The notes under the pieces were generated by a model that ran no database searches, was not told the DNA's origin, and saw only the letters and a list, made by a program, of their open reading frames with translations. Source: Parcubacteria group bacterium (lineage in GTDB: Bacteria > Patescibacteriota > Minisyncoccia > Moranbacterales > GCA-2747515). From it: a stretch of DNA of 64,000 bases. Made by a program: the position numbers and the translations under genes. The first letter of the stretch is position 1, and each line of letters opens with the position of its first letter. Shown in pieces: positions 1 through 64,000 of this stretch. The stretch is taken from the NCBI GenBank assembly GCA_041660065.1, contig JBAZXC010000001.1, positions 392,535 to 456,534 on the forward strand. Reading direction: 5' to 3'.

Positions 1-226
1 TGCCCGTAAAATCGGTTTCGGTAAAATTGCATCCATTGAATACGCAATTGGAAATCTCAAAAGACTCCCGTTTTTCCCCGGACCAATCTTCTTTTTGGAT
101 CGTTTGATCTTCAATGATGTTTTGCATATACGTAATTCGATTATATCATGACGCAAGATCTAACTTCAATAATACAAATAAAAGAGGTAGATTTCTCTAC
201 CTCCAGTAAGAATAATTCCTCCCTTT

Positions 227-511
227 TTACAGAAAACCGCTAGATCTGGCAATCCCAACCAAACCAACAAGAATCCAAAAAGTATTCAGTAAGGCGTAAG
301 CCTTATCCCGCTTCAGAATCGAACACCATGATAATAAAGCCGCATCAGTCGTGTTAAATATCCACACAAACATAAAAGGGCTTTGCGGTCCAAGCCAACT
401 CACTAGTGAAAAACTGAATATGCGCATTGAAACTCCGACCATTTCCAGAGTTTTAATGTTGTTAAGTACAAATGCATTTAATACTTCTACAACATGCCTA
501 AGTCTGCTCAT
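227..511 (-). CDS. hypothetical small membrane protein
   Basis: 94-aa ORF with two hydrophobic segments. No recognisable family. Confidence 0.3.
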   Translation of the reverse strand: MSRLRHVVEVLNAFVLNNIKTLEMVGVSMRIFSFSLVSWLGPQSPFMFVWIFNTTDAALLSWCSILKRDKAYALLNTFWILVGLVGIARSSGFL

Positions 512-841
512 TGTGCCTCCTTTTGTCTGATTTCTATTAAGGTACTTCTTACTATTAGACTAATGTATAAATGCTAACGTGACAAGTTTTGAGTGATAAA
601 AACTCACAACAATAACTCAAAGATCTTACATTGTCAGTAACTTCCACTTAGTGCACAAAAAAGATAATTGCACAAGATATCGCGCAAATATTTATTTCAA
701 TTCATGCCAAATCAAACTAAAAAATAATTATTTATTTGTTCATAATCTATATTTTTTCCAACAATAGTCTTGGCACCGCAAAATTTACAGAACCCACTTT
801 CTTCTAAAATTTGTTTTCCGCAATTTTCACAGAATATATTT

Positions 842-1453
842 TTATGCTAATTGATTACCACAAAATTTACAGAAGTTTCCTTCAAAATTAATTTTTTTTC
901 CACAATTATGACAGAACCTTTTACCCTCAAGAAAATTTTCATCTGTATTTACTGGTTGAATATTATCCTGTTTGTCGGATTTGTTTCTTTTTTTCCTTTC
1001 ATTCTCTATCTTAATTGCTCCATACAGAGGGGCAACAAGTATGAGCCACCAAACTAAAACCATAAAAACTCCTTTTCCATTAAGCGCGATGAGTTGGTAT
1101 CCTTTTTCGATTGTCCATAAAATTATTCCAAGATACATCGCCCATCTGTGCCCCTTATATATAAAAAAGAGAACAGGTATATAAATTATCAAACTATAAA
1201 GAACATCAGCTAGGGGCATAATATCAAAATATCCAAGGATCAGAGATGCTATTATAATTCCCCCAAGAATTAAAGTGGCCTGTCCTCTTTTTGACCTTGT
1301 CATACCTAATTCGTCATACTTTTCTACTTGCATTTTGAATTCTCTCTCTGCTTTTTCACTCGCTTGTTTTTTTTCTTCATCTTTTTCTTCTTGCAACTGT
1401 AATTTAAATGATTTCATAAATAGAGAGTTTATTACAAATAAAAAACAGCCCAA
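842..1453 (-). CDS. membrane protein with C-terminal zinc-ribbon (CxxC-x10-CxxC)
   Basis: 203 aa with several TM helices, a Lys/Glu-rich N-terminus, and a C-terminal CHNCGKKINFEGNFCKFCG zinc ribbon. Start codon is ambiguous. Confidence 0.5.
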   Translation of the reverse strand: MGCFLFVINSLFMKSFKLQLQEEKDEEKKQASEKAEREFKMQVEKYDELGMTRSKRGQATLILGGIIIASLILGYFDIMPLADVLYSLIIYIPVLFFIYKGHRWAMYLGIILWTIEKGYQLIALNGKGVFMVLVWWLILVAPLYGAIKIENERKKRNKSDKQDNIQPVNTDENFLEGKRFCHNCGKKINFEGNFCKFCGNQLA

Positions 1454-1812
1454 AAAAGACTGTCGGCATCAAAAATGTGGTTTTGTGTTTTTCGCAAAAA
1501 CATTGAATTGCAACTTTTTAATATTAATCTATTTTAAAAATAGCACTTAGTTGGGAAAATGCAAGTTTTTTTATTCAAAGAATGAAAATTAGTTCGACTC
1601 AAACCAGACCAAATCAAACTAAAAAATTCCATATGACTATAGCATCCTTTTCACACCATCCCGGTCTAGTACCTCCTTTTAGACAATTTTAAGAGGTTTT
1701 TTGACCTTTTTGGATGAGTATCGATCTTTGTCAAATGAGACAAATGAGACACTGCAATAGTATGAAGTCTCATTCACAAAAATTTGACTTATCAGATTAA
1801 TTGTTACAATAG

Positions 1813-2673
1813 TCACGAAATTCTTTCGTCTAAACGCGAAAATAGATTACTAACCATGATCAGCCTACCAAGTGCCTCATGATGCGGCATTTGCTCCTCA
1901 TCTCCATGACTTAGATTATTACGCCACCAAGTCATCAAACCCATTGTCGTAAGCCTAAAACCCATTTGTTCATTAATTTCCTGAGCTGTTTCAAGATTAT
2001 TAAGCTTAATTTTTGGATCATTCTCATTAAACACATTAGCCATCAGTTTTTGTCCATCCATTTTTTTTAACAAAGATAAGTCCTGCACTGTTTTTTCAAA
2101 TTTCTCTAAAGATTTTCTAACAGCTTCATTTAAATGACCATCCACAAACATTTTCTTGCAATCAGGCAAAAGTGTTGGATGCAGAGGAAACGTATCAAGA
2201 ATTTTTTGTACTGCTATTGGTGGTGGAACGATTTTTGGTCTTTGAGTTGGAAGTTTTAATTCTTTAATTTCTTTTTTTAAATCAACTCCTAGTAGAAACA
2301 ATTGACTTGCAAGCTCAGAGGCTTCTTGTTCCAAAATTGGATTTCCTTCCGAATGTCTCTTTTCAATAGCCCTTGGAAGAATTTCGCGAACAATTAACTT
2401 TAAGGTTCGAGGTTTCTCTTTAATAAGATTCCTTATAAAAACAGAAAATGCTTCCTTCTTATTTACTTTTTTTGGAATATATTCCACAAGCCCTCGTGTT
2501 TTTGCAATCGTCATAAGGGAAAATGAGCTTCTATACCCATCTAACGGAATAAGTCTTCCTAACTGTTCAGCGAGGATGCGTATGTTTTGAATATTCGCAG
2601 CGGATAGCATTTTGAATTTTCGCACTTTATTTTTTTTCGAAACAGTCTTGTGATTGCTTTTTCCTAATTTCAT
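1813..2673 (-). CDS. hypothetical protein with C-terminal Abi_C/TIGR02391-like (HEPN-like Rx4H) region
   Basis: 286 aa. The C-terminal roughly 120 aa carry a WRNNLSHG motif (Rx4H) followed by SNLFSRLDE, resembling the HEPN-type Abi_C/TIGR02391 pattern. 66-bp gap to the upstream 409-aa gene on the same strand. The family assignment is from memory, not a search. Confidence 0.4.
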   Translation of the reverse strand: MKLGKSNHKTVSKKNKVRKFKMLSAANIQNIRILAEQLGRLIPLDGYRSSFSLMTIAKTRGLVEYIPKKVNKKEAFSVFIRNLIKEKPRTLKLIVREILPRAIEKRHSEGNPILEQEASELASQLFLLGVDLKKEIKELKLPTQRPKIVPPPIAVQKILDTFPLHPTLLPDCKKMFVDGHLNEAVRKSLEKFEKTVQDLSLLKKMDGQKLMANVFNENDPKIKLNNLETAQEINEQMGFRLTTMGLMTWWRNNLSHGDEEQMPHHEALGRLIMVSNLFSRLDERIS

Positions 2674-2739
2674 AATTTCTTAAACTATTATATGGTTACA
2701 TAAAATCCCGAGACACCTTAGTGACTCGGGATTTTTTTG

Positions 2740-3969
2740 CTATTTTTTCGCCAACTTCTCCTGCAAGGAATGAATGATCACGGTATTTGCAATATTCTGC
2801 CAAAGCACCTTGCTCTTTCCAGTTTTATTAGGGTTACTATTATATTCCCTAGTATGAGCTTCCAAAACTTGTGAGACTATCTTAGATCCGTGCTTATCAA
2901 GAAATTCCTTCGGATCAATCACCCATACATAACATCCATTCTTCTCTTCCAATAGAAATCGAAGGGCTGCAAAAATCGGCATGGAAAAACCCTTTGATAG
3001 TTTATATCCAACAGTCTTGTTTGAGAATGGAAGCTTCACGGTAACAGGCTTCTTGTTATCTCCCCTTCCACGATATTTTTCAACACCGTTTATACCGCCA
3101 AATTTCTTTACACCAACCTCCTTTGCATAACTCTCAAATTTCGAATAGAGGTGCTCATATGTTTCAAGAATTGAGGGGAGTAGCTTATAAAGTTTTTCAT
3201 ACGTAGGTCTGTTTTTTTTATTCAACCATTTAGTAAAACAGGTAGATATTCCGGTATAAGCAACTGTTGGCTGGCTACTACTATCATACAGATCCTTATT
3301 CAAAGCAGTTAGTAGGGCGAGCAATTCCTCTATGGGAAACATCGCCTCATCGCTATCCAAGTTCTCATTCTCAAAATAAATTACCTTTTGACTATAACCA
3401 CCTAGCGCATCCTTGATAGGTAAAAATTCATTATCAAGATTAACTATAGACTTTTCAGTCACCTGAACACTGGTATTCCTTGCTCTTGCCAATTTGGTAG
3501 CAAACCCCTCAGCACCTTCAACAACAGTAATAAATATAGGAAGATCCTCTAATGATTCATCCTCCATTTTCTTCTTTAGAACCGCGTATGTATGTCCACC
3601 ATCAACTAATCCTCCTTTTGGATTTCCGTCTTCATCCACCCCAAAATCAACCAGGATTTTCTTTTCGTCCCCATCTACATTTGGATAGTAGACTTTTTCA
3701 GCAATCAAGACAAGCCCCCTATTGCAGTCTGTAAAATACTCTGGCTCTTGCTCTAACGTGTCAATCATCTGTCGACAAGGCTTTGCGTTAATATCGGGTT
3801 TTCTAGGATTCGGGGTGGTTGGAAAATTATTAGGTAAGTTTTTAAGCAAAATAAAAAGGAAATGAGTTTTAATAACATCGTTTCCCTCAGGATCGTAATA
3901 GTTTAATTTTCTTCCGATTGTTCTTGCTTGAGAGTAGTTAAACTCCAAGACTTGCTTTGTCTGTGACAT
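2740..3969 (-). CDS. hypothetical protein, AIPR-like / ParB-DGQHR-like putative abortive-infection protein
   Basis: 409 aa. N-terminal region has a GLVDGGHTY motif reminiscent of DGQHR/ParB-like or AIPR nuclease-type motifs. Sits beside the tRNA island. The family call is tentative. Confidence 0.35.
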   Translation of the reverse strand: MSQTKQVLEFNYSQARTIGRKLNYYDPEGNDVIKTHFLFILLKNLPNNFPTTPNPRKPDINAKPCRQMIDTLEQEPEYFTDCNRGLVLIAEKVYYPNVDGDEKKILVDFGVDEDGNPKGGLVDGGHTYAVLKKKMEDESLEDLPIFITVVEGAEGFATKLARARNTSVQVTEKSIVNLDNEFLPIKDALGGYSQKVIYFENENLDSDEAMFPIEELLALLTALNKDLYDSSSQPTVAYTGISTCFTKWLNKKNRPTYEKLYKLLPSILETYEHLYSKFESYAKEVGVKKFGGINGVEKYRGRGDNKKPVTVKLPFSNKTVGYKLSKGFSMPIFAALRFLLEEKNGCYVWVIDPKEFLDKHGSKIVSQVLEAHTREYNSNPNKTGKSKVLWQNIANTVIIHSLQEKLAKK

Positions 3970-4114
3970 AGTTTTGTCATTAAAATTAGTTAATTTTTCG
4001 CTTCGCTGAAAGCAATATTACTTCAGTTAGCTGAACTTGCGGTAAGATTACCTGCAAATCTAATACGAGTATAACAAAAATATTTCAACTTGTCAATATC
4101 TCTTTTCTTTCATC

Positions 4115-4213
4115 TGCACGGGATGTAGGAATCGAACCTACGCCAAAGGTTTTGGAGACCTCTATACTACACCTGTCACTCACGAGTGACGGGTCGGACA
4201 CTATACGAATCAT
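4115..4213 (-). pseudogene. tRNA-Trp pseudo-copy (29-nt hairpin insertion in D-loop, 5' acceptor strand lost)
   Basis: Identical to the intact tRNA-Trp through the anticodon arm (CCA), T-arm and 3' acceptor strand. The D-loop carries the insert acctgtcactcacgagtgacgggtcggac. The 5' acceptor is replaced by aatgatt. Confidence 0.7.
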
Positions 4214-4216
4214 TTG

Positions 4217-4287
4217 CACGGGATGTAGGAATCGAACCTACGCCAAAGGTTTTGGAGACCTCTATACTACCACTATACGAATCCCGC
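4217..4287 (-). tRNA. tRNA-Trp (anticodon CCA)
   Basis: Cloverleaf folded by hand. Acceptor GCGGGAT/ATCCCGT with G1-U72. Anticodon stem GAGGT/ACCTT. Loop CUCCAAA. T-arm GTAGG-TTCGATT-CCTAC. No encoded CCA. Confidence 0.8.
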
Positions 4288-4295
4288 AATTTTTA

Positions 4296-4550
4296 TTATT
4301 TTAAACCCAATCTCTTCATTAAACTCATATATACCGAACCGCTTGTTTTTAATCCCTTCTCCCTATTACGTGCCAACTGTTCATTTTCAAATGCTTCATA
4401 ATAGATCAGTTCCGGTTTTTTGTTCTTTGTGGTGTTATTTTGTCCTGCACAATGTTGCGCGAGACGTTTACGCAAATCAGCTGTATATCCAATGTAAAAC
4501 TCCTTATCGCCACACTTTTGCAATTTTAGCACATACACATAGTACATCAC
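4296..4550 (-). CDS. GIY-YIG domain nuclease (small YhbQ/UPF0213-like)
   Basis: 84 aa. YVYVLKL...FYIGYTADLRKRLAQH is a canonical GIY-YIG motif. Confidence 0.8.
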   Translation of the reverse strand: MMYYVYVLKLQKCGDKEFYIGYTADLRKRLAQHCAGQNNTTKNKKPELIYYEAFENEQLARNREKGLKTSGSVYMSLMKRLGLK

Positions 4551-4568
4551 AATTTGAATTTATTTCAC

Positions 4569-4629
4569 AGGAGACCTCTATTGCACCTGTCACTCACGAG
4601 TGACGGGTCGGACACTATACGAATCCCGC
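4569..4629 (-). pseudogene. tRNA-Trp 5' fragment (acceptor + D-arm with the same 29-nt insertion, truncated after anticodon-stem 5' strand)
   Basis: Reverse complement reads GCGGGATTCGTATAGTG, then the same insert, then CAATAGAGGTCTCC, then diverges. Confidence 0.65.
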
Positions 4630-4731
4630 CTGCCTAAATCTTGTAAAAAAATTGTAGCCGTCACGCCATTCTCACCATTCATCTTTATACCAAAATGTCT
4701 TTACATACTTGCAGTACAAGATTTTGGCAGG
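4629..4731. repeat. extended palindromic element with CCTGCC...GGCAGG terminal inverted repeats (17 of 17 with 1 mismatch)
   Basis: cctgcctaaatcttgta ... tacaagattttggcagg. Abuts the 5' end of the tRNA-Trp fragment. Confidence 0.5.
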
Positions 4732-4785
4732 CACGCCGTATCCACATTCTATTGTAACGATTATTTCATTTTTTGTCACATTCTG

Positions 4786-4858
4786 AGCCCACGAGCAGAA
4801 TTGAACTGCTGGCCTTTTCCTTACCATGGAAATGCTCTACCATCTGAGCTACGTGGGC
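4786..4858 (-). tRNA. tRNA-Thr (anticodon GGT)
   Basis: GCCCACG acceptor. Anticodon stem TTTCC/GGAAA with loop AUGGUAA. T-loop TTCAATT. Confidence 0.8.
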
Positions 4859-4982
4859 ACAATCCTTTACAGATAAAGCCGACACTTTACAGTAATCGGC
4901 CGCATCCGCTATGTCTTCCTCTGTATTTCTTTCGTTTGGGTTTACACTGAGCAAGTCCCTACTTGTGGGACGAGTCGACGTG

Positions 4983-5065
4983 TGGGCCGGGAGGGATTTG
5001 AACCCCCGAAGACCGAAGTCGCCTGATTTACAGTCAGGTGCATTTGACCACTCTGCCACCGACCC
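4983..5065 (-). tRNA. tRNA-Tyr (anticodon GTA), long variable arm
   Basis: Acceptor GGGTCGG/CCGGCCC. Anticodon stem CCTGA/TCAGG with loop CUGUAAA. Long variable arm. T-loop TTCAAAT. Confidence 0.8.
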
Positions 5066-5142
5066 AGTTCAATATCAAATATAAAAAATGAAGAATCAAA
5101 AATATTTTTGATATTTGATTTTTCATCTTTAATTTAATACTG

Positions 5143-5215
5143 AGCCACTTGTCAGACTCGAACTGACGACCTGCGGTTTACAAAACCGATGCTCTACCAA
5201 TTGAGCTAAAGTGGC
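5143..5215 (-). tRNA. tRNA-Thr (anticodon TGT)
   Basis: Acceptor GCCACTT/AAGTGGC. Anticodon loop UUUGUAA. T-loop TTCGAGT. Confidence 0.8.
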
Positions 5216-5447
5216 ATACTTTTTTATAATGTCCTCGTTAAACGTTTTCTCAAATCTTTCTTTTCATCACTACTTTTGAGAAACTTTTCTCTATTCATTG
5301 TTTCTTCTTTGTGTAGATATGCCTCATAACAAATTAATACCACTAGATTCCCGTTTTCACGGGAATGACACTAAAAAATCAACATTAAACAAACCCTTTC
5401 CGTATCAGTATACACTGACAGAAAAAAATAATCAACACGTCTCAAGC

Positions 5448-5987
5448 CTATAGGACACGATCAAGGTTTTTCATTGCAACTTGTGCGCGCTTGTGTCGAG
5501 GATCCAGACGTAACACATATTTGTAACACTCTCGCGCATCTGCAAATTGTTCGTGTTCCATGTAGTAATCCCCCAATTTCTCGTATTTTTTACTGTCTTG
5601 TGGCGCCTCCTCGATCTCGGTCATCAGTGCCAGCTCTTCAGGATCTCTCGTTTCGCCGTTCTCGATCTTATCACTTACCATGCTCTTCTTCCGAAGGGTG
5701 ACGATCTTGTCACCGCTTCCATTGCTTGATCCTGCATATGCCGTTTTTGCATCTTGCGTGCTATGACGATCTTTCCATGAGAGACTGTTTTTGATCCGTT
5801 GCGATGCCCCTTCGCTTGCGCCACGCAAATACCTCTTCCCCGAGCTGAAGTGCTGTCGGATCCCTTTGTGCTCTTGCAAAACAAAATTGCCAGAATCACG
5901 ATCTTTCGATGATACTTTTGTAAGAAAAATGATCAAAATCGCTACAGCAAAAACGATAATTATGGGCGGGACAATCAAATAAATCAT
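5448..5987 (-). CDS. membrane-anchored TPR-like repeat protein
   Basis: 179 aa. N-terminal TM helix. The C-terminal segment (YYMEHEQFADARECYKYVLRLDP) is TPR-like. Confidence 0.4.
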   Translation of the reverse strand: MIYLIVPPIIIVFAVAILIIFLTKVSSKDRDSGNFVLQEHKGIRQHFSSGKRYLRGASEGASQRIKNSLSWKDRHSTQDAKTAYAGSSNGSGDKIVTLRKKSMVSDKIENGETRDPEELALMTEIEEAPQDSKKYEKLGDYYMEHEQFADARECYKYVLRLDPRHKRAQVAMKNLDRVL

Positions 5988-6031
5988 AACAGTTATTACA
6001 AAATGTATTTACACCTAATCCAATAATACAT

Positions 6032-6616
6032 TTAGAATGCAAAACGTGCAAATTCCCCAATCTCGATCTTTTCACCGATCTTTGCGATATGTTCAGTGAG
6101 GTACTCTTCCACTGTTTTATCCGGCTGTTTGACAAAGGATTGTGTCAAAAGTGCGAGTTCCCCGCGCAATTTTTGCTCTTTTCCCGCCATGATCTTTTCC
6201 ATGATATCCGCCGGCTTGCCCTCATTTTTCAGTTGTGCGGTCCAAATTTCCCGCTCTTTGGCGACGAAATCACTGTCCACATCTTCCGGTCGCAGGCATT
6301 GTGGAGCGCTTGCAGTAATATGCATCGCGATGTCGCTGGCAAATTTTTGGAAATCCGCATTACGCGCAACAAAATCCGTCTCACACAAGACTTTTACCAT
6401 CGCACCCATTTTTTGATTGGAGTGTACATACGTGCCAATGATACCCTCACGTGCATCACGCGTGGCTTTTTTTAGCGCCTTACTCTGTCCACTTTTACGC
6501 AAGATCTCAATTGTCTTCGCTTCATCTCCCTTTGCCTCATCAAGTGCTTTTTTTACATCAACAATTCCTGCGCCTGTTTGTTCACGGATTTTTTTTATTT
6601 GTTCTAATGTGCTCAT
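6032..6616 (-). CDS. tsf: translation elongation factor Ts (short form)
   Basis: N-terminal UBA-like domain (IKKIREQTGAGIVDVKKAL) and conserved core. 194 aa. Confidence 0.85.
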   Translation of the reverse strand: MSTLEQIKKIREQTGAGIVDVKKALDEAKGDEAKTIEILRKSGQSKALKKATRDAREGIIGTYVHSNQKMGAMVKVLCETDFVARNADFQKFASDIAMHITASAPQCLRPEDVDSDFVAKEREIWTAQLKNEGKPADIMEKIMAGKEQKLRGELALLTQSFVKQPDKTVEEYLTEHIAKIGEKIEIGEFARFAF

Positions 6617-6674
6617 ATAGCTTTGAATTTTAGAATTTTGAATAGAAAATTTTATCCTCTCCCGTTATCTACAT

Positions 6675-7433
6675 TTATCGCAACGCTTTACAAAAATGCG
6701 CCAAAATCATCGTCAGTGAAGAGATGGCATCGTCATTTGCAGGGATTGGATATGCAATACCCTCTGGATTGACGTTTGTATCCGCCAAAGCGATCACGGG
6801 GATCTTCATATGCATTGCTTCGCGAATCGCAAGTTTGTCCAATTCGACATCCGTCACAAAAATCGCGCCCGGCAGGTCTTTCATGTCTGCAATACCTCCC
6901 ATACGACGATCCAGTTTTTGCGCTTCTTCTATTTTTTTCATTTGCTCAAATTTCGTGTATTTTTTTATCTCACCTTTTTCGATCTGTTCTTGCAAACGCA
7001 CCATGTATCTGGTACGGCGACGAATATTGCTGAAATTGGTGAATGTGCCCCCAAGCCATCTCTCTACAACAAACGGATTACCTGTATATTTTGCAATATC
7101 GGTCACGAGGTCATGCGCTTGTCTCTTTGTGCCTACAAAGAGAATTTGTTTACCACTCTTTTTTACTGAAGCAATAAATGCCAACGCCTCTTTCATTCGT
7201 TCAACCGTCTTTGCAAGATCAATGATGTTGATATTGTTTCGTGTCGTATAGATGTATTGATCCATGCGCGGATTGCGACGTGATTTTTGATGACCAAAAT
7301 GAACACCCGCTTTGAGGAGTGATGCCATCGTTAGGTCAAGACTATTGAGATCGATCGTCTCAAAAATGTTCTTTCGTGGAGTTTTTGATTCCACGACACC
7401 GTCTTCTGTCTTTATGGTCTTCTTTCGTGCCAT
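6675..7433 (-). CDS. rpsB: 30S ribosomal protein S2
   Basis: HFGHQKSRRNPRM and typical S2 core. Immediately upstream of tsf. Confidence 0.9.
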   Translation of the reverse strand: MARKKTIKTEDGVVESKTPRKNIFETIDLNSLDLTMASLLKAGVHFGHQKSRRNPRMDQYIYTTRNNINIIDLAKTVERMKEALAFIASVKKSGKQILFVGTKRQAHDLVTDIAKYTGNPFVVERWLGGTFTNFSNIRRRTRYMVRLQEQIEKGEIKKYTKFEQMKKIEEAQKLDRRMGGIADMKDLPGAIFVTDVELDKLAIREAMHMKIPVIALADTNVNPEGIAYPIPANDDAISSLTMILAHFCKALR

Positions 7434-7650
7434 ATGTTTTATCCTTAAAAATTATACGCATATATCACCGATGCAACCCTTACCGGATCGGGACGAAAAA
7501 ATCCTGCCGGCAGGAATGGATTGCGTGAATATACGCTTGATAAATAATGCACCAATATTAGCGCATAATCAGACCCTTGTCAATTTTTGTTTCTTATGTT
7601 AGGCTGTGTGGAGTATATTAAGTACATATTAACCACTTGACGCACATCCT

Positions 7651-7941
7651 ATGAAAAAAGGCACTCATCCAAAATATTATACACAAGCGATCGCAACATG
7701 TTCTTGCGGCGCAGTTTTTGAAGTTGGAAGCACGCGAGAAAAAATTTCCATTGAAACATGCTCGCAATGCCATCCAATCTACACAGGCAAGCAAAAAATC
7801 GTTGATGCGACAGGACGCGTTGACCGATTCAAAAAACTTGCAGAAAAAACGCAAAAGGCGAAAGAATCACGCAAAGTGGCAAAAAAAGTAGCAGTAAAAA
7901 AAGTGGTAAAATCAAAGAAAAAGATCAAGACTGCTGCGTAG
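7651..7941 (+). CDS. rpmE: 50S ribosomal protein L31 with Lys-rich C-terminal extension
   Basis: [10 protein letters not shown]...CSCG...[10 protein letters not shown] zinc-ribbon L31 core plus a roughly 30-aa K/A-rich tail. Confidence 0.85.
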
Positions 7942-7954
7942 CGATACTTCCCAA

Positions 7955-7992
7955 AAAACACCGCCTTTTCTATGTCGGTGTTTTTATTTTGA
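7955..7992 (+). terminator. rho-independent terminator after rpmE
   Basis: Hairpin acaccg...cggtgt followed by a T-run. Confidence 0.5.
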
Positions 7993-8040
7993 CGACGTGA
8001 CCATTGTGCCATATAGTACATAGTAGAAAGAGAAATTGAA

Positions 8041-9132
8041 TTGAAAATTATGCAAGACATCATTGATAAAGTAAAAAAAGAATATCGTGAGATCGGCGAA
8101 GAACTCGCCAATCCGCTCATCGCACAAAACACAGAACGCATGATCGTTCTGAGCAAAAAACAGGCAGAGATGAATGCCGTGATCGCCAAGATCGATGAAT
8201 TCGAACATGTGGTCAATGCCATGAAAGAAAATGCCACGATCATCAATACAGAATCTGATCCGGAACTCACACAAATGGCTGTAGAGGATAATGTTTCTTT
8301 GGCACAAAAAAGCGAACAGCTGGGGAAAGAATTGGAAATACTCCTTTTGCCTGCAGATCCGCGCGACACCAAAAATGTTATCATGGAAATCCGTGCCGGT
8401 GCCGGCGGTGACGAGTCAGGTCTGTTTGCCACTGATTTGTTCCGTATGTATTTGCGTTTTGCCGAGATCAACAACTGGAAAACATCCATCCTCCATTCCA
8501 ACGTCACCGAAGTAGGGGGCTACAAAGAGGTGATTTTTGAGATCGAAGCGCCTGCCGGTGCCACGTCTGTTTACAAGCTCATGAAATATGAGTCCGGCGT
8601 TCACCGCGTACAGCGCGTACCAGAAACAGAAAAGCAAGGTCGCATCCACACATCTACCGCCACAGTCGCCGTTTTGCCGGAAGCAGAAGAGGTGGAGATC
8701 GACGTCAATGAAAAAGACCTCCGTATTGACACATTTGCGTCATCCGGTCCCGGCGGTCAAAGCGTCAATACGACAATGAGTGCGGTACGCATCACACATA
8801 TTCCCACCAATACAGTCGTTTCTTGCCAAGATGAAAAGTCTCAGCATAAAAATAAAGCAAAAGCGATGAAGGTGCTTCGATCGCGCCTCTTGCAACTCGA
8901 AGAAGAAAAATATGCCAAAGAGATCGGCGATGCGCGCCGAACCCAAGTGGGCACTGGTGACCGCAGTGAAAAGATCCGGACATACAATTTCCCGCAGGAC
9001 CGCATCACCGACCATCGCATCAAACAAAGCTGGAGCAATATAGAAAGCGTCCTCAATGGAAATCTCACCAATATTATTCGCGCACTGCAAGAAGAAGACA
9101 TCCGCATCAAACTTGCCAAACAGGCATCATAA
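8041..9132 (+). CDS. prfA: peptide chain release factor 1
   Basis: GGQ motif ([11 protein letters not shown]) and an RF1-type PxT tripeptide (PET in [12 protein letters not shown]). Confidence 0.85.
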
Positions 9133-9154
9133 AACTCTTCGGAGATCTTACAAA

Positions 9155-9195
9155 AAAACGCTCCTCCCGTTATGGGAAGGAGCGTTTGTTTTACG
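9155..9195 (+). terminator. rho-independent terminator after prfA
   Basis: aaacgctcctcccgttatgggaaggagcgttt hairpin plus T-run. Confidence 0.55.
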
Positions 9196-9367
9196 CAGTA
9201 TAAAACCTACACACTCATATGATACATGAGGTTGAAAATCAAAACGATCGCAAGAATGACCACAAGAAAAAGATAGATCACTTCTTGTTTCGATTGAATT
9301 ATCCCGTTTGTTTTTTCGTCCAAAAATGTTCGTAATCGATCAAGCATATTTTTTTTATTTTAAAAAA

Positions 9368-9820
9368 TTAAAACCCTGCAAAAACCCTGCACGAAGAACC
9401 ATCTGCCGGCGTCACATCTGTAATAACCTCACATCCGTCTTTTTTGCAACAAAACACTTCAGTGTCATGCGGCGTTGGTGGCACAGCACCATTTGTGCGA
9501 TAAACCGAAAAATAATATTCTCCAGTGCCAGAACTAGATCCTGCCTGCGTAGCATATGCGAAATCCAATTTTGCAAGATCAGACCATTGCGCATCAGAGC
9601 CCTCACAAACAGACCCCTGCAAACCTGGTAAAGATATTTCCTTTTTTACCAATACGCACTCTTCGATCTTTGGAAGTAGCTGACGTGCTTCCGCATAGGC
9701 AGCTGAGCGATTTGCCTTGACCTTTGCTGTGGATAATGCAACCAAAACATTCGCCGCCAACAATCCGATAATTGCCATGATAATTAAAAGCTCAATGAGC
9801 GTAAACCCTTTTTTATGCAT
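9368..9820 (-). CDS. type IV pilin / prepilin-type N-terminal cleavage-methylation domain protein
   Basis: MHKKGFTLIELLIIMAIIGLLA is a class III signal peptide. Confidence 0.8.
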   Translation of the reverse strand: MHKKGFTLIELLIIMAIIGLLAANVLVALSTAKVKANRSAAYAEARQLLPKIEECVLVKKEISLPGLQGSVCEGSDAQWSDLAKLDFAYATQAGSSSGTGEYYFSVYRTNGAVPPTPHDTEVFCCKKDGCEVITDVTPADGSSCRVFAGF

Positions 9821-9868
9821 ACCTTGTCATAAATAATTACTTAAAAAATATCCTTACAAAACATTATA

Positions 9869-11200
9869 TCATACTACATCGTCTCTTGCCCATATACTAT
9901 GATTTTTTCGTAAATGATAAAAAGCGATTGCTCCACACACTGTTCGATATGTGATCAATGCGATAAGAAACACCGTGATCGTCACTGTTTGTGTCACATA
10001 TGCAATGCAAATGATACTTGCATAGGTAATGAATCCAAATACAAATGACAGATTGTACCGTTTATACCCCTTTTGCGATATACTTGATAAGATCCACCCA
10101 TAAAGCGATGCGAAGAAATGCACACCCATATACACCGCACCTAAAAAGATCCATAGCCACACAAAAGGATACCCATTACCATACAGCGCAACAATACAAG
10201 CGATGCCCACTCCGGAAAAAAGAACAACCGGCAAGAACGTACGAATACACATGCGATCAATTTTTGCGATCACCGATTGGATACGATCGGCATGCATACG
10301 CACCGATGGAAAAAACACACTGACAAAAAGTTGTGTGATCCGTGCACCGATCACTACGATTGCCGTAAAATATACCGCATATACACCGGCAGTTTTCACG
10401 CCAAGCACAGCAGCAATGATCAACGTGTCCGCATTTTTGATCACGCCATTGACCACCGCATTAATGAGACCAAACGCATTATAATGGAATACTGTGTTCA
10501 TTTTTTCCACATCCCATGCCTTCACCGTCAACAGGCGACGTGTAGCAATTCCTCCTGCAATAGTAAACGCTCCCCCTGCAATCGTCAGTGCCAATGCATA
10601 ACTTGCAAAAGTACGATCATGCATCCCCCACATAAAGATCACCAAAAAGATCACGACAACGATTCCCTCTCCGAGTCGCAAGATCGCCTGCCACACAAAT
10701 TTTTCATCTGCACGTAAAAATGCGTCCATCATGCGTTTTGTAGAAAATACCACCGCAAAACCCAATGCGTACAAAAAAACACCTTGTGACATCTGTACAA
10801 AATGAAAGAAATGAAAAACACTTTCCGCCAAGAGTGAAAAAACAATGATGTTGATCCCAAACATCAAAAGAATTGATGACATGAGTCCTTTTTTATCTTC
10901 TTTTTTTTCTGAAAGAAAATACAACGCCGATACATCCAGCTCAAGCACATACAATAATGACACGATTTGCGCAATAGAGAAAAATACGGAATACAGCCCA
11001 TATTCCTCTGGACCCAAGACGCGCGCAACAACAACATTGGCAGAAAAAAGCAACGCAAAAGCACCTAACCCGCCCACAATCGATACGGTAAGATTTTTGG
11101 CGAACTGCATTGTTCGTGCTCCCGCATCGCCACCGATCACGATCCTATGGATGACATTGGCGAGTCGATGCATTTTTTCTCTTGTAAACAGTGTATTCAT
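9869..11200 (-). CDS. polysaccharide biosynthesis protein / oligosaccharide flippase (Wzx-like, MOP superfamily)
   Basis: 443-aa polytopic membrane protein with the N-terminal pattern typical of Wzx/MurJ-family flippases. Sits in a glycosyltransferase cluster. Confidence 0.6.
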   Translation of the reverse strand: MNTLFTREKMHRLANVIHRIVIGGDAGARTMQFAKNLTVSIVGGLGAFALLFSANVVVARVLGPEEYGLYSVFFSIAQIVSLLYVLELDVSALYFLSEKKEDKKGLMSSILLMFGINIIVFSLLAESVFHFFHFVQMSQGVFLYALGFAVVFSTKRMMDAFLRADEKFVWQAILRLGEGIVVVIFLVIFMWGMHDRTFASYALALTIAGGAFTIAGGIATRRLLTVKAWDVEKMNTVFHYNAFGLINAVVNGVIKNADTLIIAAVLGVKTAGVYAVYFTAIVVIGARITQLFVSVFFPSVRMHADRIQSVIAKIDRMCIRTFLPVVLFSGVGIACIVALYGNGYPFVWLWIFLGAVYMGVHFFASLYGWILSSISQKGYKRYNLSFVFGFITYASIICIAYVTQTVTITVFLIALITYRTVCGAIAFYHLRKNHSIWARDDVV

Positions 11201-12462
11201 GTTGTGTGTTTTTTTATCGCTTTATCATATATATCCATGAGACGTGTATAGTATATTTTTTCATTATTGATCGCAGATACGCGTTCGCGTGCTGACACGC
11301 CCATACGTTCACCCAATGACGGATCATCGATAAATTTCTGCATTTTATCCGCAAGATTTGCCGCATCTTCCGACTGAAAAACATACCCGCTCACGCCATC
11401 TTCGATCATCTCCTTTGTGCCTCCAGCATCCGATACAATCACCGGTGTTGTACATGCCATGGATTCCGAGATTGCGATCGGTGAATTGTCATACCACACT
11501 GACGGAAGTACTGCAACCGCCGCCTGTTGCATCAGCATAAACCATTCCCGACTGCCCTTTTGATGAAATCCCGCAAAACTGATCACATCAACCAGTCCCT
11601 CTTTGTGCACAAGATCACGTAATCTATTTTCTTCCGGACCTTTGCCGGCGATCACACAGCGCCATTCACCCAGCGTACCGCGTTCTTTGAGTTTTTGTAT
11701 CGCCGCAATCAATACCGGCAAACCCTTCTCCTGTGCGATCCGCCCCATATACAAGAAGAAATGACTCTTTGGAACGGTTTGCTCGGGATACGACCGAAAA
11801 TTCAACACGTTGCGCAAAATCACGATCTTCTCTGCGGGTATACCATACGTCACACAGATATTTCGCATAAATTCGCTTGGCGCCACAAAGATGTCCACAT
11901 CATCATAAAACCGACGCCATCGATTGACATAACCCTCGATCATACCAACGAAACTTTCACTCCATGAATTGTCAATTGATTTGTTCAAAAAGATTTTGTA
12001 ATATGACCCGTTCTGGCATGAATTATCGATTTTGCCATGGGAAAACAATGTGTAATTTGGACAGATCGCGTGATAATCCGATAATTTAAATACGATTGGC
12101 ACACCGTGTTTTTTGAGTACGCGAAAAATGCCCGGCGTCAAATAATGATAAATATTGTGCACATGGGCAACATCCGGTTTCTTTTTTTGGAGCAAGAGAT
12201 CCAATTTTTTCATTGCTTCACGATTGTAGAGCACGCGTGGCAAAAGCCGTATTTTTTGCCACATATTCTTGGTAGCGCGAATATCGAAATGCTCGGCAAA
12301 ATACACGTTCTCACGCGCATACTCATTATCCGGATCATGCATTGCAAAAACCATCACTTCATGTCCCATTGATTCAAGAAGTTCTTTGGTCTCAAAAAAA
12401 GCCGACACTGACCCGCCACCGCGTTTTTTACTGTAATATTTGTGTATTTGTAATATTTTCAT
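11197..12462 (-). CDS. glycosyltransferase family 4 (GT-B, group 1)
   Basis: C-terminal EX7E-like GT4 core (GRIAQEKGLPVLIAAI...VIAGKGPEE). Confidence 0.75.
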   Translation of the reverse strand: MKILQIHKYYSKKRGGGSVSAFFETKELLESMGHEVMVFAMHDPDNEYARENVYFAEHFDIRATKNMWQKIRLLPRVLYNREAMKKLDLLLQKKKPDVAHVHNIYHYLTPGIFRVLKKHGVPIVFKLSDYHAICPNYTLFSHGKIDNSCQNGSYYKIFLNKSIDNSWSESFVGMIEGYVNRWRRFYDDVDIFVAPSEFMRNICVTYGIPAEKIVILRNVLNFRSYPEQTVPKSHFFLYMGRIAQEKGLPVLIAAIQKLKERGTLGEWRCVIAGKGPEENRLRDLVHKEGLVDVISFAGFHQKGSREWFMLMQQAAVAVLPSVWYDNSPIAISESMACTTPVIVSDAGGTKEMIEDGVSGYVFQSEDAANLADKMQKFIDDPSLGERMGVSARERVSAINNEKIYYTRLMDIYDKAIKKHTT

Positions 12463-13909
12463 ATCTCTATCATCTCATCCATGTTATAATAAAGCAATAT
12501 ACAAAAAAAGTCTAAAAAATAATCCCTCCATTATGAACGATGATCTCTCAATTGCCTCAAAAGAAACCTCCGGCATACTCCTCATAATTGGCCTCGTCAC
12601 CATTCTTCTCGTTCACATCTTTTTTCTCCTTCCCTTTCCCATCACGTGCGGTGTGACAGCGCTTTATGTGCTTGTAATCTTTTTTCTCCATCGACCGCTA
12701 GAAGGATTTTTTGCACTGCTTGTCATACGTGCATCTGTTGATTTTTTGGATACATATTTTTCCGTCTCTTTATCCGAAACCATCACGTTAAATGTTGCGG
12801 CGATCCTCGGTCTGCTTCTCATCGCCATGACATGTGTACTTGCACTTACACATCGCAAAGACCTGTTTCGTCGCCCACTTGTTGTATCATTTGGACTTTT
12901 TATCATTTTCAGCGCAGGAAGTATCTTTTATTCCATTGACCAAGGTGCGACATTTGAAGAAACCTCCCGCATCATCAGTATTTTTGCCGCATTTCTCGGT
13001 ACGCACATCTTGTGCATAAGAGTACCACACGCACGTAAAACACTCATCACAGCGACACTTTTTGCAGCGATTCTCCCGCTGACATTTGCAATTTTTCAAC
13101 TGGCATCCGGTACCGGTTATAGCGACAATACCGGTACAGAAGGACGTCTCTTTGGCACATTCAAACACCCCAACTCTTTTGCATCTTTTCTTTTGGTCGT
13201 GATCGCACTGCTCACGTATCGTGTCTTTGAAACATTATCCCAGCGGTACAACCGCAACACTGCTTTGACACTCCTCGGTGTTACTGTGACCATTCTTCTC
13301 CTCACCTTCAGTCGTGGCGGTTGGTTTGCATTTTTGATCTTTTTTGGACTTTTCGGACTTTTGCGCGCACCAAAAGTGATCTTTGTTATTATTGCGATCG
13401 CAGTCACATTCTTTTTTACATCACAAACTGTTCACGATCGCATTGAGGATATTTACAATCCACCGGCCGACAGTTCGATCCGTTGGCGCATTCAGCAATG
13501 GAAAAATGCTGTTGCCGCGTGGCAGTTATCACCGATCTATGGCTATGGCGCCGGTACGGAAATTGCGATCTTTGAAAAAGAACAGGGCTATTACGCAGGC
13601 AATCCCTACACGCACAATGACATCATCAAAGTACTCCAAGAAACAGGCATCATCGGCACCGGCTTATTTTTACTGCTTCTCGGTGTCACATGCATCCGCT
13701 TGATCAAAACATATCACGCGACCCAAAACGCGAGCGAGCGACTCTTTGTATTGATCATTCTCCTGCTCTTTATCGCACAGATCGGCTTTGGCATGAGTTC
13801 AAACATCTGGCGTGGTACAGCAGTGCAATGGTTTCTCTGGGCACTTATTGCATGTGCGCTTTCATATAATGCACCACGCAAAAACTCACATCAGCTACAC
13901 AAAAATTAA
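12440..13909 (+). CDS. O-antigen ligase / polymerase family membrane protein (Wzy_C-like)
   Basis: Polytopic, with a TFSRGGW motif and the large periplasmic loop typical of O-antigen ligase-like proteins. Confidence 0.6.
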   Translation: MCICNIFISLSSHPCYNKAIYKKSLKNNPSIMNDDLSIASKETSGILLIIGLVTILLVHIFFLLPFPITCGVTALYVLVIFFLHRPLEGFFALLVIRASVDFLDTYFSVSLSETITLNVAAILGLLLIAMTCVLALTHRKDLFRRPLVVSFGLFIIFSAGSIFYSIDQGATFEETSRIISIFAAFLGTHILCIRVPHARKTLITATLFAAILPLTFAIFQLASGTGYSDNTGTEGRLFGTFKHPNSFASFLLVVIALLTYRVFETLSQRYNRNTALTLLGVTVTILLLTFSRGGWFAFLIFFGLFGLLRAPKVIFVIIAIAVTFFFTSQTVHDRIEDIYNPPADSSIRWRIQQWKNAVAAWQLSPIYGYGAGTEIAIFEKEQGYYAGNPYTHNDIIKVLQETGIIGTGLFLLLLGVTCIRLIKTYHATQNASERLFVLIILLLFIAQIGFGMSSNIWRGTAVQWFLWALIACALSYNAPRKNSHQLHKN

Positions 13910-13933
13910 CTCTTTGGTCATACCAAAACGAAA

Positions 13934-13965
13934 GGAGCAGGTTACAAACCTGCTCCTGCAAAATC
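13934..13965. repeat. hairpin repeat GGAGCAGGTTACAAACCTGCTCCTGCAAAATC (copy 1; likely terminator-like)
   Basis: Perfect 9-bp stem. A related copy lies at 21211-21244. Confidence 0.5.
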
Positions 13966-14023
13966 CCACTGTCCTTCGGACATCTCCCTTTACAAAAGGA
14001 AGAGTCTTCCATGTTTAGCATTT

Positions 14024-14563
14024 CTAATAAGCTGCAACCATTGACAATCGATCGATCTCTTCTTGCAATAAGTCCATGTTCTTTTGGATCATGGTTTTTT
14101 GTTCTTTGGTAATAGTCGGCGCAAAGACCGCTTGCTCCATACTGCGGATGTATTGCCTGATGTACAATGGTGTGTTGCGCGCCTCGTCAAAATACGCCAC
14201 CGTGCGTCCTTGTGGCGGAAAGAACATGTGCACAGAATTATCCTCATCATAATAGATCGTCTCACGATCGATCTGCGCCGCGATCTCATCAAGCGTACGC
14301 AATTGTCGCATGAATTCTTCTTTATCACTGTCAGTCATTTTTGTTTTTACATTCATCAGTAACGCCTGAGATGTCTGCATCTCATTTACCATCGTGTAGA
14401 GACGCGTCATTTTTGCGTGCATGATGTTGTAGTGATCTTGTTGCTCCTCGCGAATGAGAAGTTCACCATACGCCAATCCAGCATTGCACATCAAAAAAAC
14501 GATGTATATGGTACACGCACCTGCAAAAAGTATTCCCGTAATTAAAAGTATTTTTTTCATCAT
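14024..14563 (-). CDS. hypothetical membrane-anchored protein
   Basis: Likely start at MMKKILLITG. Signal or TM helix, then a soluble domain. Confidence 0.4.
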   Translation of the reverse strand: MMKKILLITGILFAGACTIYIVFLMCNAGLAYGELLIREEQQDHYNIMHAKMTRLYTMVNEMQTSQALLMNVKTKMTDSDKEEFMRQLRTLDEIAAQIDRETIYYDEDNSVHMFFPPQGRTVAYFDEARNTPLYIRQYIRSMEQAVFAPTITKEQKTMIQKNMDLLQEEIDRLSMVAAY

Positions 14564-14616
14564 AATTGATTTGATATATATGCCATTTTTTCTTTTGTAT
14601 TGAGACTTGCACATTT

Positions 14617-14686
14617 GTCATCCTGAACTCGTTTCAGGATCTAGTTAAGCCATACATGCGAGATCCTGAAACAAGTTCAGGATGAC
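14617..14686. repeat. nested-palindrome intergenic repeat (GTCATCCTGAACTYGTTTCAGGATCT arms)
   Basis: Two 26-nt arms in inverted orientation (1 mismatch). Each arm is itself a hairpin. Copies at 26028-26087 and a partial copy at 63985-64000. Confidence 0.7.
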
Positions 14687-14795
14687 ATGGCTATTAGATA
14701 AGCTCTAGCACACATCCATCTTATCAATTTTCTGCTACAAAAGAAAGAAGCCCTGCAAACTGTTATAGTTTACAGGGCTTCGGTTGAGGTCCGTG

Positions 14796-15713
14796 TTACT
14801 TATTCGACACATACGTTTCCGTTTGTGCCGCCCAGAGAGCTCTGAACACATTGTCTACCTTGAGGGTAGCAATGTAGTCGTAGATCCGCGAGCCATCCCC
14901 GTTAAACATCCAACGGGGATTGAGGATCCTGATGTCAATCAGCTCCTGTTCGTACCAAGCAAGCTTGGTGCCGAATCCGCCTTGGAGATATCCGGAGTCC
15001 TTACCCCAGAGGTACCCGAGATTGGCGTTGAATGTGGGAGTCAGTCTCCAATGATTGACATCATCGAGATACCAGTCATAGAGATCTGCCGACCCAAACA
15101 ACACGAATTGACGATTATCGTACGGGTCATACTTCCCCTTAGAGTCATGATAACTAACATTATAAGGATGGATGTAGTGAATCCCCACTTCCCAGAATGG
15201 AAGAAGTTTCTCACCGGCACCGCGCCCTGACTCATCGCCGTAACGCAGACGAGCCTCGATCTGACTCTCGGTCTGCTGTGAGCTAAGCTTGGAATTCCAG
15301 CTATCAGTTTCCTGACGCAGAATACCCAGCTCTGCTTCGGTTTCGCGATGCCTGTCGTGATGATATACACCACTCACGCCACCGCCAACCGTCCTATAGT
15401 CGGAATTAGACCATTGGCCTTTTTTCCGATCATAGGTGTCAGCACTCCCTTCGGTATAAGTCACATACCCTCCAGCATCCAACTTGCCCATACGGAGTGG
15501 ACGGACACGTGCCTTGATGTTTGTGCTCTCACCATGCCGATCCTTATCCCCTCCACCAAATGGTGAGAACTTGGAATGAGTAATGTCGAAAGCGTCCACG
15601 GATTGTATTCCGCGGAATTTCACTTTCGGCTCCGGCGGTTGCTCTTCATCACCAGCATACGCCGATGATGCAATGAGCAAACACATTGCGATCAAACATA
15701 AAAGTTTTTTCAT
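14796..15713 (-). CDS. secreted beta-rich protein (possible barrel/porin-like), GC-elevated
   Basis: Signal peptide MKKLLCLIAMCLLIASSAYA. Aromatic- and Gly-rich, with alternating-hydrophobic strands. GC is higher than the flanks. Confidence 0.5.
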   Translation of the reverse strand: MKKLLCLIAMCLLIASSAYAGDEEQPPEPKVKFRGIQSVDAFDITHSKFSPFGGGDKDRHGESTNIKARVRPLRMGKLDAGGYVTYTEGSADTYDRKKGQWSNSDYRTVGGGVSGVYHHDRHRETEAELGILRQETDSWNSKLSSQQTESQIEARLRYGDESGRGAGEKLLPFWEVGIHYIHPYNVSYHDSKGKYDPYDNRQFVLFGSADLYDWYLDDVNHWRLTPTFNANLGYLWGKDSGYLQGGFGTKLAWYEQELIDIRILNPRWMFNGDGSRIYDYIATLKVDNVFRALWAAQTETYVSNK

Positions 15714-15718
15714 AATCA

Positions 15719-16366
15719 CTACCTCCCTATTTGTCTTTGATATTCCTTCATAAAATCCCATGTGCTGGCGACTTTGATGACGGCATTGTTTTCCTGTTGT
15801 GCCACTTTAGAAGGCTTTGATACCTTTTGTGGCTTTTCAACAACAGCATCTTTTTTCTCCACCACCTGCACAGTTTTGACAACTGGCGATGGCGAAGGAG
15901 CTAGCGTTTCCGGCTTTGCAATGACAACCTTCTCCGGCGCCCTTGCAATAACCTCTTGCTTTGGCACTGGTGGCGGTTGCACGCGTGGTTGTGCGATCTC
16001 TTGCGAGACTGCACTTCCACGTTGTTCGCCTGCTTCCAGCGTGACGATCTGACGCGTTGCCGCACCGGAACTGTTCACACTGATCGCAAGAGCCGTGATT
16101 GGCACTTCTGTACTTACTGGTGTGATGAGTCGCCACCATGTACGATTTTTTTCATCGTACCCGATGACATCACCTTTCACCGTGTAGCGCACAGATGCAC
16201 TACCGATCTTGCCATTCTTCCACTGCGCTGTATCAGACGACAGGAGCGAACTCCATGCCGACTGCACGACATCAAGACCTTTTAACGTATCTTGCGTCAC
16301 AGTGGCAGCGAGTAGCATGTGTGGCAGAAGCCACACGAGAAAAGATATAACAAGTATTCTTTTCAT
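15719..16366 (-). CDS. secreted protein with Pro-rich C-terminal region
   Basis: Signal peptide MKRILVISFLVWLLPHMLLAA. PPPVPKQ...PSPSPVVK low-complexity linker. Confidence 0.5.
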   Translation of the reverse strand: MKRILVISFLVWLLPHMLLAATVTQDTLKGLDVVQSAWSSLLSSDTAQWKNGKIGSASVRYTVKGDVIGYDEKNRTWWRLITPVSTEVPITALAISVNSSGAATRQIVTLEAGEQRGSAVSQEIAQPRVQPPPVPKQEVIARAPEKVVIAKPETLAPSPSPVVKTVQVVEKKDAVVEKPQKVSKPSKVAQQENNAVIKVASTWDFMKEYQRQIGR

Positions 16367-16367
16367 T

Positions 16368-17387
16368 CTACATCCCTCCTGTCATGTTTTGAATATGGGC
16401 TTTCTGATACATCCCGAGCAGAAGCTCGAACTGTTCAGAAAAATCCTTCCGTTGACACATACCACGAGCCGTCATCGACTCCCATGCCGTGTCCATAAAC
16501 GACGCAATACTGCCATCCACCATACTTGACAGAGCACCCAGCCCCATCAATCCCGGCGTACCACCAAGTGGCAACCGCAACCGTGACACAAATTTCTGCC
16601 ACGGCGTGATAAGGGGGTTTTTGGCAAGCAATTTCTCCATATCCTCTTCGGACAGGTAACTTGCCACAATTTCCCCATCAGGCAACTTCAACTGATATCC
16701 GATGTCAGAAAGCATCTTCTTGCGAAAAGCCTCCCACTTCGGATCACCGTCGACGACAGCAATCTCTTGCACATCATCAGTGGTCATCACAACCCCGAAA
16801 CCTTCAATACGCTTTTTCCACGTATCGTTGATCACAGGAATTGTCTTGCCAAGTTGCTTCATGAGCTCGATCCGATATTTTGGTTCTTTTTCGAATTTCG
16901 CCCAATCATAGGTTTGCTCATCTACGATCGTGTACTCGTACCCAGGTACGGCACCGATCGGAGACGCCAGCCACACGCCACCATCCTTATTGGTAACTGC
17001 AAAAGCGTATTCACCGCGTAACATATCATCCTTGTCACCAAGGCCAACACACTGCGCAGGGATCATCGCCCACGGATTTTTGTCACCAAATGCCTGACTC
17101 GGCACAGAATAACAAAATCCCTTGACCATCGGTGCATTTTCATCTTTCAATGACACACCGACGAATGGGAATACACCCGAGAATGACTTATCCATCTCGA
17201 CAAGAAATCGCGATGGTACAACACCGGTAAAATTAAAAATTTTACCACCGGCTTTTTCCAGCTGGTCGGGATGCATTACCGTCATCCCTTGCTCTGGTTG
17301 TGTAAGTGCAAAATTTGGCATTTGACTAGCACAGCCAGTCAAAAACAAAAACCCTAAACAAATAGAAATCACTGTGATATTTTTCAT
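16368..17387 (-). CDS. lipoprotein (hypothetical)
   Basis: Lipobox LFLTGCAS after a signal peptide. 2-nt gap to the downstream gene. Confidence 0.55.
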   Translation of the reverse strand: MKNITVISICLGFLFLTGCASQMPNFALTQPEQGMTVMHPDQLEKAGGKIFNFTGVVPSRFLVEMDKSFSGVFPFVGVSLKDENAPMVKGFCYSVPSQAFGDKNPWAMIPAQCVGLGDKDDMLRGEYAFAVTNKDGGVWLASPIGAVPGYEYTIVDEQTYDWAKFEKEPKYRIELMKQLGKTIPVINDTWKKRIEGFGVVMTTDDVQEIAVVDGDPKWEAFRKKMLSDIGYQLKLPDGEIVASYLSEEDMEKLLAKNPLITPWQKFVSRLRLPLGGTPGLMGLGALSSMVDGSIASFMDTAWESMTARGMCQRKDFSEQFELLLGMYQKAHIQNMTGGM

Positions 17388-17625
17388 GATCCTTCTCCTT
17401 TTATGTAGATTTATAAAATTTTTAAATTAACACGAACCATTGTGACCTGTGTAGATCACGCATAAATACACAATTTTTTCTGTATTTATGCGCCATATCT
17501 CTACAGATTGTTAACCGTTTATTTTATCACAAAATCAAGAAAAAGTCAATAGCTGTGGCAAAAAGAAAAAACCGGGGTAATCCTATTAAGAATTACACCC
17601 GGCTCGTGATCACTGACACTGCTAC

Positions 17626-18042
17626 CTACTTATACAGGTTGGCTGGCACGCTGTAGAGCGGTCCCCTGTTGACTGTGAGATGGTGCCCACTTGGTCCACC
17701 ATCTTCCGATCCATCTTGCCGGAAAGTGTATCCCCGACTTTTCAGCCAGCCAATGGCTGATTCATGGGACGGCAGGTCTCTTGCGCAGTCCAGGTGGATC
17801 ATCCATCCATCTACGTTGGCGAGAGTCTTGACCTTGTATCCGGAACCTTTCTTAATGATTTCGAATGCGTAGTCATAGTCCTGCGCCCATCCGTCTGCGC
17901 GGAACCTTTCACCACACGACAGATTTTCCGTGAATGTGACGTCGGCATTCCTGCTATTTCTTGCAGGCGCCGGTGAGGCACACGCAGAAACGATCAATAC
18001 CGTCAACATCATAAAAAAGAACCCTGTAACTTTTGTCTTCAT
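17626..18042 (-). CDS. lipoprotein (hypothetical)
   Basis: Start MKTKVTGFFF preceded by aaggagag. Lipobox VSACAS. Confidence 0.5.
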   Translation of the reverse strand: MKTKVTGFFFMMLTVLIVSACASPAPARNSRNADVTFTENLSCGERFRADGWAQDYDYAFEIIKKGSGYKVKTLANVDGWMIHLDCARDLPSHESAIGWLKSRGYTFRQDGSEDGGPSGHHLTVNRGPLYSVPANLYK

Positions 18043-18162
18043 GACATTCTCTCCTTGTTTGTATTTTTTTAATATCATGCCATCATGCGATAGCACAAAA
18101 AAAATTGGTCTGTCATACTTTAATAGCATAACAGACCATTATACACCTTTTTAGAGTCCTTG

Positions 18163-19035
18163 TCAAGGGGCTCTGGGAAGGCTTTTCTTGAAAACCAGTG
18201 ACTCACTGCTTTTGGGCACTGTACTCACTGGCACCGTTGATGTCGGCGATCCGCTGATGATAAAGAGAGAAATCGTATCATAACTCCCTCGATGATCAGT
18301 GAATGGCTCTTGTGTACCTGGCTCAAACACTTGTTTGTAACTTTCGCCAGGATATGTCAACTCTGGTAATTTTGCCAAAATAGTGGTTTCGTTACCATAA
18401 TTGTGCATACAACTACCATCCGGCCATGCGCGAGGATAAAAAACCCCTCCACTCACACGACCACGCTTAGCTTTGTACTGAATGCCCTTTGATTTTGTCG
18501 GGCGATACTGCACTTCGATAGCATCAGCGCCATTTGGTTGCAACGCCATGATCGCATCTGGTACACGTCCGCTGAACTCACCTTCATCACACGTCGCCAC
18601 AATTGCAGCGGATGCAGGATGTTTCACAGCAGGCGTCGGTGGTGGTGCAACGGAAACTGTTGTAGTAACCAGTGGCTGTAAAGCCTCACCCCATACACGC
18701 TTGAATTGACTGCCCTGTGTCGGACAAACATCAAGCAGGGTTAATCCTGATTGAGGATTTTTGAGATAATTCTGCAATTTGCGCAGAAGCTTATCACTGA
18801 TATCAATATTTTCCTTGCCACCAGGTCCGGTAATGATCACCGTTCGACCTGTTCCCGATACTCGCACAATTTCCGTGCCGATCGTGAACGATCGAGTAAG
18901 TTTTGCGGCAACATCACCGCGTTGCTTTTCTGCAACAATTGTGACTGTTCTCGCCGCATACGCCGATCTGGCCATGCCAACTAACAGCACACAAAACAAC
19001 ATTACAATACATACACGCCACGTTTTCATACCCAA
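18163..19035 (-). CDS. secreted protein (hypothetical)
   Basis: Signal peptide ending in SAYAARTV. No recognised domain. Confidence 0.5.
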   Translation of the reverse strand: MGMKTWRVCIVMLFCVLLVGMARSAYAARTVTIVAEKQRGDVAAKLTRSFTIGTEIVRVSGTGRTVIITGPGGKENIDISDKLLRKLQNYLKNPQSGLTLLDVCPTQGSQFKRVWGEALQPLVTTTVSVAPPPTPAVKHPASAAIVATCDEGEFSGRVPDAIMALQPNGADAIEVQYRPTKSKGIQYKAKRGRVSGGVFYPRAWPDGSCMHNYGNETTILAKLPELTYPGESYKQVFEPGTQEPFTDHRGSYDTISLFIISGSPTSTVPVSTVPKSSESLVFKKSLPRAP

Positions 19036-19217
19036 CCTCCCCTATTTAAATTTGGTATTTTCCATACCTTTTTTTTCAAGAACAACCTTTGAAGTCAGAC
19101 CTCTTCCGACTCTGCATGTGGCGCAACTATTTTGCGCCACACAGCAGAATTGTGATCTTTTGAACACTTTTCTACGGATAGACAAGTGTATCACAGATCA
19201 CGGGTGCATGCAATCTC

Positions 19218-20036
19218 TTATGCGTTTCTGGCACGAAAATCACTGATCCGCTTGTGTAATTCATCCATTTCCGGATCAAATTCGATCGTAGCCTCACTGT
19301 TTTGAAAGTGTTCCAAAACAACATCCTTTTCTTCATCTTCCTCCTGAACATAAGGAATCGTAGCTATCGGTTCATATACCTCTTCCCGTACTTCATTCAC
19401 ATAATTATTTGTTTTTTTGCCGCCAAATCGTACTGCGGGGAAAAAGTACACGATCACCATCGCGATCATCAAGCCGCCGATTGCACCGGCAATCGTGTTT
19501 GGCGCGATGCGTGGCACTGTCGGTCGCAGGGGTGTGTTTGGTCCGTCGATCAGACGCACTTCCACACGCTCGCCACCACCGTGATACGCCTCACTGTTTG
19601 TCGTCAGAACATATGCGATCGCCTTGGCTGTTTCTTCTGCCGTTTTGCGCGACCCATCATATACACTAATCTTGAGGATGCCGGTATTATTCACTTTCTT
19701 TACATCAATGAATTTTTCCCATTCTTTTTGACGTTGTTCCGGATCGCGGGAAAATGTACGTCGCGCTTCAAACGGCGCGTCTTGCACGCTGTTGAAAAAC
19801 GATGTGGTATAGATCGCCTGTGCAAAGATATTGCTCAAAAATTCCGCAGATTTGGTCGCGCTGAACGCGTCAACCTTTTCATCGGCTTGTTTTTGGACAA
19901 CGATCATTTGTATATCGCTCTGGAATTTTGCCGGAAGCAAAGCGGATATGATAAATGCACCAAGTCCAAAGATAATCGTAAATACACAGATCATCTGCCA
20001 CCGCTCCAGTATATTTTTTATTGTTGTGTGATTCAT
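19218..20036 (-). CDS. Wzz-like chain-length determinant / polysaccharide co-polymerase family protein
   Basis: N-terminal TM (ICVFTIIFGLGAFIISALL), a periplasmic domain, and a C-terminal TM (GAIGGLMIAMVIVYFF). This is the PCP topology. Confidence 0.6.
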   Translation of the reverse strand: MNHTTIKNILERWQMICVFTIIFGLGAFIISALLPAKFQSDIQMIVVQKQADEKVDAFSATKSAEFLSNIFAQAIYTTSFFNSVQDAPFEARRTFSRDPEQRQKEWEKFIDVKKVNNTGILKISVYDGSRKTAEETAKAIAYVLTTNSEAYHGGGERVEVRLIDGPNTPLRPTVPRIAPNTIAGAIGGLMIAMVIVYFFPAVRFGGKKTNNYVNEVREEVYEPIATIPYVQEEDEEKDVVLEHFQNSEATIEFDPEMDELHKRISDFRARNA

Positions 20037-20045
20037 ATGCGTTTA

Positions 20046-20996
20046 TTAATTACTTTTAATGGAAAAATCTTTACCGATATAACTGCCGAAACCTTTTTGC
20101 GATTCCCAGAGTGATGTACAGCTTTTTGCCACATACTTCTGGAACGTCAGACGGATCTTTGGCGATTTCTTGCGCATTTCGAGATATTTGGTCTTTGCGA
20201 CATAATCCTGAAATGCATAGAAAAATGCGATCATAAATCCATAGCGTCCATCCAGAAACCCCAATCGCAACACAAACATATACACAAATCTGATCAGTGG
20301 TGTAAACGGGATAAATGTCCATAGATCTTTGACCACTGCTTTTGCATAATACGGATTGGTCATAAACATCGCCAATGAGATCTTTGTCATACCGTTTTCA
20401 TACACGCGAATCATATAATTTGCCTGCCATGAAGAATATCGGTTGAATTTCTCAAAAAATTGATCCAATGATCGATCGCTGTAATGCAAGATATCTCCTG
20501 CGATATTTTTCATACGATCTTTTGCAAGAATGATATGTGCATGCACATTGCGATCCTCATAACGACATTCCTTGCGGAAAAGTCGAATGTTGTAAAGCGG
20601 ATATCGTCCGCCCCATCGCAAGAACTTCCCCAAGAAATAATGCTTGCGTGCAATACCAAAACCATCGAATTTTTCTATTTCTTCTGATGTAAGCATTGCT
20701 TGGATCGTTTTTTGCAATTGATCCGTAACAACCTCATCACTATCCAAAAGAAGGACCCACTCATGCGTTGCTTGCGGGATTGCCCAGTTCTTTTGTTTTG
20801 CGCTGTAAACATATTCATGTTGCAAAACACGCGCGCCAAGATCCTTCGCAATTTCCACAGTACGATCTGTCGAGAAAGAATCCACAACCAAAACCTCATC
20901 CGCCCATGTTACAGAGCGAATTGCCTGTGCGATCAAATCCTCCACGTTAAATGTAGGAATGATCACAGTGATCTTTTTTTGCAGTTTTTGCGCCAT
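20046..20996 (-). CDS. glycosyltransferase family 2
   Basis: VIIPTFNVEDLIAQAIRSV...LLLDSDE GT-A core. Confidence 0.75.
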   Translation of the reverse strand: MAQKLQKKITVIIPTFNVEDLIAQAIRSVTWADEVLVVDSFSTDRTVEIAKDLGARVLQHEYVYSAKQKNWAIPQATHEWVLLLDSDEVVTDQLQKTIQAMLTSEEIEKFDGFGIARKHYFLGKFLRWGGRYPLYNIRLFRKECRYEDRNVHAHIILAKDRMKNIAGDILHYSDRSLDQFFEKFNRYSSWQANYMIRVYENGMTKISLAMFMTNPYYAKAVVKDLWTFIPFTPLIRFVYMFVLRLGFLDGRYGFMIAFFYAFQDYVAKTKYLEMRKKSPKIRLTFQKYVAKSCTSLWESQKGFGSYIGKDFSIKSN

Positions 20997-21210
20997 AAAA
21001 TATGTTATTATTGCTCATTTATTGGTCAATATGCCTCTTCTCCGCACACTTTCGAGATAACAAACTATATTAGCAGAAAAACGCTTATTTGTCAAGTGCT
21101 GGTTTTTGGCTAGATTTTGCCATTTTTTGTCGTCCTGACGACCATTGTCATTATCGCAAGAAAACCATTATAGCATAATCCACATATTGACAAGATGTAA
21201 CAAGACGAAA

Positions 21211-21244
21211 GAGGCAAGTTGCAAACCTGCTCCTGCAAAATCGC
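21211..21244. repeat. hairpin repeat related to 13934-13965 (copy 2)
   Basis: Shares caaacctgctcctgcaaaatc with copy 1. Confidence 0.45.
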
Positions 21245-21340
21245 AATGACGATGAAGAAACTACTATCTGCATTTATCCCTTGTTGGTGTTTTGACATAG
21301 TGTGCTATAATAAAGATGTTTAATATGTAAAAATACAACA

Positions 21341-21583
21341 ATGGCACAAAAAGTAGCAAAGAAGAAAGTGGACCCACGAGCTCTCGCCAAAAAAGAAGCA
21401 CAAAAACTTCAAATGATGGCAGAAAAGGAAATGAAGAAAGTCAAAAAAGAACTCGTTGCCGCAGAAAAAAAAGTTGCTGATTTTATCAAAAAAAATCCTG
21501 CAAAAGCTGCAGCAATTTCTGCTGGCGCTGGTGCAGTGATCGGCGCAAGTATTGCCGCTCTTCTCACAGGACGCAAAAAATAG
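21341..21583 (+). CDS. small Lys-rich protein with C-terminal hydrophobic segment (hypothetical)
   Basis: 80 aa. Followed by a strong bidirectional terminator. Confidence 0.4.
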   Translation: MAQKVAKKKVDPRALAKKEAQKLQMMAEKEMKKVKKELVAAEKKVADFIKKNPAKAAAISAGAGAVIGASIAALLTGRKK

Positions 21584-21596
21584 ATTATTCTATTGA

Positions 21597-21632
21597 TCAA
21601 AAAATCGCCCCAATGGGGCGATTTTTATTTTA
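21597..21632. terminator. bidirectional rho-independent terminator
   Basis: aaatcgccccaatggggcgattt, A-run upstream and T-run downstream. Confidence 0.6.
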
Positions 21633-22889
21633 TGAAGAAATCGCTTGCATGGGTGAGATTTCCGCTGCCCGTCGCGCAGGATACACACCAAAAACCACAC
21701 CAGCCGTCACCGAAAAGATCATTGCGACAAGAATAGCGCGCGTTGGGATAAAAAAGTGAATGTCATCAAACCCCGCATAACGAATCGCACTAAATGCCAG
21801 AGAAAGCAGGATTGTCGTGATCACGATCCCGATCACCGATCCGGCACATGCGATCACGATCGACTCAATGACAAACTGTTTGACCACATCTTTCTTGCGC
21901 GCACCCAATGCTTTGCGCAAGCCAATTTCCATTCGCCGTTCCTCGATCGACACAAGCATGATGTTCATGATCCCGATTCCGCCCACCACAAGAGAAATGG
22001 ATGCGAGTGCCAAAAGTAAGATGTTTACACCACCCAAAATCGTATCAAACATATCCTGCGCCTCAATGATCGTCATGGCAGAGAAATCATCCTCGCTTGG
22101 TTTATCGATCTCATGGCGCGAACGCAAGATTATGCGCATATCCTCCGCCGTTTGATCGATCTTTGTCACATCCCGTACTTTGAATGTCACGTACCCCAAA
22201 TAATCCACACCAAGAATCTTTTTTTGTAACGTTGTATGTGGCATATAGATCATATCATCAAAAGAAAACCCAAATGATGCCCCACGCTCCTTCAAGATGC
22301 CCACCACTTTATATCGATTGTCATTGAGTGTCACTCGCGTCCCAATCACATCATCTCCTACTGCCGTACCAAAAAGCGCCTCCGCAACAGTAGAACCCAA
22401 CACGATCACATTTTCCGATGTGCGATGTTCCTCTTCACTAAAAAACCGTCCATATGCAATTTCAACTCCAGGATCAACAAGTGGCGCATCAGCACTTGAG
22501 CCGAGCAATGTCACATACCTTTTGACATCCTTATATCGTGCGCGAGCTTGACCGAGTAGACCCGTATTGTATGCCATAACATTTGGCAATAATGCCAAAG
22601 CTTTTGCATCATCTTCGGTAAGTGTGGTGATCTGCGCTCCCATCGCCATACTTGACGCGTTTTCTGTCGAAACGTGGCTTGTCTCCGGCAAAGATGGCTC
22701 TACTTGGATCACATCAGTCCCGAAAGCCTCAATTTCATTGCTAACATAGGATTGAAAGGATTCTCCCATAGTTACAACGCTCATGATCGCCATCACACTG
22801 ACAATGATCCCCAAGAGTGTCAAAATCGTACGCGCCGTATGCGAAAAAAGACTTTTGATCGAAATGATAATGAGTGCAAAAATATTCAT
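21630..22889 (-). CDS. ABC transporter permease, MacB/FtsX family
   Basis: MacB-like periplasmic domain plus C-terminal FtsX 4-TM core. Likely start at MNIFALIIISIKSL. Confidence 0.75.
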   Translation of the reverse strand: MNIFALIIISIKSLFSHTARTILTLLGIIVSVMAIMSVVTMGESFQSYVSNEIEAFGTDVIQVEPSLPETSHVSTENASSMAMGAQITTLTEDDAKALALLPNVMAYNTGLLGQARARYKDVKRYVTLLGSSADAPLVDPGVEIAYGRFFSEEEHRTSENVIVLGSTVAEALFGTAVGDDVIGTRVTLNDNRYKVVGILKERGASFGFSFDDMIYMPHTTLQKKILGVDYLGYVTFKVRDVTKIDQTAEDMRIILRSRHEIDKPSEDDFSAMTIIEAQDMFDTILGGVNILLLALASISLVVGGIGIMNIMLVSIEERRMEIGLRKALGARKKDVVKQFVIESIVIACAGSVIGIVITTILLSLAFSAIRYAGFDDIHFFIPTRAILVAMIFSVTAGVVFGVYPARRAAEISPMQAISS

Positions 22890-22893
22890 ACAA

Positions 22894-24141
22894 TTATTCG
22901 TAACGTAATGCTTCCATCGGCGAAATTTTTGATGCCTTCCATGCCGGGTAAATACCAAAGAAAAACCCCAAAATTGTCGACGTGACCAGCGCCATCACCA
23001 CCATGTCCCATGAGAGGAAAACCGTCCATGTATAACCTTGCGCACGTGCAATATATCCCACGAGATACACAACGCCCACACCGCACAAAAATCCCATGAT
23101 CCCGCCAACACTGGCAATTGTCATGGATTCAAAAAGGAACTGCATGACAATATCTCTTTTGCGCGCACCGACAGCCTTGCGCAAACCGATCTCGCGAATA
23201 CGTTGTGACAACGCGATAAACATGATATTCATCACGCCAATCCCTCCGACAACAAGTGACACAGCAGCAACAGCGGCGAGAAAATATTTCATGATATTTG
23301 TGACATTGTTGATGGTCGACAATGCACTCGCCATATTGCGTATGGAAAAATCCCCATCCTCATCATCAGGAATATCATGTCGTGAACGCAACAACGTATC
23401 AACATCTTGCTCAGTCTGCGCCATGTATTCTTCACTATCCACACGCAAACGAATAAAATTCAAGTGATTGATACCGAGAAGATTTTTTTGCGCTACATGA
23501 AGTGGCACGTAGATCATCTCATCAAAATTAGAAATGAGTGATGACCCTTTTGGCTCCAGCACACCGATCACACGAAATGACTGATCATCGATCTTGATCT
23601 TTTTACCCAATGGATCCGCATTATCAAAGATGTCTTTCGCAATTGTCGGCCCTAAAACAGCCACCGGTGCATTTTTTTCGTCCTCCACGACAGAAAAAAA
23701 CCTCCCGACAGCAATCGTATTGTTTTCCACATTGATCATATCTGCAGATACCCCTTGAAATGTCTGTGATTTTGAATAATTTTTACTTTTGACAACAGCA
23801 TTACCTGTCACATAACCGGAAATCGCAACAGCGTGTGGCACATTACTCTGCTCTTTCATCGCATCAAGATCATCATTGGTCAGTGTCGTGATCACAATGC
23901 CAAAAGCACTCGCAGGTGGCCCATCTTTTTCTGCGGCACCCGGCAAGATGCCGATCAAATTTGATCCCACGGCACGGATCTGCGCCAAGATCAAGTCTTG
24001 CGCACTGGCACCAATGCTCATCACAACAAGAATTGCACCGATTCCGATCACAATACCAAGAACCGTCAATGATGTGCGCAATTTCGCTGCAGAAAAATTC
24101 TGCCATGTGATACGAAGGGATAGGAGAAATTGACGGATCAT
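22894..24141 (-). CDS. ABC transporter permease, MacB/FtsX family (second paralog)
   Basis: Same architecture. Tandem with the previous permease. Confidence 0.75.
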
Positions 24142-24159
24142 AAGAAAAAAATTGTATCA

Positions 24160-24981
24160 TTATTTTACAAGAGTTCCGTTCTGGGCAAAACGACGGTTTT
24201 CCACTTTTTCATCAGCGACAATCTGTCCATCACTGATACGCAAAATCCTTTCTGCATGTTCTGCTGTTTCGTGTTCATGCGTGACCAAAATGATCGTATG
24301 TCCATGCTTGTGCAACCCCTGCAAAATGCGCAGAACCTGTGTACCCGACTTGGAATCCAAATTACCCGTCGGTTCATCGGCAAAAATCACATCCGGATCA
24401 TTGACCAGCGCCCGCGCGATCGCAACACGTTGTTTTTCTCCGCCAGACAACTGGTGCGGCATATGATCAATCCGATGCAACATATCCACATCCTCCAGCG
24501 CTTTTCTCACACGCTCTTTTTTGTGTGTTGACCCCCACAAACGTCCGAGAAATGTTTTTTTATCCTCTGTATCCTCACTATAAAAATCGTATAGAAGTGG
24601 TAGCTCTACGTTCTCTGACACGCTCACCCGAGACAACAGATTAAATGACTGAAAAACAAAACCGATTTCCTGATTGCGGATCCGCGCGAGCTCCTCATCA
24701 TCGAATTCCAAAGCATTTTTTCCGCGAAATGAATATGACCCACCAGTCGGCCGTTCCAATAAGCTTAGCACATGCATAAATGTTGATTTGCCGGATCCGC
24801 TCGGTCCCATGATCGACACAAACTCTCCTCGTCGAATATCACACGACGCATCACATAATGCCTGTGTTTTTGTTTCACCCATATCATACACCTTTGTAAG
24901 ATGCCGGCATGAGATGATCACTTCCTGCACCATAGAATTATTTGGTTTCATCATATATTGCAAAAATTTCCTGTCCTTCAC
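24160..24981 (-). CDS. ABC transporter ATP-binding protein (MacB/LolD-like)
   Basis: Walker [13 protein letters not shown] signature [15 protein letters not shown]. Walker B IFADEPT. Confidence 0.85.
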
Positions 24982-25933
24982 TCAACCCGCTTACGATCTC
25001 CACATTGCCATTATCTCCTTCCAATCCGCGCGAAATGTATTGCTTTTTATATGTGTCCTTGCCGTCAGCAACATAAACAAAATCACCCGCATCATCCGCG
25101 CGAACAAATCGAACCGGAATTGCCAAGACAGATTCCTTTTGTGCTACGATAATATCCACATCAACACTCATGCCCGGACGCATCCGCTCTTCCATATGAT
25201 CCATTGTGAGGAGAGTGCGATAATATGTCACGTCTTGGATCTTTACAGCCTCAGGGTCAATCTGTGTGATCTGCGCGCGAAAAGTCTCATCATCAAAAGC
25301 ATCAAATGTGATCTGCGCTTCTTGTCCTACATGCATCTTTGGGATATCGGACTCAGACATAAACGCCTCAATGTGCATTGCCGTCGGATCGATCACACGC
25401 ATCACCGTACCACTTGCCACCTCTCCCACACGTCCATCTTGTTGTGTGACAACACCATCGATCGGCGACACGAGTTCTTTTTTCATCCACTGCGATTGAG
25501 TTGCTGATAATTGCGCACGTGCTTGCTCCACATCTTTTAGGATATTATATCGTTCTTCCGGTTTATAGTCCTCCCATTTTCGCCGCGCAAGTTCCTCCGT
25601 AGAAATCGCTTTTTCCACAGTTACCCTCGCACTGTGAATTTGTGCTGCCAATTGATCACTGTCGATACGGATCATCGTTTGACCTTTTTTGACCTCATCA
25701 CCTACATCCGCACCGATCCATTCGATCACACTCGGCACCTCAAAAGAAAGATTGGCATACGATATCGGCTGAACTTCTCCACTGTCGCTCACCGTTTCCA
25801 CAACGGTGTCCTTACCGACAATTATGGATTCATGTTGTTGATCACTTGATTTACCGCCAAACCGTTGCCACAAAAAAAAGATGACAAAAATGGCAATAAG
25901 TCCGTATATGATTTTTTTGATATGTTTTTTCAT
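24938..25933 (-). CDS. HlyD/MacA-like periplasmic adaptor (membrane fusion protein family)
   Basis: N-terminal TM. Biotinyl/lipoyl-like and beta-barrel segments typical of efflux adaptors. Confidence 0.65.
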   Translation of the reverse strand: MKKHIKKIIYGLIAIFVIFFLWQRFGGKSSDQQHESIIVGKDTVVETVSDSGEVQPISYANLSFEVPSVIEWIGADVGDEVKKGQTMIRIDSDQLAAQIHSARVTVEKAISTEELARRKWEDYKPEERYNILKDVEQARAQLSATQSQWMKKELVSPIDGVVTQQDGRVGEVASGTVMRVIDPTAMHIEAFMSESDIPKMHVGQEAQITFDAFDDETFRAQITQIDPEAVKIQDVTYYRTLLTMDHMEERMRPGMSVDVDIIVAQKESVLAIPVRFVRADDAGDFVYVADGKDTYKKQYISRGLEGDNGNVEIVSGLSEGQEIFAIYDETK

Positions 25934-26027
25934 AGAAGCGTTATATTTCCGTATTCACATTATTTAACTGATTTAACATAAATGTCATTTTTTCTTTTAT
26001 ATAACAATTATTTAAAAGAAAACTTCT

Positions 26028-26087
26028 GTCATCCTGAACTTGTTTCAGGATCTCACATCTTAGATGCTGAAACAAGTTCAGCATGAC
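26028..26087. repeat. nested-palindrome intergenic repeat (second copy, variant right arm)
   Basis: Left arm gtcatcctgaacttgtttcaggatct. Right arm agatgctgaaacaagttcagcatgac. Confidence 0.7.
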
Positions 26088-26154
26088 ATGAATCTTAAAT
26101 GAACTCTATTAGTATTCATTCTATCACATTCTTGCTGCCATCGCCATCAATTTT

Positions 26155-27288
26155 TTATTTGATCACCGCCGCAACCGCTTGTGCCACGCGCGCATCAAAA
26201 GGATCCGGGATTACCATATCAACAAAAGGCTTCTCCACACACGCAGCGATGGCATATGCCGCGTTGATAAACATGTCTTCTGTAAATTGCGCAATGTGAT
26301 GATCCAATGCTCCACGAAAAATACCTGGAAACGCTAGCACATTGTTTACCTGATTTGGGAAATCACTCCGCCCAGTCGCAACAATAAGAGCGCCTGCTTT
26401 TTTGGCGATATCTGGCATGATCTCCGGCTCAGGATTAGCAAGCGCAAAAATGATCGGGTCTTTTGCCATCAGTGCGATATGCTCTGCCGTAAGCAAATGA
26501 CCAACTGATACACCAATGAACATATCTGCTCCAACAAGAGCGTCCTCCATCATGCCGGAAACCTTGCGCGGATTTGTTTTTCCCGCCATCATTCTCTTGA
26601 CATCGTTGAGATTTTCACGATCTGCCGTTACAATTCCTTTGCTATCTGACAAAATAATATCCGTAACACCCCACTGTAATAAAATATTTGTGATCGCAAT
26701 ACCAGCGGCACCTACGCCGTTGATCACTACTTTAAGTTCTTCTTTTTTACCGCCACGAATTTTGACTGCGTTGATGATCCCTGCGAGAACGACAACTGCC
26801 GTACCATGCTGGTCGTCATGCATCACGGGTATATCTAATTCTTTGCGCAGACGTTCCTCGATCTCAAAACATCGTGGCGAACTGAAGTCTTCCAAATTGA
26901 TTCCACCAAAAACCGGCGCGATCCGTTTGATTGTCTCAATGATTTCTTCTGTATCTTGCGTGGTGAGACAAATTGGAAAAGCATCCACATTGGCAAAACG
27001 TTTGAATAACGCCGCCTTGCCCTCCATCACAGGAATTGCCGCATACGCACCGAGATTGCCCAAACCCAAAATCGCACTCCCATCCGATATGACAGCAACG
27101 GTATTTCCCTTGATCGTTAATTCTCTCGCCATTGTCGCATCTTCACTGATCGCACGCGATACACCGGCAACCCCGGGCGAATATGCCAATGAAAGATCAT
27201 TTTTTGTGTTGAGATCGACTTTCAGACTGAGAGAAATCTTGCCGTGCGCCTTTTTGTGCAGTGCGATCGATTCCTGGTAGATGTCCAT
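26155..27288 (-). CDS. NAD(P)-dependent malic enzyme (short form)
   Basis: N-terminal LSLAYSPGVA and the GLGNLG...NGVGAAG Rossmann motifs of malic enzymes. Confidence 0.8.
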   Translation of the reverse strand: MDIYQESIALHKKAHGKISLSLKVDLNTKNDLSLAYSPGVAGVSRAISEDATMARELTIKGNTVAVISDGSAILGLGNLGAYAAIPVMEGKAALFKRFANVDAFPICLTTQDTEEIIETIKRIAPVFGGINLEDFSSPRCFEIEERLRKELDIPVMHDDQHGTAVVVLAGIINAVKIRGGKKEELKVVINGVGAAGIAITNILLQWGVTDIILSDSKGIVTADRENLNDVKRMMAGKTNPRKVSGMMEDALVGADMFIGVSVGHLLTAEHIALMAKDPIIFALANPEPEIMPDIAKKAGALIVATGRSDFPNQVNNVLAFPGIFRGALDHHIAQFTEDMFINAAYAIAACVEKPFVDMVIPDPFDARVAQAVAAVIK

Positions 27289-27311
27289 ATTTTTTGTAAA
27301 TTTTTATTTAT

Positions 27312-27430
27312 TAGGACTTATGCATTTACATTTAGAAACGTCATTCCGGACTTGATCCGGAATCTAAGATTATACGAACTGATATTTTTTAGATCCTGAC
27401 TCAAACTCAGGGTAACAGGTGCATAAGTCA
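27312..27430. repeat. MITE-like element with TAGGACTTAYGC terminal inverted repeats and two internal hairpins
   Basis: Left TIR ttaggacttatgcat and right TIR tgcataagtca. Internal hairpins attccggacttgatccggaat and cctgactcaaactcagg. Fills the intergenic gap. Confidence 0.5.
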
Positions 27431-27435
27431 TATAT

Positions 27436-27984
27436 TTATTGAATGTGTGAAATAATGTCTTGTAATGTCGTACTATTTGTCCATCGTGCGATTTCATTAC
27501 CCGCCTGATCAACCTGCACGAATGTGTGTTGTTTGTCCACATGATACTTCTCTCGCAATTGTACATTTGTATCATAATCCACCGCATAGATTGCAACAGC
27601 TGTCGGGATTGTTTTTTGCTCCGCAGTCACGTCATTCTCCGCAGTGACACAACTAGGACACCATGGTGCTGTAAAAAAGAGAATGTTCTTTTCATGTTTT
27701 GCGATGGAGCTCTCATCAAATTTTTGATAGACTCCTGGCACATCGTTTTCCACCGTAAGCATTTTTTCACCTGTTTCTTTGAGTTTTTCTCCCACTGCCG
27801 TACGACCCTCTTCTGCCACTCTATCGATCACCTTTCCCCCGTTTTCTTTGAGCGCTTCCTGGGCTTTATTTTGTACATCTTCTGTGATGTTTTGATCATT
27901 GAAGGAAAACATCGTCGCAGACAACCCGATCACGATCACAATGAGCAGAAGAAGGAGTATTTTGATCCCGCCTTTGTGCGTCAT
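27436..27984 (-). CDS. membrane-anchored thioredoxin-like protein (TlpA/ResA-like)
   Basis: N-terminal TM. WCPSC active-site motif. Confidence 0.65.
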   Translation of the reverse strand: MTHKGGIKILLLLLIVIVIGLSATMFSFNDQNITEDVQNKAQEALKENGGKVIDRVAEEGRTAVGEKLKETGEKMLTVENDVPGVYQKFDESSIAKHEKNILFFTAPWCPSCVTAENDVTAEQKTIPTAVAIYAVDYDTNVQLREKYHVDKQHTFVQVDQAGNEIARWTNSTTLQDIISHIQ

Positions 27985-28037
27985 AATTATATATTATTAC
28001 TTATCCTCTCTTATCATACTCGCTCAACACCCATTTG

Positions 28038-28070
28038 GCAAAACCAAAAGTCGAGGACTGTCCTCGACTT
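28038..28070. repeat. 33-nt direct repeat with hairpin (caaaaccaaaagYcgaggactgtcctcgactt), copy 1
   Basis: Second copy at 29106-29140. The two flank the 28145-29002 gene. Confidence 0.6.
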
Positions 28071-28077
28071 GCATAAA

Positions 28078-28112
28078 TAAAAAAAGACGGAAATGGTTCT
28101 TCCGTCTTTTGT
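28078..28112. terminator. bidirectional rho-independent terminator
   Basis: A-run, gacggaaatggttcttccgtc, T-run. Confidence 0.6.
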
Positions 28113-28144
28113 ACACTTTTCAGTGAATTTAAACCACATGCACT

Positions 28145-29002
28145 TCATTTTCTCTGTAGTATTTTCCTCCCTATTGCCTCTATACCTAAGCCAATAAGAA
28201 AGCAACAGGTGGAGATCATGATAATGAAAATAACATAATTATTTATTGCCGCATTTTCCCATCCTATACGAGCGGCAAAAACACTTGAGTAGCCACTCAT
28301 GATCAGTCCACAATACGCACCAATAACCGCCCCAATCCAACCAAGAACAGAAGCGCCGACTACGATTCCAAAAAGAAGACTGACGATCATAGCCAGCAAA
28401 CAACCGTTAGTGGCATAATGTACCCCAAGATATGCCCCGCCTAAAACAACAAGTGGCATGCCTACATAAAAAATCAACAAACGCTTAGTGTGTCGCGTAA
28501 AGACCATTATAAACAAAAGGATAACGACCACATCTCGAAAAATTACTTCTGACAGAATTGCATCCCCGATCATGGCAGGTGAAGATTCTTTGGTTACAGA
28601 AATTTTTTTCTCCTCATTCAAGACAAACTTCCATTTTTCAAATGATGTCTCAACCTTAAGAGGATGATGCCAAAAATACACTTTTTTTACATTTTCATCT
28701 GTCCAACCATAATAACCATGCGTTGGCAGAAACTCTGAAATTTCCCCCTTGACCAATCGACTTAATTCCATCTCATAATGACTGGCTTTGATCTTTTCCA
28801 CATCGACCGATGCATCAAAGATATCTTTATACGTCTCCAGGATCTTTGGCTTTGCCGGCAATGCATAAACCACCAAATCATTGCCATCGATCTCCACTTG
28901 CGGATAAAGATATTCGTCCGGAACGGCATCAGCAATGGAAATCGCGATATTGCACATACTTACGATAACTACCAAGACCATCAATGCGATTATTCTTTTC
29001 AT
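28145..29002 (-). CDS. hypothetical protein with N-terminal extracytoplasmic domain and C-terminal polytopic membrane domain
   Basis: Start MKRIIALMVL preceded by ggaggaagg. Four or more C-terminal TM helices. Confidence 0.45.
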   Translation of the reverse strand: MKRIIALMVLVVIVSMCNIAISIADAVPDEYLYPQVEIDGNDLVVYALPAKPKILETYKDIFDASVDVEKIKASHYEMELSRLVKGEISEFLPTHGYYGWTDENVKKVYFWHHPLKVETSFEKWKFVLNEEKKISVTKESSPAMIGDAILSEVIFRDVVVILLFIMVFTRHTKRLLIFYVGMPLVVLGGAYLGVHYATNGCLLAMIVSLLFGIVVGASVLGWIGAVIGAYCGLIMSGYSSVFAARIGWENAAINNYVIFIIMISTCCFLIGLGIEAIGRKILQRK

Positions 29003-29105
29003 CTTTCCTTCCTCCAGTTTTTTATGTAGGATTTTCATCACTGTAGTTGACAAGGTACTTCGACGGAATATAGCACAAATTTTAATTTTTGTCAAGCCAC
29101 TTTTT

Positions 29106-29140
29106 CAAAACCAAAAGCCGAGGACTGTCCTCGACTTTTG
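29106..29140. repeat. 33-nt direct repeat with hairpin, copy 2
   Basis: One mismatch relative to copy 1. Confidence 0.6.
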
Positions 29141-29174
29141 GTTTATACTCTACTTACAGAAGTATTCAGGAGGT

Positions 29175-29867
29175 TTATTTGAATTGCGCTTCGCAATCGA
29201 TCTTGTCTTGTCCGGAAAGCATGTTACAGATCTGTTTCATGTCCACACCGCCACCCGCACCAGCACCCTCTTTTACCGGAGCGCTCATTTGTTCCATCAT
29301 TGCGCTGAGATCTGTGAATGTCACATTCGTCGGCGGGACAAATAGCGTCGCATCTGCATTCCATTTCTCGCAATCATAATTGTATTTCGCATTCATATCC
29401 ATTGCACCGTCACCTTTTATGTCCCCAGTATTTTCCTTTTGGATATTTCCTGCCGCTTTTGCGAGGTCTTCTTTTTCCATCTTCATCTTTGTGCCTTGTA
29501 GAGATGTTGACGTCCACATATATAACCATGTTCCATCGCTGATCGCATATGCCTCACCGATCTCCCCATTCACACCAACGGGCATATTCATCGTCTTACT
29601 GTTCATTTTTTCCCCATCAACATAGGTGATCCCACTCATACCGCTCTCGCCATCCTCCCATGTACATTTCACCGCGCCACCCATGAGCATGATGTCTTTG
29701 ATGCTTCCTGTCACTTTTTCACTTCCTTCTTTTACCTCTGCCACTTTTTGTTGTGCGGTATTTACCGTTTCCTGTATTTGCTCCTGTGCCGGCAATTTTG
29801 CACTGCATGCACTCAACATGATCACTGCTCCAAAAAGCATTGTCATGACAACGATATTCTTTTTCAT
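29175..29867 (-). CDS. lipoprotein (hypothetical)
   Basis: MKKNIVVMTMLFGAVIMLSACSA lipobox. Confidence 0.5.
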   Translation of the reverse strand: MKKNIVVMTMLFGAVIMLSACSAKLPAQEQIQETVNTAQQKVAEVKEGSEKVTGSIKDIMLMGGAVKCTWEDGESGMSGITYVDGEKMNSKTMNMPVGVNGEIGEAYAISDGTWLYMWTSTSLQGTKMKMEKEDLAKAAGNIQKENTGDIKGDGAMDMNAKYNYDCEKWNADATLFVPPTNVTFTDLSAMMEQMSAPVKEGAGAGGGVDMKQICNMLSGQDKIDCEAQFK

Positions 29868-29939
29868 ATGTTGTTATTTAGCTAGTTATTTATATGCCTG
29901 TATTATACATGCAGTTTTTTATAGTGACAATATCTATCC

Positions 29940-30040
29940 TCGTCATCGCGAGTGAAACGAAGCGATCTTTTTGCAATGTGAAATTCTCGTCGGAGATTGC
30001 CTGCCTACCGGCAGGCAGGCTTCGTTCCTCGCAATGACAG
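29940..30040. repeat. roughly 100-bp imperfect palindrome centred on the GC-rich hairpin CCTGCCTACCGGCAGGCAGG
   Basis: Core at 30000-30019. Outer arms tcgtcatcgcgagtgaaacgaagc and gcttcgttcctcgcaatgacag. Reverse complement of the cores at 31840 and 31931. Confidence 0.6.
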
Positions 30041-30202
30041 GTGTGTATTTTCCTATTACCAATTCTATTTCAACATAAAAAAGACCTTATGTATTCACAT
30101 AAGGTCCCAGATTGTATTCGCACAATCCTAAAGCGTTGACAAAAATTTGCCGATCTTAAGGACAAAGGATCCATAGTTCAAAGATCTCCACAGTTCTCAG
30201 GA

Positions 30203-30916
30203 CTAACTTGCGCAACACGCAGACGGACGGTCGGCAGCATACCGAAGGCCAAGCCAAAAGTGGTTCCATGTCCACGTGCCATCATCGCCCCGAAGGAGAA
30301 ACAGAACATAGCGCCAGCCATTCGAATCGCGAAGAATAAGACCAGAAAAGTCCAGAAAAGTGATTCCGAAATTCTGGTAGAGCCACTCGAGAGCGCCATT
30401 GATCCCATTTTCCTGATAATCTTCCCAAATGGCGAGAAAAACATTTCCTCCAAATCGGATGAGATCTGACTTTTTTTCTTTCAGACGACGGATTTTTTCC
30501 TCGCAATCGATCGATTTTTCCTTTGTCCGAAGACATGTCTCAAAAACAAACTTTGTGAGTTCAATCTCAGTGAGAGTCTCTGATCGCGGATCGACATCTC
30601 TCTCGCCGGTAAGTCCGTCACCATCAGCAGACCCCTTCCAGACAGTCCAACCTTTACCGAGAAACTCAGTTGGGTCAAACGGTTTGGTCAGGAGCAACTT
30701 TGAGTTATTGATAGTAAGACGAAATCTATTTTCTATAAAAGCAGCAAACAGCTTTCCTTTTTGATCTGGCGGAAGGTCAATAAAAGGCTGAACATCAACC
30801 TTAATTTTGTCCCACGGAATATCAACAGAAAATGATGCAATTAAACTGCGAGCTTGACCACCAGAGATAGCTTTACCCATGACAATTCTCCTCTTTACAT
30901 GTGCGCTTGACCACAT
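30203..30916 (-). CDS. hypothetical protein (GC-elevated; 3' end ambiguous, overlapping alternative frames)
   Basis: 237-aa ORF. Likely start MGKAISGG. The C-terminal 80 codons overlap ORFs that are open in two other frames. Confidence 0.35.
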   Translation of the reverse strand: MWSSAHVKRRIVMGKAISGGQARSLIASFSVDIPWDKIKVDVQPFIDLPPDQKGKLFAAFIENRFRLTINNSKLLLTKPFDPTEFLGKGWTVWKGSADGDGLTGERDVDPRSETLTEIELTKFVFETCLRTKEKSIDCEEKIRRLKEKKSDLIRFGGNVFLAIWEDYQENGINGALEWLYQNFGITFLDFSGLILRDSNGWRYVLFLLRGDDGTWTWNHFWLGLRYAADRPSACCAS

Positions 30917-31246
30917 CTGCGATATGCAGAATAAGCTTAACGCATTTATGAACGTAGATATGACACAATATAAAATCCTTTCTTTTGGAGAAAGAATACG
31001 AATTTACCATTGTTAATGAGCTAACGTTACATTGTACACCTAAATAGCCTTTTTGTCAATGTTTTTGACTACCCCAAATGCTTTCTTATCACTGTTTTTT
31101 TAAACAAATATGTGCGCGCTACATGCAAAAATCTCCCCTGCCCCTCTTTACAAAAGAGGGGGTCTTAAAAAATCATTTTACAAATGATGCAATGCGGAAG
31201 CAAGCCTCACAAAAAAACACCGCGTGTTGCGGTGTTCTTCTTTATG

Positions 31247-31480
31247 CTAGTTTTTGACAAGTTCGCGCAGATCGTACTGCTTGCCTTCTCTTTGCCACTT
31301 TTTTAGTGTACGGAGTGCAGTTGTCGATAGACGCACGGACATTTTTGTACCGGTAGCGGGATTGACCAATGTTCTCTTTTGCAAATTGATCATAAATGTT
31401 CTCCTTGTTTTCCTCTGGGAATGAGAAACATTATTTCCCACTGCAGTGCCTTTGCCTGTTATTTCACATATGCGAGACAT
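31247..31480 (-). CDS. rpmB: 50S ribosomal protein L28
   Basis: [11 protein letters not shown]...SHSQRKTRR is the L28 signature. Confidence 0.85.
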
Positions 31481-31509
31481 ATTTTTCCTTATAGTTAAAA
31501 ACGAATAAT

Positions 31510-31680
31510 TTATTTCTTTTCACGATATACTGTATGCTTTTTTGCTACCGGATTGAATTTTTTGACCTCAATTTTGATCCCGCGAAGCTTTTTGGTATTT
31601 TTGTGCGACCAAATAGTATGGCCTTTGCCTTTGCCTTCTTCATCACCCTGTGATACGAGTTTAATAAGATTGTCCTGTGA
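31510..31680 (-). CDS. rpmG: 50S ribosomal protein L33
   Basis: The start [12 protein letters not shown]... is trimmed from the track [20 protein letters not shown] is the L33 C-terminus. Confidence 0.75.
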
Positions 31681-31839
31681 CATAATTGCTATAAAAAAAT
31701 AAACAAACATCAACAAACGCACGGTATTATTTCGTGCTTTTCATGTATGAAGGTCATTATACACGATTTCAAAAATATTGCAAGTTCACGCACTTTTTAC
31801 ACAAAAAAACAACTCTACTTCTAAATTCACAATTGTAAA

Positions 31840-31859
31840 CCTGCCTGCCGGTAGGCAAG
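31840..31859. repeat. GC-rich hairpin repeat CCTGCCTGCCGGTAGGCARG (copy)
   Basis: Same family as 30000-30019 in opposite orientation. One mismatch. Confidence 0.6.
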
Positions 31860-31930
31860 GTTGAAAATTATACTTGTGTGACCCCACGGAGAAGCTCACA
31901 CGGTGACACATCACCTTTTAAAAACCCACG

Positions 31931-31950
31931 CCTGCCTGCCGGTAGGCAGG
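31931..31950. repeat. GC-rich hairpin repeat CCTGCCTGCCGGTAGGCAGG (copy)
   Basis: Exact reverse complement of 30000-30019. Confidence 0.6.
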
Positions 31951-32073
31951 GTTTTCAATGCTTTCCTCCAGCAGGAAAACAATTGTTTTCCCGACCCCTT
32001 TCATTGTTCGATTTTTTCACTGAACAAAAAACAACAAAACGATATGTCCATTCTCATTTTTATTACTTTTTTG

Positions 32074-32145
32074 TGACCCCACGGAGAATCGAACTCCGGT
32101 TTCCAGGATGAGAACCTGACGTCCTAGCCGCTAGACGATGGGGCC
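32074..32145 (-). tRNA. tRNA-Glu (anticodon CTC)
   Basis: GGCCCCA acceptor. D-arm TCGTCTAGCGGCTAGGAC, as is typical of tRNA-Glu. Anticodon loop UUCUCAU. T-loop TTCGATT. Confidence 0.75.
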
Positions 32146-32242
32146 GAATTAAGTTAAAAGTCGAAAGTCAAAAGTCAAAAATAAAACATCAAAAAGATAC
32201 AAAGAGCATTATAGCAGAATCGTGGAAAAAATCAACTTACGC

Positions 32243-33523
32243 TTACAACGCCTGTGTCGGATCCTCTACGATTGCGCGTACGATCCTTTCCATGTGCATG
32301 CCACGCGACCCTTTGACCAAAATCACATCCCCTTGTTCGATATAATCGACAATGCTTGGAATGACCGTCTCCGCATCACTAAAATATTTCTTTTGTATAT
32401 GTTTTTGTTGCAACTGCTCATATGCATCGCGCATTTTTTCTCCCACAAAAAATACTTCATCAATCTTGTTTTCTTCCATGTATATTGCAACTTTTTTATG
32501 TTCTGCAACAGATATATCACCCAATTCACGCATATCCCCCACAATCGCGATCTTTCTTTCTGCCGGAATTTTCCCAAGTGTTTCAATCGCCGCTTTCATT
32601 GCTTTTGGCGATGCGTTGTATGTATCATCAATGAGGAGAGCACCTTTTTTTGTTTTAAGAAGTCGCATCCGCCCTGGAGATGGCACAAAATCCTCCAGAT
32701 CATTTATTGTTTCAATGACATTAAGATGCAATTCATGTGCAACAGCAAGAGCAGCGAGAGCAGCATAGATCATGTGCTCGGCACACAAGTTATGCAAACG
32801 CACAGGGATCATCTTGCCCTCATAATTCAATTTGAAAGACAACCCCGTTGTATAGCACTGTTGAAAACAAACATCAATGTCTGTGGCGACAAAGTCCGCA
32901 CCATGCACCGTACCATATGACAGACAGCGATTTTTGGTCTTCGCGCAAACATTAGCAACGTTACGATCATCAGCATTAACGATCGCCACGCCACCATCTT
33001 TCAACTTCGTTACGATCTTTTGTTTTTCTTCTGCAATATGTTCGATCGATGGGAAAAATTCACTATGCGCCGGTGCAATCGCCGTCAAAATGGCAATATC
33101 CGGTAATACGATATGCAAAAGTTTATCCATGTCATACATACGATCCACACCCATTTCCACGACAACAATCTCCGGATAACGCACAGTGCACAGCGCATAG
33201 ATCCATCGGAAAAAAACCTGCATTACATTCAAAACAGAATCCACACTGTGTTCAACGCCACAGATCGTCAAGGGAACACCAACTTCATTGTTATAATTTT
33301 TGCGCGTATACCACACTTTTCTGTGACGACGCAAAATATGCACGATCATATCTTTTGTCGTTGTCTTGCCAATGGAGCCTGTAATACCAATTACGAATGG
33401 TTTTTGTCGCCACAATACACTACGCGCCATCCACCGCAAAACTGTTTCACACACATAACGTTTCCATGAACTTTCTTTTATATCATTATTTTGAATCAAT
33501 TTTCTCTGTCGGTGGTATATCAT
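32243..33523 (-). CDS. murF: UDP-N-acetylmuramoyl-tripeptide--D-alanyl-D-alanine ligase
   Basis: GITGSIGKTTTKDMI P-loop. Mur ligase central and C-terminal domains. Sits in the division/cell-wall cluster. Confidence 0.8.
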   Translation of the reverse strand: MIYHRQRKLIQNNDIKESSWKRYVCETVLRWMARSVLWRQKPFVIGITGSIGKTTTKDMIVHILRRHRKVWYTRKNYNNEVGVPLTICGVEHSVDSVLNVMQVFFRWIYALCTVRYPEIVVVEMGVDRMYDMDKLLHIVLPDIAILTAIAPAHSEFFPSIEHIAEEKQKIVTKLKDGGVAIVNADDRNVANVCAKTKNRCLSYGTVHGADFVATDIDVCFQQCYTTGLSFKLNYEGKMIPVRLHNLCAEHMIYAALAALAVAHELHLNVIETINDLEDFVPSPGRMRLLKTKKGALLIDDTYNASPKAMKAAIETLGKIPAERKIAIVGDMRELGDISVAEHKKVAIYMEENKIDEVFFVGEKMRDAYEQLQQKHIQKKYFSDAETVIPSIVDYIEQGDVILVKGSRGMHMERIVRAIVEDPTQAL

Positions 33524-35261
33524 AAAAATTCAACAAATATTTCATCACCTGTCCAAATGTTGGTGCCGCACTGGACTCCGCCCATATAATATTTTTTGGA
33601 TTATCGATCCGCACCACGATCACAAACCGCGGATCATTGATCGGACCATAGCCCGCAAATGTACCGATCGTTTGTGTATCATCATAGCCCTTTTCACCGG
33701 TCTTTGCGACTTGTGCCGTACCCGTCTTTCCTCCGATCAAATATCCCGGTACATCAGCACGCTTTCCGTGCCCATTTACCACAACACTACGTAACATCTC
33801 ACCGATCTGTCGTGACGCATCCTCACTGATCACACGATGCACGGGATATGGTGGGATCACCTCTTGTGTGCCGTCTGAATACACTTTTTTTTCAATAATT
33901 TGCGGTTTCATCATGAAGCCGCCATTTGCCAATGCGCTGTATGCACTTGCCAGCTGTAACGGCGTCACAGTGATCCCTTGTCCGAACGATGCTGTATAAT
34001 ATTCCACATTCCGATTGATATGTGCAAGATTAGAAATGTTACCATCGGCTTCCGCAGGCAATTCGATACCCGTTACACTTCCAAAACCAAATCTTTCCAC
34101 ATATTCTTTAAATTTTTTGTTTCCTACCAACGTCTCCACATGAATGACACCCGTATTGATCGAATTTTCCAGAACTTGCGTCATCGTCTGCAACCCATAC
34201 ACCTTATCTTCAGAGTTTCTGATCGTATACTCGGCAGCTTTTATGGAACCTGTATCAACATACGTTGAATCTTTCGTCACTTTACCATCATCCAATCCCA
34301 TCGCCATTGTGACCGGCTTAAATACGGAACCACACTCATATTCATCCGAGATAGCGTGATTGCGAAACACGGCGACATCTTCCACTTCATTATAATTATT
34401 TGGTGTGAACATCGGATCATTTGCAAGCGCGAGAATCTTTCCCGTCTTCGGATCCATGACAATGATAGAGCCACCCGTTGCCTCATACTGCTTTATTGCA
34501 CTCTCCAATATCCTTTCAACCTCATATTGTACAGTATAATCGATTGTCAAATACATATCCGTCCCGTCTTTTTTTTCAGAAACGATACGATCCGTATTGG
34601 CGAGCCACCCACCACGTGCATCACGCTCCTGAACTACTTTTCCATCACTGCCTCGCAATTCCTCATCAAAAAATGCCTCAATACCATAACGACCTCGATA
34701 TGTCTCTCCATCCGATCCCACAAATCCCACAACATGCGATGCAAGCGATCCTCCTGGATAGAATCGGAAATATTCAGATAAAAAATTCAGTCCTTTGATA
34801 TTTTTTTTCTCAATGTCTTCCTTTTCTTCTTTTGTTATTTTATGTTTCAGTTCCTCATGGATATCATTTCTTTTGGCAATTTTTTGCAAGACTGCTCCTG
34901 TATCCAACTGTAGAGCTTGTGCGATCTGATCAGCAACCGTAGACATTTCTTCGTCAGGCACATCTCGTGGCGACACATATGCCATAAAATATTCTCGGTT
35001 TACACCAAGCGGATACACATCATCATTGTTTTTGAGAAAAATTTCTCCTCGAGAAGATAAGATATTTTTTTCAACCGTATGTTGTCGAAATGCCAAAGAA
35101 GAATATTTTTCGTATCCAAAAACCTGAATGAAGACCAACCGTACCACAACTACAAAAAATACCGTTATGACAAAAACAAAAATGACCGATGTGCGCGTCC
35201 AACGCATAGCATACCTGCTTTTTTCAGAATTTTTTGTTGTTGTATATTTCTTATTTTTCAT
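33486..35261 (-). CDS. ftsI: penicillin-binding protein 2/FtsI-type peptidoglycan D,D-transpeptidase
   Basis: N-terminal TM, PBP dimerisation domain, and transpeptidase motifs SVFKP and KTGTA. Confidence 0.8.
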   Translation of the reverse strand: MKNKKYTTTKNSEKSRYAMRWTRTSVIFVFVITVFFVVVVRLVFIQVFGYEKYSSLAFRQHTVEKNILSSRGEIFLKNNDDVYPLGVNREYFMAYVSPRDVPDEEMSTVADQIAQALQLDTGAVLQKIAKRNDIHEELKHKITKEEKEDIEKKNIKGLNFLSEYFRFYPGGSLASHVVGFVGSDGETYRGRYGIEAFFDEELRGSDGKVVQERDARGGWLANTDRIVSEKKDGTDMYLTIDYTVQYEVERILESAIKQYEATGGSIIVMDPKTGKILALANDPMFTPNNYNEVEDVAVFRNHAISDEYECGSVFKPVTMAMGLDDGKVTKDSTYVDTGSIKAAEYTIRNSEDKVYGLQTMTQVLENSINTGVIHVETLVGNKKFKEYVERFGFGSVTGIELPAEADGNISNLAHINRNVEYYTASFGQGITVTPLQLASAYSALANGGFMMKPQIIEKKVYSDGTQEVIPPYPVHRVISEDASRQIGEMLRSVVVNGHGKRADVPGYLIGGKTGTAQVAKTGEKGYDDTQTIGTFAGYGPINDPRFVIVVRIDNPKNIIWAESSAAPTFGQVMKYLLNFYDIPPTEKIDSK

Positions 35262-35264
35262 TGC

Positions 35265-35345
35265 TAGGACTTACGCGTTTGAGCACAGTTCGAGATGCAA
35301 TCAAGGATCGGCTGGCGAGAAATGTGCCAAATGCGCAAGTCCTAA
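35265..35345. repeat. MITE-like element with TAGGACTTACGC terminal inverted repeats
   Basis: taggacttacgcgtttg ... caaatgcgcaagtcctaa (2 mismatches). Exactly fills the ftsL-ftsI gap. Confidence 0.5.
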
Positions 35346-35741
35346 TTACATTGCGCCATCCAGTGCAACATAGGTTTCCTTATCGATATACACCGGATCA
35401 GATATTTCTTCCATACCCTTATCTTTCACAATGCTCTCAATGTTTTCCAATGAGCGCAACTGTGCCTCCTGAATCGTCAATTGTTCATTTTCACGCGACA
35501 ATTCACTGATCTCTTTTTCCACTGTATAAATTTCTCCCCCCTTGATCGCAACATCATTTGCGCTAAAGAGATACAAAATTCCCGTCAAGACAACACAAGA
35601 AAAAACAAAAACACCAACTGACCCAAATCCTTGCGCCGTGGTACGTTTTTTTGTATTTTCTTTTTGTACACCGCGACGATACACGCAGTATGATCGTCGT
35701 CGTGCAGTATTACAATATGGCATGCCGGTTATATTAACCAA
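35346..35741 (-). CDS. ftsL: cell division protein FtsL/DivIC-like (septum formation initiator family)
   Basis: Single TM followed by a coiled coil (EISELSRENEQLTIQEAQLRSLENIESI). Positioned between rsmH and ftsI. The start is probably internal to the track ORF. Confidence 0.55.
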   Translation of the reverse strand: MVNITGMPYCNTARRRSYCVYRRGVQKENTKKRTTAQGFGSVGVFVFSCVVLTGILYLFSANDVAIKGGEIYTVEKEISELSRENEQLTIQEAQLRSLENIESIVKDKGMEEISDPVYIDKETYVALDGAM

Positions 35742-35801
35742 CGTGCCCCCCTCACACGTTATTTTTTTGTTTTACCTTTTCCCGCGCCGTAAATTTTTAT
35801 T

Positions 35802-36749
35802 TTACACGGATAACTTCTGCACAACACGCAATCGTGCGCTTCGTGCACGCGGATTTTGTCGTACTTCCTCTTCTGATGGAGCAATCGGTTTTTTGGCAAC
35901 AACACGCACTGTCGGCACAATATTACATGTGCAAATCGGCGCATCCTCCGCACAAATGCATCCCCTCGCATGTGTACGAAAAACATTTTTTACCAATCGA
36001 TCCTCTCCAGAATGGAAGGAAACGACCACAAATCTTCCTGAATCCTGTAATGCTTTTATTCCCTCTGTAAGAAAAATCTGCAAATGCCGGTATTCATCAT
36101 TCACGGCAATCCGCAACGCTTGAAATGTTTTTGTTGCCGGATGTACTTTGAGCGATCGTCGAACACTTTGCGGGATCGCATCACCAACGACCTGCGCGAG
36201 TGCTTCGGTTGTTTCCAACGGACGGGATGCACAAATTGCACGCGCAATTCGCTGTGCAAATTTCTCATCACCATACGTCGCAATAATATCCGCAATATCC
36301 TCTTGCGCATACTGATTGACGATCTCCAAAGCGCTTACCACATTGTCCTGATCCATGCGCATATCGATCAACCCGCCATACTTGAAACTGAATCCCCTAT
36401 CAGCTTCATTGAGTTGGTCTGATGACACGCCAAGATCTGCGACAATTGCATCGACTTTTTCGATTCCTTGCTCTTGCAAGACTTTTCTTATATGAGAATA
36501 ATTTGAATGAACAATTGTGATTTCCTGTGCTATTTTTGGGTTGTGTGCGATAAACCGATCAATCGCTTTTTGATCCTGATCAAGTGCGATCAGCCGTCCT
36601 TCCGGTCCGATTTTTTCATGGATCATCTTTGCATATCCTCCGCCACCAAGTGTTGCATCCACCACCGTCATACCACGACGCAATTGCATCATCTCCAACG
36701 CCTCCAGAGCCATTACCGGTATGTGCTGTGTCTTTTCCAGTGCATTCAT
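35802..36749 (-). CDS. rsmH: 16S rRNA (cytosine1402-N4)-methyltransferase
   Basis: VVDATLGGGGYA SAM-binding motif. Follows mraZ. Confidence 0.85.
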   Translation of the reverse strand: MNALEKTQHIPVMALEALEMMQLRRGMTVVDATLGGGGYAKMIHEKIGPEGRLIALDQDQKAIDRFIAHNPKIAQEITIVHSNYSHIRKVLQEQGIEKVDAIVADLGVSSDQLNEADRGFSFKYGGLIDMRMDQDNVVSALEIVNQYAQEDIADIIATYGDEKFAQRIARAICASRPLETTEALAQVVGDAIPQSVRRSLKVHPATKTFQALRIAVNDEYRHLQIFLTEGIKALQDSGRFVVVSFHSGEDRLVKNVFRTHARGCICAEDAPICTCNIVPTVRVVAKKPIAPSEEEVRQNPRARSARLRVVQKLSV

Positions 36750-36769
36750 GAATATCCCGCTTTCCCAAA

Positions 36770-37213
36770 TTAATACATGCCAATCTTTCCCAAATTTTCT
36801 GCTATTTCATCCGTATTTTTCTCCGCATTTTCTTTATACTCTTTCCAGTTCTTTTCATCCCAGATTTCCAATCGATTGAATAGTCCCGCGACAACAACGT
36901 CTTTACCGATTCCTGCATACTGCTTCAAATAATCCGGAATGAGCACACGACCCTGTCCATCGGCATTTACATCTGTTGCACCTGCAAGCATGAGTCGCAC
37001 AAATGATCGTGTCGCAGATTCACCGATCGGCATCGTACCCAACTTTTGTGCCAGCTCTTGCCACACAACAAGTGGATAGACAAAGAGACATTTATCCAAC
37101 CCTCGCGTCACTACAACCGTCCCTCCAAGCTCTGCACGAAATTTTGACGGTAATGCCACTCTGTTTTTTACATCAACAACATGATTGTATTCTCCAATAA
37201 ACATATATGACAC
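36770..37213 (-). CDS. mraZ: transcriptional regulator MraZ
   Basis: MFIGEYNHVVDVKNRVALP with a duplicated MraZ fold. First gene of the division/cell-wall cluster. Confidence 0.85.
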   Translation of the reverse strand: MSYMFIGEYNHVVDVKNRVALPSKFRAELGGTVVVTRGLDKCLFVYPLVVWQELAQKLGTMPIGESATRSFVRLMLAGATDVNADGQGRVLIPDYLKQYAGIGKDVVVAGLFNRLEIWDEKNWKEYKENAEKNTDEIAENLGKIGMY

Positions 37214-37452
37214 AACATCTAAATTTCACCACTTTTCACCACCTATCTGTTCTCTAGTGACATTCTACACCACTTTACATTTCCCCGTCAAATTTTTAAT
37301 ATACCAGCCCCCACAAAAAATGGCCACTTATCAACATCTTATCCACAGATCAGATATTTTGCTTAATTCCGTAAAATTGCACTATTGTCCCCCACAAGGA
37401 AAAAACTGAGTTTTGCTCAGTTTTTACAGCTTTTCTTAAAAAAGTTACATGA

Positions 37453-37932
37453 TCAACGCCCCCTCATGCCGGCAACACGACTGACACTAGCGCCCCCACC
37501 CAGCCGTGATGACAAATTGCGATTTGCACCGATGTTCAAATTCATATTCGTCAATGGTTTATGAGCAAGTGATGACGGTTTGACAATGGGATTTTTTTGC
37601 ATATCGGTTTTTTCTAGTGACATTTTCGGCGAGCAGTGTTTTTTTTCAATTCTTCCAAGATCAAAACTTTCCGCGATTGCATCAATACCCTTGCGGTCAA
37701 AATGATGTTCTCCATACTTATGATCTGCCAGGATCGTCTTTAGTTCTTTTTTTGTCACATTATTATCGCGCACATTCTTTAGTTCTTGAAAAATTTCTTT
37801 GGTCCGCGCATCACGATTGAAAACCGAATGGCGCGTATCACTTTCCTTTAATACATCTATTACATCACTGGTATGCATATTGCCACCAAATAATGTATTT
37901 TTCTTAAAAATCACTTTTTTATCATCTTTCAT
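37453..37932 (-). CDS. hypothetical protein
   Basis: 159-aa ORF. No recognisable family. Confidence 0.35.
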   Translation of the reverse strand: MKDDKKVIFKKNTLFGGNMHTSDVIDVLKESDTRHSVFNRDARTKEIFQELKNVRDNNVTKKELKTILADHKYGEHHFDRKGIDAIAESFDLGRIEKKHCSPKMSLEKTDMQKNPIVKPSSLAHKPLTNMNLNIGANRNLSSRLGGGASVSRVAGMRGR

Positions 37933-37939
37933 ATTTTTT

Positions 37940-38009
37940 AGACTTTAGCTAAAACTTTACAGACTTTTCACTTTACAAACTTTATGAACTTTCCACCTTA
38001 TAAACTCTT
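37940..38009. repeat. degenerate roughly 10-nt tandem repeats (ACTTTACAAAC / TTTATGAACTTT / CTTATAAAC)
   Basis: Same repeat family as 47501-47575 and 48131-48190. Confidence 0.5.
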
Positions 38010-39923
38010 TTACTCAATTATCGCTTTGATCCTCCGGACACCTGCGCTGGACGATTCTTCTTTCTTGATCTTGAATACACCTTTGATATCTCCCGTATTG
38101 GTCACATGGGGACCACCGCAGATCTCATTGGAGAATCCTTCCACAGAATATACTTTCACCACATCACCATATTTATTTTCAAAAGCACCTTCCGCCCCAC
38201 TCGCTTTGGCGTCGTCCAAGCTCATTTCTTTCATCACCACCGGCACCTTTGCGTGAATTGCCTCATTGACATAATCCTCTACAGCCTTTTTTTGTCCATC
38301 GGTCATTTTCTCCGAATGGGAAAAATCAAAACGTACACGCTCCCCGTTGATATTGGATCCCTTCTGATGCACGTGTTCACCGAGAACTTTCCGCAACCCA
38401 GCTAGCATCAAATGAGCCGCAGTGTGCAACTGCATCGTTTCTTCTTTATTATCAGCCAAACCACCCTTGAACATACCCGCACTTGCCGTACGTGAAAGTT
38501 CTTGATGTTTTTTTAATTCTTCTGAAAATTCTTTTTTTAATAACTCCTTCTGTTGATTATTTATTTTTTTTCCTGCTATTTCTTCCAACTCTTCCAGTGT
38601 CATTTCCAAAGGAAAACCATAACTTTGGTAAAAATCAAAAAGCCATTTACCTCTTTTTGTCTCAGGTAGCATTTCTGTATTTCGATTTTCTTCATCATAC
38701 AAAAATAATATTTTATACTTTTCTTTAATTCTAAAACGTTGTTTTTTGATTTCTTTTATTCCTCTTTCTATAGTTTCTCTAAATTTCTCCTCCTCCTTTC
38801 CCAGTGCAGCCAAAATATTATCATCCAAAATTTCCGGATAAATTTCACCATAAATTATCTGTACCACTTTGGCAATTTCTACGGTAAAATTATTTTTAAT
38901 ATCTAAAAAATGACCTTGTCTCACAGCGCGACGAATTAACCGACGGAGAATATAACCTCGTCCTGTGTTTTCTGGAGTTACTCCATCGGCAATAATAAAA
39001 ACACTTGCCTTAATATGATCAGCAATAATTCGCATCGCGCGCATATCGCCAATCCAACATTCTGGCATTTCATCAAAACCTAAATCACCTTTTTTAAAAG
39101 AATATTTTTTTCCAGAGAGTTCTTCAATTTTTTCAATTATTGGGACAAACAGACTAGTTTGATAATTATCACTGAGACCGTTGATAGCGGATAACACACG
39201 AATGAGCCCCATCCCCGTATCAACATTTTGACTGGCCATTTTTACATATTCACCTTTTTCATTTTTGTGATATTCCATGAAAACATCATTCCAGATCTCC
39301 ACCCACAGATCATTGTCATCGTTAAAACTCTTCGGAACATCATTTGCATCCCCTACCCAATAAAACATTTCCGTGTCCGGTCCACAGGGTCCAGTCTCTC
39401 CTGCAGGTCCCCACCAATTATTTTTGCGTGGTAACTTGGCAATTCTTTCGATCGGCAAACCATTTGCGTCAAATATCTCTTTCCATAATCCATATGCCTC
39501 ACTGTCAAAAGGAATTTCACTGGAAGTCCCTTCATTTTCTCCCGTAAATACCGAAACAGCAATTCTGTTTTTATCAAGCCCCAACCATTCTGAAGATGTC
39601 AAAAACTCCCAACTCCATTGAATAGCATCTTTTTTGAAATAATCTCCCAGCGACCAATTCCCCAACATCTCAAAAAAAGTATGATGTGTCGCATCTCCCA
39701 CTTCATCAATATCGATAGTACGAATGCATTTTTGCGCATTTGCCAATCGCGTCCCTTCAGGATGCTTTTCCCCCATCAAATATGGCACAAGCGGATGCAT
39801 CCCCGCTGTGATAAAAAGCGTGGTCGGATCATTTTCCGGCACGATCGACGCTGATGGAATGATCCTGTGTCCTTTGGATTGAAAAAATTCCAAATATTTT
39901 TTTCGTAATTCTTCTGCTTTCAT
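38010..39923 (-). CDS. alaS: alanine--tRNA ligase (short form lacking C-terminal C-Ala domain)
   Basis: Class II catalytic core (FFEMLGNWSLGDYFK), tRNA-recognition domain, and editing domain (HTAAHLM...H, CGGPHV). Only 637 aa, with a Lys/Glu-rich insertion. Confidence 0.8.
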   Translation of the reverse strand: MKAEELRKKYLEFFQSKGHRIIPSASIVPENDPTTLFITAGMHPLVPYLMGEKHPEGTRLANAQKCIRTIDIDEVGDATHHTFFEMLGNWSLGDYFKKDAIQWSWEFLTSSEWLGLDKNRIAVSVFTGENEGTSSEIPFDSEAYGLWKEIFDANGLPIERIAKLPRKNNWWGPAGETGPCGPDTEMFYWVGDANDVPKSFNDDNDLWVEIWNDVFMEYHKNEKGEYVKMASQNVDTGMGLIRVLSAINGLSDNYQTSLFVPIIEKIEELSGKKYSFKKGDLGFDEMPECWIGDMRAMRIIADHIKASVFIIADGVTPENTGRGYILRRLIRRAVRQGHFLDIKNNFTVEIAKVVQIIYGEIYPEILDDNILAALGKEEEKFRETIERGIKEIKKQRFRIKEKYKILFLYDEENRNTEMLPETKRGKWLFDFYQSYGFPLEMTLEELEEIAGKKINNQQKELLKKEFSEELKKHQELSRTASAGMFKGGLADNKEETMQLHTAAHLMLAGLRKVLGEHVHQKGSNINGERVRFDFSHSEKMTDGQKKAVEDYVNEAIHAKVPVVMKEMSLDDAKASGAEGAFENKYGDVVKVYSVEGFSNEICGGPHVTNTGDIKGVFKIKKEESSSAGVRRIKAIIE

Positions 39924-39943
39924 AAATATAATTATCTTGGCGT

Positions 39944-40195
39944 TTATCTAAAATACTCTTTCTTTAACTTTGTGGTCACATCGCGGAAATCACTGATGAG
40001 CAAACCCGCACTCTTTAATCGATCGTCCAAAAGTGAATAGTTTGTCATGACTGCATCGAATTCTTCCTCATTAGACGTTTTTTCCAATTCTTCGCTACAT
40101 GATCTCAACGTATAAAGCAGTGATGATGGAATCTTTTTTTCTTTGGCGTCAAAAATTTCCTCGATCATTTCATGTAATGTTTTTTCTCTTTTCAT
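39944..40195 (-). CDS. hypothetical small protein
   Basis: 83-aa ORF. Confidence 0.3.
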   Translation of the reverse strand: MKREKTLHEMIEEIFDAKEKKIPSSLLYTLRSCSEELEKTSNEEEFDAVMTNYSLLDDRLKSAGLLISDFRDVTTKLKKEYFR

Positions 40196-40205
40196 AGATA
40201 ATTGT

Positions 40206-40481
40206 TTACGATAAATCGATCAAACTCTTTTTGAGATGACGCAACTCATCGGTTATAAATGTCGTGCGATCCACCATTGTCCGTGTTTCTTCCTTATTCT
40301 CCTTGATATACATTTCAAGTCTGCTCCGCTCGTCTTCCAAGCGTCGCAGATCATCTTTCAATTCACCTTGGCGACGTTCCAATTTTTTGAGATCGGATTG
40401 ATATGAAATCTGCTGCATCATCAGCTGTCGCCTCTTTTTTGAACGATCTTCCTCCGTCATGTCCCGTGTATCCGTATACAT
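40206..40481 (-). CDS. hypothetical coiled-coil protein
   Basis: 91 aa. Charged heptad-like repeats. Confidence 0.35.
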   Translation of the reverse strand: MYTDTRDMTEEDRSKKRRQLMMQQISYQSDLKKLERRQGELKDDLRRLEDERSRLEMYIKENKEETRTMVDRTTFITDELRHLKKSLIDLS

Positions 40482-40595
40482 AATTGTGTCTCACACTCAA
40501 TAATTATTCCCCCACAGTATTATGATACGACAAAACACTGTGGAATTCAAGTGATTTCACTCTATTGAAGAAAAAGCTTATGTCAATCAAAGATA

Positions 40596-42374
40596 TCATT
40601 CCGTATCCTTGCGTGTTTTGTCAATCAGACTTCTCACCGATTGCAGATCCACTGACGGTTTTTTGGACGAGTGTTGAAATTTCTTTGGAGCCACATGCTG
40701 CAATCGTGACAGACTCATCGTTTTTTCCCCCGTGGACAAGATGATATCCTCTTCAACGATTTCTTTTTTTTCCACCGGTGGTTTTTTTTGATATGGTTTT
40801 TTTTGTGGAGATTCACCCGCATTTCCTTGCACTTTTGCCACTACACGCTGATGATCTTTGAAGCATTCTTTGCAAAAAACAGGACGATTACCATCCGGCT
40901 TGAACGGTACCTGAATCGCCAAATCACATGTTGCACACACAGCATCATATATTGGTTTATCCACTACAACCGCGTTATTCTCATTATTGACGACAATGCG
41001 TGGTTCCTCGCTTTTTGTTGCCGGAATAACTACAGTCGTTGTTTCTTGCGGATTTCTCACAACACTTTTTTCTCCAGCATCACTTTGTGGTGTTGCCGTC
41101 ACGACCATGCCACTCCATCGTGCAATTTTTTCTTCCACTTCTTTCTTGTCTTGCGAATATCGTTCTCGTGACACCTTGATCACTTTTTCCGTACTATCCT
41201 CAAATCTTCTTTCAATCGGAGGCAACGTCGTTGCGCTAAAAGCATCGCCTGCAATACCATCGATCATCAACTTCAAATAGATATTGAATTTTGGCAAATT
41301 CACGATATCATTCATTGTGAAGATCGGTTCAAATTCTTTCTCCAAATATTCCGCATCCGCCGCGCCAACACGAAACGATACCAACGTCCCGACGTTTCCA
41401 AAAATTGCATCACGCACCACTTCTTCCAACTGTGTGATATATTGATTTGCCAATATGAGATTCAAACGATACTTACGCGCCTCGGACAAGATGTTCGCAA
41501 ACGATTCTGTTGAAAAGTTTTGAAACTCATCCACATATAGATAAAAATCCTTACGATCACCCTCTTCCATATCCACACGAGCCATTGCGGCAAGCTGGAT
41601 CTTTGTGATAAGCATCGCACCGATAAGCGCGCTATTGTCTTCACCGATCCGCCCCTTGGACAAGTTGAGTATGAGGATCTTTCGTTCATCCATGATCGTT
41701 CGCACGTCAAATGCTGATTTCGTTTGTCCGATAATATTACGAATGATCGGATTTGTAATAAATTGTCCAACTTTATTTTGGATCGGCGAGATCACTTCCT
41801 GCAAAACACGCTCATTCCATTTGGGAAATTCTTCCGCCCAAAAAGCCTTTACTACAGGATCTTGGATGTGATTGACAACACGAATGCGATACTTTTTGTC
41901 CACCAAGATACGCATAACGCCGAGTAGCGTGCTACCCGGGTATTCCAATAGCGCAAGGATCGCATTGCGTAAAATATATTCCAATCGCGGGCCCCACGAA
42001 TCCGCCCATAATTTCTGGAAGACGCCAATCATACCTGACGCAACCAACGGGCGAAATTCCGGAGCAACCTCCTCCATAACATTGAATGAGATCGGAAAAT
42101 TTTGATCCGCGGGATTGAAATAGATCACATCATTAATGCGGTTCGGCGGGATCATACTGATCAACTTTTCAGCAGTGTCCCCATGCGGATCGATAAAACA
42201 CACACCATGCCCATTGAGAATATCTTGCACAGCAAGATTTTCCAGCATATTTGTCTTTCCCATACCGGTCTTACCAATAGCATACATATGTCTGCGACGA
42301 TCATCAGTTTTGATACCAAATGCTGCTCTTCTGTTGCGAAAATTTGTTTCTGCAAATGCTGTAATTTCACTCAT
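40596..42374 (-). CDS. type IV secretion coupling-protein-like ATPase (TraD/TraG/VirD4 family) with C-terminal zinc ribbon and Lys-rich tail
   Basis: Walker A GKTGMGKT. DPHGD box. Walker B with a TraG-D_C-like pattern (YLYVDEFQNF...RKYRLNLILANQYITQL). CxxC-x17-CxxC ribbon. No N-terminal TM anchor. Confidence 0.55.
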   Translation of the reverse strand: MSEITAFAETNFRNRRAAFGIKTDDRRRHMYAIGKTGMGKTNMLENLAVQDILNGHGVCFIDPHGDTAEKLISMIPPNRINDVIYFNPADQNFPISFNVMEEVAPEFRPLVASGMIGVFQKLWADSWGPRLEYILRNAILALLEYPGSTLLGVMRILVDKKYRIRVVNHIQDPVVKAFWAEEFPKWNERVLQEVISPIQNKVGQFITNPIIRNIIGQTKSAFDVRTIMDERKILILNLSKGRIGEDNSALIGAMLITKIQLAAMARVDMEEGDRKDFYLYVDEFQNFSTESFANILSEARKYRLNLILANQYITQLEEVVRDAIFGNVGTLVSFRVGAADAEYLEKEFEPIFTMNDIVNLPKFNIYLKLMIDGIAGDAFSATTLPPIERRFEDSTEKVIKVSRERYSQDKKEVEEKIARWSGMVVTATPQSDAGEKSVVRNPQETTTVVIPATKSEEPRIVVNNENNAVVVDKPIYDAVCATCDLAIQVPFKPDGNRPVFCKECFKDHQRVVAKVQGNAGESPQKKPYQKKPPVEKKEIVEEDIILSTGEKTMSLSRLQHVAPKKFQHSSKKPSVDLQSVRSLIDKTRKDTE

Positions 42375-42416
42375 AAATACACATTAAATTACTATTCTAC
42401 GATTATACCAGCTTTA

Positions 42417-43685
42417 TCACCCAAACGGAAGATTGCTTGGTGCACTACCACGACGAGAATCCGTCCATCGCACACCCGGTGCGGCAACCGACATATCCGG
42501 CAAATGAAACACCGTTGCCAATTCCTCCGTACTAAGATGAAACTGATACCCCGTATCATCACGATCGCGATAGCGTTCGAGGATCTTGCGCATACGATAT
42601 GCCGATCGGCTCTCTGTAAACACATAATCCGCATACACCTTTGAGCGATCAACAGGAACAAATTGGTTGGTATGGTTGTCAGAAAATTGTTTGATCGAAG
42701 ACATCGCACCGGACAACATCGTTGCTGTAAAAAAATCTTTCTTTCCCACAACAACTAATCGCATATTGACTTGAAACATCGCCTTTGCAATATTTTCTTC
42801 GAGAGATTTCAACGTTTGTTTTTCTCCCGGCGTCAAGCGAAACTCCAAGGGACCCTCCTCTTTTTTTTGTTCGCCAAAGGGCGTAAACTCCGGCGGTTGA
42901 AACAATCCTGTAAACAGATTGCCAAAAACATCTTTTATATCATGAAACACACGATCAAAAATACTTTTTGGTTTTGCCTTCTTTCCTAAAAATTCTTGTA
43001 CGGTGTCCTTGCCCCAACTATCAAACCAGTCCGGACGATCTGTCTGAATGATATATTGCAACCAGATATGTTGTCCCGGACCCAATACACTGATCGACTC
43101 CAAAATACTCGCAAGCGGATCAATCATCTTTCCTGTGACGTCTTCTTCGAAATATTTATATGTTTTGATCGGATATGCGTCTGCTTTTAATAATTTGAGA
43201 TCAAAGCCCTTGAGCGTCCATTCCTTATTTGGGATTACACGCGGAATTTTATATACATAATCTTCCACCTCCATGATCTCGAGACCGGGATATTGTGCAT
43301 AGAGAGAACTTTCCACAAGTGAGCGAAAAATACCTGGCGTTCGAATATAGAAATGTGCCACACCCTCCGTGCCAACGATCTCCAAACTAAAAAATGGATT
43401 TTGTGCACAATGGCAATATTTGTTGATCATGTTAACGCCCGCATCTGTTGCCGCAATACTGTCAAAAAATCGCTCCATGATCTTTGGGCTTTTTTCTATA
43501 TCGCGTGGAGCAAAAAGCTCCAATAACACTTCATTTTGACTGCCCAAAAAATCCTTGATACACACATAGCGCATCCATAAACTGCGAAAAATCAAATAAA
43601 AAGTCACCGGTATGGCAATATACCAGGTCATGTGAAATACATATAGTAGTTGAGAAAAAAATTCTATCATGAAAACGCTGATCAC
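42417..43685 (-). CDS. hypothetical membrane protein (2 N-terminal TM helices + large soluble domain)
   Basis: 422 aa. Immediately upstream of the ATPase on the same strand. Confidence 0.4.
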   Translation of the reverse strand: MISVFMIEFFSQLLYVFHMTWYIAIPVTFYLIFRSLWMRYVCIKDFLGSQNEVLLELFAPRDIEKSPKIMERFFDSIAATDAGVNMINKYCHCAQNPFFSLEIVGTEGVAHFYIRTPGIFRSLVESSLYAQYPGLEIMEVEDYVYKIPRVIPNKEWTLKGFDLKLLKADAYPIKTYKYFEEDVTGKMIDPLASILESISVLGPGQHIWLQYIIQTDRPDWFDSWGKDTVQEFLGKKAKPKSIFDRVFHDIKDVFGNLFTGLFQPPEFTPFGEQKKEEGPLEFRLTPGEKQTLKSLEENIAKAMFQVNMRLVVVGKKDFFTATMLSGAMSSIKQFSDNHTNQFVPVDRSKVYADYVFTESRSAYRMRKILERYRDRDDTGYQFHLSTEELATVFHLPDMSVAAPGVRWTDSRRGSAPSNLPFG

Positions 43686-43724
43686 ATATGATCACATATT
43701 ATCCATCACAGAATTATTATAGCA

Positions 43725-44789
43725 TTATTTACGCTTCGTATCTAGAGTATATTTTTTGTTGAGTTTTTTTGCAACCGCATTCAGATTTACCTTGATCGTT
43801 GACGGTTTGACATAACGCATTGTCAATACGCGCTCAACCACTTCCTCTGCTGTAAGAGGTTCATCAGAGTTGTTCAATACATTTTCAATCACATCTTTCA
43901 CCGTTCCTTTAATATAGCTCTCCGTATTAAGCGCGTAAACGCCACGTCCAACCAAGACGAAATTTTTATCACGGATCAACTCGTTATGCACTGTTTGTGG
44001 ATGAGATTTTTTTCCTTTTTTCCCAAGTCCGTAGTGATCGATCGCTTCTGCAATCTCGCGAAAATGCATCGGTTTGTTTTGCTCTTTCATAATGAGCAAC
44101 GCTTTCTCACGCACACCGCGCGGTGATACATCATCCCATTCAACAATCCCCCATTTATCAAATGGATTTTTCCCAATTTCACGTGAAACAATGAGATATT
44201 TTATCAGCTGATCATGGTCAATATTTTCGTGTGTAGATGCAACATGTTTATGAATATGATCGATCGTATGCACTTTTTGTTGCGCCTCTAATAGTTCTTT
44301 GACGAGATTATGCACAGCAAACCACTTTTCCACATCAAAATCAGCGTGCATGACAACGCGCTCTTCAACCGGATACTTCTTTACATTCACAAACTCCACA
44401 TCTGTTAAACCCTCTATAAAAAAACGCACAGAGCCTCGTGAAGAATATTCTTCTCCACCAAGAAAATCAATGATCGCATTCTCTGCAACAATGCCATGAT
44501 GCTTTTGCACAAAATCCGTAATTGCATTTTGTACCATTTCCAGATCATCATGCTCTTCGACATCCCGCATACTTTTAAGACCGGATTGGACAATTTGTCG
44601 CACCCTCTCTCTCGTAATGTTATATTCATCACCGATTGCCTGCAATGTCAGAGGTTTTTTTTCTGTTACACCAAATCGTTTTGCAATGATATCCTGTGAT
44701 CTTTCCGGCAAATGACTTAAAACAGCACGAAAAACGCCGTGCAAATCAATGTGTTCTTTTTTTTCATCATTTTTCATATAATTCCTCAA
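43725..44789 (-). CDS. DNA-binding protein with N-terminal sigma-70 region-4-like HTH and C-terminal HARE-HTH-like domain
   Basis: LPERSQDIIAKRFG...LQAIGDEYNITRERVRQI is region-4-like. C-terminal PMHFREIAEAIDHYGLGKKGKKSHPQTVHNELIRDKNFVLVGRGVYAL is HARE-HTH-like. Confidence 0.45.
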   Translation of the reverse strand: MRNYMKNDEKKEHIDLHGVFRAVLSHLPERSQDIIAKRFGVTEKKPLTLQAIGDEYNITRERVRQIVQSGLKSMRDVEEHDDLEMVQNAITDFVQKHHGIVAENAIIDFLGGEEYSSRGSVRFFIEGLTDVEFVNVKKYPVEERVVMHADFDVEKWFAVHNLVKELLEAQQKVHTIDHIHKHVASTHENIDHDQLIKYLIVSREIGKNPFDKWGIVEWDDVSPRGVREKALLIMKEQNKPMHFREIAEAIDHYGLGKKGKKSHPQTVHNELIRDKNFVLVGRGVYALNTESYIKGTVKDVIENVLNNSDEPLTAEEVVERVLTMRYVKPSTIKVNLNAVAKKLNKKYTLDTKRK

Positions 44790-45032
44790 TTAATAACCGA
44801 TAAAAAACGCTTAAATATTCCATTACTAATGCAACTTTTTCATAAAAACGAGAAAGAAACACCTATAAGGACCGGTTGTTTATTATAATACAAAAATACT
44901 ACTATGCCAAGTCCTTCCTTTCGTCTTTATGCATAATTTTTATACTTCGTGCCATTCTACCAAATATTTGATTTTTTGTCAAGTTTTCCGTCCCGTGATA
45001 TACTGTACGTGTAATTAATAAATATAAAGAAT

Positions 45033-45560
45033 ATGTCCCCCACACAACCAGTTGTACACTGCGTTTCTTGTGAAGAATTACACGGTGACGCACGAAAGAT
45101 CTTTGACGACTTCATCCAAAAAACCGGCAAAGTACCAAAGTGGCTCCAAGTCATGGGTAATTGTGAAGACACGATGGTCGGATTCTTTTCACTGTTCAAA
45201 TCTGTAATGGACAATGCTCCCGTATCAGCAACGCTCAAATGGAAAGTGGCATATGTCGTGTCAGACATCAACAAATGCGAATTTTGCATTGGCGCAACAA
45301 AAATGAAATTAGTAGAATTTAACGTCTCAGAAGAAGATCTTGCCAATATCGACCAGTCAACAGACGAGAAAGAAAAACTCGCGATCGAATACGCGCGCGC
45401 AACAACAGAGCATGCATATAGCATTGATCCGGAACTGATCGCAAAAATGCAAGCGACATTTACCGACGAAGAAATTGTCGAGATCACTGCGGTAATCGGC
45501 ACATTCAACTTCCTCAATCGTTTCAACGACGCTTTGCGCATCCTGCCGGATACAAAATAA
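45033..45560 (+). CDS. carboxymuconolactone decarboxylase / AhpD-like family protein
   Basis: CEFCIGA motif in a roughly 175-aa all-helical protein. Confidence 0.45.
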   Translation: MSPTQPVVHCVSCEELHGDARKIFDDFIQKTGKVPKWLQVMGNCEDTMVGFFSLFKSVMDNAPVSATLKWKVAYVVSDINKCEFCIGATKMKLVEFNVSEEDLANIDQSTDEKEKLAIEYARATTEHAYSIDPELIAKMQATFTDEEIVEITAVIGTFNFLNRFNDALRILPDTK

Positions 45561-45587
45561 CAAATTTTTCCTCTACTATTTAGAATA

Positions 45588-45627
45588 AAAAAACAACCGT
45601 TCGTGTATAAACGGTTGTTTTTTTATT
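45588..45627. terminator. bidirectional rho-independent terminator
   Basis: aaacaaccgttcgtgtataaacggttgttt flanked by an A-run and a T-run. Confidence 0.6.
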
Positions 45628-45663
45628 ATAAGTCGCATACAGCATGTTCCTTGCACCGTATCT

Positions 45664-46089
45664 TTATAATCCTCTGCGTGAAAGATACTTTTTGGCGATC
45701 TTGATCTTTGATAACTCTTGTTCAAGTGCCGCCGCAACGCGCGCGTATTCCACTTCATCTGTACGAATGACGTTGTTTTTGATATCCTCTGCACGTTTGC
45801 GCGCCGCTTCTGCCGCTTCGATATCAATCTCTTCTGCACGAAGTGCCTCATCCGCAAGCACTGTCAATTGATTATCCGCAAATTCCAAGAAGCCTCCCAC
45901 CACAGCAATATTGCTCTCCTGCGTACCTTTTTTTGTCGTGATCTCACCCACCTTGAGAGACGCAATGTACGATCGATGTTTTGGCAAGATCGTCACTTCT
46001 CCGTCACTGACCGGCAATGTGACTTGGTCCACCTCGCCCTCAAATACGACTCTTTCCGGCGTGATCACTTTTAGTGTAATAAGTGACAT
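45664..46089 (-). CDS. atpC: F0F1 ATP synthase subunit epsilon
   Basis: LKVITPERVVFEGEVDQVTLP. Downstream of atpD. Confidence 0.85.
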   Translation of the reverse strand: MSLITLKVITPERVVFEGEVDQVTLPVSDGEVTILPKHRSYIASLKVGEITTKKGTQESNIAVVGGFLEFADNQLTVLADEALRAEEIDIEAAEAARKRAEDIKNNVIRTDEVEYARVAAALEQELSKIKIAKKYLSRRGL

Positions 46090-46107
46090 AATATACTCAC
46101 GTAAAAA

Positions 46108-47575
<1,468 letters not shown>

Positions 47576-47741
47576 CCTTGCTCTACAAATTTCATCTGTG
47601 AAAATCACGGTCAAAACTCAAATAATTTTAAGTTTTGAATGGTAATTTTAGCTATTGACTTTTGCTTATAAATATGCTATAATGAAAGAAAGTGATAAAT
47701 CCAACAAAACTCTCAAAACGTTCTTTTAAAGGAGTCAGACC

Positions 47742-47978
47742 ATGAAAAAAATAGCAGTAATACTTTTGGCGTCAGTGTTGTCCATTTCCCTTGTGACAAG
47801 CGGGGTTGGGACACTGGTTGACGATTGGAAAACCGCCAATTTATACGGTTCAACTGATTGGGGTTGGGCACTTAGCAGTGTGCCCCTCCTGATATTTATG
47901 GTCATCACGGCGATTTTTATCATAATCTGTTCGATAGGATATGCCTCCTTGACACCATCAGAACAGCAGACCAACTGA
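47742..47978 (+). CDS. small membrane protein (hypothetical), inserted on opposite strand within atp operon
   Basis: RBS aggag upstream. Two TM segments. A terminator hairpin follows. Confidence 0.5.
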   Translation: MKKIAVILLASVLSISLVTSGVGTLVDDWKTANLYGSTDWGWALSSVPLLIFMVITAIFIIICSIGYASLTPSEQQTN

Positions 47979-47997
47979 CCCACTGTTGTTCATATAC

Positions 47998-48042
47998 CAC
48001 ATTTTGCAAACAATATTTGCAGAGTGTGGTTTTATTTTTTAA
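47998..48042 (+). terminator. putative rho-independent terminator
   Basis: Imperfect hairpin ccacattttgcaa...ttgcagagtgtgg plus ttttatttttt. Confidence 0.4.
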
Positions 48043-48130
48043 ATAACTTTTTTCCAAAATTTCAATTTTGGAGTCTGGATCATTGTGTATTGATCCACAA
48101 TTCAAAATTGAAATTTCTTTTTATTTCTAC

Positions 48131-48190
48131 TTTATGAACTTTACAAGCTTTACAAACTTTCTACTTTATAAACTTTACAAACTTTCTACT
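48131..48190. repeat. degenerate roughly 10-nt tandem repeats (CTTTATGAACTTTACAAGCTTTACAAAC...)
   Basis: Same family. Abuts the atpG stop. Confidence 0.5.
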
Positions 48191-49142
48191 CCAACGCTGC
48201 TCTCCCTGCGCTGATCTCCGCGATCTCTTGCGTGATCTTCATCTGACGGATTTGGTTATAGGCGAGTGTCAGGTCTGCGCTCATATCCTTTGCAGCATCT
48301 GTGGCGTTTTTCATCGCAACCATGCGTGCGGATTCTTTGGATGCGTTGGATTCCAAGATCGCATGATAGAGTTGCATCTCGATGAGTCTGGGAAAAATGT
48401 GCGTCAAAACCGCGTCAGGACTCGGCTCAACCTTATATTCTGTCAACGGTTTTTTGAGGCCATGCTCTTTCGCGAGATTGTTCATCTCCACAATTTGTTT
48501 TTCGAGATCCACTTTGGATATCGGTAATATTTGTCTGATCTTTGGCTGTTGCATCACTGTGGACACATAATCCGTATAAGCGATCACCACCTTGTCATAT
48601 TTTTTCTCCAGATAATCATCGATCACAATTTTTGACAAAGGACGCACTTGCTCAATGCCCGGGAGATAGGTCAGATCCGGGAAGGAGGCAATGATCTCCC
48701 TGCCCAGTTTTTTGACCAATGATTCTCCTTTGCGGCCAACAGTGATAAAATCGATCTTCAAATCTTCATTCGCAACATGTGACTGAATTGTTTTTGTGCC
48801 GATACGATTGACCTTGAGTTTTTCCGGATGCGTGATCTCTTCTTTGATCTTTTTCATGATCTGTGCATTGAATGAACCACATAATCCGCGATTTGATGTG
48901 ATCGCCACGATCAAGACGTTCTTCACCTCACGTACCTCCAACAAACCGTAATTGTACTGGTCAAACGACCGCGCGAGATTGGTCAAGACGCTCCATGCGG
49001 CATGCGCATAAGCACGAATTTGCAATACACGCTCTGTGGATTTGCGCATTTTTGCAGCAGAAACCATCTCCATCGCACGTGTGATCTTGCCCGTATTATT
49101 GATTGATTTGATCCGTCGCCGGATTTCCTTGGAATTTAACAT
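48186..49142 (-). CDS. atpG: F0F1 ATP synthase subunit gamma
   Basis: Typical gamma N- and C-terminal helices (ITQEIAEISAGRAALE). Confidence 0.9.
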   Translation of the reverse strand: MLNSKEIRRRIKSINNTGKITRAMEMVSAAKMRKSTERVLQIRAYAHAAWSVLTNLARSFDQYNYGLLEVREVKNVLIVAITSNRGLCGSFNAQIMKKIKEEITHPEKLKVNRIGTKTIQSHVANEDLKIDFITVGRKGESLVKKLGREIIASFPDLTYLPGIEQVRPLSKIVIDDYLEKKYDKVVIAYTDYVSTVMQQPKIRQILPISKVDLEKQIVEMNNLAKEHGLKKPLTEYKVEPSPDAVLTHIFPRLIEMQLYHAILESNASKESARMVAMKNATDAAKDMSADLTLAYNQIRQMKITQEIAEISAGRAALE

Positions 49143-49144
49143 AC

Positions 49145-50647
49145 CTATTCTACAAAAGTTTCTTTAAAATCTTTGATCGCTTGTTCCAGACGCGCAGTGA
49201 TGTCATCAGTGAGCTCTTTCTTTGCAACGATATCTTGTAATAATTCTTTTTGCTGTGTACGCAAATACAAGCAGAACGCCTTTTCCCATCCGAGAACTTT
49301 TGCCACGTCCACATCATCGACAAAACCGTTGATCAACGCATAGATCACTGACGCCTGCTCTTCAAAAGGCATCGGGGAATACTGATCTTGTTTCAATAAT
49401 TCTACAGTACGACGACCGCGTTCGATTTGCGCTCGTGTCTGTGCATCGAGATCCGACCCAAACTGTGCAAACGCTTCCAATTCACGAAACTGTGCAAGAT
49501 CCAAGCGTAACTTTCCCGCAACCTTTTTCATCGCCTTTGTCTGCGCACTTGATCCCACGCGTGACACCGAAAGACCCACATTCAACGCCGGACGGATGCC
49601 CTTATTAAACAAATCTGCTTCCAAGTAGATCTGACCGTCTGTAATTGAGATCACATTCGTCGGAATGTATGCACTAACATCACCCGCTTGTGTCTCGATG
49701 ATCGGCAGTGCAGTGATCGAACCTCCGCCATATTTCTCGTCGCGTTTTGCACTGCGCTCCAACAAGCGTGAATGCAAGTAGAAAATATCTCCAGGATATG
49801 CCTCGCGTCCCGGCGGACGCTTCAAGATCAGAGAGATCTGACGATATGCCCACGCATGTTTGGAAAGATCATCATATACCACCAACACGTCTTTCCCTTG
49901 ATCCATAAAATATTCCGCAATTGCCGCTCCCGCATACGGTGCGATAAATGAATATGCTGCCGGATCTGACGCACCCGCAATAACAATCGTCGTGTACTCC
50001 ATAGCGCCACGCTTCTCCAATTCATTCATGATACGTGCAACTTTAGACTCCTTTTGACCGATTGCTACATACACACAGATCATATCTTGTCCCTTTTGAT
50101 TGATGATCGTGTCAATTGCAATCGCCGTCTTGCCCACCTGTCGATCACCAATGATCAATTCACGCTGTCCACGACCGATCGGGATCATTGCATCGATCGC
50201 TTTGATGCCTGTTTGCACCGGTTGGTGCACAGATTTACGCTCGATCACACCCGGTGCAAGTTTTTCGATCGGATATCGAACATCTGATACAATTTCTTCT
50301 TTCCCATCAACCGCTTTGCCGATTGGATTGATGACGCGACCGATCACTTTTTCTGACACAGGGATAGAGAGAATATTTCCCGTTGAACGCACCTCGTCAC
50401 CCTCTTTGATACCCTTAAAATCACCTAAGACCATGGCACCAACCTGATCCTCCTCAAGATTGAGAGCAACGCCCACCGTACCGTCTGCAAATGTGATCAT
50501 CTCCGACGCCATCACGTCCGACAGACCATCCATGCGCACGATACCATCACGCACTTCGAGCACAGTGCCCACTTTTTCCGATCGCGCATCCATCTCAGCT
50601 TGCGTGATCTGCTTTTTAAGTTGTTCAATGATATAATCTTTGCTCAT
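49145..50647 (-). CDS. atpA: F0F1 ATP synthase subunit alpha
   Basis: GDRQVGKT P-loop. Confidence 0.95.
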
Positions 50648-50682
50648 AAATATTGTATAAAAATTGTTACTTTTTGAATTAT

Positions 50683-51090
50683 TTAAAAATTACGCATCAA
50701 GGCCTTTTTCATATTTTTCATGCGACCCGCTATGCTTGCATCGATCACCTCATCACCCACACGCACGATGATACCGCCCTTGATTGATGGATCAACACTG
50801 TATCTGAGTTCTGCATTGCTTGTGCCAAAACGTTTTTGCACAAATTTCATGATATGCGTTTTTTGTGCGTCATCAAGAGAAATTGCACTCGTCACTTTTG
50901 CCACAATGATACTGTTCTCTGCATTATATACATCCTCAAAGCGCGAAACAATTTGAGATCCCATCTTGACATGACCATTCTTTTTGAGCAACTGCATAAA
51001 TTGAACAATCACGCCGCGCGCATCCTGTTGATCTTTTCCTTTTGTGAGATCATACACTGTCTGTGCATATTGTTTTGCCGATACCTTCAT
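50683..51090 (-). CDS. atpH: F0F1 ATP synthase subunit delta (short OSCP)
   Basis: Position between atpF and atpA. 135 aa. Confidence 0.7.
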
Positions 51091-51093
51091 AAA

Positions 51094-51588
51094 CTATTTT
51101 GTATTAATGACATCCGCAATGATCTTTGCATCGAGTCTCTCGTCTATTTTTTCGCCAATCACTTTCTCCACTGCAAGTGACACAAGAGATGCAATTTCCT
51201 TTTTTGCCTCGCTTACCATTTTATTTTTTTCTTCTTCGATGCTTTTTTGCGCCTTTGTGATCATTTTTTGCGATTCATCTTTTGCCAGTGCGATCAATTC
51301 TTCACGTTGCACCTGCGCTTGTCCTTGTGCTTTTTCGATAATATCCTTTGCCTGCTTTTTTGCTTCAATAATTACCTCTTTTTCTTTCTGTACGATATCC
51401 TCCAGCTTCTTTTGTGATTCTTCTGCATCTGCAAGACCTTTCTCGATCTTTGTCGTTCGTTCGTCGAGCATCTTTAATACGGGCTTGTATGCAAAGCGAT
51501 ACAACACAAAAAGCACAATACAAAAATTTATGACTTGTGGAATAAACAATTTTATATTTAGTCCGAGACTGGATAGCAACTCACTCAT
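51094..51588 (-). CDS. atpF: F0F1 ATP synthase subunit B
   Basis: N-terminal TM plus a long charged helix. Confidence 0.8.
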   Translation of the reverse strand: MSELLSSLGLNIKLFIPQVINFCIVLFVLYRFAYKPVLKMLDERTTKIEKGLADAEESQKKLEDIVQKEKEVIIEAKKQAKDIIEKAQGQAQVQREELIALAKDESQKMITKAQKSIEEEKNKMVSEAKKEIASLVSLAVEKVIGEKIDERLDAKIIADVINTK

Positions 51589-51684
51589 ATTGGTAATTTT
51601 AAATTTTCTAAATAGTAATCAAATGACCACAATGCAATGAGCGGGACTTCACCCACCCACTGTATGTATTCACGTGATCCTTTA

Positions 51685-51966
<282 letters not shown>

Positions 51967-52037
51967 TTACTTAGTTACGAAGTTATTTATTCGGAAACAG
52001 TGATCCGATCAAATAACTATTTAACCAACTAAAAAAA

Positions 52038-52793
52038 TTAATGATGTGCCTCTGTTGCCATCTTGAAAAAAACCAATGTCAACATTGCAAACACAAGCGC
52101 TTGAATAAACCCCACAAAAACCTCCAACAACATAAACGGTATCGGCACGAGCGGTGGCACGAGCGACAACATCACCAAAAGCAAAACTTCTCCCGCAAAT
52201 ACATTGCCAAAAAGACGAAAGGAAAATGAAATGACTTTAGCAAATTCTGAAATGATTTCCAACACACCCACAAAAGTCCCAATACCATACGGTTTTTTAA
52301 GCGGACTGACAAAAAACTTCCCAAGATATCCTCTGAGACCGACAGCACGCACGCCAAAAACCTGCGCCGCAATAACAGCAAAAAGCGCAAGCGTGATCGT
52401 CAAATTCAAATCCGCACTAGGACTGCGCACAAAAGACACGAGTACATTCTCCTCGCCATGCATCTGCTCCACACCAAATGTCCCCATACCAGGGAGAAGT
52501 CCGATCCAATTGGATAAAATGACAAAAATAAAAATCGTGGCAACGATTGGAAAAAATTTCTTACTTTGCGCACGATCCCCTGTCACACTATCAACAAGAT
52601 CCAGAAGTGCCTCCAATACTATTTCAACAATATTTTGAAAGCCACGCGGTACAATAGTCATGCGACGATTCAAAATGTACGACCCTATGATGATCAAGAG
52701 GCTTACGACCATCGTCATAAAAAAAGTATTTGTAATTGGAAAACCCGCAACACTCGTCAATACTTCCGGCACCAATGAAATGTCTATGTCCAT
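52038..52793 (-). CDS. atpB: F0F1 ATP synthase subunit A
   Basis: Polytopic. Conserved arginine-containing helix (SFSFRLFGNVFAGE). Confidence 0.9.
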   Translation of the reverse strand: MDIDISLVPEVLTSVAGFPITNTFFMTMVVSLLIIIGSYILNRRMTIVPRGFQNIVEIVLEALLDLVDSVTGDRAQSKKFFPIVATIFIFVILSNWIGLLPGMGTFGVEQMHGEENVLVSFVRSPSADLNLTITLALFAVIAAQVFGVRAVGLRGYLGKFFVSPLKKPYGIGTFVGVLEIISEFAKVISFSFRLFGNVFAGEVLLLVMLSLVPPLVPIPFMLLEVFVGFIQALVFAMLTLVFFKMATEAHH

Positions 52794-52850
52794 AAAATTT
52801 GTATGTGAATCTTCACCAATTACATGAGACCTGCAAAAAACCGTAACATC

Positions 52851-53081
52851 CTACTGTAGTTGCTTCACTTTTTTGTACACCAGATATGATGACAACATGA
52901 GTGAACCCACGATACCAAGCAGAAGAAATAGCGGTGATGTCCCAAAATGGATGTCCAGATATCTCCCGCCAAAAGAAAACCCAACAGCTGGGATAGCGAT
53001 CATATACCCTATTTCAAAAACTAACGACAGCGCAATAAACGTGCTGCCTTCTGCGGTTTTTTGTCCTTTATTTTTCAACAT
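52851..53081 (-). CDS. AtpZ/AtpI-family small membrane protein
   Basis: 76 aa with two TM helices. Immediately upstream of atpB. Confidence 0.6.
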   Translation of the reverse strand: MLKNKGQKTAEGSTFIALSLVFEIGYMIAIPAVGFSFGGRYLDIHFGTSPLFLLLGIVGSLMLSSYLVYKKVKQLQ

Positions 53082-53196
53082 ATTTAATATTACCGCTACT
53101 TTTTTGAATTGTCAATATTTTTTAAATAGTTCTACCATCCCCAGCACCGTCAAAAAATCCTATTGTCATATATATGACAATAGGATTTTTCATTCT

Positions 53197-54552
53197 TTAG
53201 AAAAACTTTGTCACATCACGAATCGTGATCACTGCCATCAGGACCAATAATGCAATAAAAAATGCAGAATGCATGATTCCTTCAATGCGCTGATTAACCG
53301 GTTTCCCTTTGATTTTTTCAATGATCAAAAACAAAATTCTCCCGCCGTCAAGCGCAGGAATTGGCAGGATATTGATGATGCCCAGGTTCACACTCAAAAT
53401 TGCGGCAAATTGCAAAAGATATGCGAGTCCCATATCACGCATTTGTTGTGTCATCATTGCAATTCCCACCGGACCGGCAATTTCTGCATGCACTCCCCCA
53501 CCCGCAAAAATTGAAACAATGAGCGCACCAAACGCAGAGAGGATCATGATCGTCAAGCTGATCACGCGCATAAGACTCTCCCACAACGCCGCATACCACG
53601 CATACCGCACGATGGTAATATCAGCCAAACTCACACCGATCATTCCTTTTCCGTTTTGGTTTTTTGGCGTCATAGAAAGAGAAATATCCTCTTTTCCGCG
53701 AAGAATATGCACGATGATCTCTTGATCCGCATGACTGCTGACAAACTTTTGAAATTCTCCACTATTTTCAATGGTGCTACAGACATCATTCTCACACAAA
53801 GAAACAATTTTATCTCCGATCTTTATGCCGGTTGCACTTGCAACAGAATCCTCCTGCACGCTCTCGATCATTACCGTCGGTAGAGAAAGTGTTGTGATCT
53901 TTTTTATTTTTTGTGCCGTGTCAAAATTGATTTGTCCAAAAAGTACGCTTTTTCCACCGGATGTTCGCATGACATACCCCTCCTTTATATGTGAAAAATC
54001 ATATGTATCCTCATTGTGCCGTGAAAAAATCTCAATGCCGAAAGGACTAAATGAAAAATCTCCCATATTATCATTAAGCGGTTCTGGTGCACCGATCATG
54101 AGCACAATGCTAATCAATACCCACGCAAGCACAAAATTCATCATAACGCCCGCAACAAGGATCTTGAAACGCGCCCAAATGGATTGGACCGAAAAGCTAT
54201 CAGGATCCGTTGCCATGCGAATATACTCTTTATCTGCTTCTGTCAATTTGTCAAAATTTTTAACATCTTTTTCATCCACAGGATTTTCTCCCTTGATCCG
54301 CACAAAACCCCCTAGAGGAATTGCATTAATCGAATACAAGGTCTTTTCTCCGTAATATTCCTGATTACCGAAAATAATTTTTTTCTTTTTTGTAGATGGA
54401 TTTTCTACGATACCAATAATACGTGGCGGAAAACCAAAACCAAACTCATGTGCAGTCACGCCGTTTCGCCTCGCTGTAAGAAAGTGCCCAAGTTCATGTA
54501 CAAAAATCAAAAGACCCAAAATCAGCCCAAAAATAATGATTGTTACAAACAT
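53197..54552 (-). CDS. rseP: RIP metalloprotease RseP (site-2 protease, M50 with PDZ)
   Basis: HELGHFLTARRNGV HExxH in TM1. PDZ region. C-terminal LDGG. Confidence 0.85.
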   Translation of the reverse strand: MFVTIIIFGLILGLLIFVHELGHFLTARRNGVTAHEFGFGFPPRIIGIVENPSTKKKKIIFGNQEYYGEKTLYSINAIPLGGFVRIKGENPVDEKDVKNFDKLTEADKEYIRMATDPDSFSVQSIWARFKILVAGVMMNFVLAWVLISIVLMIGAPEPLNDNMGDFSFSPFGIEIFSRHNEDTYDFSHIKEGYVMRTSGGKSVLFGQINFDTAQKIKKITTLSLPTVMIESVQEDSVASATGIKIGDKIVSLCENDVCSTIENSGEFQKFVSSHADQEIIVHILRGKEDISLSMTPKNQNGKGMIGVSLADITIVRYAWYAALWESLMRVISLTIMILSAFGALIVSIFAGGGVHAEIAGPVGIAMMTQQMRDMGLAYLLQFAAILSVNLGIINILPIPALDGGRILFLIIEKIKGKPVNQRIEGIMHSAFFIALLVLMAVITIRDVTKFF

Positions 54553-54570
54553 AGTAATATATATTTCAAT

Positions 54571-55128
54571 TTAAATAGTCATAATCTCCTGCTCTTTCTT
54601 TTTGCGAATTTCTTCGATTGTCTTATTGTACGCATCAACCACCTCTTGCAATTCGTCTTTACCAATAAACTTTTCATCTTCTGTGATCTCACCGGACTTC
54701 TCCTGTTTTTGAATATCTTTCCACGCATCTTCCCGTACGGTGCGCACGCCAACACGCGCCTCTTCCGCTTTTTGATTGAGCACTTTTACGAGACTTTTAC
54801 GATTTTCCTCTGTCATCGGCGGAAATGATAGTCGCGTTGCAATACCGTCATTAGACACATTTGCGCCAACGTCAGCAATTACAATCGCCTTTTCTATCGC
54901 CTGCAAATTCGAGCGATCCCACGGCTGCACAAGCAACTGACGAGCCTCCGGCACAGAAATGTTTGCAATTTGTTTGACCGGCGTTGCCGTACCATAACAA
55001 TCCACCATGATATTTTCCACAATTCCCGGATTAGCCCTTCCTGTGCGAATTTTTGTAGTCTCCCCCTCAAAATGCTCGATCACATCTTTTAATTCCTCCT
55101 TATGCAAAGCAATGATTTCTTTATACAT
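54571..55128 (-). CDS. frr: ribosome recycling factor
   Basis: IRTGRANPGIVENIMVDCYG. Confidence 0.9.
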   Translation of the reverse strand: MYKEIIALHKEELKDVIEHFEGETTKIRTGRANPGIVENIMVDCYGTATPVKQIANISVPEARQLLVQPWDRSNLQAIEKAIVIADVGANVSNDGIATRLSFPPMTEENRKSLVKVLNQKAEEARVGVRTVREDAWKDIQKQEKSGEITEDEKFIGKDELQEVVDAYNKTIEEIRKKKEQEIMTI

Positions 55129-55142
55129 ACTATTTTTTATGA

Positions 55143-56204
55143 TTAATTAGCTGCTTTTCTCAAACCGATATATACAACATTTGGATCGATCGGATCATGC
55201 CTGATCACGTCCACAACACGTTCACTTGTCGTATCCGTAATTGCCCATCCGCCCGGCACGCTGGTATAAACCGCCTTCGCAGCAGCATATACCAACTGAT
55301 TTGGATCATGCGGACTCACCTTAATCGCATGAATAGGAATGCCGATCGTACTCGCAATCACATCAACACTTGTCCATGACAATCCATAATCCGCAGATCG
55401 GAAGACACCTTGATCAGTACCGACAAAAATCACACCGGACACTGCCGGACTTACTGCTATAGAAAATAGATTACCATCATATACCCCCTCAACATCTCTT
55501 ACGCGCTTCAGATCACCAATGCTTTCAAACGTCGTACCTCCATCCCGCGTCCGCACAATGTCATCATTGCTCACAAGTGCATATAGCGTATTGAGGTCGC
55601 TGGCATCGATCAACAGATCATTGATGATACTGTTTGCATGATAAAGATTTTCCCAACTCTCGCCACCGTTTCCTGTGCGTGCAATTGTTCCGCCACTCGT
55701 GCCAATATATACAATATTACCATTTGTCAGTGATGTGATCATTGATGTAATATTTGTTCCATCTTCCGGTTCTACATATACCCGTCGCCAATTCACACCA
55801 CCATCATCAGTGAGGATCACACTTCCGCGACCATTATACATCCCGCTAACATATATTCTTTGTGTATTTATAGGGCTGATCGCAACATTGGTGATATCGC
55901 TCAAACCAACATCGATTTGTTTCCACGACAATGCTCCATCCATACTGACATATACCCCGCTACGGTCTGTGCCGATATATACCGTACTATTATTTACAGG
56001 ATCGATCGCCATGGATAAAACATTTGTCCGTGCAAGAGAATTTTTCTCATCAATTGTCACACGCGATTCAAACGTCTTGCCCGCATCCACGCTCTTCATG
56101 ACGCCACCTGTTGTACTACTGCTTCCGCCAAGAGTACACCCAAAAAGCATCATGATTCCAGCAATCAAAATTGTCATTAAAAAATATCTCATATATACAA
56201 TCAT
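55143..56204 (-). CDS. beta-propeller repeat protein (BNR/Ycf48-like), probable lipoprotein
   Basis: LFGC lipobox. Repeated S/TxDxGxTW-like blades (SMDGALSW, TDDGGVNW, TGNGGESW, TRDGGTTF, SADYGLSW). Confidence 0.55.
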   Translation of the reverse strand: MIVYMRYFLMTILIAGIMMLFGCTLGGSSSTTGGVMKSVDAGKTFESRVTIDEKNSLARTNVLSMAIDPVNNSTVYIGTDRSGVYVSMDGALSWKQIDVGLSDITNVAISPINTQRIYVSGMYNGRGSVILTDDGGVNWRRVYVEPEDGTNITSMITSLTNGNIVYIGTSGGTIARTGNGGESWENLYHANSIINDLLIDASDLNTLYALVSNDDIVRTRDGGTTFESIGDLKRVRDVEGVYDGNLFSIAVSPAVSGVIFVGTDQGVFRSADYGLSWTSVDVIASTIGIPIHAIKVSPHDPNQLVYAAAKAVYTSVPGGWAITDTTSERVVDVIRHDPIDPNVVYIGLRKAAN

Positions 56205-56287
56205 ACAACATCACACGAAAAAAAACCACTGTTGACACACCGCTCATTCTTCTATATAATCAACACTGTTATTATGTATTATTGCGC

Positions 56288-56360
56288 GGGCGCATAGCTC
56301 AGTCGGTAGAGCAACTCCCTTTTAAGGAGATGGTCGGGGGTCCGAATCCCTCTGCGCCCA
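56288..56360 (+). tRNA. tRNA-Lys (anticodon TTT)
   Basis: GGGCGCA acceptor. Anticodon loop CUUUUAA. T-loop TCCGAAT. Confidence 0.8.
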
Positions 56361-56416
56361 CAACAGCAGTCTCTCGATCATATCGCGGTGGCTGTTTTAT
56401 TTTGCTTTGATAAGCG

Positions 56417-56869
56417 TTATCTTTTTATAAATAGGATCACAAAGATGAGCGGTGCAACGGCAAAATAAAAGATATAATCTATGAACACTTGCCACACCTC
56501 TTTTGTCATAAAAAAACTTATCAAAGAAAAAGGAAGAAAATAACAAAATAGTGCAGAAAGATAAAAAACTGTCAGTACGGTCAAAACAAAAGCCTGATAG
56601 CTAAACCGTCCCGTCATCCACTCTCCCGTATCAAAAAGTCGCCATTTTTCCACCAAAGCAAGCCCCAACATGAGTGCTGTAAAAAAAATGACATCTGCGT
56701 ACGGATTGAATGCAAATTTGTCCGGCATTAGCAAAACAAGGGCATAGGCAACGTAACTCGCCATAAGAAAACGGGATGCCCAGACAACCTGAACAACTGG
56801 CGCAAGGACAACGCCAATAGCTACAATAATTCCAATGATCATCCATGAGTTTGTTGAAAAAAAATCCAT
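56417..56869 (-). CDS. hypothetical polytopic membrane protein
   Basis: 150 aa with 4 or more TM helices. Confidence 0.4.
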   Translation of the reverse strand: MDFFSTNSWMIIGIIVAIGVVLAPVVQVVWASRFLMASYVAYALVLLMPDKFAFNPYADVIFFTALMLGLALVEKWRLFDTGEWMTGRFSYQAFVLTVLTVFYLSALFCYFLPFSLISFFMTKEVWQVFIDYIFYFAVAPLIFVILFIKR

Positions 56870-56979
56870 ACGTTTTTATATTATTGAGGGACTACATCAT
56901 TATACATCACTTTATGGTTGATTTGTAGTATAATGTATACTATACTGGTAATTCAACATCATTTATTGTTATATTTGTT

Positions 56980-58443
56980 ATGAAAACCCCTATTTCACGA
57001 CGTATTTTCTTTTGGATCCTTTTTGTTTCCTATTTTGTCACAACAGCATCCGTGCTTTTCTTTGTCTTTGGCTATCGCCATGATTTTGCACAAAAGATAT
57101 TTGTGCACACAGGTTCGATCACGGTAAAAGCGAACCCCAAAACCATTTCCGTATATGTAGACGACCGCGCACCTCAATCGAAACTGATCAATGTCATCAA
57201 TGATTCTTACTACATTAGTGGCATCCGCCCAAAAACACACACCCTAAAAGTTTCTGCCGAAGGATTTAGAACATGGGAAAAATCAGCCATTGTACATAGT
57301 GGCCTCTCCACAGAATTTTGGAACATTACACTGTTGCGCAACGCTTATGAACCAACAAGCTATGCTATTTCTGATATCGATCAATTTTTTCCTGCTCCGG
57401 ATGAAAATCTCTTTGCCTGTTCAAAACAAATTGGCAAAGTGCAAACTGTCCACATTTTCGATGCAAAAAAAGATGAAACCACAAATACCTTTCTTTTTAT
57501 GCAAAAAAAATTCACAGCAAATACACGTGAAAATATCGAGTGGTCACCAAACAGTCATGAGCTGATTATTCCTCTTGAAGATATTGAAAATTCCTCCAAC
57601 AAGGACTATGCGATCGCTTATAGTAAAACGAATGACTCATTTCTCCTCTCGGAAAAAATCTCTCTTGGTCAGTTACAATCGGTACGCTGGGATCCCAAAG
57701 ATCGCAACGCTCTTTTTTTCCTTGCTCAAAATAAGTTATGGCGAGCACAAATAGATGACGAGAATACTGTCGTTCCGGAAATTGTTGCCGACCGCGTACT
57801 CGCTTATGACTTTACCGATGACGGTCTCTATGTGTTTACAAATGAATACGCTGTGCTTCATGACCGAGATATCAATGGAAAAAATTTGGAACAAATCACT
57901 GCTTTTGATATTCTACAAGGAGCAACAAGCATTCGCCTTGACGCTTATGATACACATCGCATTGCCGTTTTGGATGACACGAATAAAACTGTATACATAT
58001 ATAACAAGGGCGAGCGCAATATTTACAATAAGAAAATCGGATCGGATATTATTGGCGCAAATTTCTCAGATGATGGGAAAAAATTGTTGTTTTATTCTCC
58101 TTTTGAGATCTTTGTCTATTTCACACGTGATTGGGATGCACAACCTGTACGACAAGAGGATGATGCGCACTCCATTGTACGATTTTCACAATTTATCAAT
58201 AATGTACATTTTGCGAAAGATTATGAACACGTCATTTTTACAATCAACAATGATATTAAAATTACCGAACTAGACTATCGTGGCAGTCGTATCACAGACA
58301 CAATTATCTCACTCAATGAAAAAGAAACCAAAGTGATCGACAAGCAAAAAATGGATCGACTTTATTTCATTGATTCTTATGACACAGTCAGACGAGGATT
58401 GCGCTCGATCGAATTTCCCGAAAAAGAAAGTCTTATATTCTAA
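56980..58443 (+). CDS. hypothetical membrane-anchored protein with PEGA-like and beta-propeller-like regions
   Basis: N-terminal TM. The KTHTLKVSAEGFRTWEK segment is PEGA-like. The rest is beta-rich. Confidence 0.4.
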   Translation: MKTPISRRIFFWILFVSYFVTTASVLFFVFGYRHDFAQKIFVHTGSITVKANPKTISVYVDDRAPQSKLINVINDSYYISGIRPKTHTLKVSAEGFRTWEKSAIVHSGLSTEFWNITLLRNAYEPTSYAISDIDQFFPAPDENLFACSKQIGKVQTVHIFDAKKDETTNTFLFMQKKFTANTRENIEWSPNSHELIIPLEDIENSSNKDYAIAYSKTNDSFLLSEKISLGQLQSVRWDPKDRNALFFLAQNKLWRAQIDDENTVVPEIVADRVLAYDFTDDGLYVFTNEYAVLHDRDINGKNLEQITAFDILQGATSIRLDAYDTHRIAVLDDTNKTVYIYNKGERNIYNKKIGSDIIGANFSDDGKKLLFYSPFEIFVYFTRDWDAQPVRQEDDAHSIVRFSQFINNVHFAKDYEHVIFTINNDIKITELDYRGSRITDTIISLNEKETKVIDKQKMDRLYFIDSYDTVRRGLRSIEFPEKESLIF

Positions 58444-58460
58444 ATAATTCAAAAGGAAAA

Positions 58461-58490
58461 CACATCCTCAAGGGATGTGTTTTTTTATGA
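58461..58490 (+). terminator. rho-independent terminator
   Basis: acacatcctcaagggatgtgt followed by ttttttt. Confidence 0.65.
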
Positions 58491-58508
58491 ACAACTCGCC
58501 GTGGCGAG

Positions 58509-58551
58509 CTTGAACATCGGACATCGTCATTACCCGCCGCGACGGGCGCGC
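58509..58551 (-). pseudogene. tRNA-Ile-derived 3' fragment
   Basis: Matches the 3' part of the pseudo-tRNA-Ile (GCGCGCCCGYCGCGGCGGGTAATGACGAKGTCCGAKGTTCAAG) with substitutions. Confidence 0.5.
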
Positions 58552-58579
58552 TTTGGTTAGCGATTTATTTAAAAATGTG

Positions 58580-58653
58580 TGGGCGATCGAGGACTTGAAC
58601 CTCGGACCTCGTCATTATCAGTGACGCGCTCTAACCACCTGAGCTAATCGCCC
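58580..58653 (-). tRNA. tRNA-Ile (anticodon GAT)
   Basis: GGGCGAT acceptor. Anticodon stem CGTCA/TGACG with loop CUGAUAA. T-loop TTCAAGT. Confidence 0.8.
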
Positions 58654-58680
58654 TTATACTTTTATTCTTTTCTTTCTCCA

Positions 58681-58774
58681 GCGATCGAGGACTTGAACCT
58701 CGGACCTCGTCATTACCCGCCGCGGCGGGCGCGCTCCCTGCCTACCGGCAGGTAACCACCTGAGCTAATCGCCC
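58681..58774 (-). pseudogene. tRNA-Ile pseudo-copy with 16-nt GC palindrome in D-loop and 14-nt GC palindrome replacing anticodon 5' stem/loop
   Basis: GGGCGATTAGCTCAGGTGGTTA, then the insert [CCTGCCGGTAGGCAGG], then GAGCG, then [CGCCCGCCGCGGCGGG], then TAATGACG..., with the 3' acceptor truncated. Confidence 0.65.
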
Positions 58775-58873
58775 GTTAATAAGTAAAAAGTCAAAAGTAT
58801 AAAGTAAAAAGATTTTTTGCAAAACATCCTTCTCAATTTTTTACTTTTAATTTTTGACTTATAACTTATTTTG

Positions 58874-58946
58874 TGGACCGGACAGGACTCGAACCCGCCA
58901 CTTCCTCAGTGCAAGTGAGGCGCTCTACCAGATGAGCTACCGGCCC
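58874..58946 (-). tRNA. tRNA-Ala (anticodon TGC)
   Basis: G3-U70 identity pair. Anticodon loop CUUGCAC. T-loop TTCGAGT. Confidence 0.75.
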
Positions 58947-59150
58947 AAACTTATGCTATATTTTCAAACAATCATCAAAAATGTGTTCTGCAAAACCACA
59001 ATGATGACCACTACCCATCCACCTTTTGCGGAATCCGCTAAGTCCATACGTGTTACGGACGACTTCATATCACAGTGGCTATTATATCAATAAATAAAAA
59101 ATAACGCAAGGATCCATTATGACTCACGCTTGAATTAGTTCCCGCCCCGT

Positions 59151-60548
59151 CTACAAAGACATCACGACTGTTCTAAATTGATTACCTCGATCAAATTCAT
59201 TGGCAAACACACCAAAGCTTGCAGCTCCAGGCGACAGGAGAACGACGTCCCCTTTTTGTGCACCCATCGATGCAATTTCCACAGCCTTATCCATTGCATC
59301 CACGATCTCAAAGGAAATCTTGCCTTTATCACCACTCAGCTCCTTTTTGATCAATCGCACAATCTTTTCTGTGGCATCCCCTTTTATGAAAACGACACCT
59401 TTCACTTTTTCTACAATCGCTTTTGCAAATTCCGTATACTCTAAATTTTTGTCCGCACCGCCTGCGATGAGAATGATCGGCTCAGTGAATGAATTGAGTG
59501 CTGCAATCGCAGATTGTGGATTTGTAGCTGCGGTGTCGTTATAATATTTTACACCCTTTTTCTCATCCACAAGCTCTAGGCGATGTGCAATACCACGAAA
59601 GTTTTTTACCGCTGAAACAATCGTTTTTGATGGTACGCCATAAGCAATTGTCGCTGCCATGGCGCACATAACGTTGTTGATATTGTGTGTACCGCGCAAG
59701 GGACTTTCTTTCACAGACATAACGGGGGAAATATCAATACCATCGTTGATATAAATCTCATCCTTTTCGCAAAACACGCTACGCCCACCGGAAATATGGT
59801 GTGATGCAACCATCATCACATGTCCTTTTGCTTCACGACAAAGACTGCCGACTGTGGCATCGTCCTTATTACAAATAAACCAATCTTGCGGTTTCTGATG
59901 AATAAAAATATTTTTTTTATCAAAAAGATAATCTTCCATTGATCGATAGTAATTCATATGATCTGGAAAAAAATTCGTAAAAACACCAATGTGCGGACTA
60001 ATTTCGGATTTTGTCAGTCCGGACAGACGCCAACTCGATAACTCAAAAACGACAACGGAATTCTTTTTAACCAGCTTTAACCGATCAAGAACCGGCATTT
60101 GTCCAATGCCGATTTTAATCGGATTTTTATTTGCTTTTTTCAATATATGATGAATCAAGTGTGATGTTGTTGTTTTGCCTTTTGTGCCCGTAATCCCGAT
60201 GATCGGCGCTTTGCATAATTTAAAAAACAAACTGGAATCAACTTCAACAGAAATACCTTCCTTCATAGCAAGTACCACATGCTTGTTCGTCCATTGTGCC
60301 TGTGGCGTCTTGATCACCATGTCAACCTTGGTGAAGTCCTCTCGTCGATGTTGTCCCAAAACATACTCAACATTTTTCAAGTCTTTCATTTGCTCCAATG
60401 AATGTGCCAATTGCTCTTTATTTTTGATATCGGTTGCAATCACTTTTGCACCATTTTCCACCAAAAAACGAATCGTCCCAACTCCTCCACCGAGCAGTCC
60501 AATGCCAAAAACTGTCACTCTTTTCCCTTTAAACCATTTTACATCCAT
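59151..60548 (-). CDS. murD: UDP-N-acetylmuramoylalanine--D-glutamate ligase
   Basis: N-terminal Rossmann (VFGIGLLGGG), GITGTKGKTTT P-loop and Mur ligase domains. Confidence 0.85.
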   Translation of the reverse strand: MDVKWFKGKRVTVFGIGLLGGGVGTIRFLVENGAKVIATDIKNKEQLAHSLEQMKDLKNVEYVLGQHRREDFTKVDMVIKTPQAQWTNKHVVLAMKEGISVEVDSSLFFKLCKAPIIGITGTKGKTTTSHLIHHILKKANKNPIKIGIGQMPVLDRLKLVKKNSVVVFELSSWRLSGLTKSEISPHIGVFTNFFPDHMNYYRSMEDYLFDKKNIFIHQKPQDWFICNKDDATVGSLCREAKGHVMMVASHHISGGRSVFCEKDEIYINDGIDISPVMSVKESPLRGTHNINNVMCAMAATIAYGVPSKTIVSAVKNFRGIAHRLELVDEKKGVKYYNDTAATNPQSAIAALNSFTEPIILIAGGADKNLEYTEFAKAIVEKVKGVVFIKGDATEKIVRLIKKELSGDKGKISFEIVDAMDKAVEIASMGAQKGDVVLLSPGAASFGVFANEFDRGNQFRTVVMSL

Positions 60549-60555
60549 ACACGCA

Positions 60556-62106
60556 TCATTTTTTAATTATTTCACCAGACCGTACGCCTGTATACTTACC
60601 ATATTTAACCGCAATTTGTCCATTAATGATCGACCATCGAACACCTTGTGCATAATGATATACATATACTTGTTCCACATGGTCAGCGAACTCCTTCGGA
60701 TCGATAATGACAATATCCGCTTTCATATTGTTTGCAATCTTTCCCCGATCACGCAAGCCAAGCTCTTGCGCTACTTTATATGTGCATTTATTGATCATCG
60801 TTTCAATATCGCACACGCCTTGTTGTTGTACATATTGTGCAAATACTCGCGGAAAAGCACCGAATGAACGGGGGTGCTCAATATTCTCATTTCTTTTGGT
60901 AATCGTCAAGCCCATGCCATTTGATGATATAACGGAGTTTTTGCTACGAATACCTCGTGCAATATTTTCTTCACTGATACTCTCACAAAACACAACGACT
61001 TGACCATCCGATGCCAGTAGAACATCCATAACGGCTTCGTTAACACTGTTGCCTTGTTTTTTTGCAATATCGCGAAATGTTTTTCCGCAATAGTAATGCG
61101 ACCGTTGCGTTTCTGCAACAACAACATCGGAGAGATCATATCCATTATTCATTTCGGACACAACGCGTTCACGAATTTTTTTATTGCGCAATCGTTCCAG
61201 CATCATCCGGCGTCCACCTTCACTCACCCACTCCGGCAAAAAAGTATACAGAACGGTTGCCGAAAATGTATATGGATAAATATCAAAAACAACCGGTGTT
61301 TTTTCGATTTTTTCAATTAGTTTTTCCATAAGTGACCAGTTTTTCTTTTGCATGACTTTGAGATGCGAGATGTGCGTGCGTGCGTGCGACACATTTTGAA
61401 CATCCAACACCTCATCAACCGCTTCGAGAATACGCTCTCCTTCATCCCTCAAATGCGCAACAAACAATCCTCCATTTTCCGCAACAATATTTCCAATCAT
61501 CATCAGTTCCTCTTTTGTTACTTTCTTTTCATGCGAATACACCAACCCTGTCGAAACACCCAGAGCACCTTGTTGTATGCTTTCTGTAATGTGTTTTTTG
61601 ATCGATACCAATTCCGTATCAGTAAGTGTGCGTGATACATCACCGGTAATCCCTCGTCGCAAAGTTCCATAGCCGACAAATGTGCCAAAATTCACCGCGA
61701 GATTTCGCTTTTCGATCACGGCAAGAAAATCTTCCATGCTTTGCCAATCGATATTGATACTGCTTACATCATGCCATTTGCGCAATGCCTGCATCATTTC
61801 TTCGTTATAGATCGGCGCCAACGATGTGCCGGAATTCCCTCCAATGATTGTCGTGACGCCTTGATAGATCATACTCTCCATCTGCGGATCCAAAAACAAT
61901 CGCCATCGCGTATCCGATCGGTTGGAAATATCAATGAACCCCGGCACAACGGTCAATTCACTCGCATCAATGACCTCTCGCGCTTGATCACCTGTGAGAT
62001 CGCCGATTTCCGTAATCATACCACCATTGATCGCGACATCTTTTTTTTCTCCCTTTGCACCTGTGCCATCCACAACAGTGCCATTTTTGATCAAAATATC
62101 ATGCAT
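60556..62106 (-). CDS. N-acyl-D-amino-acid deacylase family amidohydrolase
   Basis: N-terminal IKNGTVVDGTG. Metal-dependent amidohydrolase fold. About 516 aa, as in D-aminoacylases. Confidence 0.65.
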   Translation of the reverse strand: MHDILIKNGTVVDGTGAKGEKKDVAINGGMITEIGDLTGDQAREVIDASELTVVPGFIDISNRSDTRWRLFLDPQMESMIYQGVTTIIGGNSGTSLAPIYNEEMMQALRKWHDVSSINIDWQSMEDFLAVIEKRNLAVNFGTFVGYGTLRRGITGDVSRTLTDTELVSIKKHITESIQQGALGVSTGLVYSHEKKVTKEELMMIGNIVAENGGLFVAHLRDEGERILEAVDEVLDVQNVSHARTHISHLKVMQKKNWSLMEKLIEKIEKTPVVFDIYPYTFSATVLYTFLPEWVSEGGRRMMLERLRNKKIRERVVSEMNNGYDLSDVVVAETQRSHYYCGKTFRDIAKKQGNSVNEAVMDVLLASDGQVVVFCESISEENIARGIRSKNSVISSNGMGLTITKRNENIEHPRSFGAFPRVFAQYVQQQGVCDIETMINKCTYKVAQELGLRDRGKIANNMKADIVIIDPKEFADHVEQVYVYHYAQGVRWSIINGQIAVKYGKYTGVRSGEIIKK

Positions 62107-62119
62107 ACTTTTATTTTAT

Positions 62120-62818
62120 TTAAAGCGACAAGTAGAAGAAAATATTCCACATAAACATTATTCCTCCATAGAAAATGGAAGAAAAAACGGGGATCACCAG
62201 CAGTGCGATAATAATGAGAAATCCCCATTGTTCAAAAAACATTTGTGTCTGCGGTCTCATGCGAAAGAAAACATATAATATCTTCGATCCGTCCAGTGGC
62301 GGGATCGGAATGATATTAAACGTCCCCAGCAGTACATTCCAAAATATCACCATCGCGCAAAGTGTGAACAGCACCATCGCCGGTGACCCAACAATGTTTT
62401 GTGCAACAGCATACCATTGCGCGCTCATCAAGTTATTTATCACGATCATTTTTTGATCCACAGAAACATTGATCATCGATGCGATCAGTGCCGCAATCAA
62501 TGCGATAATATAATTTGTGATTGGCCCGGAAAATGCAACGATCACCTCTCCCCATTTTTTGATCCGCAAATTGTTGGGATTATATGGCACAGGCTTCGCC
62601 CATCCAAACGCAAATCCCGTCATGACGATCATGACAATCGGCAAGACGATCGACCCAATGAGATCAATGTGACGCAATGGTTCCAATGAAAGTCTCCCCG
62701 CATATTTAGCCGTCTTGTCTCCCAACCACAGTGCAACAACACCATGCGACACCTCATGCAAGATGATGCTGTAAATAAGGATGATCAAATAAAAGACAAT
62801 CAAAAAAAATTGTTCCAT
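62120..62818 (-). CDS. site-2 protease family (M50) zinc metalloprotease
   Basis: HEVSHGVVA HExxH in TM1. Polytopic. LDGS motif. Confidence 0.7.
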   Translation of the reverse strand: MEQFFLIVFYLIILIYSIILHEVSHGVVALWLGDKTAKYAGRLSLEPLRHIDLIGSIVLPIVMIVMTGFAFGWAKPVPYNPNNLRIKKWGEVIVAFSGPITNYIIALIAALIASMINVSVDQKMIVINNLMSAQWYAVAQNIVGSPAMVLFTLCAMVIFWNVLLGTFNIIPIPPLDGSKILYVFFRMRPQTQMFFEQWGFLIIIALLVIPVFSSIFYGGIMFMWNIFFYLSL

Positions 62819-62992
62819 AATCGCGCAACAATACGGTGATAAAATCTTACTCCTTTATCATTATATACCACATTCAACCTCTTGGTAAGACACAAGGTCA
62901 CCAGTCATTGCATGCCGATAGACAAACTTTGTTTCACTCGCAATAACATATGCATAATATGTATTGCCTACATTTATTAAAAAATGGAACAA

Positions 62993-63952
62993 CTATGCGC
63001 CTCCATGTGATTGTCGCGCCTTCATGAGTTCGATCGGTTCGGTAAATACCATATTTTCTTTTACAGTACTTACATGTTTTACAATCGCACTATCCTGTAC
63101 AAAACGACCTACAATTTCTTGCACTTTATACTCAGGCGCACTTGCACCGGCACTGATCCCGACATGCTCAATGCCTTCAAGCCAGTCTGACTGAATTTCC
63201 TCAACAGAATCGATGAGATATGCGTGGCATCCATTTTGTTCTGCAACTTCTCGCAAACGATTAGAGTTTGATGATGTCTTCGATCCGACAATCAGCATAA
63301 GATCAACCATGTGTGACACGTGGCGAATAGCCTTCTGACGATTCGTCGTCGCGTAACAAATATCCTTTGCCGGCGGCTCTACGATCTGTGCACACCGCTT
63401 TTTGATCGTTTCAATAATTTCCCTTGTTTCATCAACACTCAGTGTCGTCTGTGTCAAACATGCGACCTTTTCATTCGGTTCACAAAATATTTGTTCTGCG
63501 TCTGCGACACTCTCTATAGTAGGCACATCAACACCATACTGAAGCGCCTCGCCAATCACCCCCAGACCTTCCACATGCCCTTTATGTCCGATATAAATGA
63601 TCTTATATCCATCTCTGATATATTGCTTGATCTCCATATGCACTTTTGCGACCAATGGACATGTTGCATCAATAACGCGAATATTGCGCCTCACGGCCTC
63701 CTCATAGTGTTCCGGCGGTGACCCGTGTGCGCTGAACACAGCGACCGATCCTTCCGGAATATCAGAAACGTGTTCCACTGTGATTACGCCTTTTTTTTCC
63801 AGATCACTTACAACAGTTTTATTATGCACGATCGCATGTTTGACATAAATTGGTGCACCAAAGATTTCCAAGCAATCTTCCACCACTTTGATCGACCGCG
63901 CCACGCCGGCACAAAAACCGCGCGGTGACACAACAATAACCTCTTTTATCAT
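62993..63952 (-). CDS. ispH: 4-hydroxy-3-methylbut-2-enyl diphosphate reductase
   Basis: SPRGFCAGVARS. Conserved Cys/His positions of IspH/LytB. Confidence 0.85.
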   Translation of the reverse strand: MIKEVIVVSPRGFCAGVARSIKVVEDCLEIFGAPIYVKHAIVHNKTVVSDLEKKGVITVEHVSDIPEGSVAVFSAHGSPPEHYEEAVRRNIRVIDATCPLVAKVHMEIKQYIRDGYKIIYIGHKGHVEGLGVIGEALQYGVDVPTIESVADAEQIFCEPNEKVACLTQTTLSVDETREIIETIKKRCAQIVEPPAKDICYATTNRQKAIRHVSHMVDLMLIVGSKTSSNSNRLREVAEQNGCHAYLIDSVEEIQSDWLEGIEHVGISAGASAPEYKVQEIVGRFVQDSAIVKHVSTVKENMVFTEPIELMKARQSHGGA

Positions 63953-63984
63953 AAAAATATCATCAAAAGTTAATTTCCACCTTT

Positions 63985-64000
63985 GTCATCCTGAACTTGT
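63985..64000. repeat. partial copy of nested-palindrome repeat (GTCATCCTGAACTTGT...) cut by window end
   Basis: Identical to the first 16 nt of the repeat at 26028. Confidence 0.5.

Follow-up and report, generated by a model that had tools for sequence, protein, structure and literature searches.

A three-gene cassette of Patescibacteria, the ultra-small CPR bacteria, fairly probably encodes a domesticated, split type IV coupling protein (T4CP) translocase together with a predicted DNA-binding partner. It lies in the stretch of DNA analyzed here (the window, 64,000 nucleotides) and consists of genes for an HTH protein, a DUF8128 protein and a soluble ATPase, followed by two small ORFs. The minus strand carries all five ORFs where the first-pass annotation had placed them. 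The features are as follows:

44882..44982, minus strand: two promoter-like sites 5' of the HTH gene, in the divergent intergenic region (consensus scan only)
43725..44777, minus strand: HTH partner gene, 350 aa from ATG 44777 (listed ORF start, TTG 44789)
42417..43670, minus strand: DUF8128 (PF26449) gene, 417 aa from ATG 43670 (listed ORF, 422 aa)
40596..42374, minus strand: gene for the soluble T4CP-like (VirD4/TrwB-type) ATPase, 592 aa, core at residues 1-425
42252..42275, minus strand: Walker A codons (GKTGMGKT, residues 34-41), from the translation, invariant in 21 homologs
41514..41534, minus strand: Walker B region codons (VDEFQNF, residues 281-287), from the translation, invariant in 21 homologs
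40851..40952, minus strand: treble-clef zinc finger (CxxC-x17-CxxC, residues 475-508), by PF23477 and TIGR04272
40599..40721, minus strand: Lys-rich C-terminal tail (residues ~552-592), motif LSxxQxxxAPKKF ... VDLxxVRxLI kept
40512..40543, no strand: inverted repeat with 13-nt arms directly 3' of the ATPase stop codon (weak evidence)
39944..40481, minus strand: two small coiled-coil-like ORFs, 91 aa and 83 aa (sub-threshold coiled-coil-type Pfam matches only)

ATG 44777 and ATG 43670 are the likely true starts, as they agree with public gene calls and homolog lengths. The three genes are separated by gaps of 54 and 42 nt, and no terminator-like site was found between them in a scan. Across 71 loci the HTH-DUF8128 gap ranged from 19 to 229 nt and the DUF8128-ATPase gap from -4 to ~390 nt, both mostly below 130 nt. 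Each promoter-like site gave 11/12 consensus matches. The inverted repeat is a possible end of the transcription unit; it received no terminator score in the terminator scan.

The soluble ATPase

The ATPase had been described as of TraD/TraG/VirD4 type, and the profile searches proposed at the time bore this out. Three T4CP families in Pfam exceeded their curated cut-offs, namely TrwB_AAD_bind (42.9 bits, cut-off 20.5), TraG-D_C (28.1 bits, cut-off 22) and T4SS-DNA_transf (21.1 bits, cut-off 20.1). In the same scan FtsK_SpoIIIE gave no match and HerA/DUF87 stayed under its cut-off, and the NCBIfam TraD/VirD4 equivalogs all fell far below theirs. The best solved relatives by sequence in the PDB were TrwB and DotL. 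By hhalign the ATPase aligned with TrwB over 264 columns (96%, E 3.8e-9) and with TrwK at 4%, VirB4/TrwK being aligned at the Walker A region only. Foldseek ranking of the ATPase model, which is poor (pLDDT 58), put DotL, TrwB and Cagbeta above HerA, and HerA above the VirB4 C-terminal domain. By sequence comparison and model ranking, the ATPase is thus placed in the VirD4/TraD/TrwB clade and not with FtsK, HerA or VirB4.

The Walker A, DPHGD, Walker B and TraG-D_C motifs could all be read in the translation, as GKTGMGKT (34-41), DPHGD (62-66), YLYVDEFQNF (278-287) and RKYRLNLILANQ (300-311), and were invariant in 21 homologs except at positions L279, R303, I307 and L306. As originally described, the ATPase has no N-terminal membrane anchor: no TM segment was found by Kyte-Doolittle analysis (19-residue window), the top window falling on a helix buried inside that fold. 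The CxxC...CxxC ribbon matched PF23477 (zf_Tbcl_2, E 1.4e-13) and TIGR04272 (52.6 bits, cut-off 36), and its four Cys were invariant in the 21 homologs, whose flanking linkers varied in length and sequence; zinc binding is known for this domain family in small proteins of Methanosarcina (PMC12704099). The Lys-rich tail is also real and ends in a conserved motif, with P563, K564, K565 and F566 invariant in the same homologs. The presence of finger and basic tail is no proof of DNA binding.

The DUF8128 partner and its fused relatives

PF26449 was found on the public gene call of the upstream protein and on all homologs listed; clustered at 50%, this family comprises 2,924 representatives. The first-pass annotation gave this protein two N-terminal TM helices. 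There is only one: the AF2 model (pLDDT 72.9) has a single continuous helix at residues 2-47, and N-terminal hydropathy peaks numbered 0-1 in 71 homologs, never 2. This hydrophobic helix is followed by an alpha/beta domain of ~370-400 aa, which should be cytoplasmic because basic residues come after the helix. When the model was searched against the PDB with Foldseek, the top 14 matches were all TrwK/VirB4 and included no other solved fold (TM-score about 0.35, with a model of pLDDT 73). A VirB4 C-terminal-domain-only structure, TrwB and HerA were absent among these matches, which suggests a resemblance to the non-ATPase N-terminal half of VirB4; at the sequence level no similarity to TrwK, TrsD or TrsE was seen. 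Matches in BFVD were phage G gp156 (E 2.5e-17), phage JL and the VirB4-like gp155. On this model, DUF8128 is a VirB4-N-terminal-domain-like predicted fold and more than a TM anchor, and we propose that it serves as the membrane-anchor/adaptor subunit of the coupling ATPase. The earlier suggestion of a split membrane anchor stands as far as the split is concerned, given the fusions and the Natrinema pair described below, but the predicted fold goes beyond an anchor.

In phage G and on a Shouchella plasmid, DUF8128 and the ATPase form one polypeptide of ~825–883 aa. By hhalign DUF8128 aligned with residues 30-165 of gp156 from Bacillus phage G (825 aa; 96.7%) and the ATPase with residues 379-781 (99.9%), and in a Shouchella clausii plasmid 'DUF87' protein (883 aa) DUF8128 aligned at 56-311 (97.5%). 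In PHROG 5156 (824 positions) the DUF8128 match covers 61-357 (E 4.9e-11), and that of the ATPase covers 405-806 (E 1.3e-63). Comparable proteins of 812-913 aa occur in phage SPO1 and on plasmids of B. subtilis and Embleya. The B. subtilis 'DUF87' protein was counted as comparable by length, the DUF8128 comparison having covered other N-termini; those of SPO1 gp27.4, 0105phi7-2 gp32 and the Embleya protein were part-collinear with DUF8128, at a level that is not significant. BLAST with the ATPase gave E values of 1e-39 to 1e-58 for fused-type relatives, versus 2e-5 for TrwB. On megaplasmid NZ_CP082248 of Natrinema sp. SYSU A 869, separate genes encode a DUF8128 homolog (382 aa, hhalign 96.7%) and, next, a T4CP-like ORF (99.7%). 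The fusions and this haloarchaeal adjacent pair argue that DUF8128 and the ATPase would act as one functional unit.

The gene neighborhoods of these relatives suggest a T4SS ancestry for the pair. Phage G has the order TrbL_4, gp154, VirB4-like gp155 and gp156, whilst the Natrinema plasmid has a TrbL/VirB6-like gene, a 1105-aa VirB4-like 'conjugal transfer protein', the DUF8128 homolog and the T4CP-like ORF. On the Embleya, Bacillus and Shouchella plasmids the long protein is set among conjugal-transfer genes, and there, as in phage SPO1, a Replic_Relax relaxase comes next after it. The SPO1 homolog (906 aa) belongs to a replication/partition module; in the ~9.4 kb inspected there, no gene is annotated as T4SS-like.

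Conservation, genomic context and proposed role

Of 81 Patescibacterial loci (labeled mostly Moraniibacteriota, also Paceibacterota, Parcubacteria and unclassified Patescibacteria), 79–80 retained the HTH–DUF8128–ATPase trio, with housekeeping flanks that vary by genome. The ATPase core was the most conserved part of the cassette (over 71 loci its pairwise identity averaged 77%, whereas DUF8128 reached 50% and the HTH protein 43%) and shows the signature of strong purifying selection. As judged from gene order, DUF8128 is an obligate genomic partner of the ATPase. The two small ORFs, detectable in 11/81 (91 aa) and 6/81 (83 aa) related loci, are lineage-specific neighbors outside the conserved unit. 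The description of the ATPase as an 'orphan' is misleading, as the cassette is conserved in the Patescibacterial loci retrieved and a 2025 survey counted VirD4-like genes in 2,918 of 3,035 genomes of Patescibacteria (96%; PMC12102498). The first-pass annotation would have been refuted by a gene pair that is universal in its lineage and whose function is known; the sampled loci showed the conservation, but no known function goes with it.

The HTH protein combines a sigma-70 region 4 with a HARE-HTH, as first described. Pfam placed Sigma70_r4 at residues 23-75 (E 4.6e-15) and two HARE-HTH winged helices in two C-terminal stretches (E 4.1e-17), and the protein's profile matched group-1 sigma region 4 in the PDB (E 3e-14). 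Residues 25-62 and 205-290 are conserved and the middle poorly so; the conservation profile held no catalytic-looking motif, and there was no similarity to Replic_Relax relaxases. The gene stands directly 5' of DUF8128 in 79/81 loci. Among three loci reached from the HTH side it adjoins DUF8128 in two, and the third genome keeps it unlinked.

The window is core chromosome, with dcw genes, AlaRS and an ATP synthase operon. Neither VirB4, VirB6 nor a relaxase was found in it (Pfam scan of ORFs; tblastn with reference T4SS proteins), no T4SS gene lay within about 6 kb of the cassette in 84 loci, and no relaxase or integrase was found in the 84 related loci, nor any integrase in the window. Because the trio stays intact, with short gaps, in a core-chromosome setting with changing housekeeping flanks, we read the cassette as domesticated, that is, chromosomally fixed and, by its context, unlinked from T4SS structural genes and relaxases. 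It is thus very improbable that the cassette belongs, as a relic or as a working part, to an integrated conjugative or mobilizable element, with a classical coupling protein that serves a relaxase. Homologs on Firmicutes, Actinobacteria and haloarchaeal plasmids do adjoin Replic_Relax relaxases or VirB4/VirB6-like genes, but such genes are absent here, the GC content of the locus (0.40-0.42) is the same as that of the chromosome around it, strong purifying selection acts on the ATPase, and Patescibacterial relaxases are rare (109 in 3,035 genomes; PMC12102498). The first-pass view that VirB4 and relaxase are missing and that this is not an obvious conjugative element was sound.

We consider it extremely unlikely that the ATPase belongs to an anti-phage system, which had also been offered as an option. 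PADLOC mad8 of the MADS system matched it (E 6e-15), HerA/DndH matched it weakly, the sigma part of MzaA is similar to the N-terminus of the HTH protein, and an AIPR/Hypoth_Ymh pair is present in the window. However, these matches are confined to the generic ATPase (at P-loop level) and sigma-region-4 parts, DUF8128 had no PADLOC match, and no further gene of MADS, Mza or Dnd, nor one for a HerA partner (nuclease, Sir2, methyltransferase), adjoins the cassette. The AIPR pair lies 37 kb from the cassette, which, unlike defense islands, is present in all related loci retrieved, vertically stable and in a housekeeping setting.

For the preferred split-T4CP translocase, we suggest that the one N-terminal helix of DUF8128 would hold it in the membrane, that its VirB4-N-terminal-domain-like cytoplasmic domain would dock the ATPase, and that it would so stand in for the transmembrane domain with which classical T4CPs begin. 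The ATPase may form a ring like that of TrwB and thread a polymer with ATP, its zinc finger and Lys-rich tail holding nucleic acid or an adaptor, and the sigma-region-4/HARE-HTH protein may read the DNA substrate or control the operon. DNA would be the most likely substrate, with both import from a host and export allowed, and the partner machine would most likely be the monoderm-type T4SS of Patescibacteria, whose genes lie elsewhere in the genome. We found no link between the cassette and a T4SS in Patescibacteria; the cassette probably moves DNA, with or without that T4SS.

A rival reading, which we regard as rather unlikely, keeps this anatomy and differs in the partner machinery alone. 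Here the split T4CP would be a T4SS-independent housekeeping pump, exapted as a double-strand DNA translocase like FtsK/SpoIIIE/TraB, for example to clear the chromosome at division or to move DNA between cells via a simple pore, and the HTH protein would be a sequence-reading winged helix, as in the FtsK gamma domain or TraB clt recognition. The very high conservation of the ATPase core, the lack of T4SS genes near the cassette and the setting of the SPO1 homolog are in its favor. So is proximity to dcw genes, but this is limited to the closest relatives (MraZ in 3/81 loci). T4CP homologs are also commoner than VirB4 (96% versus 80%) and exaptation has been suggested for them (PMC12102498); in Southlakia epibionticum a T4CP homolog is non-essential for epibiotic growth whereas other T4SS genes are essential (PMC12102498, its ref. 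37). These two observations, both taken from that survey, favor a T4SS-independent role, or at least a dispensable one. Against the pump stand the FtsK and HerA results above and the conjugation-type clusters (VirB4/VirB6 and/or relaxases) around the Natrinema, Embleya, Shouchella and B. subtilis plasmid relatives.

Comparison with known systems

The ATPase very probably belongs to the 'orphan' VirD4-like genes already catalogued in Patescibacteria, which are common and rarely near virB4 (148 of 5,713; PMC12102498); these 5,713 genes and that of Southlakia would be putative orthologs of the DUF8128-linked ATPase. In its sections on VirB4 distribution, T4SS gene repertoire and chromosomal context, the survey is silent on a DUF8128 partner, on fused relatives, on a zinc finger and on an HTH neighbor, and the obligate partner and its resemblance to VirB4 appear to be undescribed. 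Patescibacterial VirB4 nests in the monoderm/archaeal MPF_FATA class (PMC12102498), which fits the relatives that this analysis met in Firmicutes, Actinobacteria and archaea.

Like TrwB of R388, VirD4, TraD, DotL and Cagbeta, the ATPase has a P-loop domain with a helical insertion between Walker A and B. Unlike these classical T4CPs, it has a separate 417-aa DUF8128 protein instead of an N-terminal transmembrane domain, and a treble-clef zinc finger and basic tail rather than acidic or TraM-binding tails; its genes are chromosomal and lineage-conserved (as sampled), with no relaxase or T4SS genes nearby. The plasmid and phage proteins of ~810-910 aa have the same two modules in the same order, both halves being homologous in gp156, PHROG 5156 and Shouchella, but as one gene. 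They adjoin a relaxase (and on plasmids conjugal-transfer genes), which the Patescibacterial cassette does not, and they lack its sigma-r4/HARE-HTH neighbor. In the gp156 and Natrinema alignments the ATPase-matching region ends before the zinc finger, and no zinc-finger family was found by Pfam in the four fused proteins scanned. The Natrinema pair likewise consists of two neighboring genes in this order, and its DUF8128 homology is full-length, including the C-terminal ELAxxxHxP motif, but the pair is plasmid-borne within a T4SS-like cluster and has a longer ATPase ORF (~850-900 aa).

The general plan of membrane helix, VirB4-N-terminal-domain-like domain and FtsK-HerA-superfamily ATPase is that of VirB4 (TrwK) and the archaeal DNA-import ATPases CedB/CedD, and CedD, which shares it, is required for DNA import in Saccharolobus (PMC11868833). 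Our ATPase matched CedD at Walker A only (25 bits, cut-off 600), and its half of the machine, in contrast to the VirB4/HerA clade, falls by sequence and structure ranking with VirD4.

The cassette and its chromosomal surroundings

The five ORFs that the first-pass annotation had described were all present on translation of the window:

43725–44777/44789, minus strand: HTH protein (sigma-70 region 4 plus HARE-HTH), 350 aa from the ATG at 44777
42417–43670/43685, minus strand: DUF8128 protein, 417 aa from the ATG at 43670
40596–42374, minus strand: ATPase, 592 aa
40206–40481, minus strand: small ORF cc91, 91 aa
39944–40195, minus strand: small ORF cc83, 83 aa

The window is core chromosome of a Patescibacterium, with nearly all of its genes on the minus strand. 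The cassette formed by the first three genes is surrounded by genes for MraZ, RsmH, a PBP, Mur ligases, a short AlaRS, a CMD-family protein and the ATP synthase operon, and its GC level is flat (0.40–0.42). A consensus scan predicted two strong promoter-like sites 5′ of the HTH gene, and scanning between the three cassette genes found no terminator-like sites. As for oriT-like or operator repeats, the locus held short AT-rich palindromes and one hairpin 3′ of the ATPase gene, none of them convincing. Since cc91 and cc83 were detectable in few related loci (11 and 6, respectively), they were not counted in the conserved unit.

A DUF8128-seeded genome scan returned 80 loci, mostly from records titled Moraniibacteriota, with others titled Paceibacterota, Pacebacteria, Parcubacteria or Patescibacteria group. 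Conservation was thus assessed in loci labelled as Moraniibacteriota, Paceibacterota or Parcubacteria, or as Patescibacteria that are unclassified. The ATPase gene was directly downstream of the DUF8128 gene in 80/81 related loci, and the HTH gene directly upstream in 79/81. Gaps ranged from −4 to ~390 nt between the DUF8128 and ATPase genes and from 19 to 229 nt between the HTH and DUF8128 genes, most being under 130 nt. AlaRS, ATP synthase and MraZ adjoined the cassette in the closest relatives only. Among three HTH-seeded loci, two held the trio, amid unrelated housekeeping genes (DnaX/DivIC; SecDF/aaRS/MnmA). Over 71 loci, mean pairwise identity fell from 77% in the ATPase core to 50% in the DUF8128 protein and 43% in the HTH protein.

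The cassette is unlikely to be a mobile element, given the flat GC, the changing neighbors around an intact trio and the tblastn result: references for VirB4, VirB6 and Replic_Relax, searched with limited sensitivity, had no match in the window or in ~6 kb around 84 Patescibacterial loci. The window's ORFs scanned with Pfam likewise included no relaxase or T4SS channel gene.

The N-terminus of the HTH protein was closest to primary sigma factors in their region 4 (E ~1e-14, with many SigA/RpoD structures). This match covers region 4 only (residues 23–75), all sigma equivalogs scored far under their cut-offs, and with no region 2 the protein was ruled out as a sigma factor. At the C-terminus lie two winged helices of the HARE-HTH type, a fold also found in RNA polymerase delta. 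The score for RNA polymerase delta (RpoE) membership was nevertheless under the cut-off (TIGR04567, 36.5 vs 42 bits). Between the two ends, conservation is poor and no motif looks catalytic. A degenerate Replic_Relax relaxase was also considered and rejected, as there was neither similarity nor a conserved catalytic motif. The protein either regulates the operon or serves the motor as an adaptor that recognizes DNA.

Several further observations concern the sampled genomes. In GCA_942490825.1 (loci L018 and L091), the third HTH-seeded genome, the DUF8128–ATPase pair has no adjoining HTH gene; the HTH homolog lies on another contig, amid glycosyltransferase and ABC genes, and has been relocated but retained. 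The MAG SIF170217_bin_259 has two contigs (L022 and L023), each with the trio; paralogy, strain heterogeneity or duplication in the assembly could account for this. About two dozen scan records are titled Micavibrio, Bdellovibrionales, Pseudobdellovibrionaceae or the like (including L002, L008, L011, L014, L026 and L027). One of these, L002 (“Micavibrio sp.”), has the gene order of the window, with most proteins 74–92% identical (AlaRS 61%, the 159-aa ORF mentioned below 42%). Clusters of divergent DUF8128 representatives carried Parcubacteria or Patescibacteria labels only, plus one “Verrucomicrobiae” (P0387). The Micavibrio, Bdellovibrionales, Pseudobdellovibrionaceae and Verrucomicrobiae titles on cassette-bearing public MAGs are probably wrong.

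Other features of the window were also recorded. The AlaRS gene (38010–39923, minus strand) adjoins the cassette in 31 of the 81 loci; at 637 aa its product is seemingly short for an alanyl-tRNA synthetase and may lack a C-terminal extension. A 159-aa ORF between MraZ and AlaRS was kept in five related loci. At 1813–3969 (minus strand), in the region of lowest GC in the window (0.34–0.36), a gene for a 286-aa Hypoth_Ymh protein and one for a 409-aa AIPR abortive-infection protein adjoin a tRNA cluster (4117–5215); the pair has the look of a small islet of defence genes beside tRNA genes. A 60-nt tRNA-like Rfam match at the cluster edge (4117–4176, minus strand; 32.6 bits, barely over the gathering score), which was not called by ARAGORN, may represent a tRNA that is truncated or has degenerated. 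Eight sizeable ORFs had no Pfam family at E ≤ 1e-4:

14796–15761, minus strand
16368–17387, minus strand
18163–19035, minus strand
28145–29095, minus strand
29175–29867, minus strand
30203–30916, minus strand
37453–37932, minus strand
56980–58443, plus strand

The ATPase and its DUF8128 partner

The ATPase has the P-loop domain of the VirD4 clade, with Walker A, Walker B and the TraG-D_C signature. Three Pfam models scored over their cut-offs: TrwB_AAD_bind (42.9 vs 20.5 bits), TraG-D_C (28.1 vs 22) and T4SS-DNA_transf (21.1 vs 20.1). In hhalign, a profile of 21 homologs aligned with TrwB residues 118–394 (96%, E 3.8e-9), and with VirB4/TrwK in the Walker A region alone (4%). NCBIfam placed TraD/VirD4 models at the top and VirB4 models at the bottom, although all were far under equivalog cut-offs (SXT_TraD 47.5 vs 366 bits, conju_CD1115 34.1 vs 250, conj_TOL_TraD 30.9 vs 647, TraD_Ftype 13.9 vs 521; for VirB4, TIGR00929, 12 vs 643). 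TrwB and DotL were the only solved relatives found by sequence in a PDB search. The AF2 model was weak (mean pLDDT 58), with a helical block at residues ~105–230 between Walker A and Walker B in this low-quality prediction, a candidate for the all-alpha domain that T4CPs have within the nucleotide-binding domain; Foldseek ranked DotL, TrwB and Cagβ above HerA, and HerA above the VirB4 C-terminal domain. Both the sequence comparisons and this structure ranking spoke against a VirB4-type C-terminal ATPase domain. For FtsK, Pfam gave no FtsK_SpoIIIE match at E ≤ 0.1 and no FtsK structure was among the 50 Foldseek matches listed. For HerA, DUF87 scored under its cut-off (20.0 vs 23.2 bits), and no NurA, Sir2 or nuclease gene adjoins.

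Across the 21 homologs Walker A and the DPHGD box are invariant, and Walker B with RKYRLNLILANQ is invariant except at four positions. Past residue ~425 there is a variable linker, a zinc finger, a Lys-rich linker and a conserved terminal motif in which APKKF is invariant. The zinc finger (residues 475–508) is a treble clef of the form CxxC-x17-CxxC (PF23477/TIGR04272), from a family whose members bind zinc in Methanosarcina (PMC12704099). The ATPase has no TM-like segment, the sole hydrophobic helix being on the separate DUF8128 protein.

That upstream protein had been credited with two TM helices. We found a single hydrophobic stretch, modelled by AF2 as one long helix over residues 2–47, and never more than one N-terminal hydropathy peak in 71 homologs. 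Basic residues after the helix suggest that the ~370-aa body is cytoplasmic. A precomputed match assigns the public gene call of the cassette protein, and all homologs listed (at least 120), to PF26449 (DUF8128). Searches of NCBIfam, PADLOC, PDB profiles and Pfam gave no match, the Pfam null arising because the PF26449 model was missing from the set scanned. Profile searching recovered 2,924 relatives among 1.84 billion cluster representatives, and a literature search found no paper on DUF8128 or PF26449.

The AF2 model of the DUF8128 protein (pLDDT 72.9) had TrwK chains as its best 14 PDB matches in Foldseek (E 6e-6 to 5e-3, TM-score ~0.35); TrwK is the VirB4 of plasmid R388. Among the 50 matches listed TrwK was the sole P-loop ATPase, with no 4ag5 (VirB4 C-terminal domain only), TrwB or HerA, all of which were matched by the ATPase model instead. 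We infer from this pattern that DUF8128 may resemble the non-ATPase, N-terminal half of VirB4, a structural lead that comes from Foldseek. In hhalign the DUF8128 protein gave nothing against TrwK, pSK41 TrsD or pSK41 TrsE, and a sequence-level link to VirB4 or TrsD was dropped on that account.

Our key result is that DUF8128 and the ATPase are one unit. PHROG 5156, a phage family of 824 positions with no assigned function, matched DUF8128 at 61–357 (E 4.9e-11) and the ATPase at 405–806 (E 1.3e-63). In gp156 of Bacillus phage G (825 aa), residues 30–165 matched the DUF8128 profile (96.7%, E 3.3e-10) and residues 379–781 the ATPase profile (99.9%, E 1.9e-33). An 883-aa Shouchella clausii plasmid protein has DUF8128 over 250 columns (97.5%) with the ATPase behind it. 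On a Natrinema megaplasmid the module is split as in Patescibacteria: homology to DUF8128 extends over the full length of a hypothetical protein of 382 aa (96.7% over 308 columns, including the C-terminal ELAxxxHxP motif), and a T4CP-like ORF (99.7%) follows. When the DUF8128 model was compared with a viral structure library, gp156 matched at E 2.5e-17, a 913-aa protein of the SPO1-like phage JL at E 4.7e-14 and, at E 1e-7, the VirB4-like ATPase gp155 of phage G. For the JL protein the likeness is backed by structure alone. Sequence-level fusions in SPO1 gp27.4, 0105phi7-2 gp32 and an Embleya protein were set aside, as the alignments were short and not significant, those of SPO1 and Embleya being partly collinear.

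A defence system is an unlikely reading of the cassette. PADLOC gave single-gene matches at the level of the ATPase (mad8, HerA, DndH) and a sigma-region match to MzaA, but DUF8128, cc91 and cc83 had no PADLOC match and no complete catalogued anti-phage gene set was found at the cassette. The match of the ATPase to mad8 of the MADS defence system (PDLC04140) had E 6.1e-15 over profile positions 26–264 of 314, with no other MADS genes beside it; the two may be members of one T4CP-like ATPase branch that abounds on Streptomyces plasmids. A literature search on MADS and mad8 found nothing useful.

Relatives on plasmids and in phages

Gene context of the plasmid and phage relatives
Natrinema megaplasmid: TrbL/VirB6-like, 1105-aa “conjugal transfer protein”, DUF8128, T4CP
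Bacillus phage G: TrbL_4 (gp153), gp154, VirB4-like P-loop (gp155), gp156
Embleya linear plasmid: PrgI family, XF1762 family, VirB4-like, 812-aa T4CP, Replic_Relax relaxase, NlpC/P60
B. subtilis and Shouchella plasmids: 883–913-aa protein, Replic_Relax, conjugal-transfer genes (TcpE on the B. subtilis plasmid), large ATP-binding protein
Phage SPO1: gp27.4 (906 aa), then gp27.3, a Replic_Relax protein

These gene contexts identify the DUF8128–T4CP module as the coupling protein of a monoderm/archaeal class of conjugation-type systems. This agrees with the nesting of Patescibacterial VirB4 in the monoderm/archaeal MPF_FATA class, as described in a 2025 survey (PMC12102498).

In jumbo phage G (L083, NC_023719, 771–6335) a T4SS-like inner-membrane set, gp153–gp156, includes the fused DUF8128::T4CP protein gp156. 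A recurrent pair was also seen, in which a T4CP-like protein of ~810–910 aa is followed directly by Replic_Relax (PF13814); a DUF8128-like N-terminus was found by sequence for Shouchella only, and SPO1 gp27.3 is annotated “replication initiation by nicking”. The pair lies at:

2744–6281, phage SPO1 (L085)
6026–9573, Shouchella plasmid (L089)
6011–10102, B. subtilis plasmid (L090)
5777–9295, Embleya plasmid (L094)

The closest plasmid-borne ATPase homolog in the plasmid collection (42% identity, E 9e-99) is on Sulfitobacter mediterraneus plasmid NZ_CP081110 (L087, 7983–9170). Its 395 aa make up the core only, and no annotated gene of DUF8128 size adjoins it. Transposase genes downstream and a recombinase gene ~1.3 kb upstream suggest horizontal transfer into this alphaproteobacterium.

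Proposed role of the cassette and comparison with known systems

Much of bacterial diversity is Patescibacterial, and these host-attached bacteria have no nucleotide synthesis. The wider question is how they exchange macromolecules with their hosts. Their near-universal “orphan” VirD4-like ATPase had been noticed earlier and not explained.

The Patescibacterial orphan coupling protein as such is already known. In the 2025 survey of 3,035 Patescibacterial genomes, 5,713 VirD4-like T4CP homologs were found in 2,918 genomes (about two per genome), of which 148 were near virB4; VirB4 occurred in 2,417 genomes, and there were hardly any relaxases (PMC12102498). In the same survey, the T4CP homolog of Southlakia epibionticum was non-essential for epibiotic growth, for which reason the authors raised exaptation (PMC12102498). 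We assume that the T4CPs catalogued there and the Southlakia gene are orthologous to the cassette ATPase. The DUF8128 partner, the fusions, the zinc finger and the HTH neighbor go unmentioned in the passages of the survey considered here (PMC12102498).

The first-pass annotation had guessed at an ATPase with a split membrane anchor. In our reading the cassette is, very probably, a T4CP-family motor with DUF8128 as an integral partner. It would work as a split coupling-protein translocase: the 592-aa protein would form the ATPase ring and dock on DUF8128 as its subunit anchored in the membrane, with a substrate or adaptor gripped by the zinc finger and tail and the HTH protein acting as a partner or regulator of the motor. 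DNA is a plausible, as yet unproven, substrate.

Whether this split translocase still serves a Patescibacterial T4SS or has a T4SS-independent job in DNA pumping is close to an even question. A distribution wider than that of VirB4, the lack of T4SS linkage and the Southlakia Tn-seq result fit an independent DNA pump, but ancestry and all plasmid relatives point to a T4SS.

A more far-reaching joint reading, which we regard as speculative and rather unlikely, is that DUF8128::T4CP is a distinct, ancient coupling-protein branch that kept a VirB4-like N-terminal domain and would be a surviving form midway between VirB4 and classical VirD4. In the classical proteins a simple TM anchor would have replaced this domain at a later stage, whilst the Patescibacterial branch would have split, gained the zinc-finger tail and the sigma-r4/HARE-HTH partner, and become a domesticated, chromosomally encoded motor for handling DNA that is conserved widely. 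On this reading, uptake of host DNA by nucleotide-auxotrophic epibionts is one possible role.

For experimenters, the ATPase with DUF8128, and nearly always the sigma-r4/HARE-HTH protein, offers a three-protein unit, and DUF8128, a Pfam family of unknown function, gains a functional context. The results also suggest that VirB4 and VirD4, the two main families of T4SS ATPases, are structurally linked, and they flag the module in Bacillus phages (G and SPO1-like).

Compared with known systems, the module differs from classical T4CPs (VirD4/TraD/TrwB) in anatomy and in gene linkage. Classical T4CPs carry an N-terminal TM domain on the same polypeptide, whereas the Patescibacterial ATPase has none; and they are linked to relaxase or T4SS channel genes, a feature absent at the Patescibacterial loci but present in the plasmid and phage relatives. 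For a TM helix combined with a domain like the VirB4 N-terminal domain and an ATPase of the FtsK-HerA superfamily, the nearest functional precedent other than VirB4 is CedB/CedD of Sulfolobales, which are required for DNA import (PMC11868833).

Follow-up and report, generated by a model that had tools for sequence, protein, structure and literature searches.

Hairpin-plugged tRNA pseudo-copies in a Moranbacteria genome as probable remnants of a small nuclease element at tRNA genes

Results

The tRNA-Ile locus

The DNA analysed here, a stretch of 64,000 nucleotides from a Moranbacteria genome of the Candidate Phyla Radiation (hereafter, the window), carries on its minus strand, in this order, a tRNA-Ala, a disrupted copy of tRNA-Ile (U1), an intact tRNA-Ile(GAT) and a second disrupted copy (U3), and the unit is closed by a terminator-like hairpin:

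58873–58946, minus strand: tRNA-Ala(TGC), upstream neighbour of the Ile module (ARAGORN and Rfam)
58681–58774, minus strand: U1, 5' pseudo-copy of tRNA-Ile (alignment and blastn-short)
58737–58752: 16-nt palindrome CCTGCCGGTAGGCAGG at the 3' edge of the D-loop of U1, member of a small dispersed palindrome family
58716–58729: 14-nt palindrome CCCGCCGCGGCGGG in U1 in place of tRNA nt 30–36, hallmark of the Ile-type GIY-YIG element described below
58579–58653, minus strand: intact tRNA-Ile(GAT) (ARAGORN; Rfam tRNA, 70.4 bits)
58495–58551, minus strand: U3, decayed 3' pseudo-copy of tRNA-Ile (alignment)
58457–58483, minus strand: intrinsic-terminator-like hairpin closing the Ile unit

All pieces described in the initial annotation, an intact tRNA-Ile with disrupted copies on either side, were recovered on the minus strand where it had placed them. 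U1 consists of tRNA nt 1–22, the D-loop palindrome (58752–58737), nt 23–29 (GAGCGCG), the anticodon palindrome and nt 37–71, and both tRNA-derived arms (nt 1–22 and nt 37–71) are 100% identical to tRNA-Ile. As annotated, the anticodon palindrome stands in for gene nt 30–36 (TCACTGA), with which the anticodon loop as far as the second base of the anticodon and three bases on the 5' side of the anticodon stem have been lost; the 16 letters originally printed for it include a palindrome proper of 14 nt. The acceptor of U1 is truncated, its last ~4 nt being gone. On the other side of the tRNA, the further fragment noted before is U3, composed of GCGCG, the imperfect palindrome CCCGTCGCGGCGGG (58533–58546), tRNA nt 37–60 (58509–58532, 91.7% identical to tRNA-Ile) and CTCGCCACGGCGAG (58495–58508), a further palindrome in the T-loop that is found at the same position in the U3 of a metagenome locus, L019.

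Neither U1 nor U3 matched the Rfam tRNA model even at E ≤ 10 or was called by ARAGORN, and searching the Ile region against Rfam produced matches to tRNA only. Considered as tRNA genes, both copies lack an intact anticodon arm with an acceptor stem, and the anticodon is removed. An AATGAC motif is common to other hairpin repeats and the anticodon arm of tRNA-Ile; an early idea was that it might drive microhomology insertion.

The tRNA-Trp module and other tRNA sites in the window

The parallel drawn in the initial annotation between the disrupted copies of tRNA-Ile and tRNA-Trp is real and extends to tRNA-Glu, which is represented by a 3' fragment. The tRNA-Trp site (4116–4629) is an intact element of this kind and contains, between the duplicated tRNA pieces, a small GIY-YIG nuclease gene:

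4570–4629, minus strand: Trp unit A, tRNA-Trp nt 1–17, a 28–29-nt hairpin insert, and tRNA sequence ending at the second anticodon base
4296–4550, minus strand: intact GIY-YIG nuclease gene, 83/84 residues, UPF0213/SLX1-like (Pfam PF01541, E = 1.2e-12)
4216–4287, minus strand: intact tRNA-Trp(CCA), 8 nt downstream of the nuclease ORF (ARAGORN and Rfam)
4116–4211, minus strand: Trp unit B, tRNA-Trp nt 5–17, the same hairpin insert as in unit A, and nt 18–72
5248–5337, minus strand: remnant of the C-terminal part of a further GIY-YIG gene, immediately upstream of tRNA-Thr(TGT)
31878–31893, minus strand: 3'-end fragment of tRNA-Glu (nt 58–73), between two CCTGCC-type palindromes

The 3' part of unit B reaches 32.6 bits against Rfam tRNA. 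The remnant at tRNA-Thr(TGT) was matched in tblastn by 23 GIY-YIG homologue queries (best E = 6e-5) and by HMM (E = 1e-4). The palindromes around the tRNA-Glu fragment lie at 31840–31859 (imperfect) and 31931–31950 (perfect). Overall, the window holds an intact module at Trp, a nuclease remnant at Thr-TGT, and scars at Ile and Glu. The likely driver, the small GIY-YIG gene within the Trp duplication, which occurs also at the Ile site of sister genomes, had gone unremarked in the earlier reading. An AIPR gene lies downstream of the Trp module, as does a TIGR02391 gene.

The orthologous Ile site in relatives

Scanning a genome collection with MurD yielded six loci, sufficient for a presence/absence series and too few for statistics. 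The site downstream of murD is empty in four relatives (L007, L091, L094 and L095), with tRNA-Ala, tRNA-Ile and the terminator in succession, and is occupied in two closer relatives (L006 and L002) by a GIY-YIG gene of 83 residues directly after tRNA-Ile, followed by a partial tRNA copy that in both genomes bears the same palindrome as the window. L006 has the order tRNA-Ile, GIY-YIG ORF 3 nt later, U3, and L002 has U1', tRNA, GIY-YIG ORF, U3'. The nuclease gene is therefore polymorphic at one orthologous site, being present in L002 and L006, reduced to a remnant of the module in the window and missing in the four other relatives. In the window, the nuclease ORF expected between tRNA-Ile and U3 is absent and has left no trace at this locus; its former presence is deduced from homology with L002, L006 and another locus, L021. 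Between L006 and L002, the GIY-YIG proteins share only 49% identity, compared with 82–88% identity of MurD to that of the window, a comparison made at one site.

Mis-joined or collapsed repeats could in principle generate such an arrangement, a worry already raised in the initial annotation, and one Logan k-mer assembly of the same organism does collapse U1 onto the tRNA, joining it directly to the tRNA 3' flank via a 35-nt repeat. This is how a shared repeat of 35 nt is expected to behave at short k, so that the collapse proves neither possibility, and the same architecture recurs in three independent assemblies of a sister species (L002–L004) and in dozens of unrelated metagenome contigs. 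An assembly artefact was accordingly rejected and has a negligible probability.

Survey of metagenome loci encoding nuclease homologues

We surveyed 80 metagenome loci encoding homologues of the nuclease, a sample that, having been chosen through the nuclease, does not yield the fraction of pseudo-tRNAs with this origin. A same-strand tRNA gene lies at most 150 nt away in 59 of the 80 loci and three more are second copies in arrays; among the other 18, at least nine have tRNA fragments adjoining the ORF. Partial tRNA copies are present in 54 of the 80. Linkage to tRNA genes was also seen in three further look-ups, in Zixibacteria, Omnitrophota and Magasanikbacteria. The intact form of the module comprises a 5' tRNA pseudo-half with a hairpin, an intact tRNA and a nuclease gene of ~85 codons in either order, and a 3' pseudo-half with the same hairpin. 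Nuclease subfamilies follow tRNA isoacceptors: for 40 of 53, the nearest GIY-YIG relative has the same isoacceptor and gene order.

The breakpoints of the partial copies cluster at the anticodon, between positions 35 and 36. Of the 55 matched segments from Ile partial copies, 29 begin at canonical position 36; the partial copies of Ser-GGA and Glu-TTC and unit A of the window's Trp module end at position 35. In most Ile-type loci, tRNA nt 37–75 are repeated past the ORF with 100% identity, forming a direct repeat of the 3' part of the tRNA. The extent of U1 and U3 is highly variable; either is often missing, gains further insertions or decays, and U1 is lacking from the occupied loci L006, L014, L017, L023 and L024. 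Tandem arrays were found in L016, L020, L022 and L024, and decayed copies in L013, L028, L079 and the first copy of L017. L070 and L072 differ in copy number, a difference left out of the evidence because the junction in L070 contains an N.

The partial copies are mostly 100% identical to the adjoining intact tRNA; the pseudo-halves of four to six loci are another allele than that tRNA. In L012, L019, L021 and L028, the 5' acceptor strand of U1 pairs with the 3' acceptor strand of U3, unlike the intact tRNA between them. With the divergence of the GIY-YIG proteins at the murD site, these other-allele halves are what a check for co-conversion and incongruence revealed.

The same data bear on the possibility that no mobility is involved. 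The nuclease gene would then be an ordinary one, expressed as part of tRNA operons, and partial copies would come from local slippage or from unequal recombination at tRNA loci, which are rich in repeats and highly transcribed. The usual identity of the copies to the neighbouring tRNA, the tandem arrays and the tight embedding of the ORF in the tRNA transcription unit would all be compatible with such an origin. It is nonetheless unlikely, given that the orthologous site is empty in four relatives, that GIY-YIG identity at that site is far below that of MurD (more than 80%), that alleles are discordant, that the Ile module is found with varied upstream neighbours (Val, Ala or none) and that decayed copies exist.

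The anticodon palindrome and the end of the nuclease ORF

The anticodon palindrome does not represent an insertion of its own: it belongs to the conserved make-up of the nuclease element and encodes the last codons of the ORF before the stop. Where the Ile-type element is intact, ..ARxG[GE] of the nuclease is read from the 14-nt palindrome, after which comes a TAA stop supplied by the anticodon loop. The ORF ends TGG TTA GAG CGC G(CC CGC Cnn GGC GGG) TAA in 14 of 18 loci (palindrome in parentheses), that is, with tRNA nt 17–29, the palindrome and the anticodon-loop TAA, so that the end of the ORF overlaps tRNA-like sequence. The stem of the Ile-type palindrome is 99.2% paired and, in U1 as well as in U3, undergoes compensatory changes between CCC/GGG, CTC/GAG and TTC/GAA that alter the last amino acid of the nuclease; the equivalent hairpin of the Lys type covaries as well.

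Maintenance of the stem in U1 and U3 by compensatory changes, despite the change in protein, would be expected if the hairpin-bearing tRNA-like pieces were functional RNAs under selection (for example, decoys, or signals that govern how the nuclease mRNA is processed or stabilised) rather than scars, and the bracketing of U1, tRNA-Ile and U3 in the window by a promoter-like site and the terminator fits the same idea. We regard this as very improbable, because U1 and U3 vary in extent, are often absent, accumulate insertions and decay, and single-strand folding of U1 and U3 of the window is no better than that of shuffled sequences (z = -1.7 and +0.5).

The CCTGCC..GGCAGG palindrome family

The membership of the D-loop palindrome in a CCTGCC..GGCAGG repeat family found elsewhere in the window was borne out: four perfect sites and one imperfect site (31840–31859) occur in the 64 kb, compared with none expected from shuffles, and the family was found in 13 other loci. 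On unrelated contigs, pseudo-tRNAs for Ile, Lys and Arg, an Ala-like copy and a pseudo-tRNA of one more isotype carry the form CCTGCC(TGCC)GGYAGRCAGG at the 3' edge of their D-loop, and CCTGCCGGTAGGCAGG itself occupies the same tRNA position in L021, L036, L037 and L069. Other settings of the palindrome are T-loops, loops formed by other inverted repeats, and ordinary intergenic DNA; within tRNA genes, it was seen in pseudo-copies only and in no functional tRNA. Its insertion is polymorphic: the U3 of L006 lacks it, L022 has it in the T-loop, and the window, L021 and, in degenerate form, L002 have it in the D-loop. The CCTGCC..GGCAGG palindrome is best read as a separate small dispersed repeat, distinct from the nuclease element.

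Very small dispersed palindromic repeats are known, among them the SDR elements of cyanobacteria, REP sequences and the GC clusters of mitochondria. Like these, the family described here is a GC-rich, multi-copy palindrome of 12–20 nt that shows insertion polymorphism and nests in the loops of other repeats; it differs in belonging to another sequence family and in its striking preference for loop positions of pseudo-tRNAs.

Of the initial proposal, a hairpin element that targets tRNA D-loops or integrates at tRNA genes, the part that stands is that tRNA genes are the target of a mobile-looking element, and pseudo-tRNAs of five isotypes in unrelated organisms do share the palindrome at the 3' D-loop edge; the palindrome is not specific to D-loops. 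Were the nuclease gene incidental and the main cause a miniature hairpin element inserting autonomously into tRNA D-loops, the identical palindrome at the same edge of pseudo-tRNAs on unrelated contigs and the excess of perfect sites in the window would be explained. Hairpin insertion leaves unexplained the duplicated tRNA halves, the ORF-forming anticodon palindrome, the nuclease linkage in 59–62 of the 80 loci and the isoacceptor specificity. Moreover, L006 has the module without a CCTGCC palindrome, and the same palindrome is found well away from D-loops, all of which makes this explanation improbable.

The nuclease

The homologues have 79–90 residues (~85) and consist of the catalytic domain only, with no DNA-binding domain for a long recognition site. 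They match Pfam PF01541 at E = 1e-12 to 9e-14, and Y5, Y15, G17, R25, H29 and E67 are invariant in 20 sequences. Compared with PDB, the nuclease profile hit 1zg2 (5.6e-13), 1ywl (3.6e-10), SLX1 (9e-7), I-TevI (0.013) and UvrC (0.02), and the structure model of the nuclease of the Trp module (4296–4550; pLDDT 81.6) has as its best fold matches UPF0213 BH0048 (1zg2), At-HIGLE (TM 0.70) and SLX1. The nuclease belongs to the UPF0213/SLX1-like branch of the GIY-YIG superfamily, its nearest solved relatives being UPF0213 and SLX1, not I-TevI or UvrC.

NCBIfam has no specific family for the Ile-type nuclease. Searches of phage and plasmid collections gave no phage match and one weak plasmid match, and hence no sign of phage origin. 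In a public protein collection, the nuclease profile recovers at least 2,548 protein clusters at E ≤ 1e-10, many family members being encoded on very short contigs. A literature search of limited scope found neither a description of a tRNA-nested nuclease module nor a paper that connects UPF0213 or small GIY-YIG genes with bacterial tRNA genes.

Discussion

A probable decayed selfish element and its possible mode of spread

Judging from these sequence comparisons, the Ile locus of the window is probably what decay has left, without the nuclease, of a very small selfish element that colonises tRNA genes. Direct observations are the module, its tight and isoacceptor-specific linkage to tRNA on the same strand, and the anticodon breakpoints, as are the overlap of the ORF end with tRNA-like sequence and the palindrome, the presence/absence difference at one orthologous site and the pseudo-halves that are another allele than the intact tRNA.

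We infer from this organization that the element may spread by homing. The nuclease would break a resident tRNA gene near the anticodon, between positions 35 and 36, and repair from an element-bearing copy, with the two halves of the tRNA as homology arms, would leave the resident gene split and plugged by the palindrome, which would destroy the target. The element would bring a working tRNA along with the nuclease gene, and the nuclease would be co-transcribed with the tRNA and probably translated from a leaderless mRNA after tRNA 3' processing. Tandem arrays of U1, or of nuclease and U3, could result from re-cutting and unequal recombination, and recombination between the direct repeats could account for loss of the element. 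At the Ile locus of the window, the nuclease ORF appears to have been deleted, and the dead halves would then have gained CCTGCC..GGCAGG in the D-loop and CTCGCC..GGCGAG in the T-loop.

Several features temper this scheme. The intact tRNA of the element keeps the presumed target sequence, so that simple homing logic predicts self-cutting, and a protein that consists only of the catalytic domain, unlike sequence-specific GIY-YIG homing enzymes with their DNA-binding domain, likewise counts against homing. Because U1 is missing in several occupied loci, the picture of a split resident gene either is not universal or has been erased there by recombination, and the 100% identity usual between pseudo-halves and intact tRNA could stem from gene conversion and not from a recent insertion.

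Comparison with known systems

The phage protein SegB has ~220 residues and includes a DNA-binding part. In phages T4 and T6, it is a free-standing GIY-YIG homing endonuclease encoded in tRNA gene clusters that shows a statistical association with tRNAs, drives the segmental amplification of repeats containing tRNAs and is inherited together with its neighbouring tRNAs (PMC2330249, PMC13096335). SegB recognises a specific 27-bp DNA sequence (PMC2330249), its recognition site includes a conserved tRNA-gene motif (PMC2330249, PMC13096335) and it is not isotype-specific (PMC13096335). The nucleases described here share with SegB the setting of a GIY-YIG gene among tRNA genes, and the module shows the presence/absence polymorphism of a SegB-like homing gene and no DNA-binding domain. 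Unlike SegB, they are encoded on the chromosome, consist of an ~85-residue catalytic domain of the SLX1/UPF0213 branch and gave no phage matches; each lineage is tied to one isoacceptor, and hairpin-plugged tRNA halves flank the ORFs, which themselves overlap tRNA or tRNA-like sequence.

In fungal mitochondria, free-standing GIY-YIG ORFs bring the end of their target gene with them and displace the resident end, as in Allomyces atp6. Both systems would combine a selfish nuclease ORF with a replacement for the disrupted part of an essential gene, the displaced part decaying as a pseudogene; the mitochondrial targets are, however, organelle protein genes, whereas the module described here supplies a whole tRNA gene, and both displaced halves persist with conserved palindromes. 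The split tRNA genes of Nanoarchaeum equitans consist of halves broken near the anticodon with GC-rich sequence able to pair with the partner. The halves described here are similarly broken and adjoined by GC-rich pairing sequence but, lacking nt 30–36 including two anticodon bases, are unable to make a working tRNA, and they have an intact tRNA gene between them.

Group I introns with homing endonucleases occur in the anticodon loops of bacterial tRNA genes, where the anticodon loop is likewise the insertion point of a nuclease-bearing selfish element (PMC3984707). Unlike the introns, the present module has no ribozyme and no splicing, and rescue would come from a second, intact gene copy.

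Partial tRNA copies also arise by integrase-mediated integration of islands or prophages (10.1101/2022.07.05.498093). A direct repeat of the tRNA 3' part around inserted DNA is the classic signature of that process (10.1101/2022.07.05.498093) and is found at the far end of the present inserts, and the AIPR and TIGR02391 genes downstream of the Trp module would fit a larger island or prophage whose insertion and excision left attL/attR-type scars. The DNA between the repeats is only 30–400 bp, however, holding the GIY-YIG ORF or nothing, no recombinase is encoded, 5' halves are duplicated too and the breaks fall in the anticodon or D-loop, with palindromes. This alternative was rejected for lack of a recombinase and because the inserts are far too small, and its probability is close to negligible.

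Implications

Beyond the probable reading of the Ile locus as a remnant, a broader proposal is tentative: that the module is an unrecognised minimal selfish class in the Candidate Phyla Radiation and other uncultured phyla, in which an SLX1-like nuclease would cut a tRNA gene at the anticodon, leave the resident gene as hairpin-plugged halves and supply a functional tRNA in a hostage or addiction strategy. If so, the element would measure about 0.3–0.45 kb, the supplied tRNA might be the only copy in the cell, such that a cell without the element would be deprived of an essential tRNA, and split and permuted tRNA genes could arise naturally by the same process, which would also provide a first biological role for the large orphan UPF0213 family.

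An odd pseudo-tRNA has provided a handle on a widespread module, one without a description in the literature searched, and tRNA genes offer a testable biological context for the uncharacterised UPF0213/SLX1-like mini-nucleases. The module accounts for pseudo-copies at tRNA loci in genomes of uncultured bacteria, and the very short contigs of many family members may mean that assemblies break at these repeats. For annotators, tRNA-like fragments and short 'hypothetical' ORFs at such sites belong together, and the proposed cutting would be a concrete candidate mechanism for the splitting of tRNA genes at the anticodon.

The tRNA-Ile locus in the window

The tRNA-Ile region contains two partial tRNA copies around an intact gene, arranged as follows:

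58946-58873, minus strand: tRNA-Ala(TGC), first in order
58774-58681, minus strand: U1, the 5' pseudo-copy of tRNA-Ile, a 27-nt spacer separating it from the intact gene
58653-58579, minus strand: intact tRNA-Ile(GAT), followed by 27 nt of unrelated sequence
58551-58495, minus strand: U3, a decayed 3' pseudo-copy and the last tRNA-derived piece
58483-58457, minus strand: terminator-like hairpin beyond U3

The spacer between tRNA-Ala and U1 is AT-rich and holds one promoter-like site. U1 consists of tRNA nt 1-22, CCTGCCGGTAGGCAGG, GAGCGCG (nt 23-29), CCCGCCGCGGCGGG in place of nt 30-36, and nt 37-71, with 100% identity to the intact gene in both tRNA-derived arms. U3 consists of GCGCG, CCCGTCGCGGCGGG, tRNA nt 37-60 (91.7% identity) and a T-loop palindrome, CTCGCCACGGCGAG. 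Neither unit produced a tRNA match, even at E<=10. The initial annotation described an intact tRNA-Ile beside a copy disrupted by palindromes and truncated in its 3' acceptor, with a further fragment on the other side; this arrangement holds, all pieces being on the minus strand, with two palindromes in U1, whose tRNA sequence stops at nt 71, and with U3 (58551-58495) as the fragment.

MurD, encoded beside the locus, assigns the window to a metagenome-assembled Parcubacteria/Moranbacteria genome (contig of 469 kb) and was used to fetch relatives, for which MurD identities to the window are given. In four of them (L007, L091, L094, L095; 77-80%), the site comprises only tRNA-Ala, tRNA-Ile and the terminator and is empty. 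In L006 (82%), an 83-residue ORF begins 3 nt past tRNA-Ile and continues into an incomplete copy of the tRNA, with the junction ...GAGCGCG CCCGCCGCGGCGGG TAA TGACGAGG...CCCA. Three independent assemblies (L002, L003, L004; 88%) carry an upstream U1 counterpart, the tRNA, the ORF and a U3 counterpart bearing the 3' arm of the CCTGCC..GGCAGG palindrome. The comparison with sister genomes that the initial annotation suggested shows presence/absence polymorphism of the module at this site, empty in four relatives and occupied in L006 and L002-L004. The ORF encodes a GIY-YIG domain (Pfam, E=9e-14), and the L006 and L002 versions are only 49% identical. No nuclease ORF remnant was found at the window's tRNA-Ile locus by tblastn or HMM; since L002-L004 and L006 carry the ORF and the window does not, the window holds a shell (U1 and U3) without it, and comparison with these relatives suggests that an ORF was formerly present. 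Two Moranbacteria-like assemblies, L005 and L009, are publicly labeled "Micavibrio sp.", at odds with their MurD similarity to Moranbacteria, which looks like a taxonomic mislabel.

An intact module at tRNA-Trp

The intact form of the module, a GIY-YIG nuclease ORF and an intact tRNA between hairpin-plugged tRNA pseudo-halves, lies at tRNA-Trp:

4629-4570, minus strand: unit A, comprising tRNA nt 1-17, a 28-29-nt hairpin insert and tRNA sequence to the second anticodon base
4550-4296, minus strand: GIY-YIG ORF, between unit A and the intact tRNA
4287-4216, minus strand: intact tRNA-Trp, between the ORF and unit B
4211-4116, minus strand: unit B, comprising tRNA nt 5-17, the hairpin insert of unit A and nt 18-72

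The suggested parallel between the Trp and Ile loci is exact, units A and B both being tRNA copies with a hairpin insert. Directly downstream (1813-3969, minus strand), an AIPR-family protein (PF10592, E=8e-25) is encoded together with a TIGR02391-family member, each of a kind typical of defence/mobile islands; in many bacteria, secE-nusG follows tRNA-Trp at the corresponding position. Two further traces occur in the window:

5337-5248, minus strand: GIY-YIG C-terminal remnant directly upstream of tRNA-Thr(TGT), a gene separate from the Trp ORF
within 31840-31950, minus strand: 16-nt tRNA-Glu 3'-end fragment, about 190 nt downstream of the intact gene

With the Ile shell, the Trp module, the Thr-adjacent remnant and the Glu fragment, 4 of the 8 tRNA genes in the window therefore bear traces of the module. 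The Glu fragment is flanked by two CCTGCC-type palindromes, one imperfect (31840-31950), and neither a nuclease ORF nor a remnant of one was found beside it.

Distribution of the module

Metagenome contigs were scanned with an alignment of three module nucleases, yielding 80 loci. In this sample, selected through the nuclease, a same-strand tRNA lies within 150 nt of the ORF in 59 loci, 3 more represent second copies within tandem arrays that follow tRNA-Ile, and of the other 18, at least 9 show tRNA fragments next to the ORF. Nearly all tRNAs (100/101) are on the strand of the ORF, and 54/80 loci contain partial duplicates of the neighbouring tRNA, most of which match it at 100% identity. All 19 closest homologues follow tRNA-Ile(GAT) regardless of the upstream neighbour, and other subfamilies pair with Lys-TTT, Ser-GGA, Glu-TTC, Arg-ACG, Asn-GTT, Gln, Cys, Pro and Ala-GGC; isoacceptor and gene order are both shared with the nearest protein relative in 40 of 53 cases. 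The G+C content of the loci ranges from 30 to 64%. At E<=1e-10, the family comprises at least 2,548 clusters, of 79-90 residues, with named members in Moran-, Magasanik- and Falkowbacteria, Zixibacteria and Omnitrophota. The module was present in all three further loci looked up, of which the Zixibacteria one has the full module for tRNA-Ser (5' pseudo-half with two hairpins, GIY-YIG gene, tRNA-Ser, 3' pseudo-half with two hairpins).

In the Zixibacteria contig L096 (1380-2470), a single tRNA-Ser(GGA) lies between two distinct GIY-YIG genes, of 83 and 80 residues, and is accompanied by three Ser pseudo-copies that bear hairpins or are truncated; this tRNA seems to have been colonised on more than one occasion. 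Upstream of tRNA-Ala(TGC), too, there are pseudo-copies, whose hairpin inserts reach from the D-loop to the anticodon region (L014, 1357-1421; L079, 2129-2191; L028, ~1300-1345); none of these three loci showed a nuclease gene linked to Ala-TGC. The Lys modules of L054 and L055 (pseudo-half, nuclease, tRNA) are 92% identical and colinear, and because their flanks are inverted and rearranged relative to them, rearrangement breakpoints at the module edges are suggested. Very short contigs of 0.5-2 kb carry many of the family members; metagenome assemblies may often break at these repeat-rich modules.

Overlap of ORF and tRNA sequence

In most Ile-type loci, the start codon lies 0-3 nt past the tRNA 3' end, which leaves no space for a promoter or ribosome-binding site; we therefore infer that nuclease and tRNA are co-transcribed and that 3' processing of the tRNA yields a leaderless mRNA, from which the nuclease is translated. 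The Ile-type C-terminus, ..GREWLERARxG[GE]-stop, is encoded by TGG TTA GAG CGC G(CC CGC Cnn GGC GGG) TAA, that is, tRNA nt 17-29, a 14-nt palindrome (in parentheses) and the anticodon-loop TAA, beyond which lie tRNA nt 40-75. The palindrome has three versions (CCCGCC..GGCGGG, CTCGCC..GGCGAG and TTCGCC..GGCGAA), is 99.2% paired and shows both-sided changes at two of its pairs, one of them silent on one arm and Gly to Glu on the other; the Lys-type hairpin likewise covaries. We conclude that the anticodon-region hairpin is selected as structure, not as coding sequence, because the changes are paired, the same 14-nt hairpin is kept in non-coding U1, and ORFs truncated by CCTGCC insertion (L020, L021) or without U3 (L018) have unrelated tails.

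Where the nuclease is upstream of the tRNA (L029, L054, L055, L099), the last ORF codons and the stop lie within the 5' end of the intact tRNA, as in ..L G P stop (TTG GGC CCG TAG, with TAG the conserved U8-A9-G10), so that one DNA stretch serves both protein and tRNA.

Breakpoints and origin of the pseudo-halves

In canonical tRNA numbering, position 36 is the first base of Ile partial copies in 29 of 55 matched segments, and position 28 is where such copies stop; Ser-GGA copies break off at 35 and resume at 36, and Glu-TTC copies, like the window's Trp unit A, stop at 35. Thus, the anticodon is the recurrent break, usually between its second and third base. Arg and Gln copies restart at 37; Lys copies differ (23 and 32).

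In L012, L019, L021 and L028, the U1 5' acceptor strand pairs with the U3 3' acceptor strand, and the intact tRNA between them is a different allele; in L020 and L079, U3 is foreign. On the simplest reading of these sequences, U1 and U3 would be two halves of one former gene, and the intact tRNA and nuclease gene would have arrived together. The identity of the repeats may alternatively reflect gene conversion. Against joint arrival through cleavage and homing, the intact tRNA retains the presumed target sequence, and several loci lack U1; direct-repeat recombination, which would cleanly delete U1 or the ORF, fits both the latter loci and the empty sites. Tandem units of U1 plus spacer (L016, L020, L022) and of nuclease plus U3 (L017, L022, L024) could stem from repeated cutting or from unequal recombination between repeats.

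The CCTGCC palindrome

The window contains four perfect CCTGCC..GGCAGG sites and one imperfect, with none expected, and the U1 insert belongs to this family, as initially assigned. The palindrome is absent from the L006 module. It recurs at the D-loop edge across isotypes (the window, L021, L036, L037 [Lys], L069 [Arg] and the Ala-like copy of L028), in keeping with the proposal of a D-loop-targeting hairpin element; restriction to D-loops did not hold, however, since it also occurs in a T-loop (L022), nested in loops of other inverted repeats (window 29931-30040, L054, L082) and in plain intergenic DNA (window 7503). In L021, it is present in both U1 and U3 and truncates the ORF. Its behaviour is that of a very small dispersed repeat in its own right, lodging in dead tRNA copies with a preference for loop positions. 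Other small GC-rich hairpin repeats, of the form GATTCC-stem-loop-stem-GGAATGACR, occur at 5340-5370, 27339-27370 and 29931-30040, the last being an inverted repeat of ~110 nt whose loop contains the CCTGCC palindrome; they end in AATGAC, a motif that the anticodon arm of tRNA-Ile also carries on its 3' side.

The nuclease and related systems

A protein profile built from 20 sequences matched UPF0213 BH0048 (5.6e-13), EF2693 and SLX1 (9e-7), with weak matches to I-TevI and UvrC, and a structure model of the window's protein (pLDDT 81.6) matched BH0048, At-HIGLE (TM 0.70) and SLX1; titles of the matched PDB entries mention branched and 5'-flap DNA. SLX1 enzymes are structure-specific, which fits our conjecture that this catalytic domain, without a DNA-binding module, acts on hairpin- or cloverleaf-forming tRNA-gene DNA.

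Of the systems described so far, phage SegB comes closest: this GIY-YIG homing enzyme resides in tRNA clusters and has a site that takes in the TpsiC motif (PMC2330249); it is statistically associated with tRNAs and causes segmental amplification (PMC13096335). Partial tRNA copies have otherwise been credited to integrases (10.1101/2022.07.05.498093). In the literature searched, no paper tied UPF0213-type genes to tRNA genes, and the module nuclease had no phage protein matches. We therefore file the module under the free-standing homing-endonuclease theme, in which it would cleave and home, although it differs in its minimal SLX1-like nuclease, its fidelity to one isoacceptor, the overlap of its ORF with tRNA or tRNA-like sequence, the hairpin-plugged tRNA halves and the replacement tRNA that travels with the nuclease.
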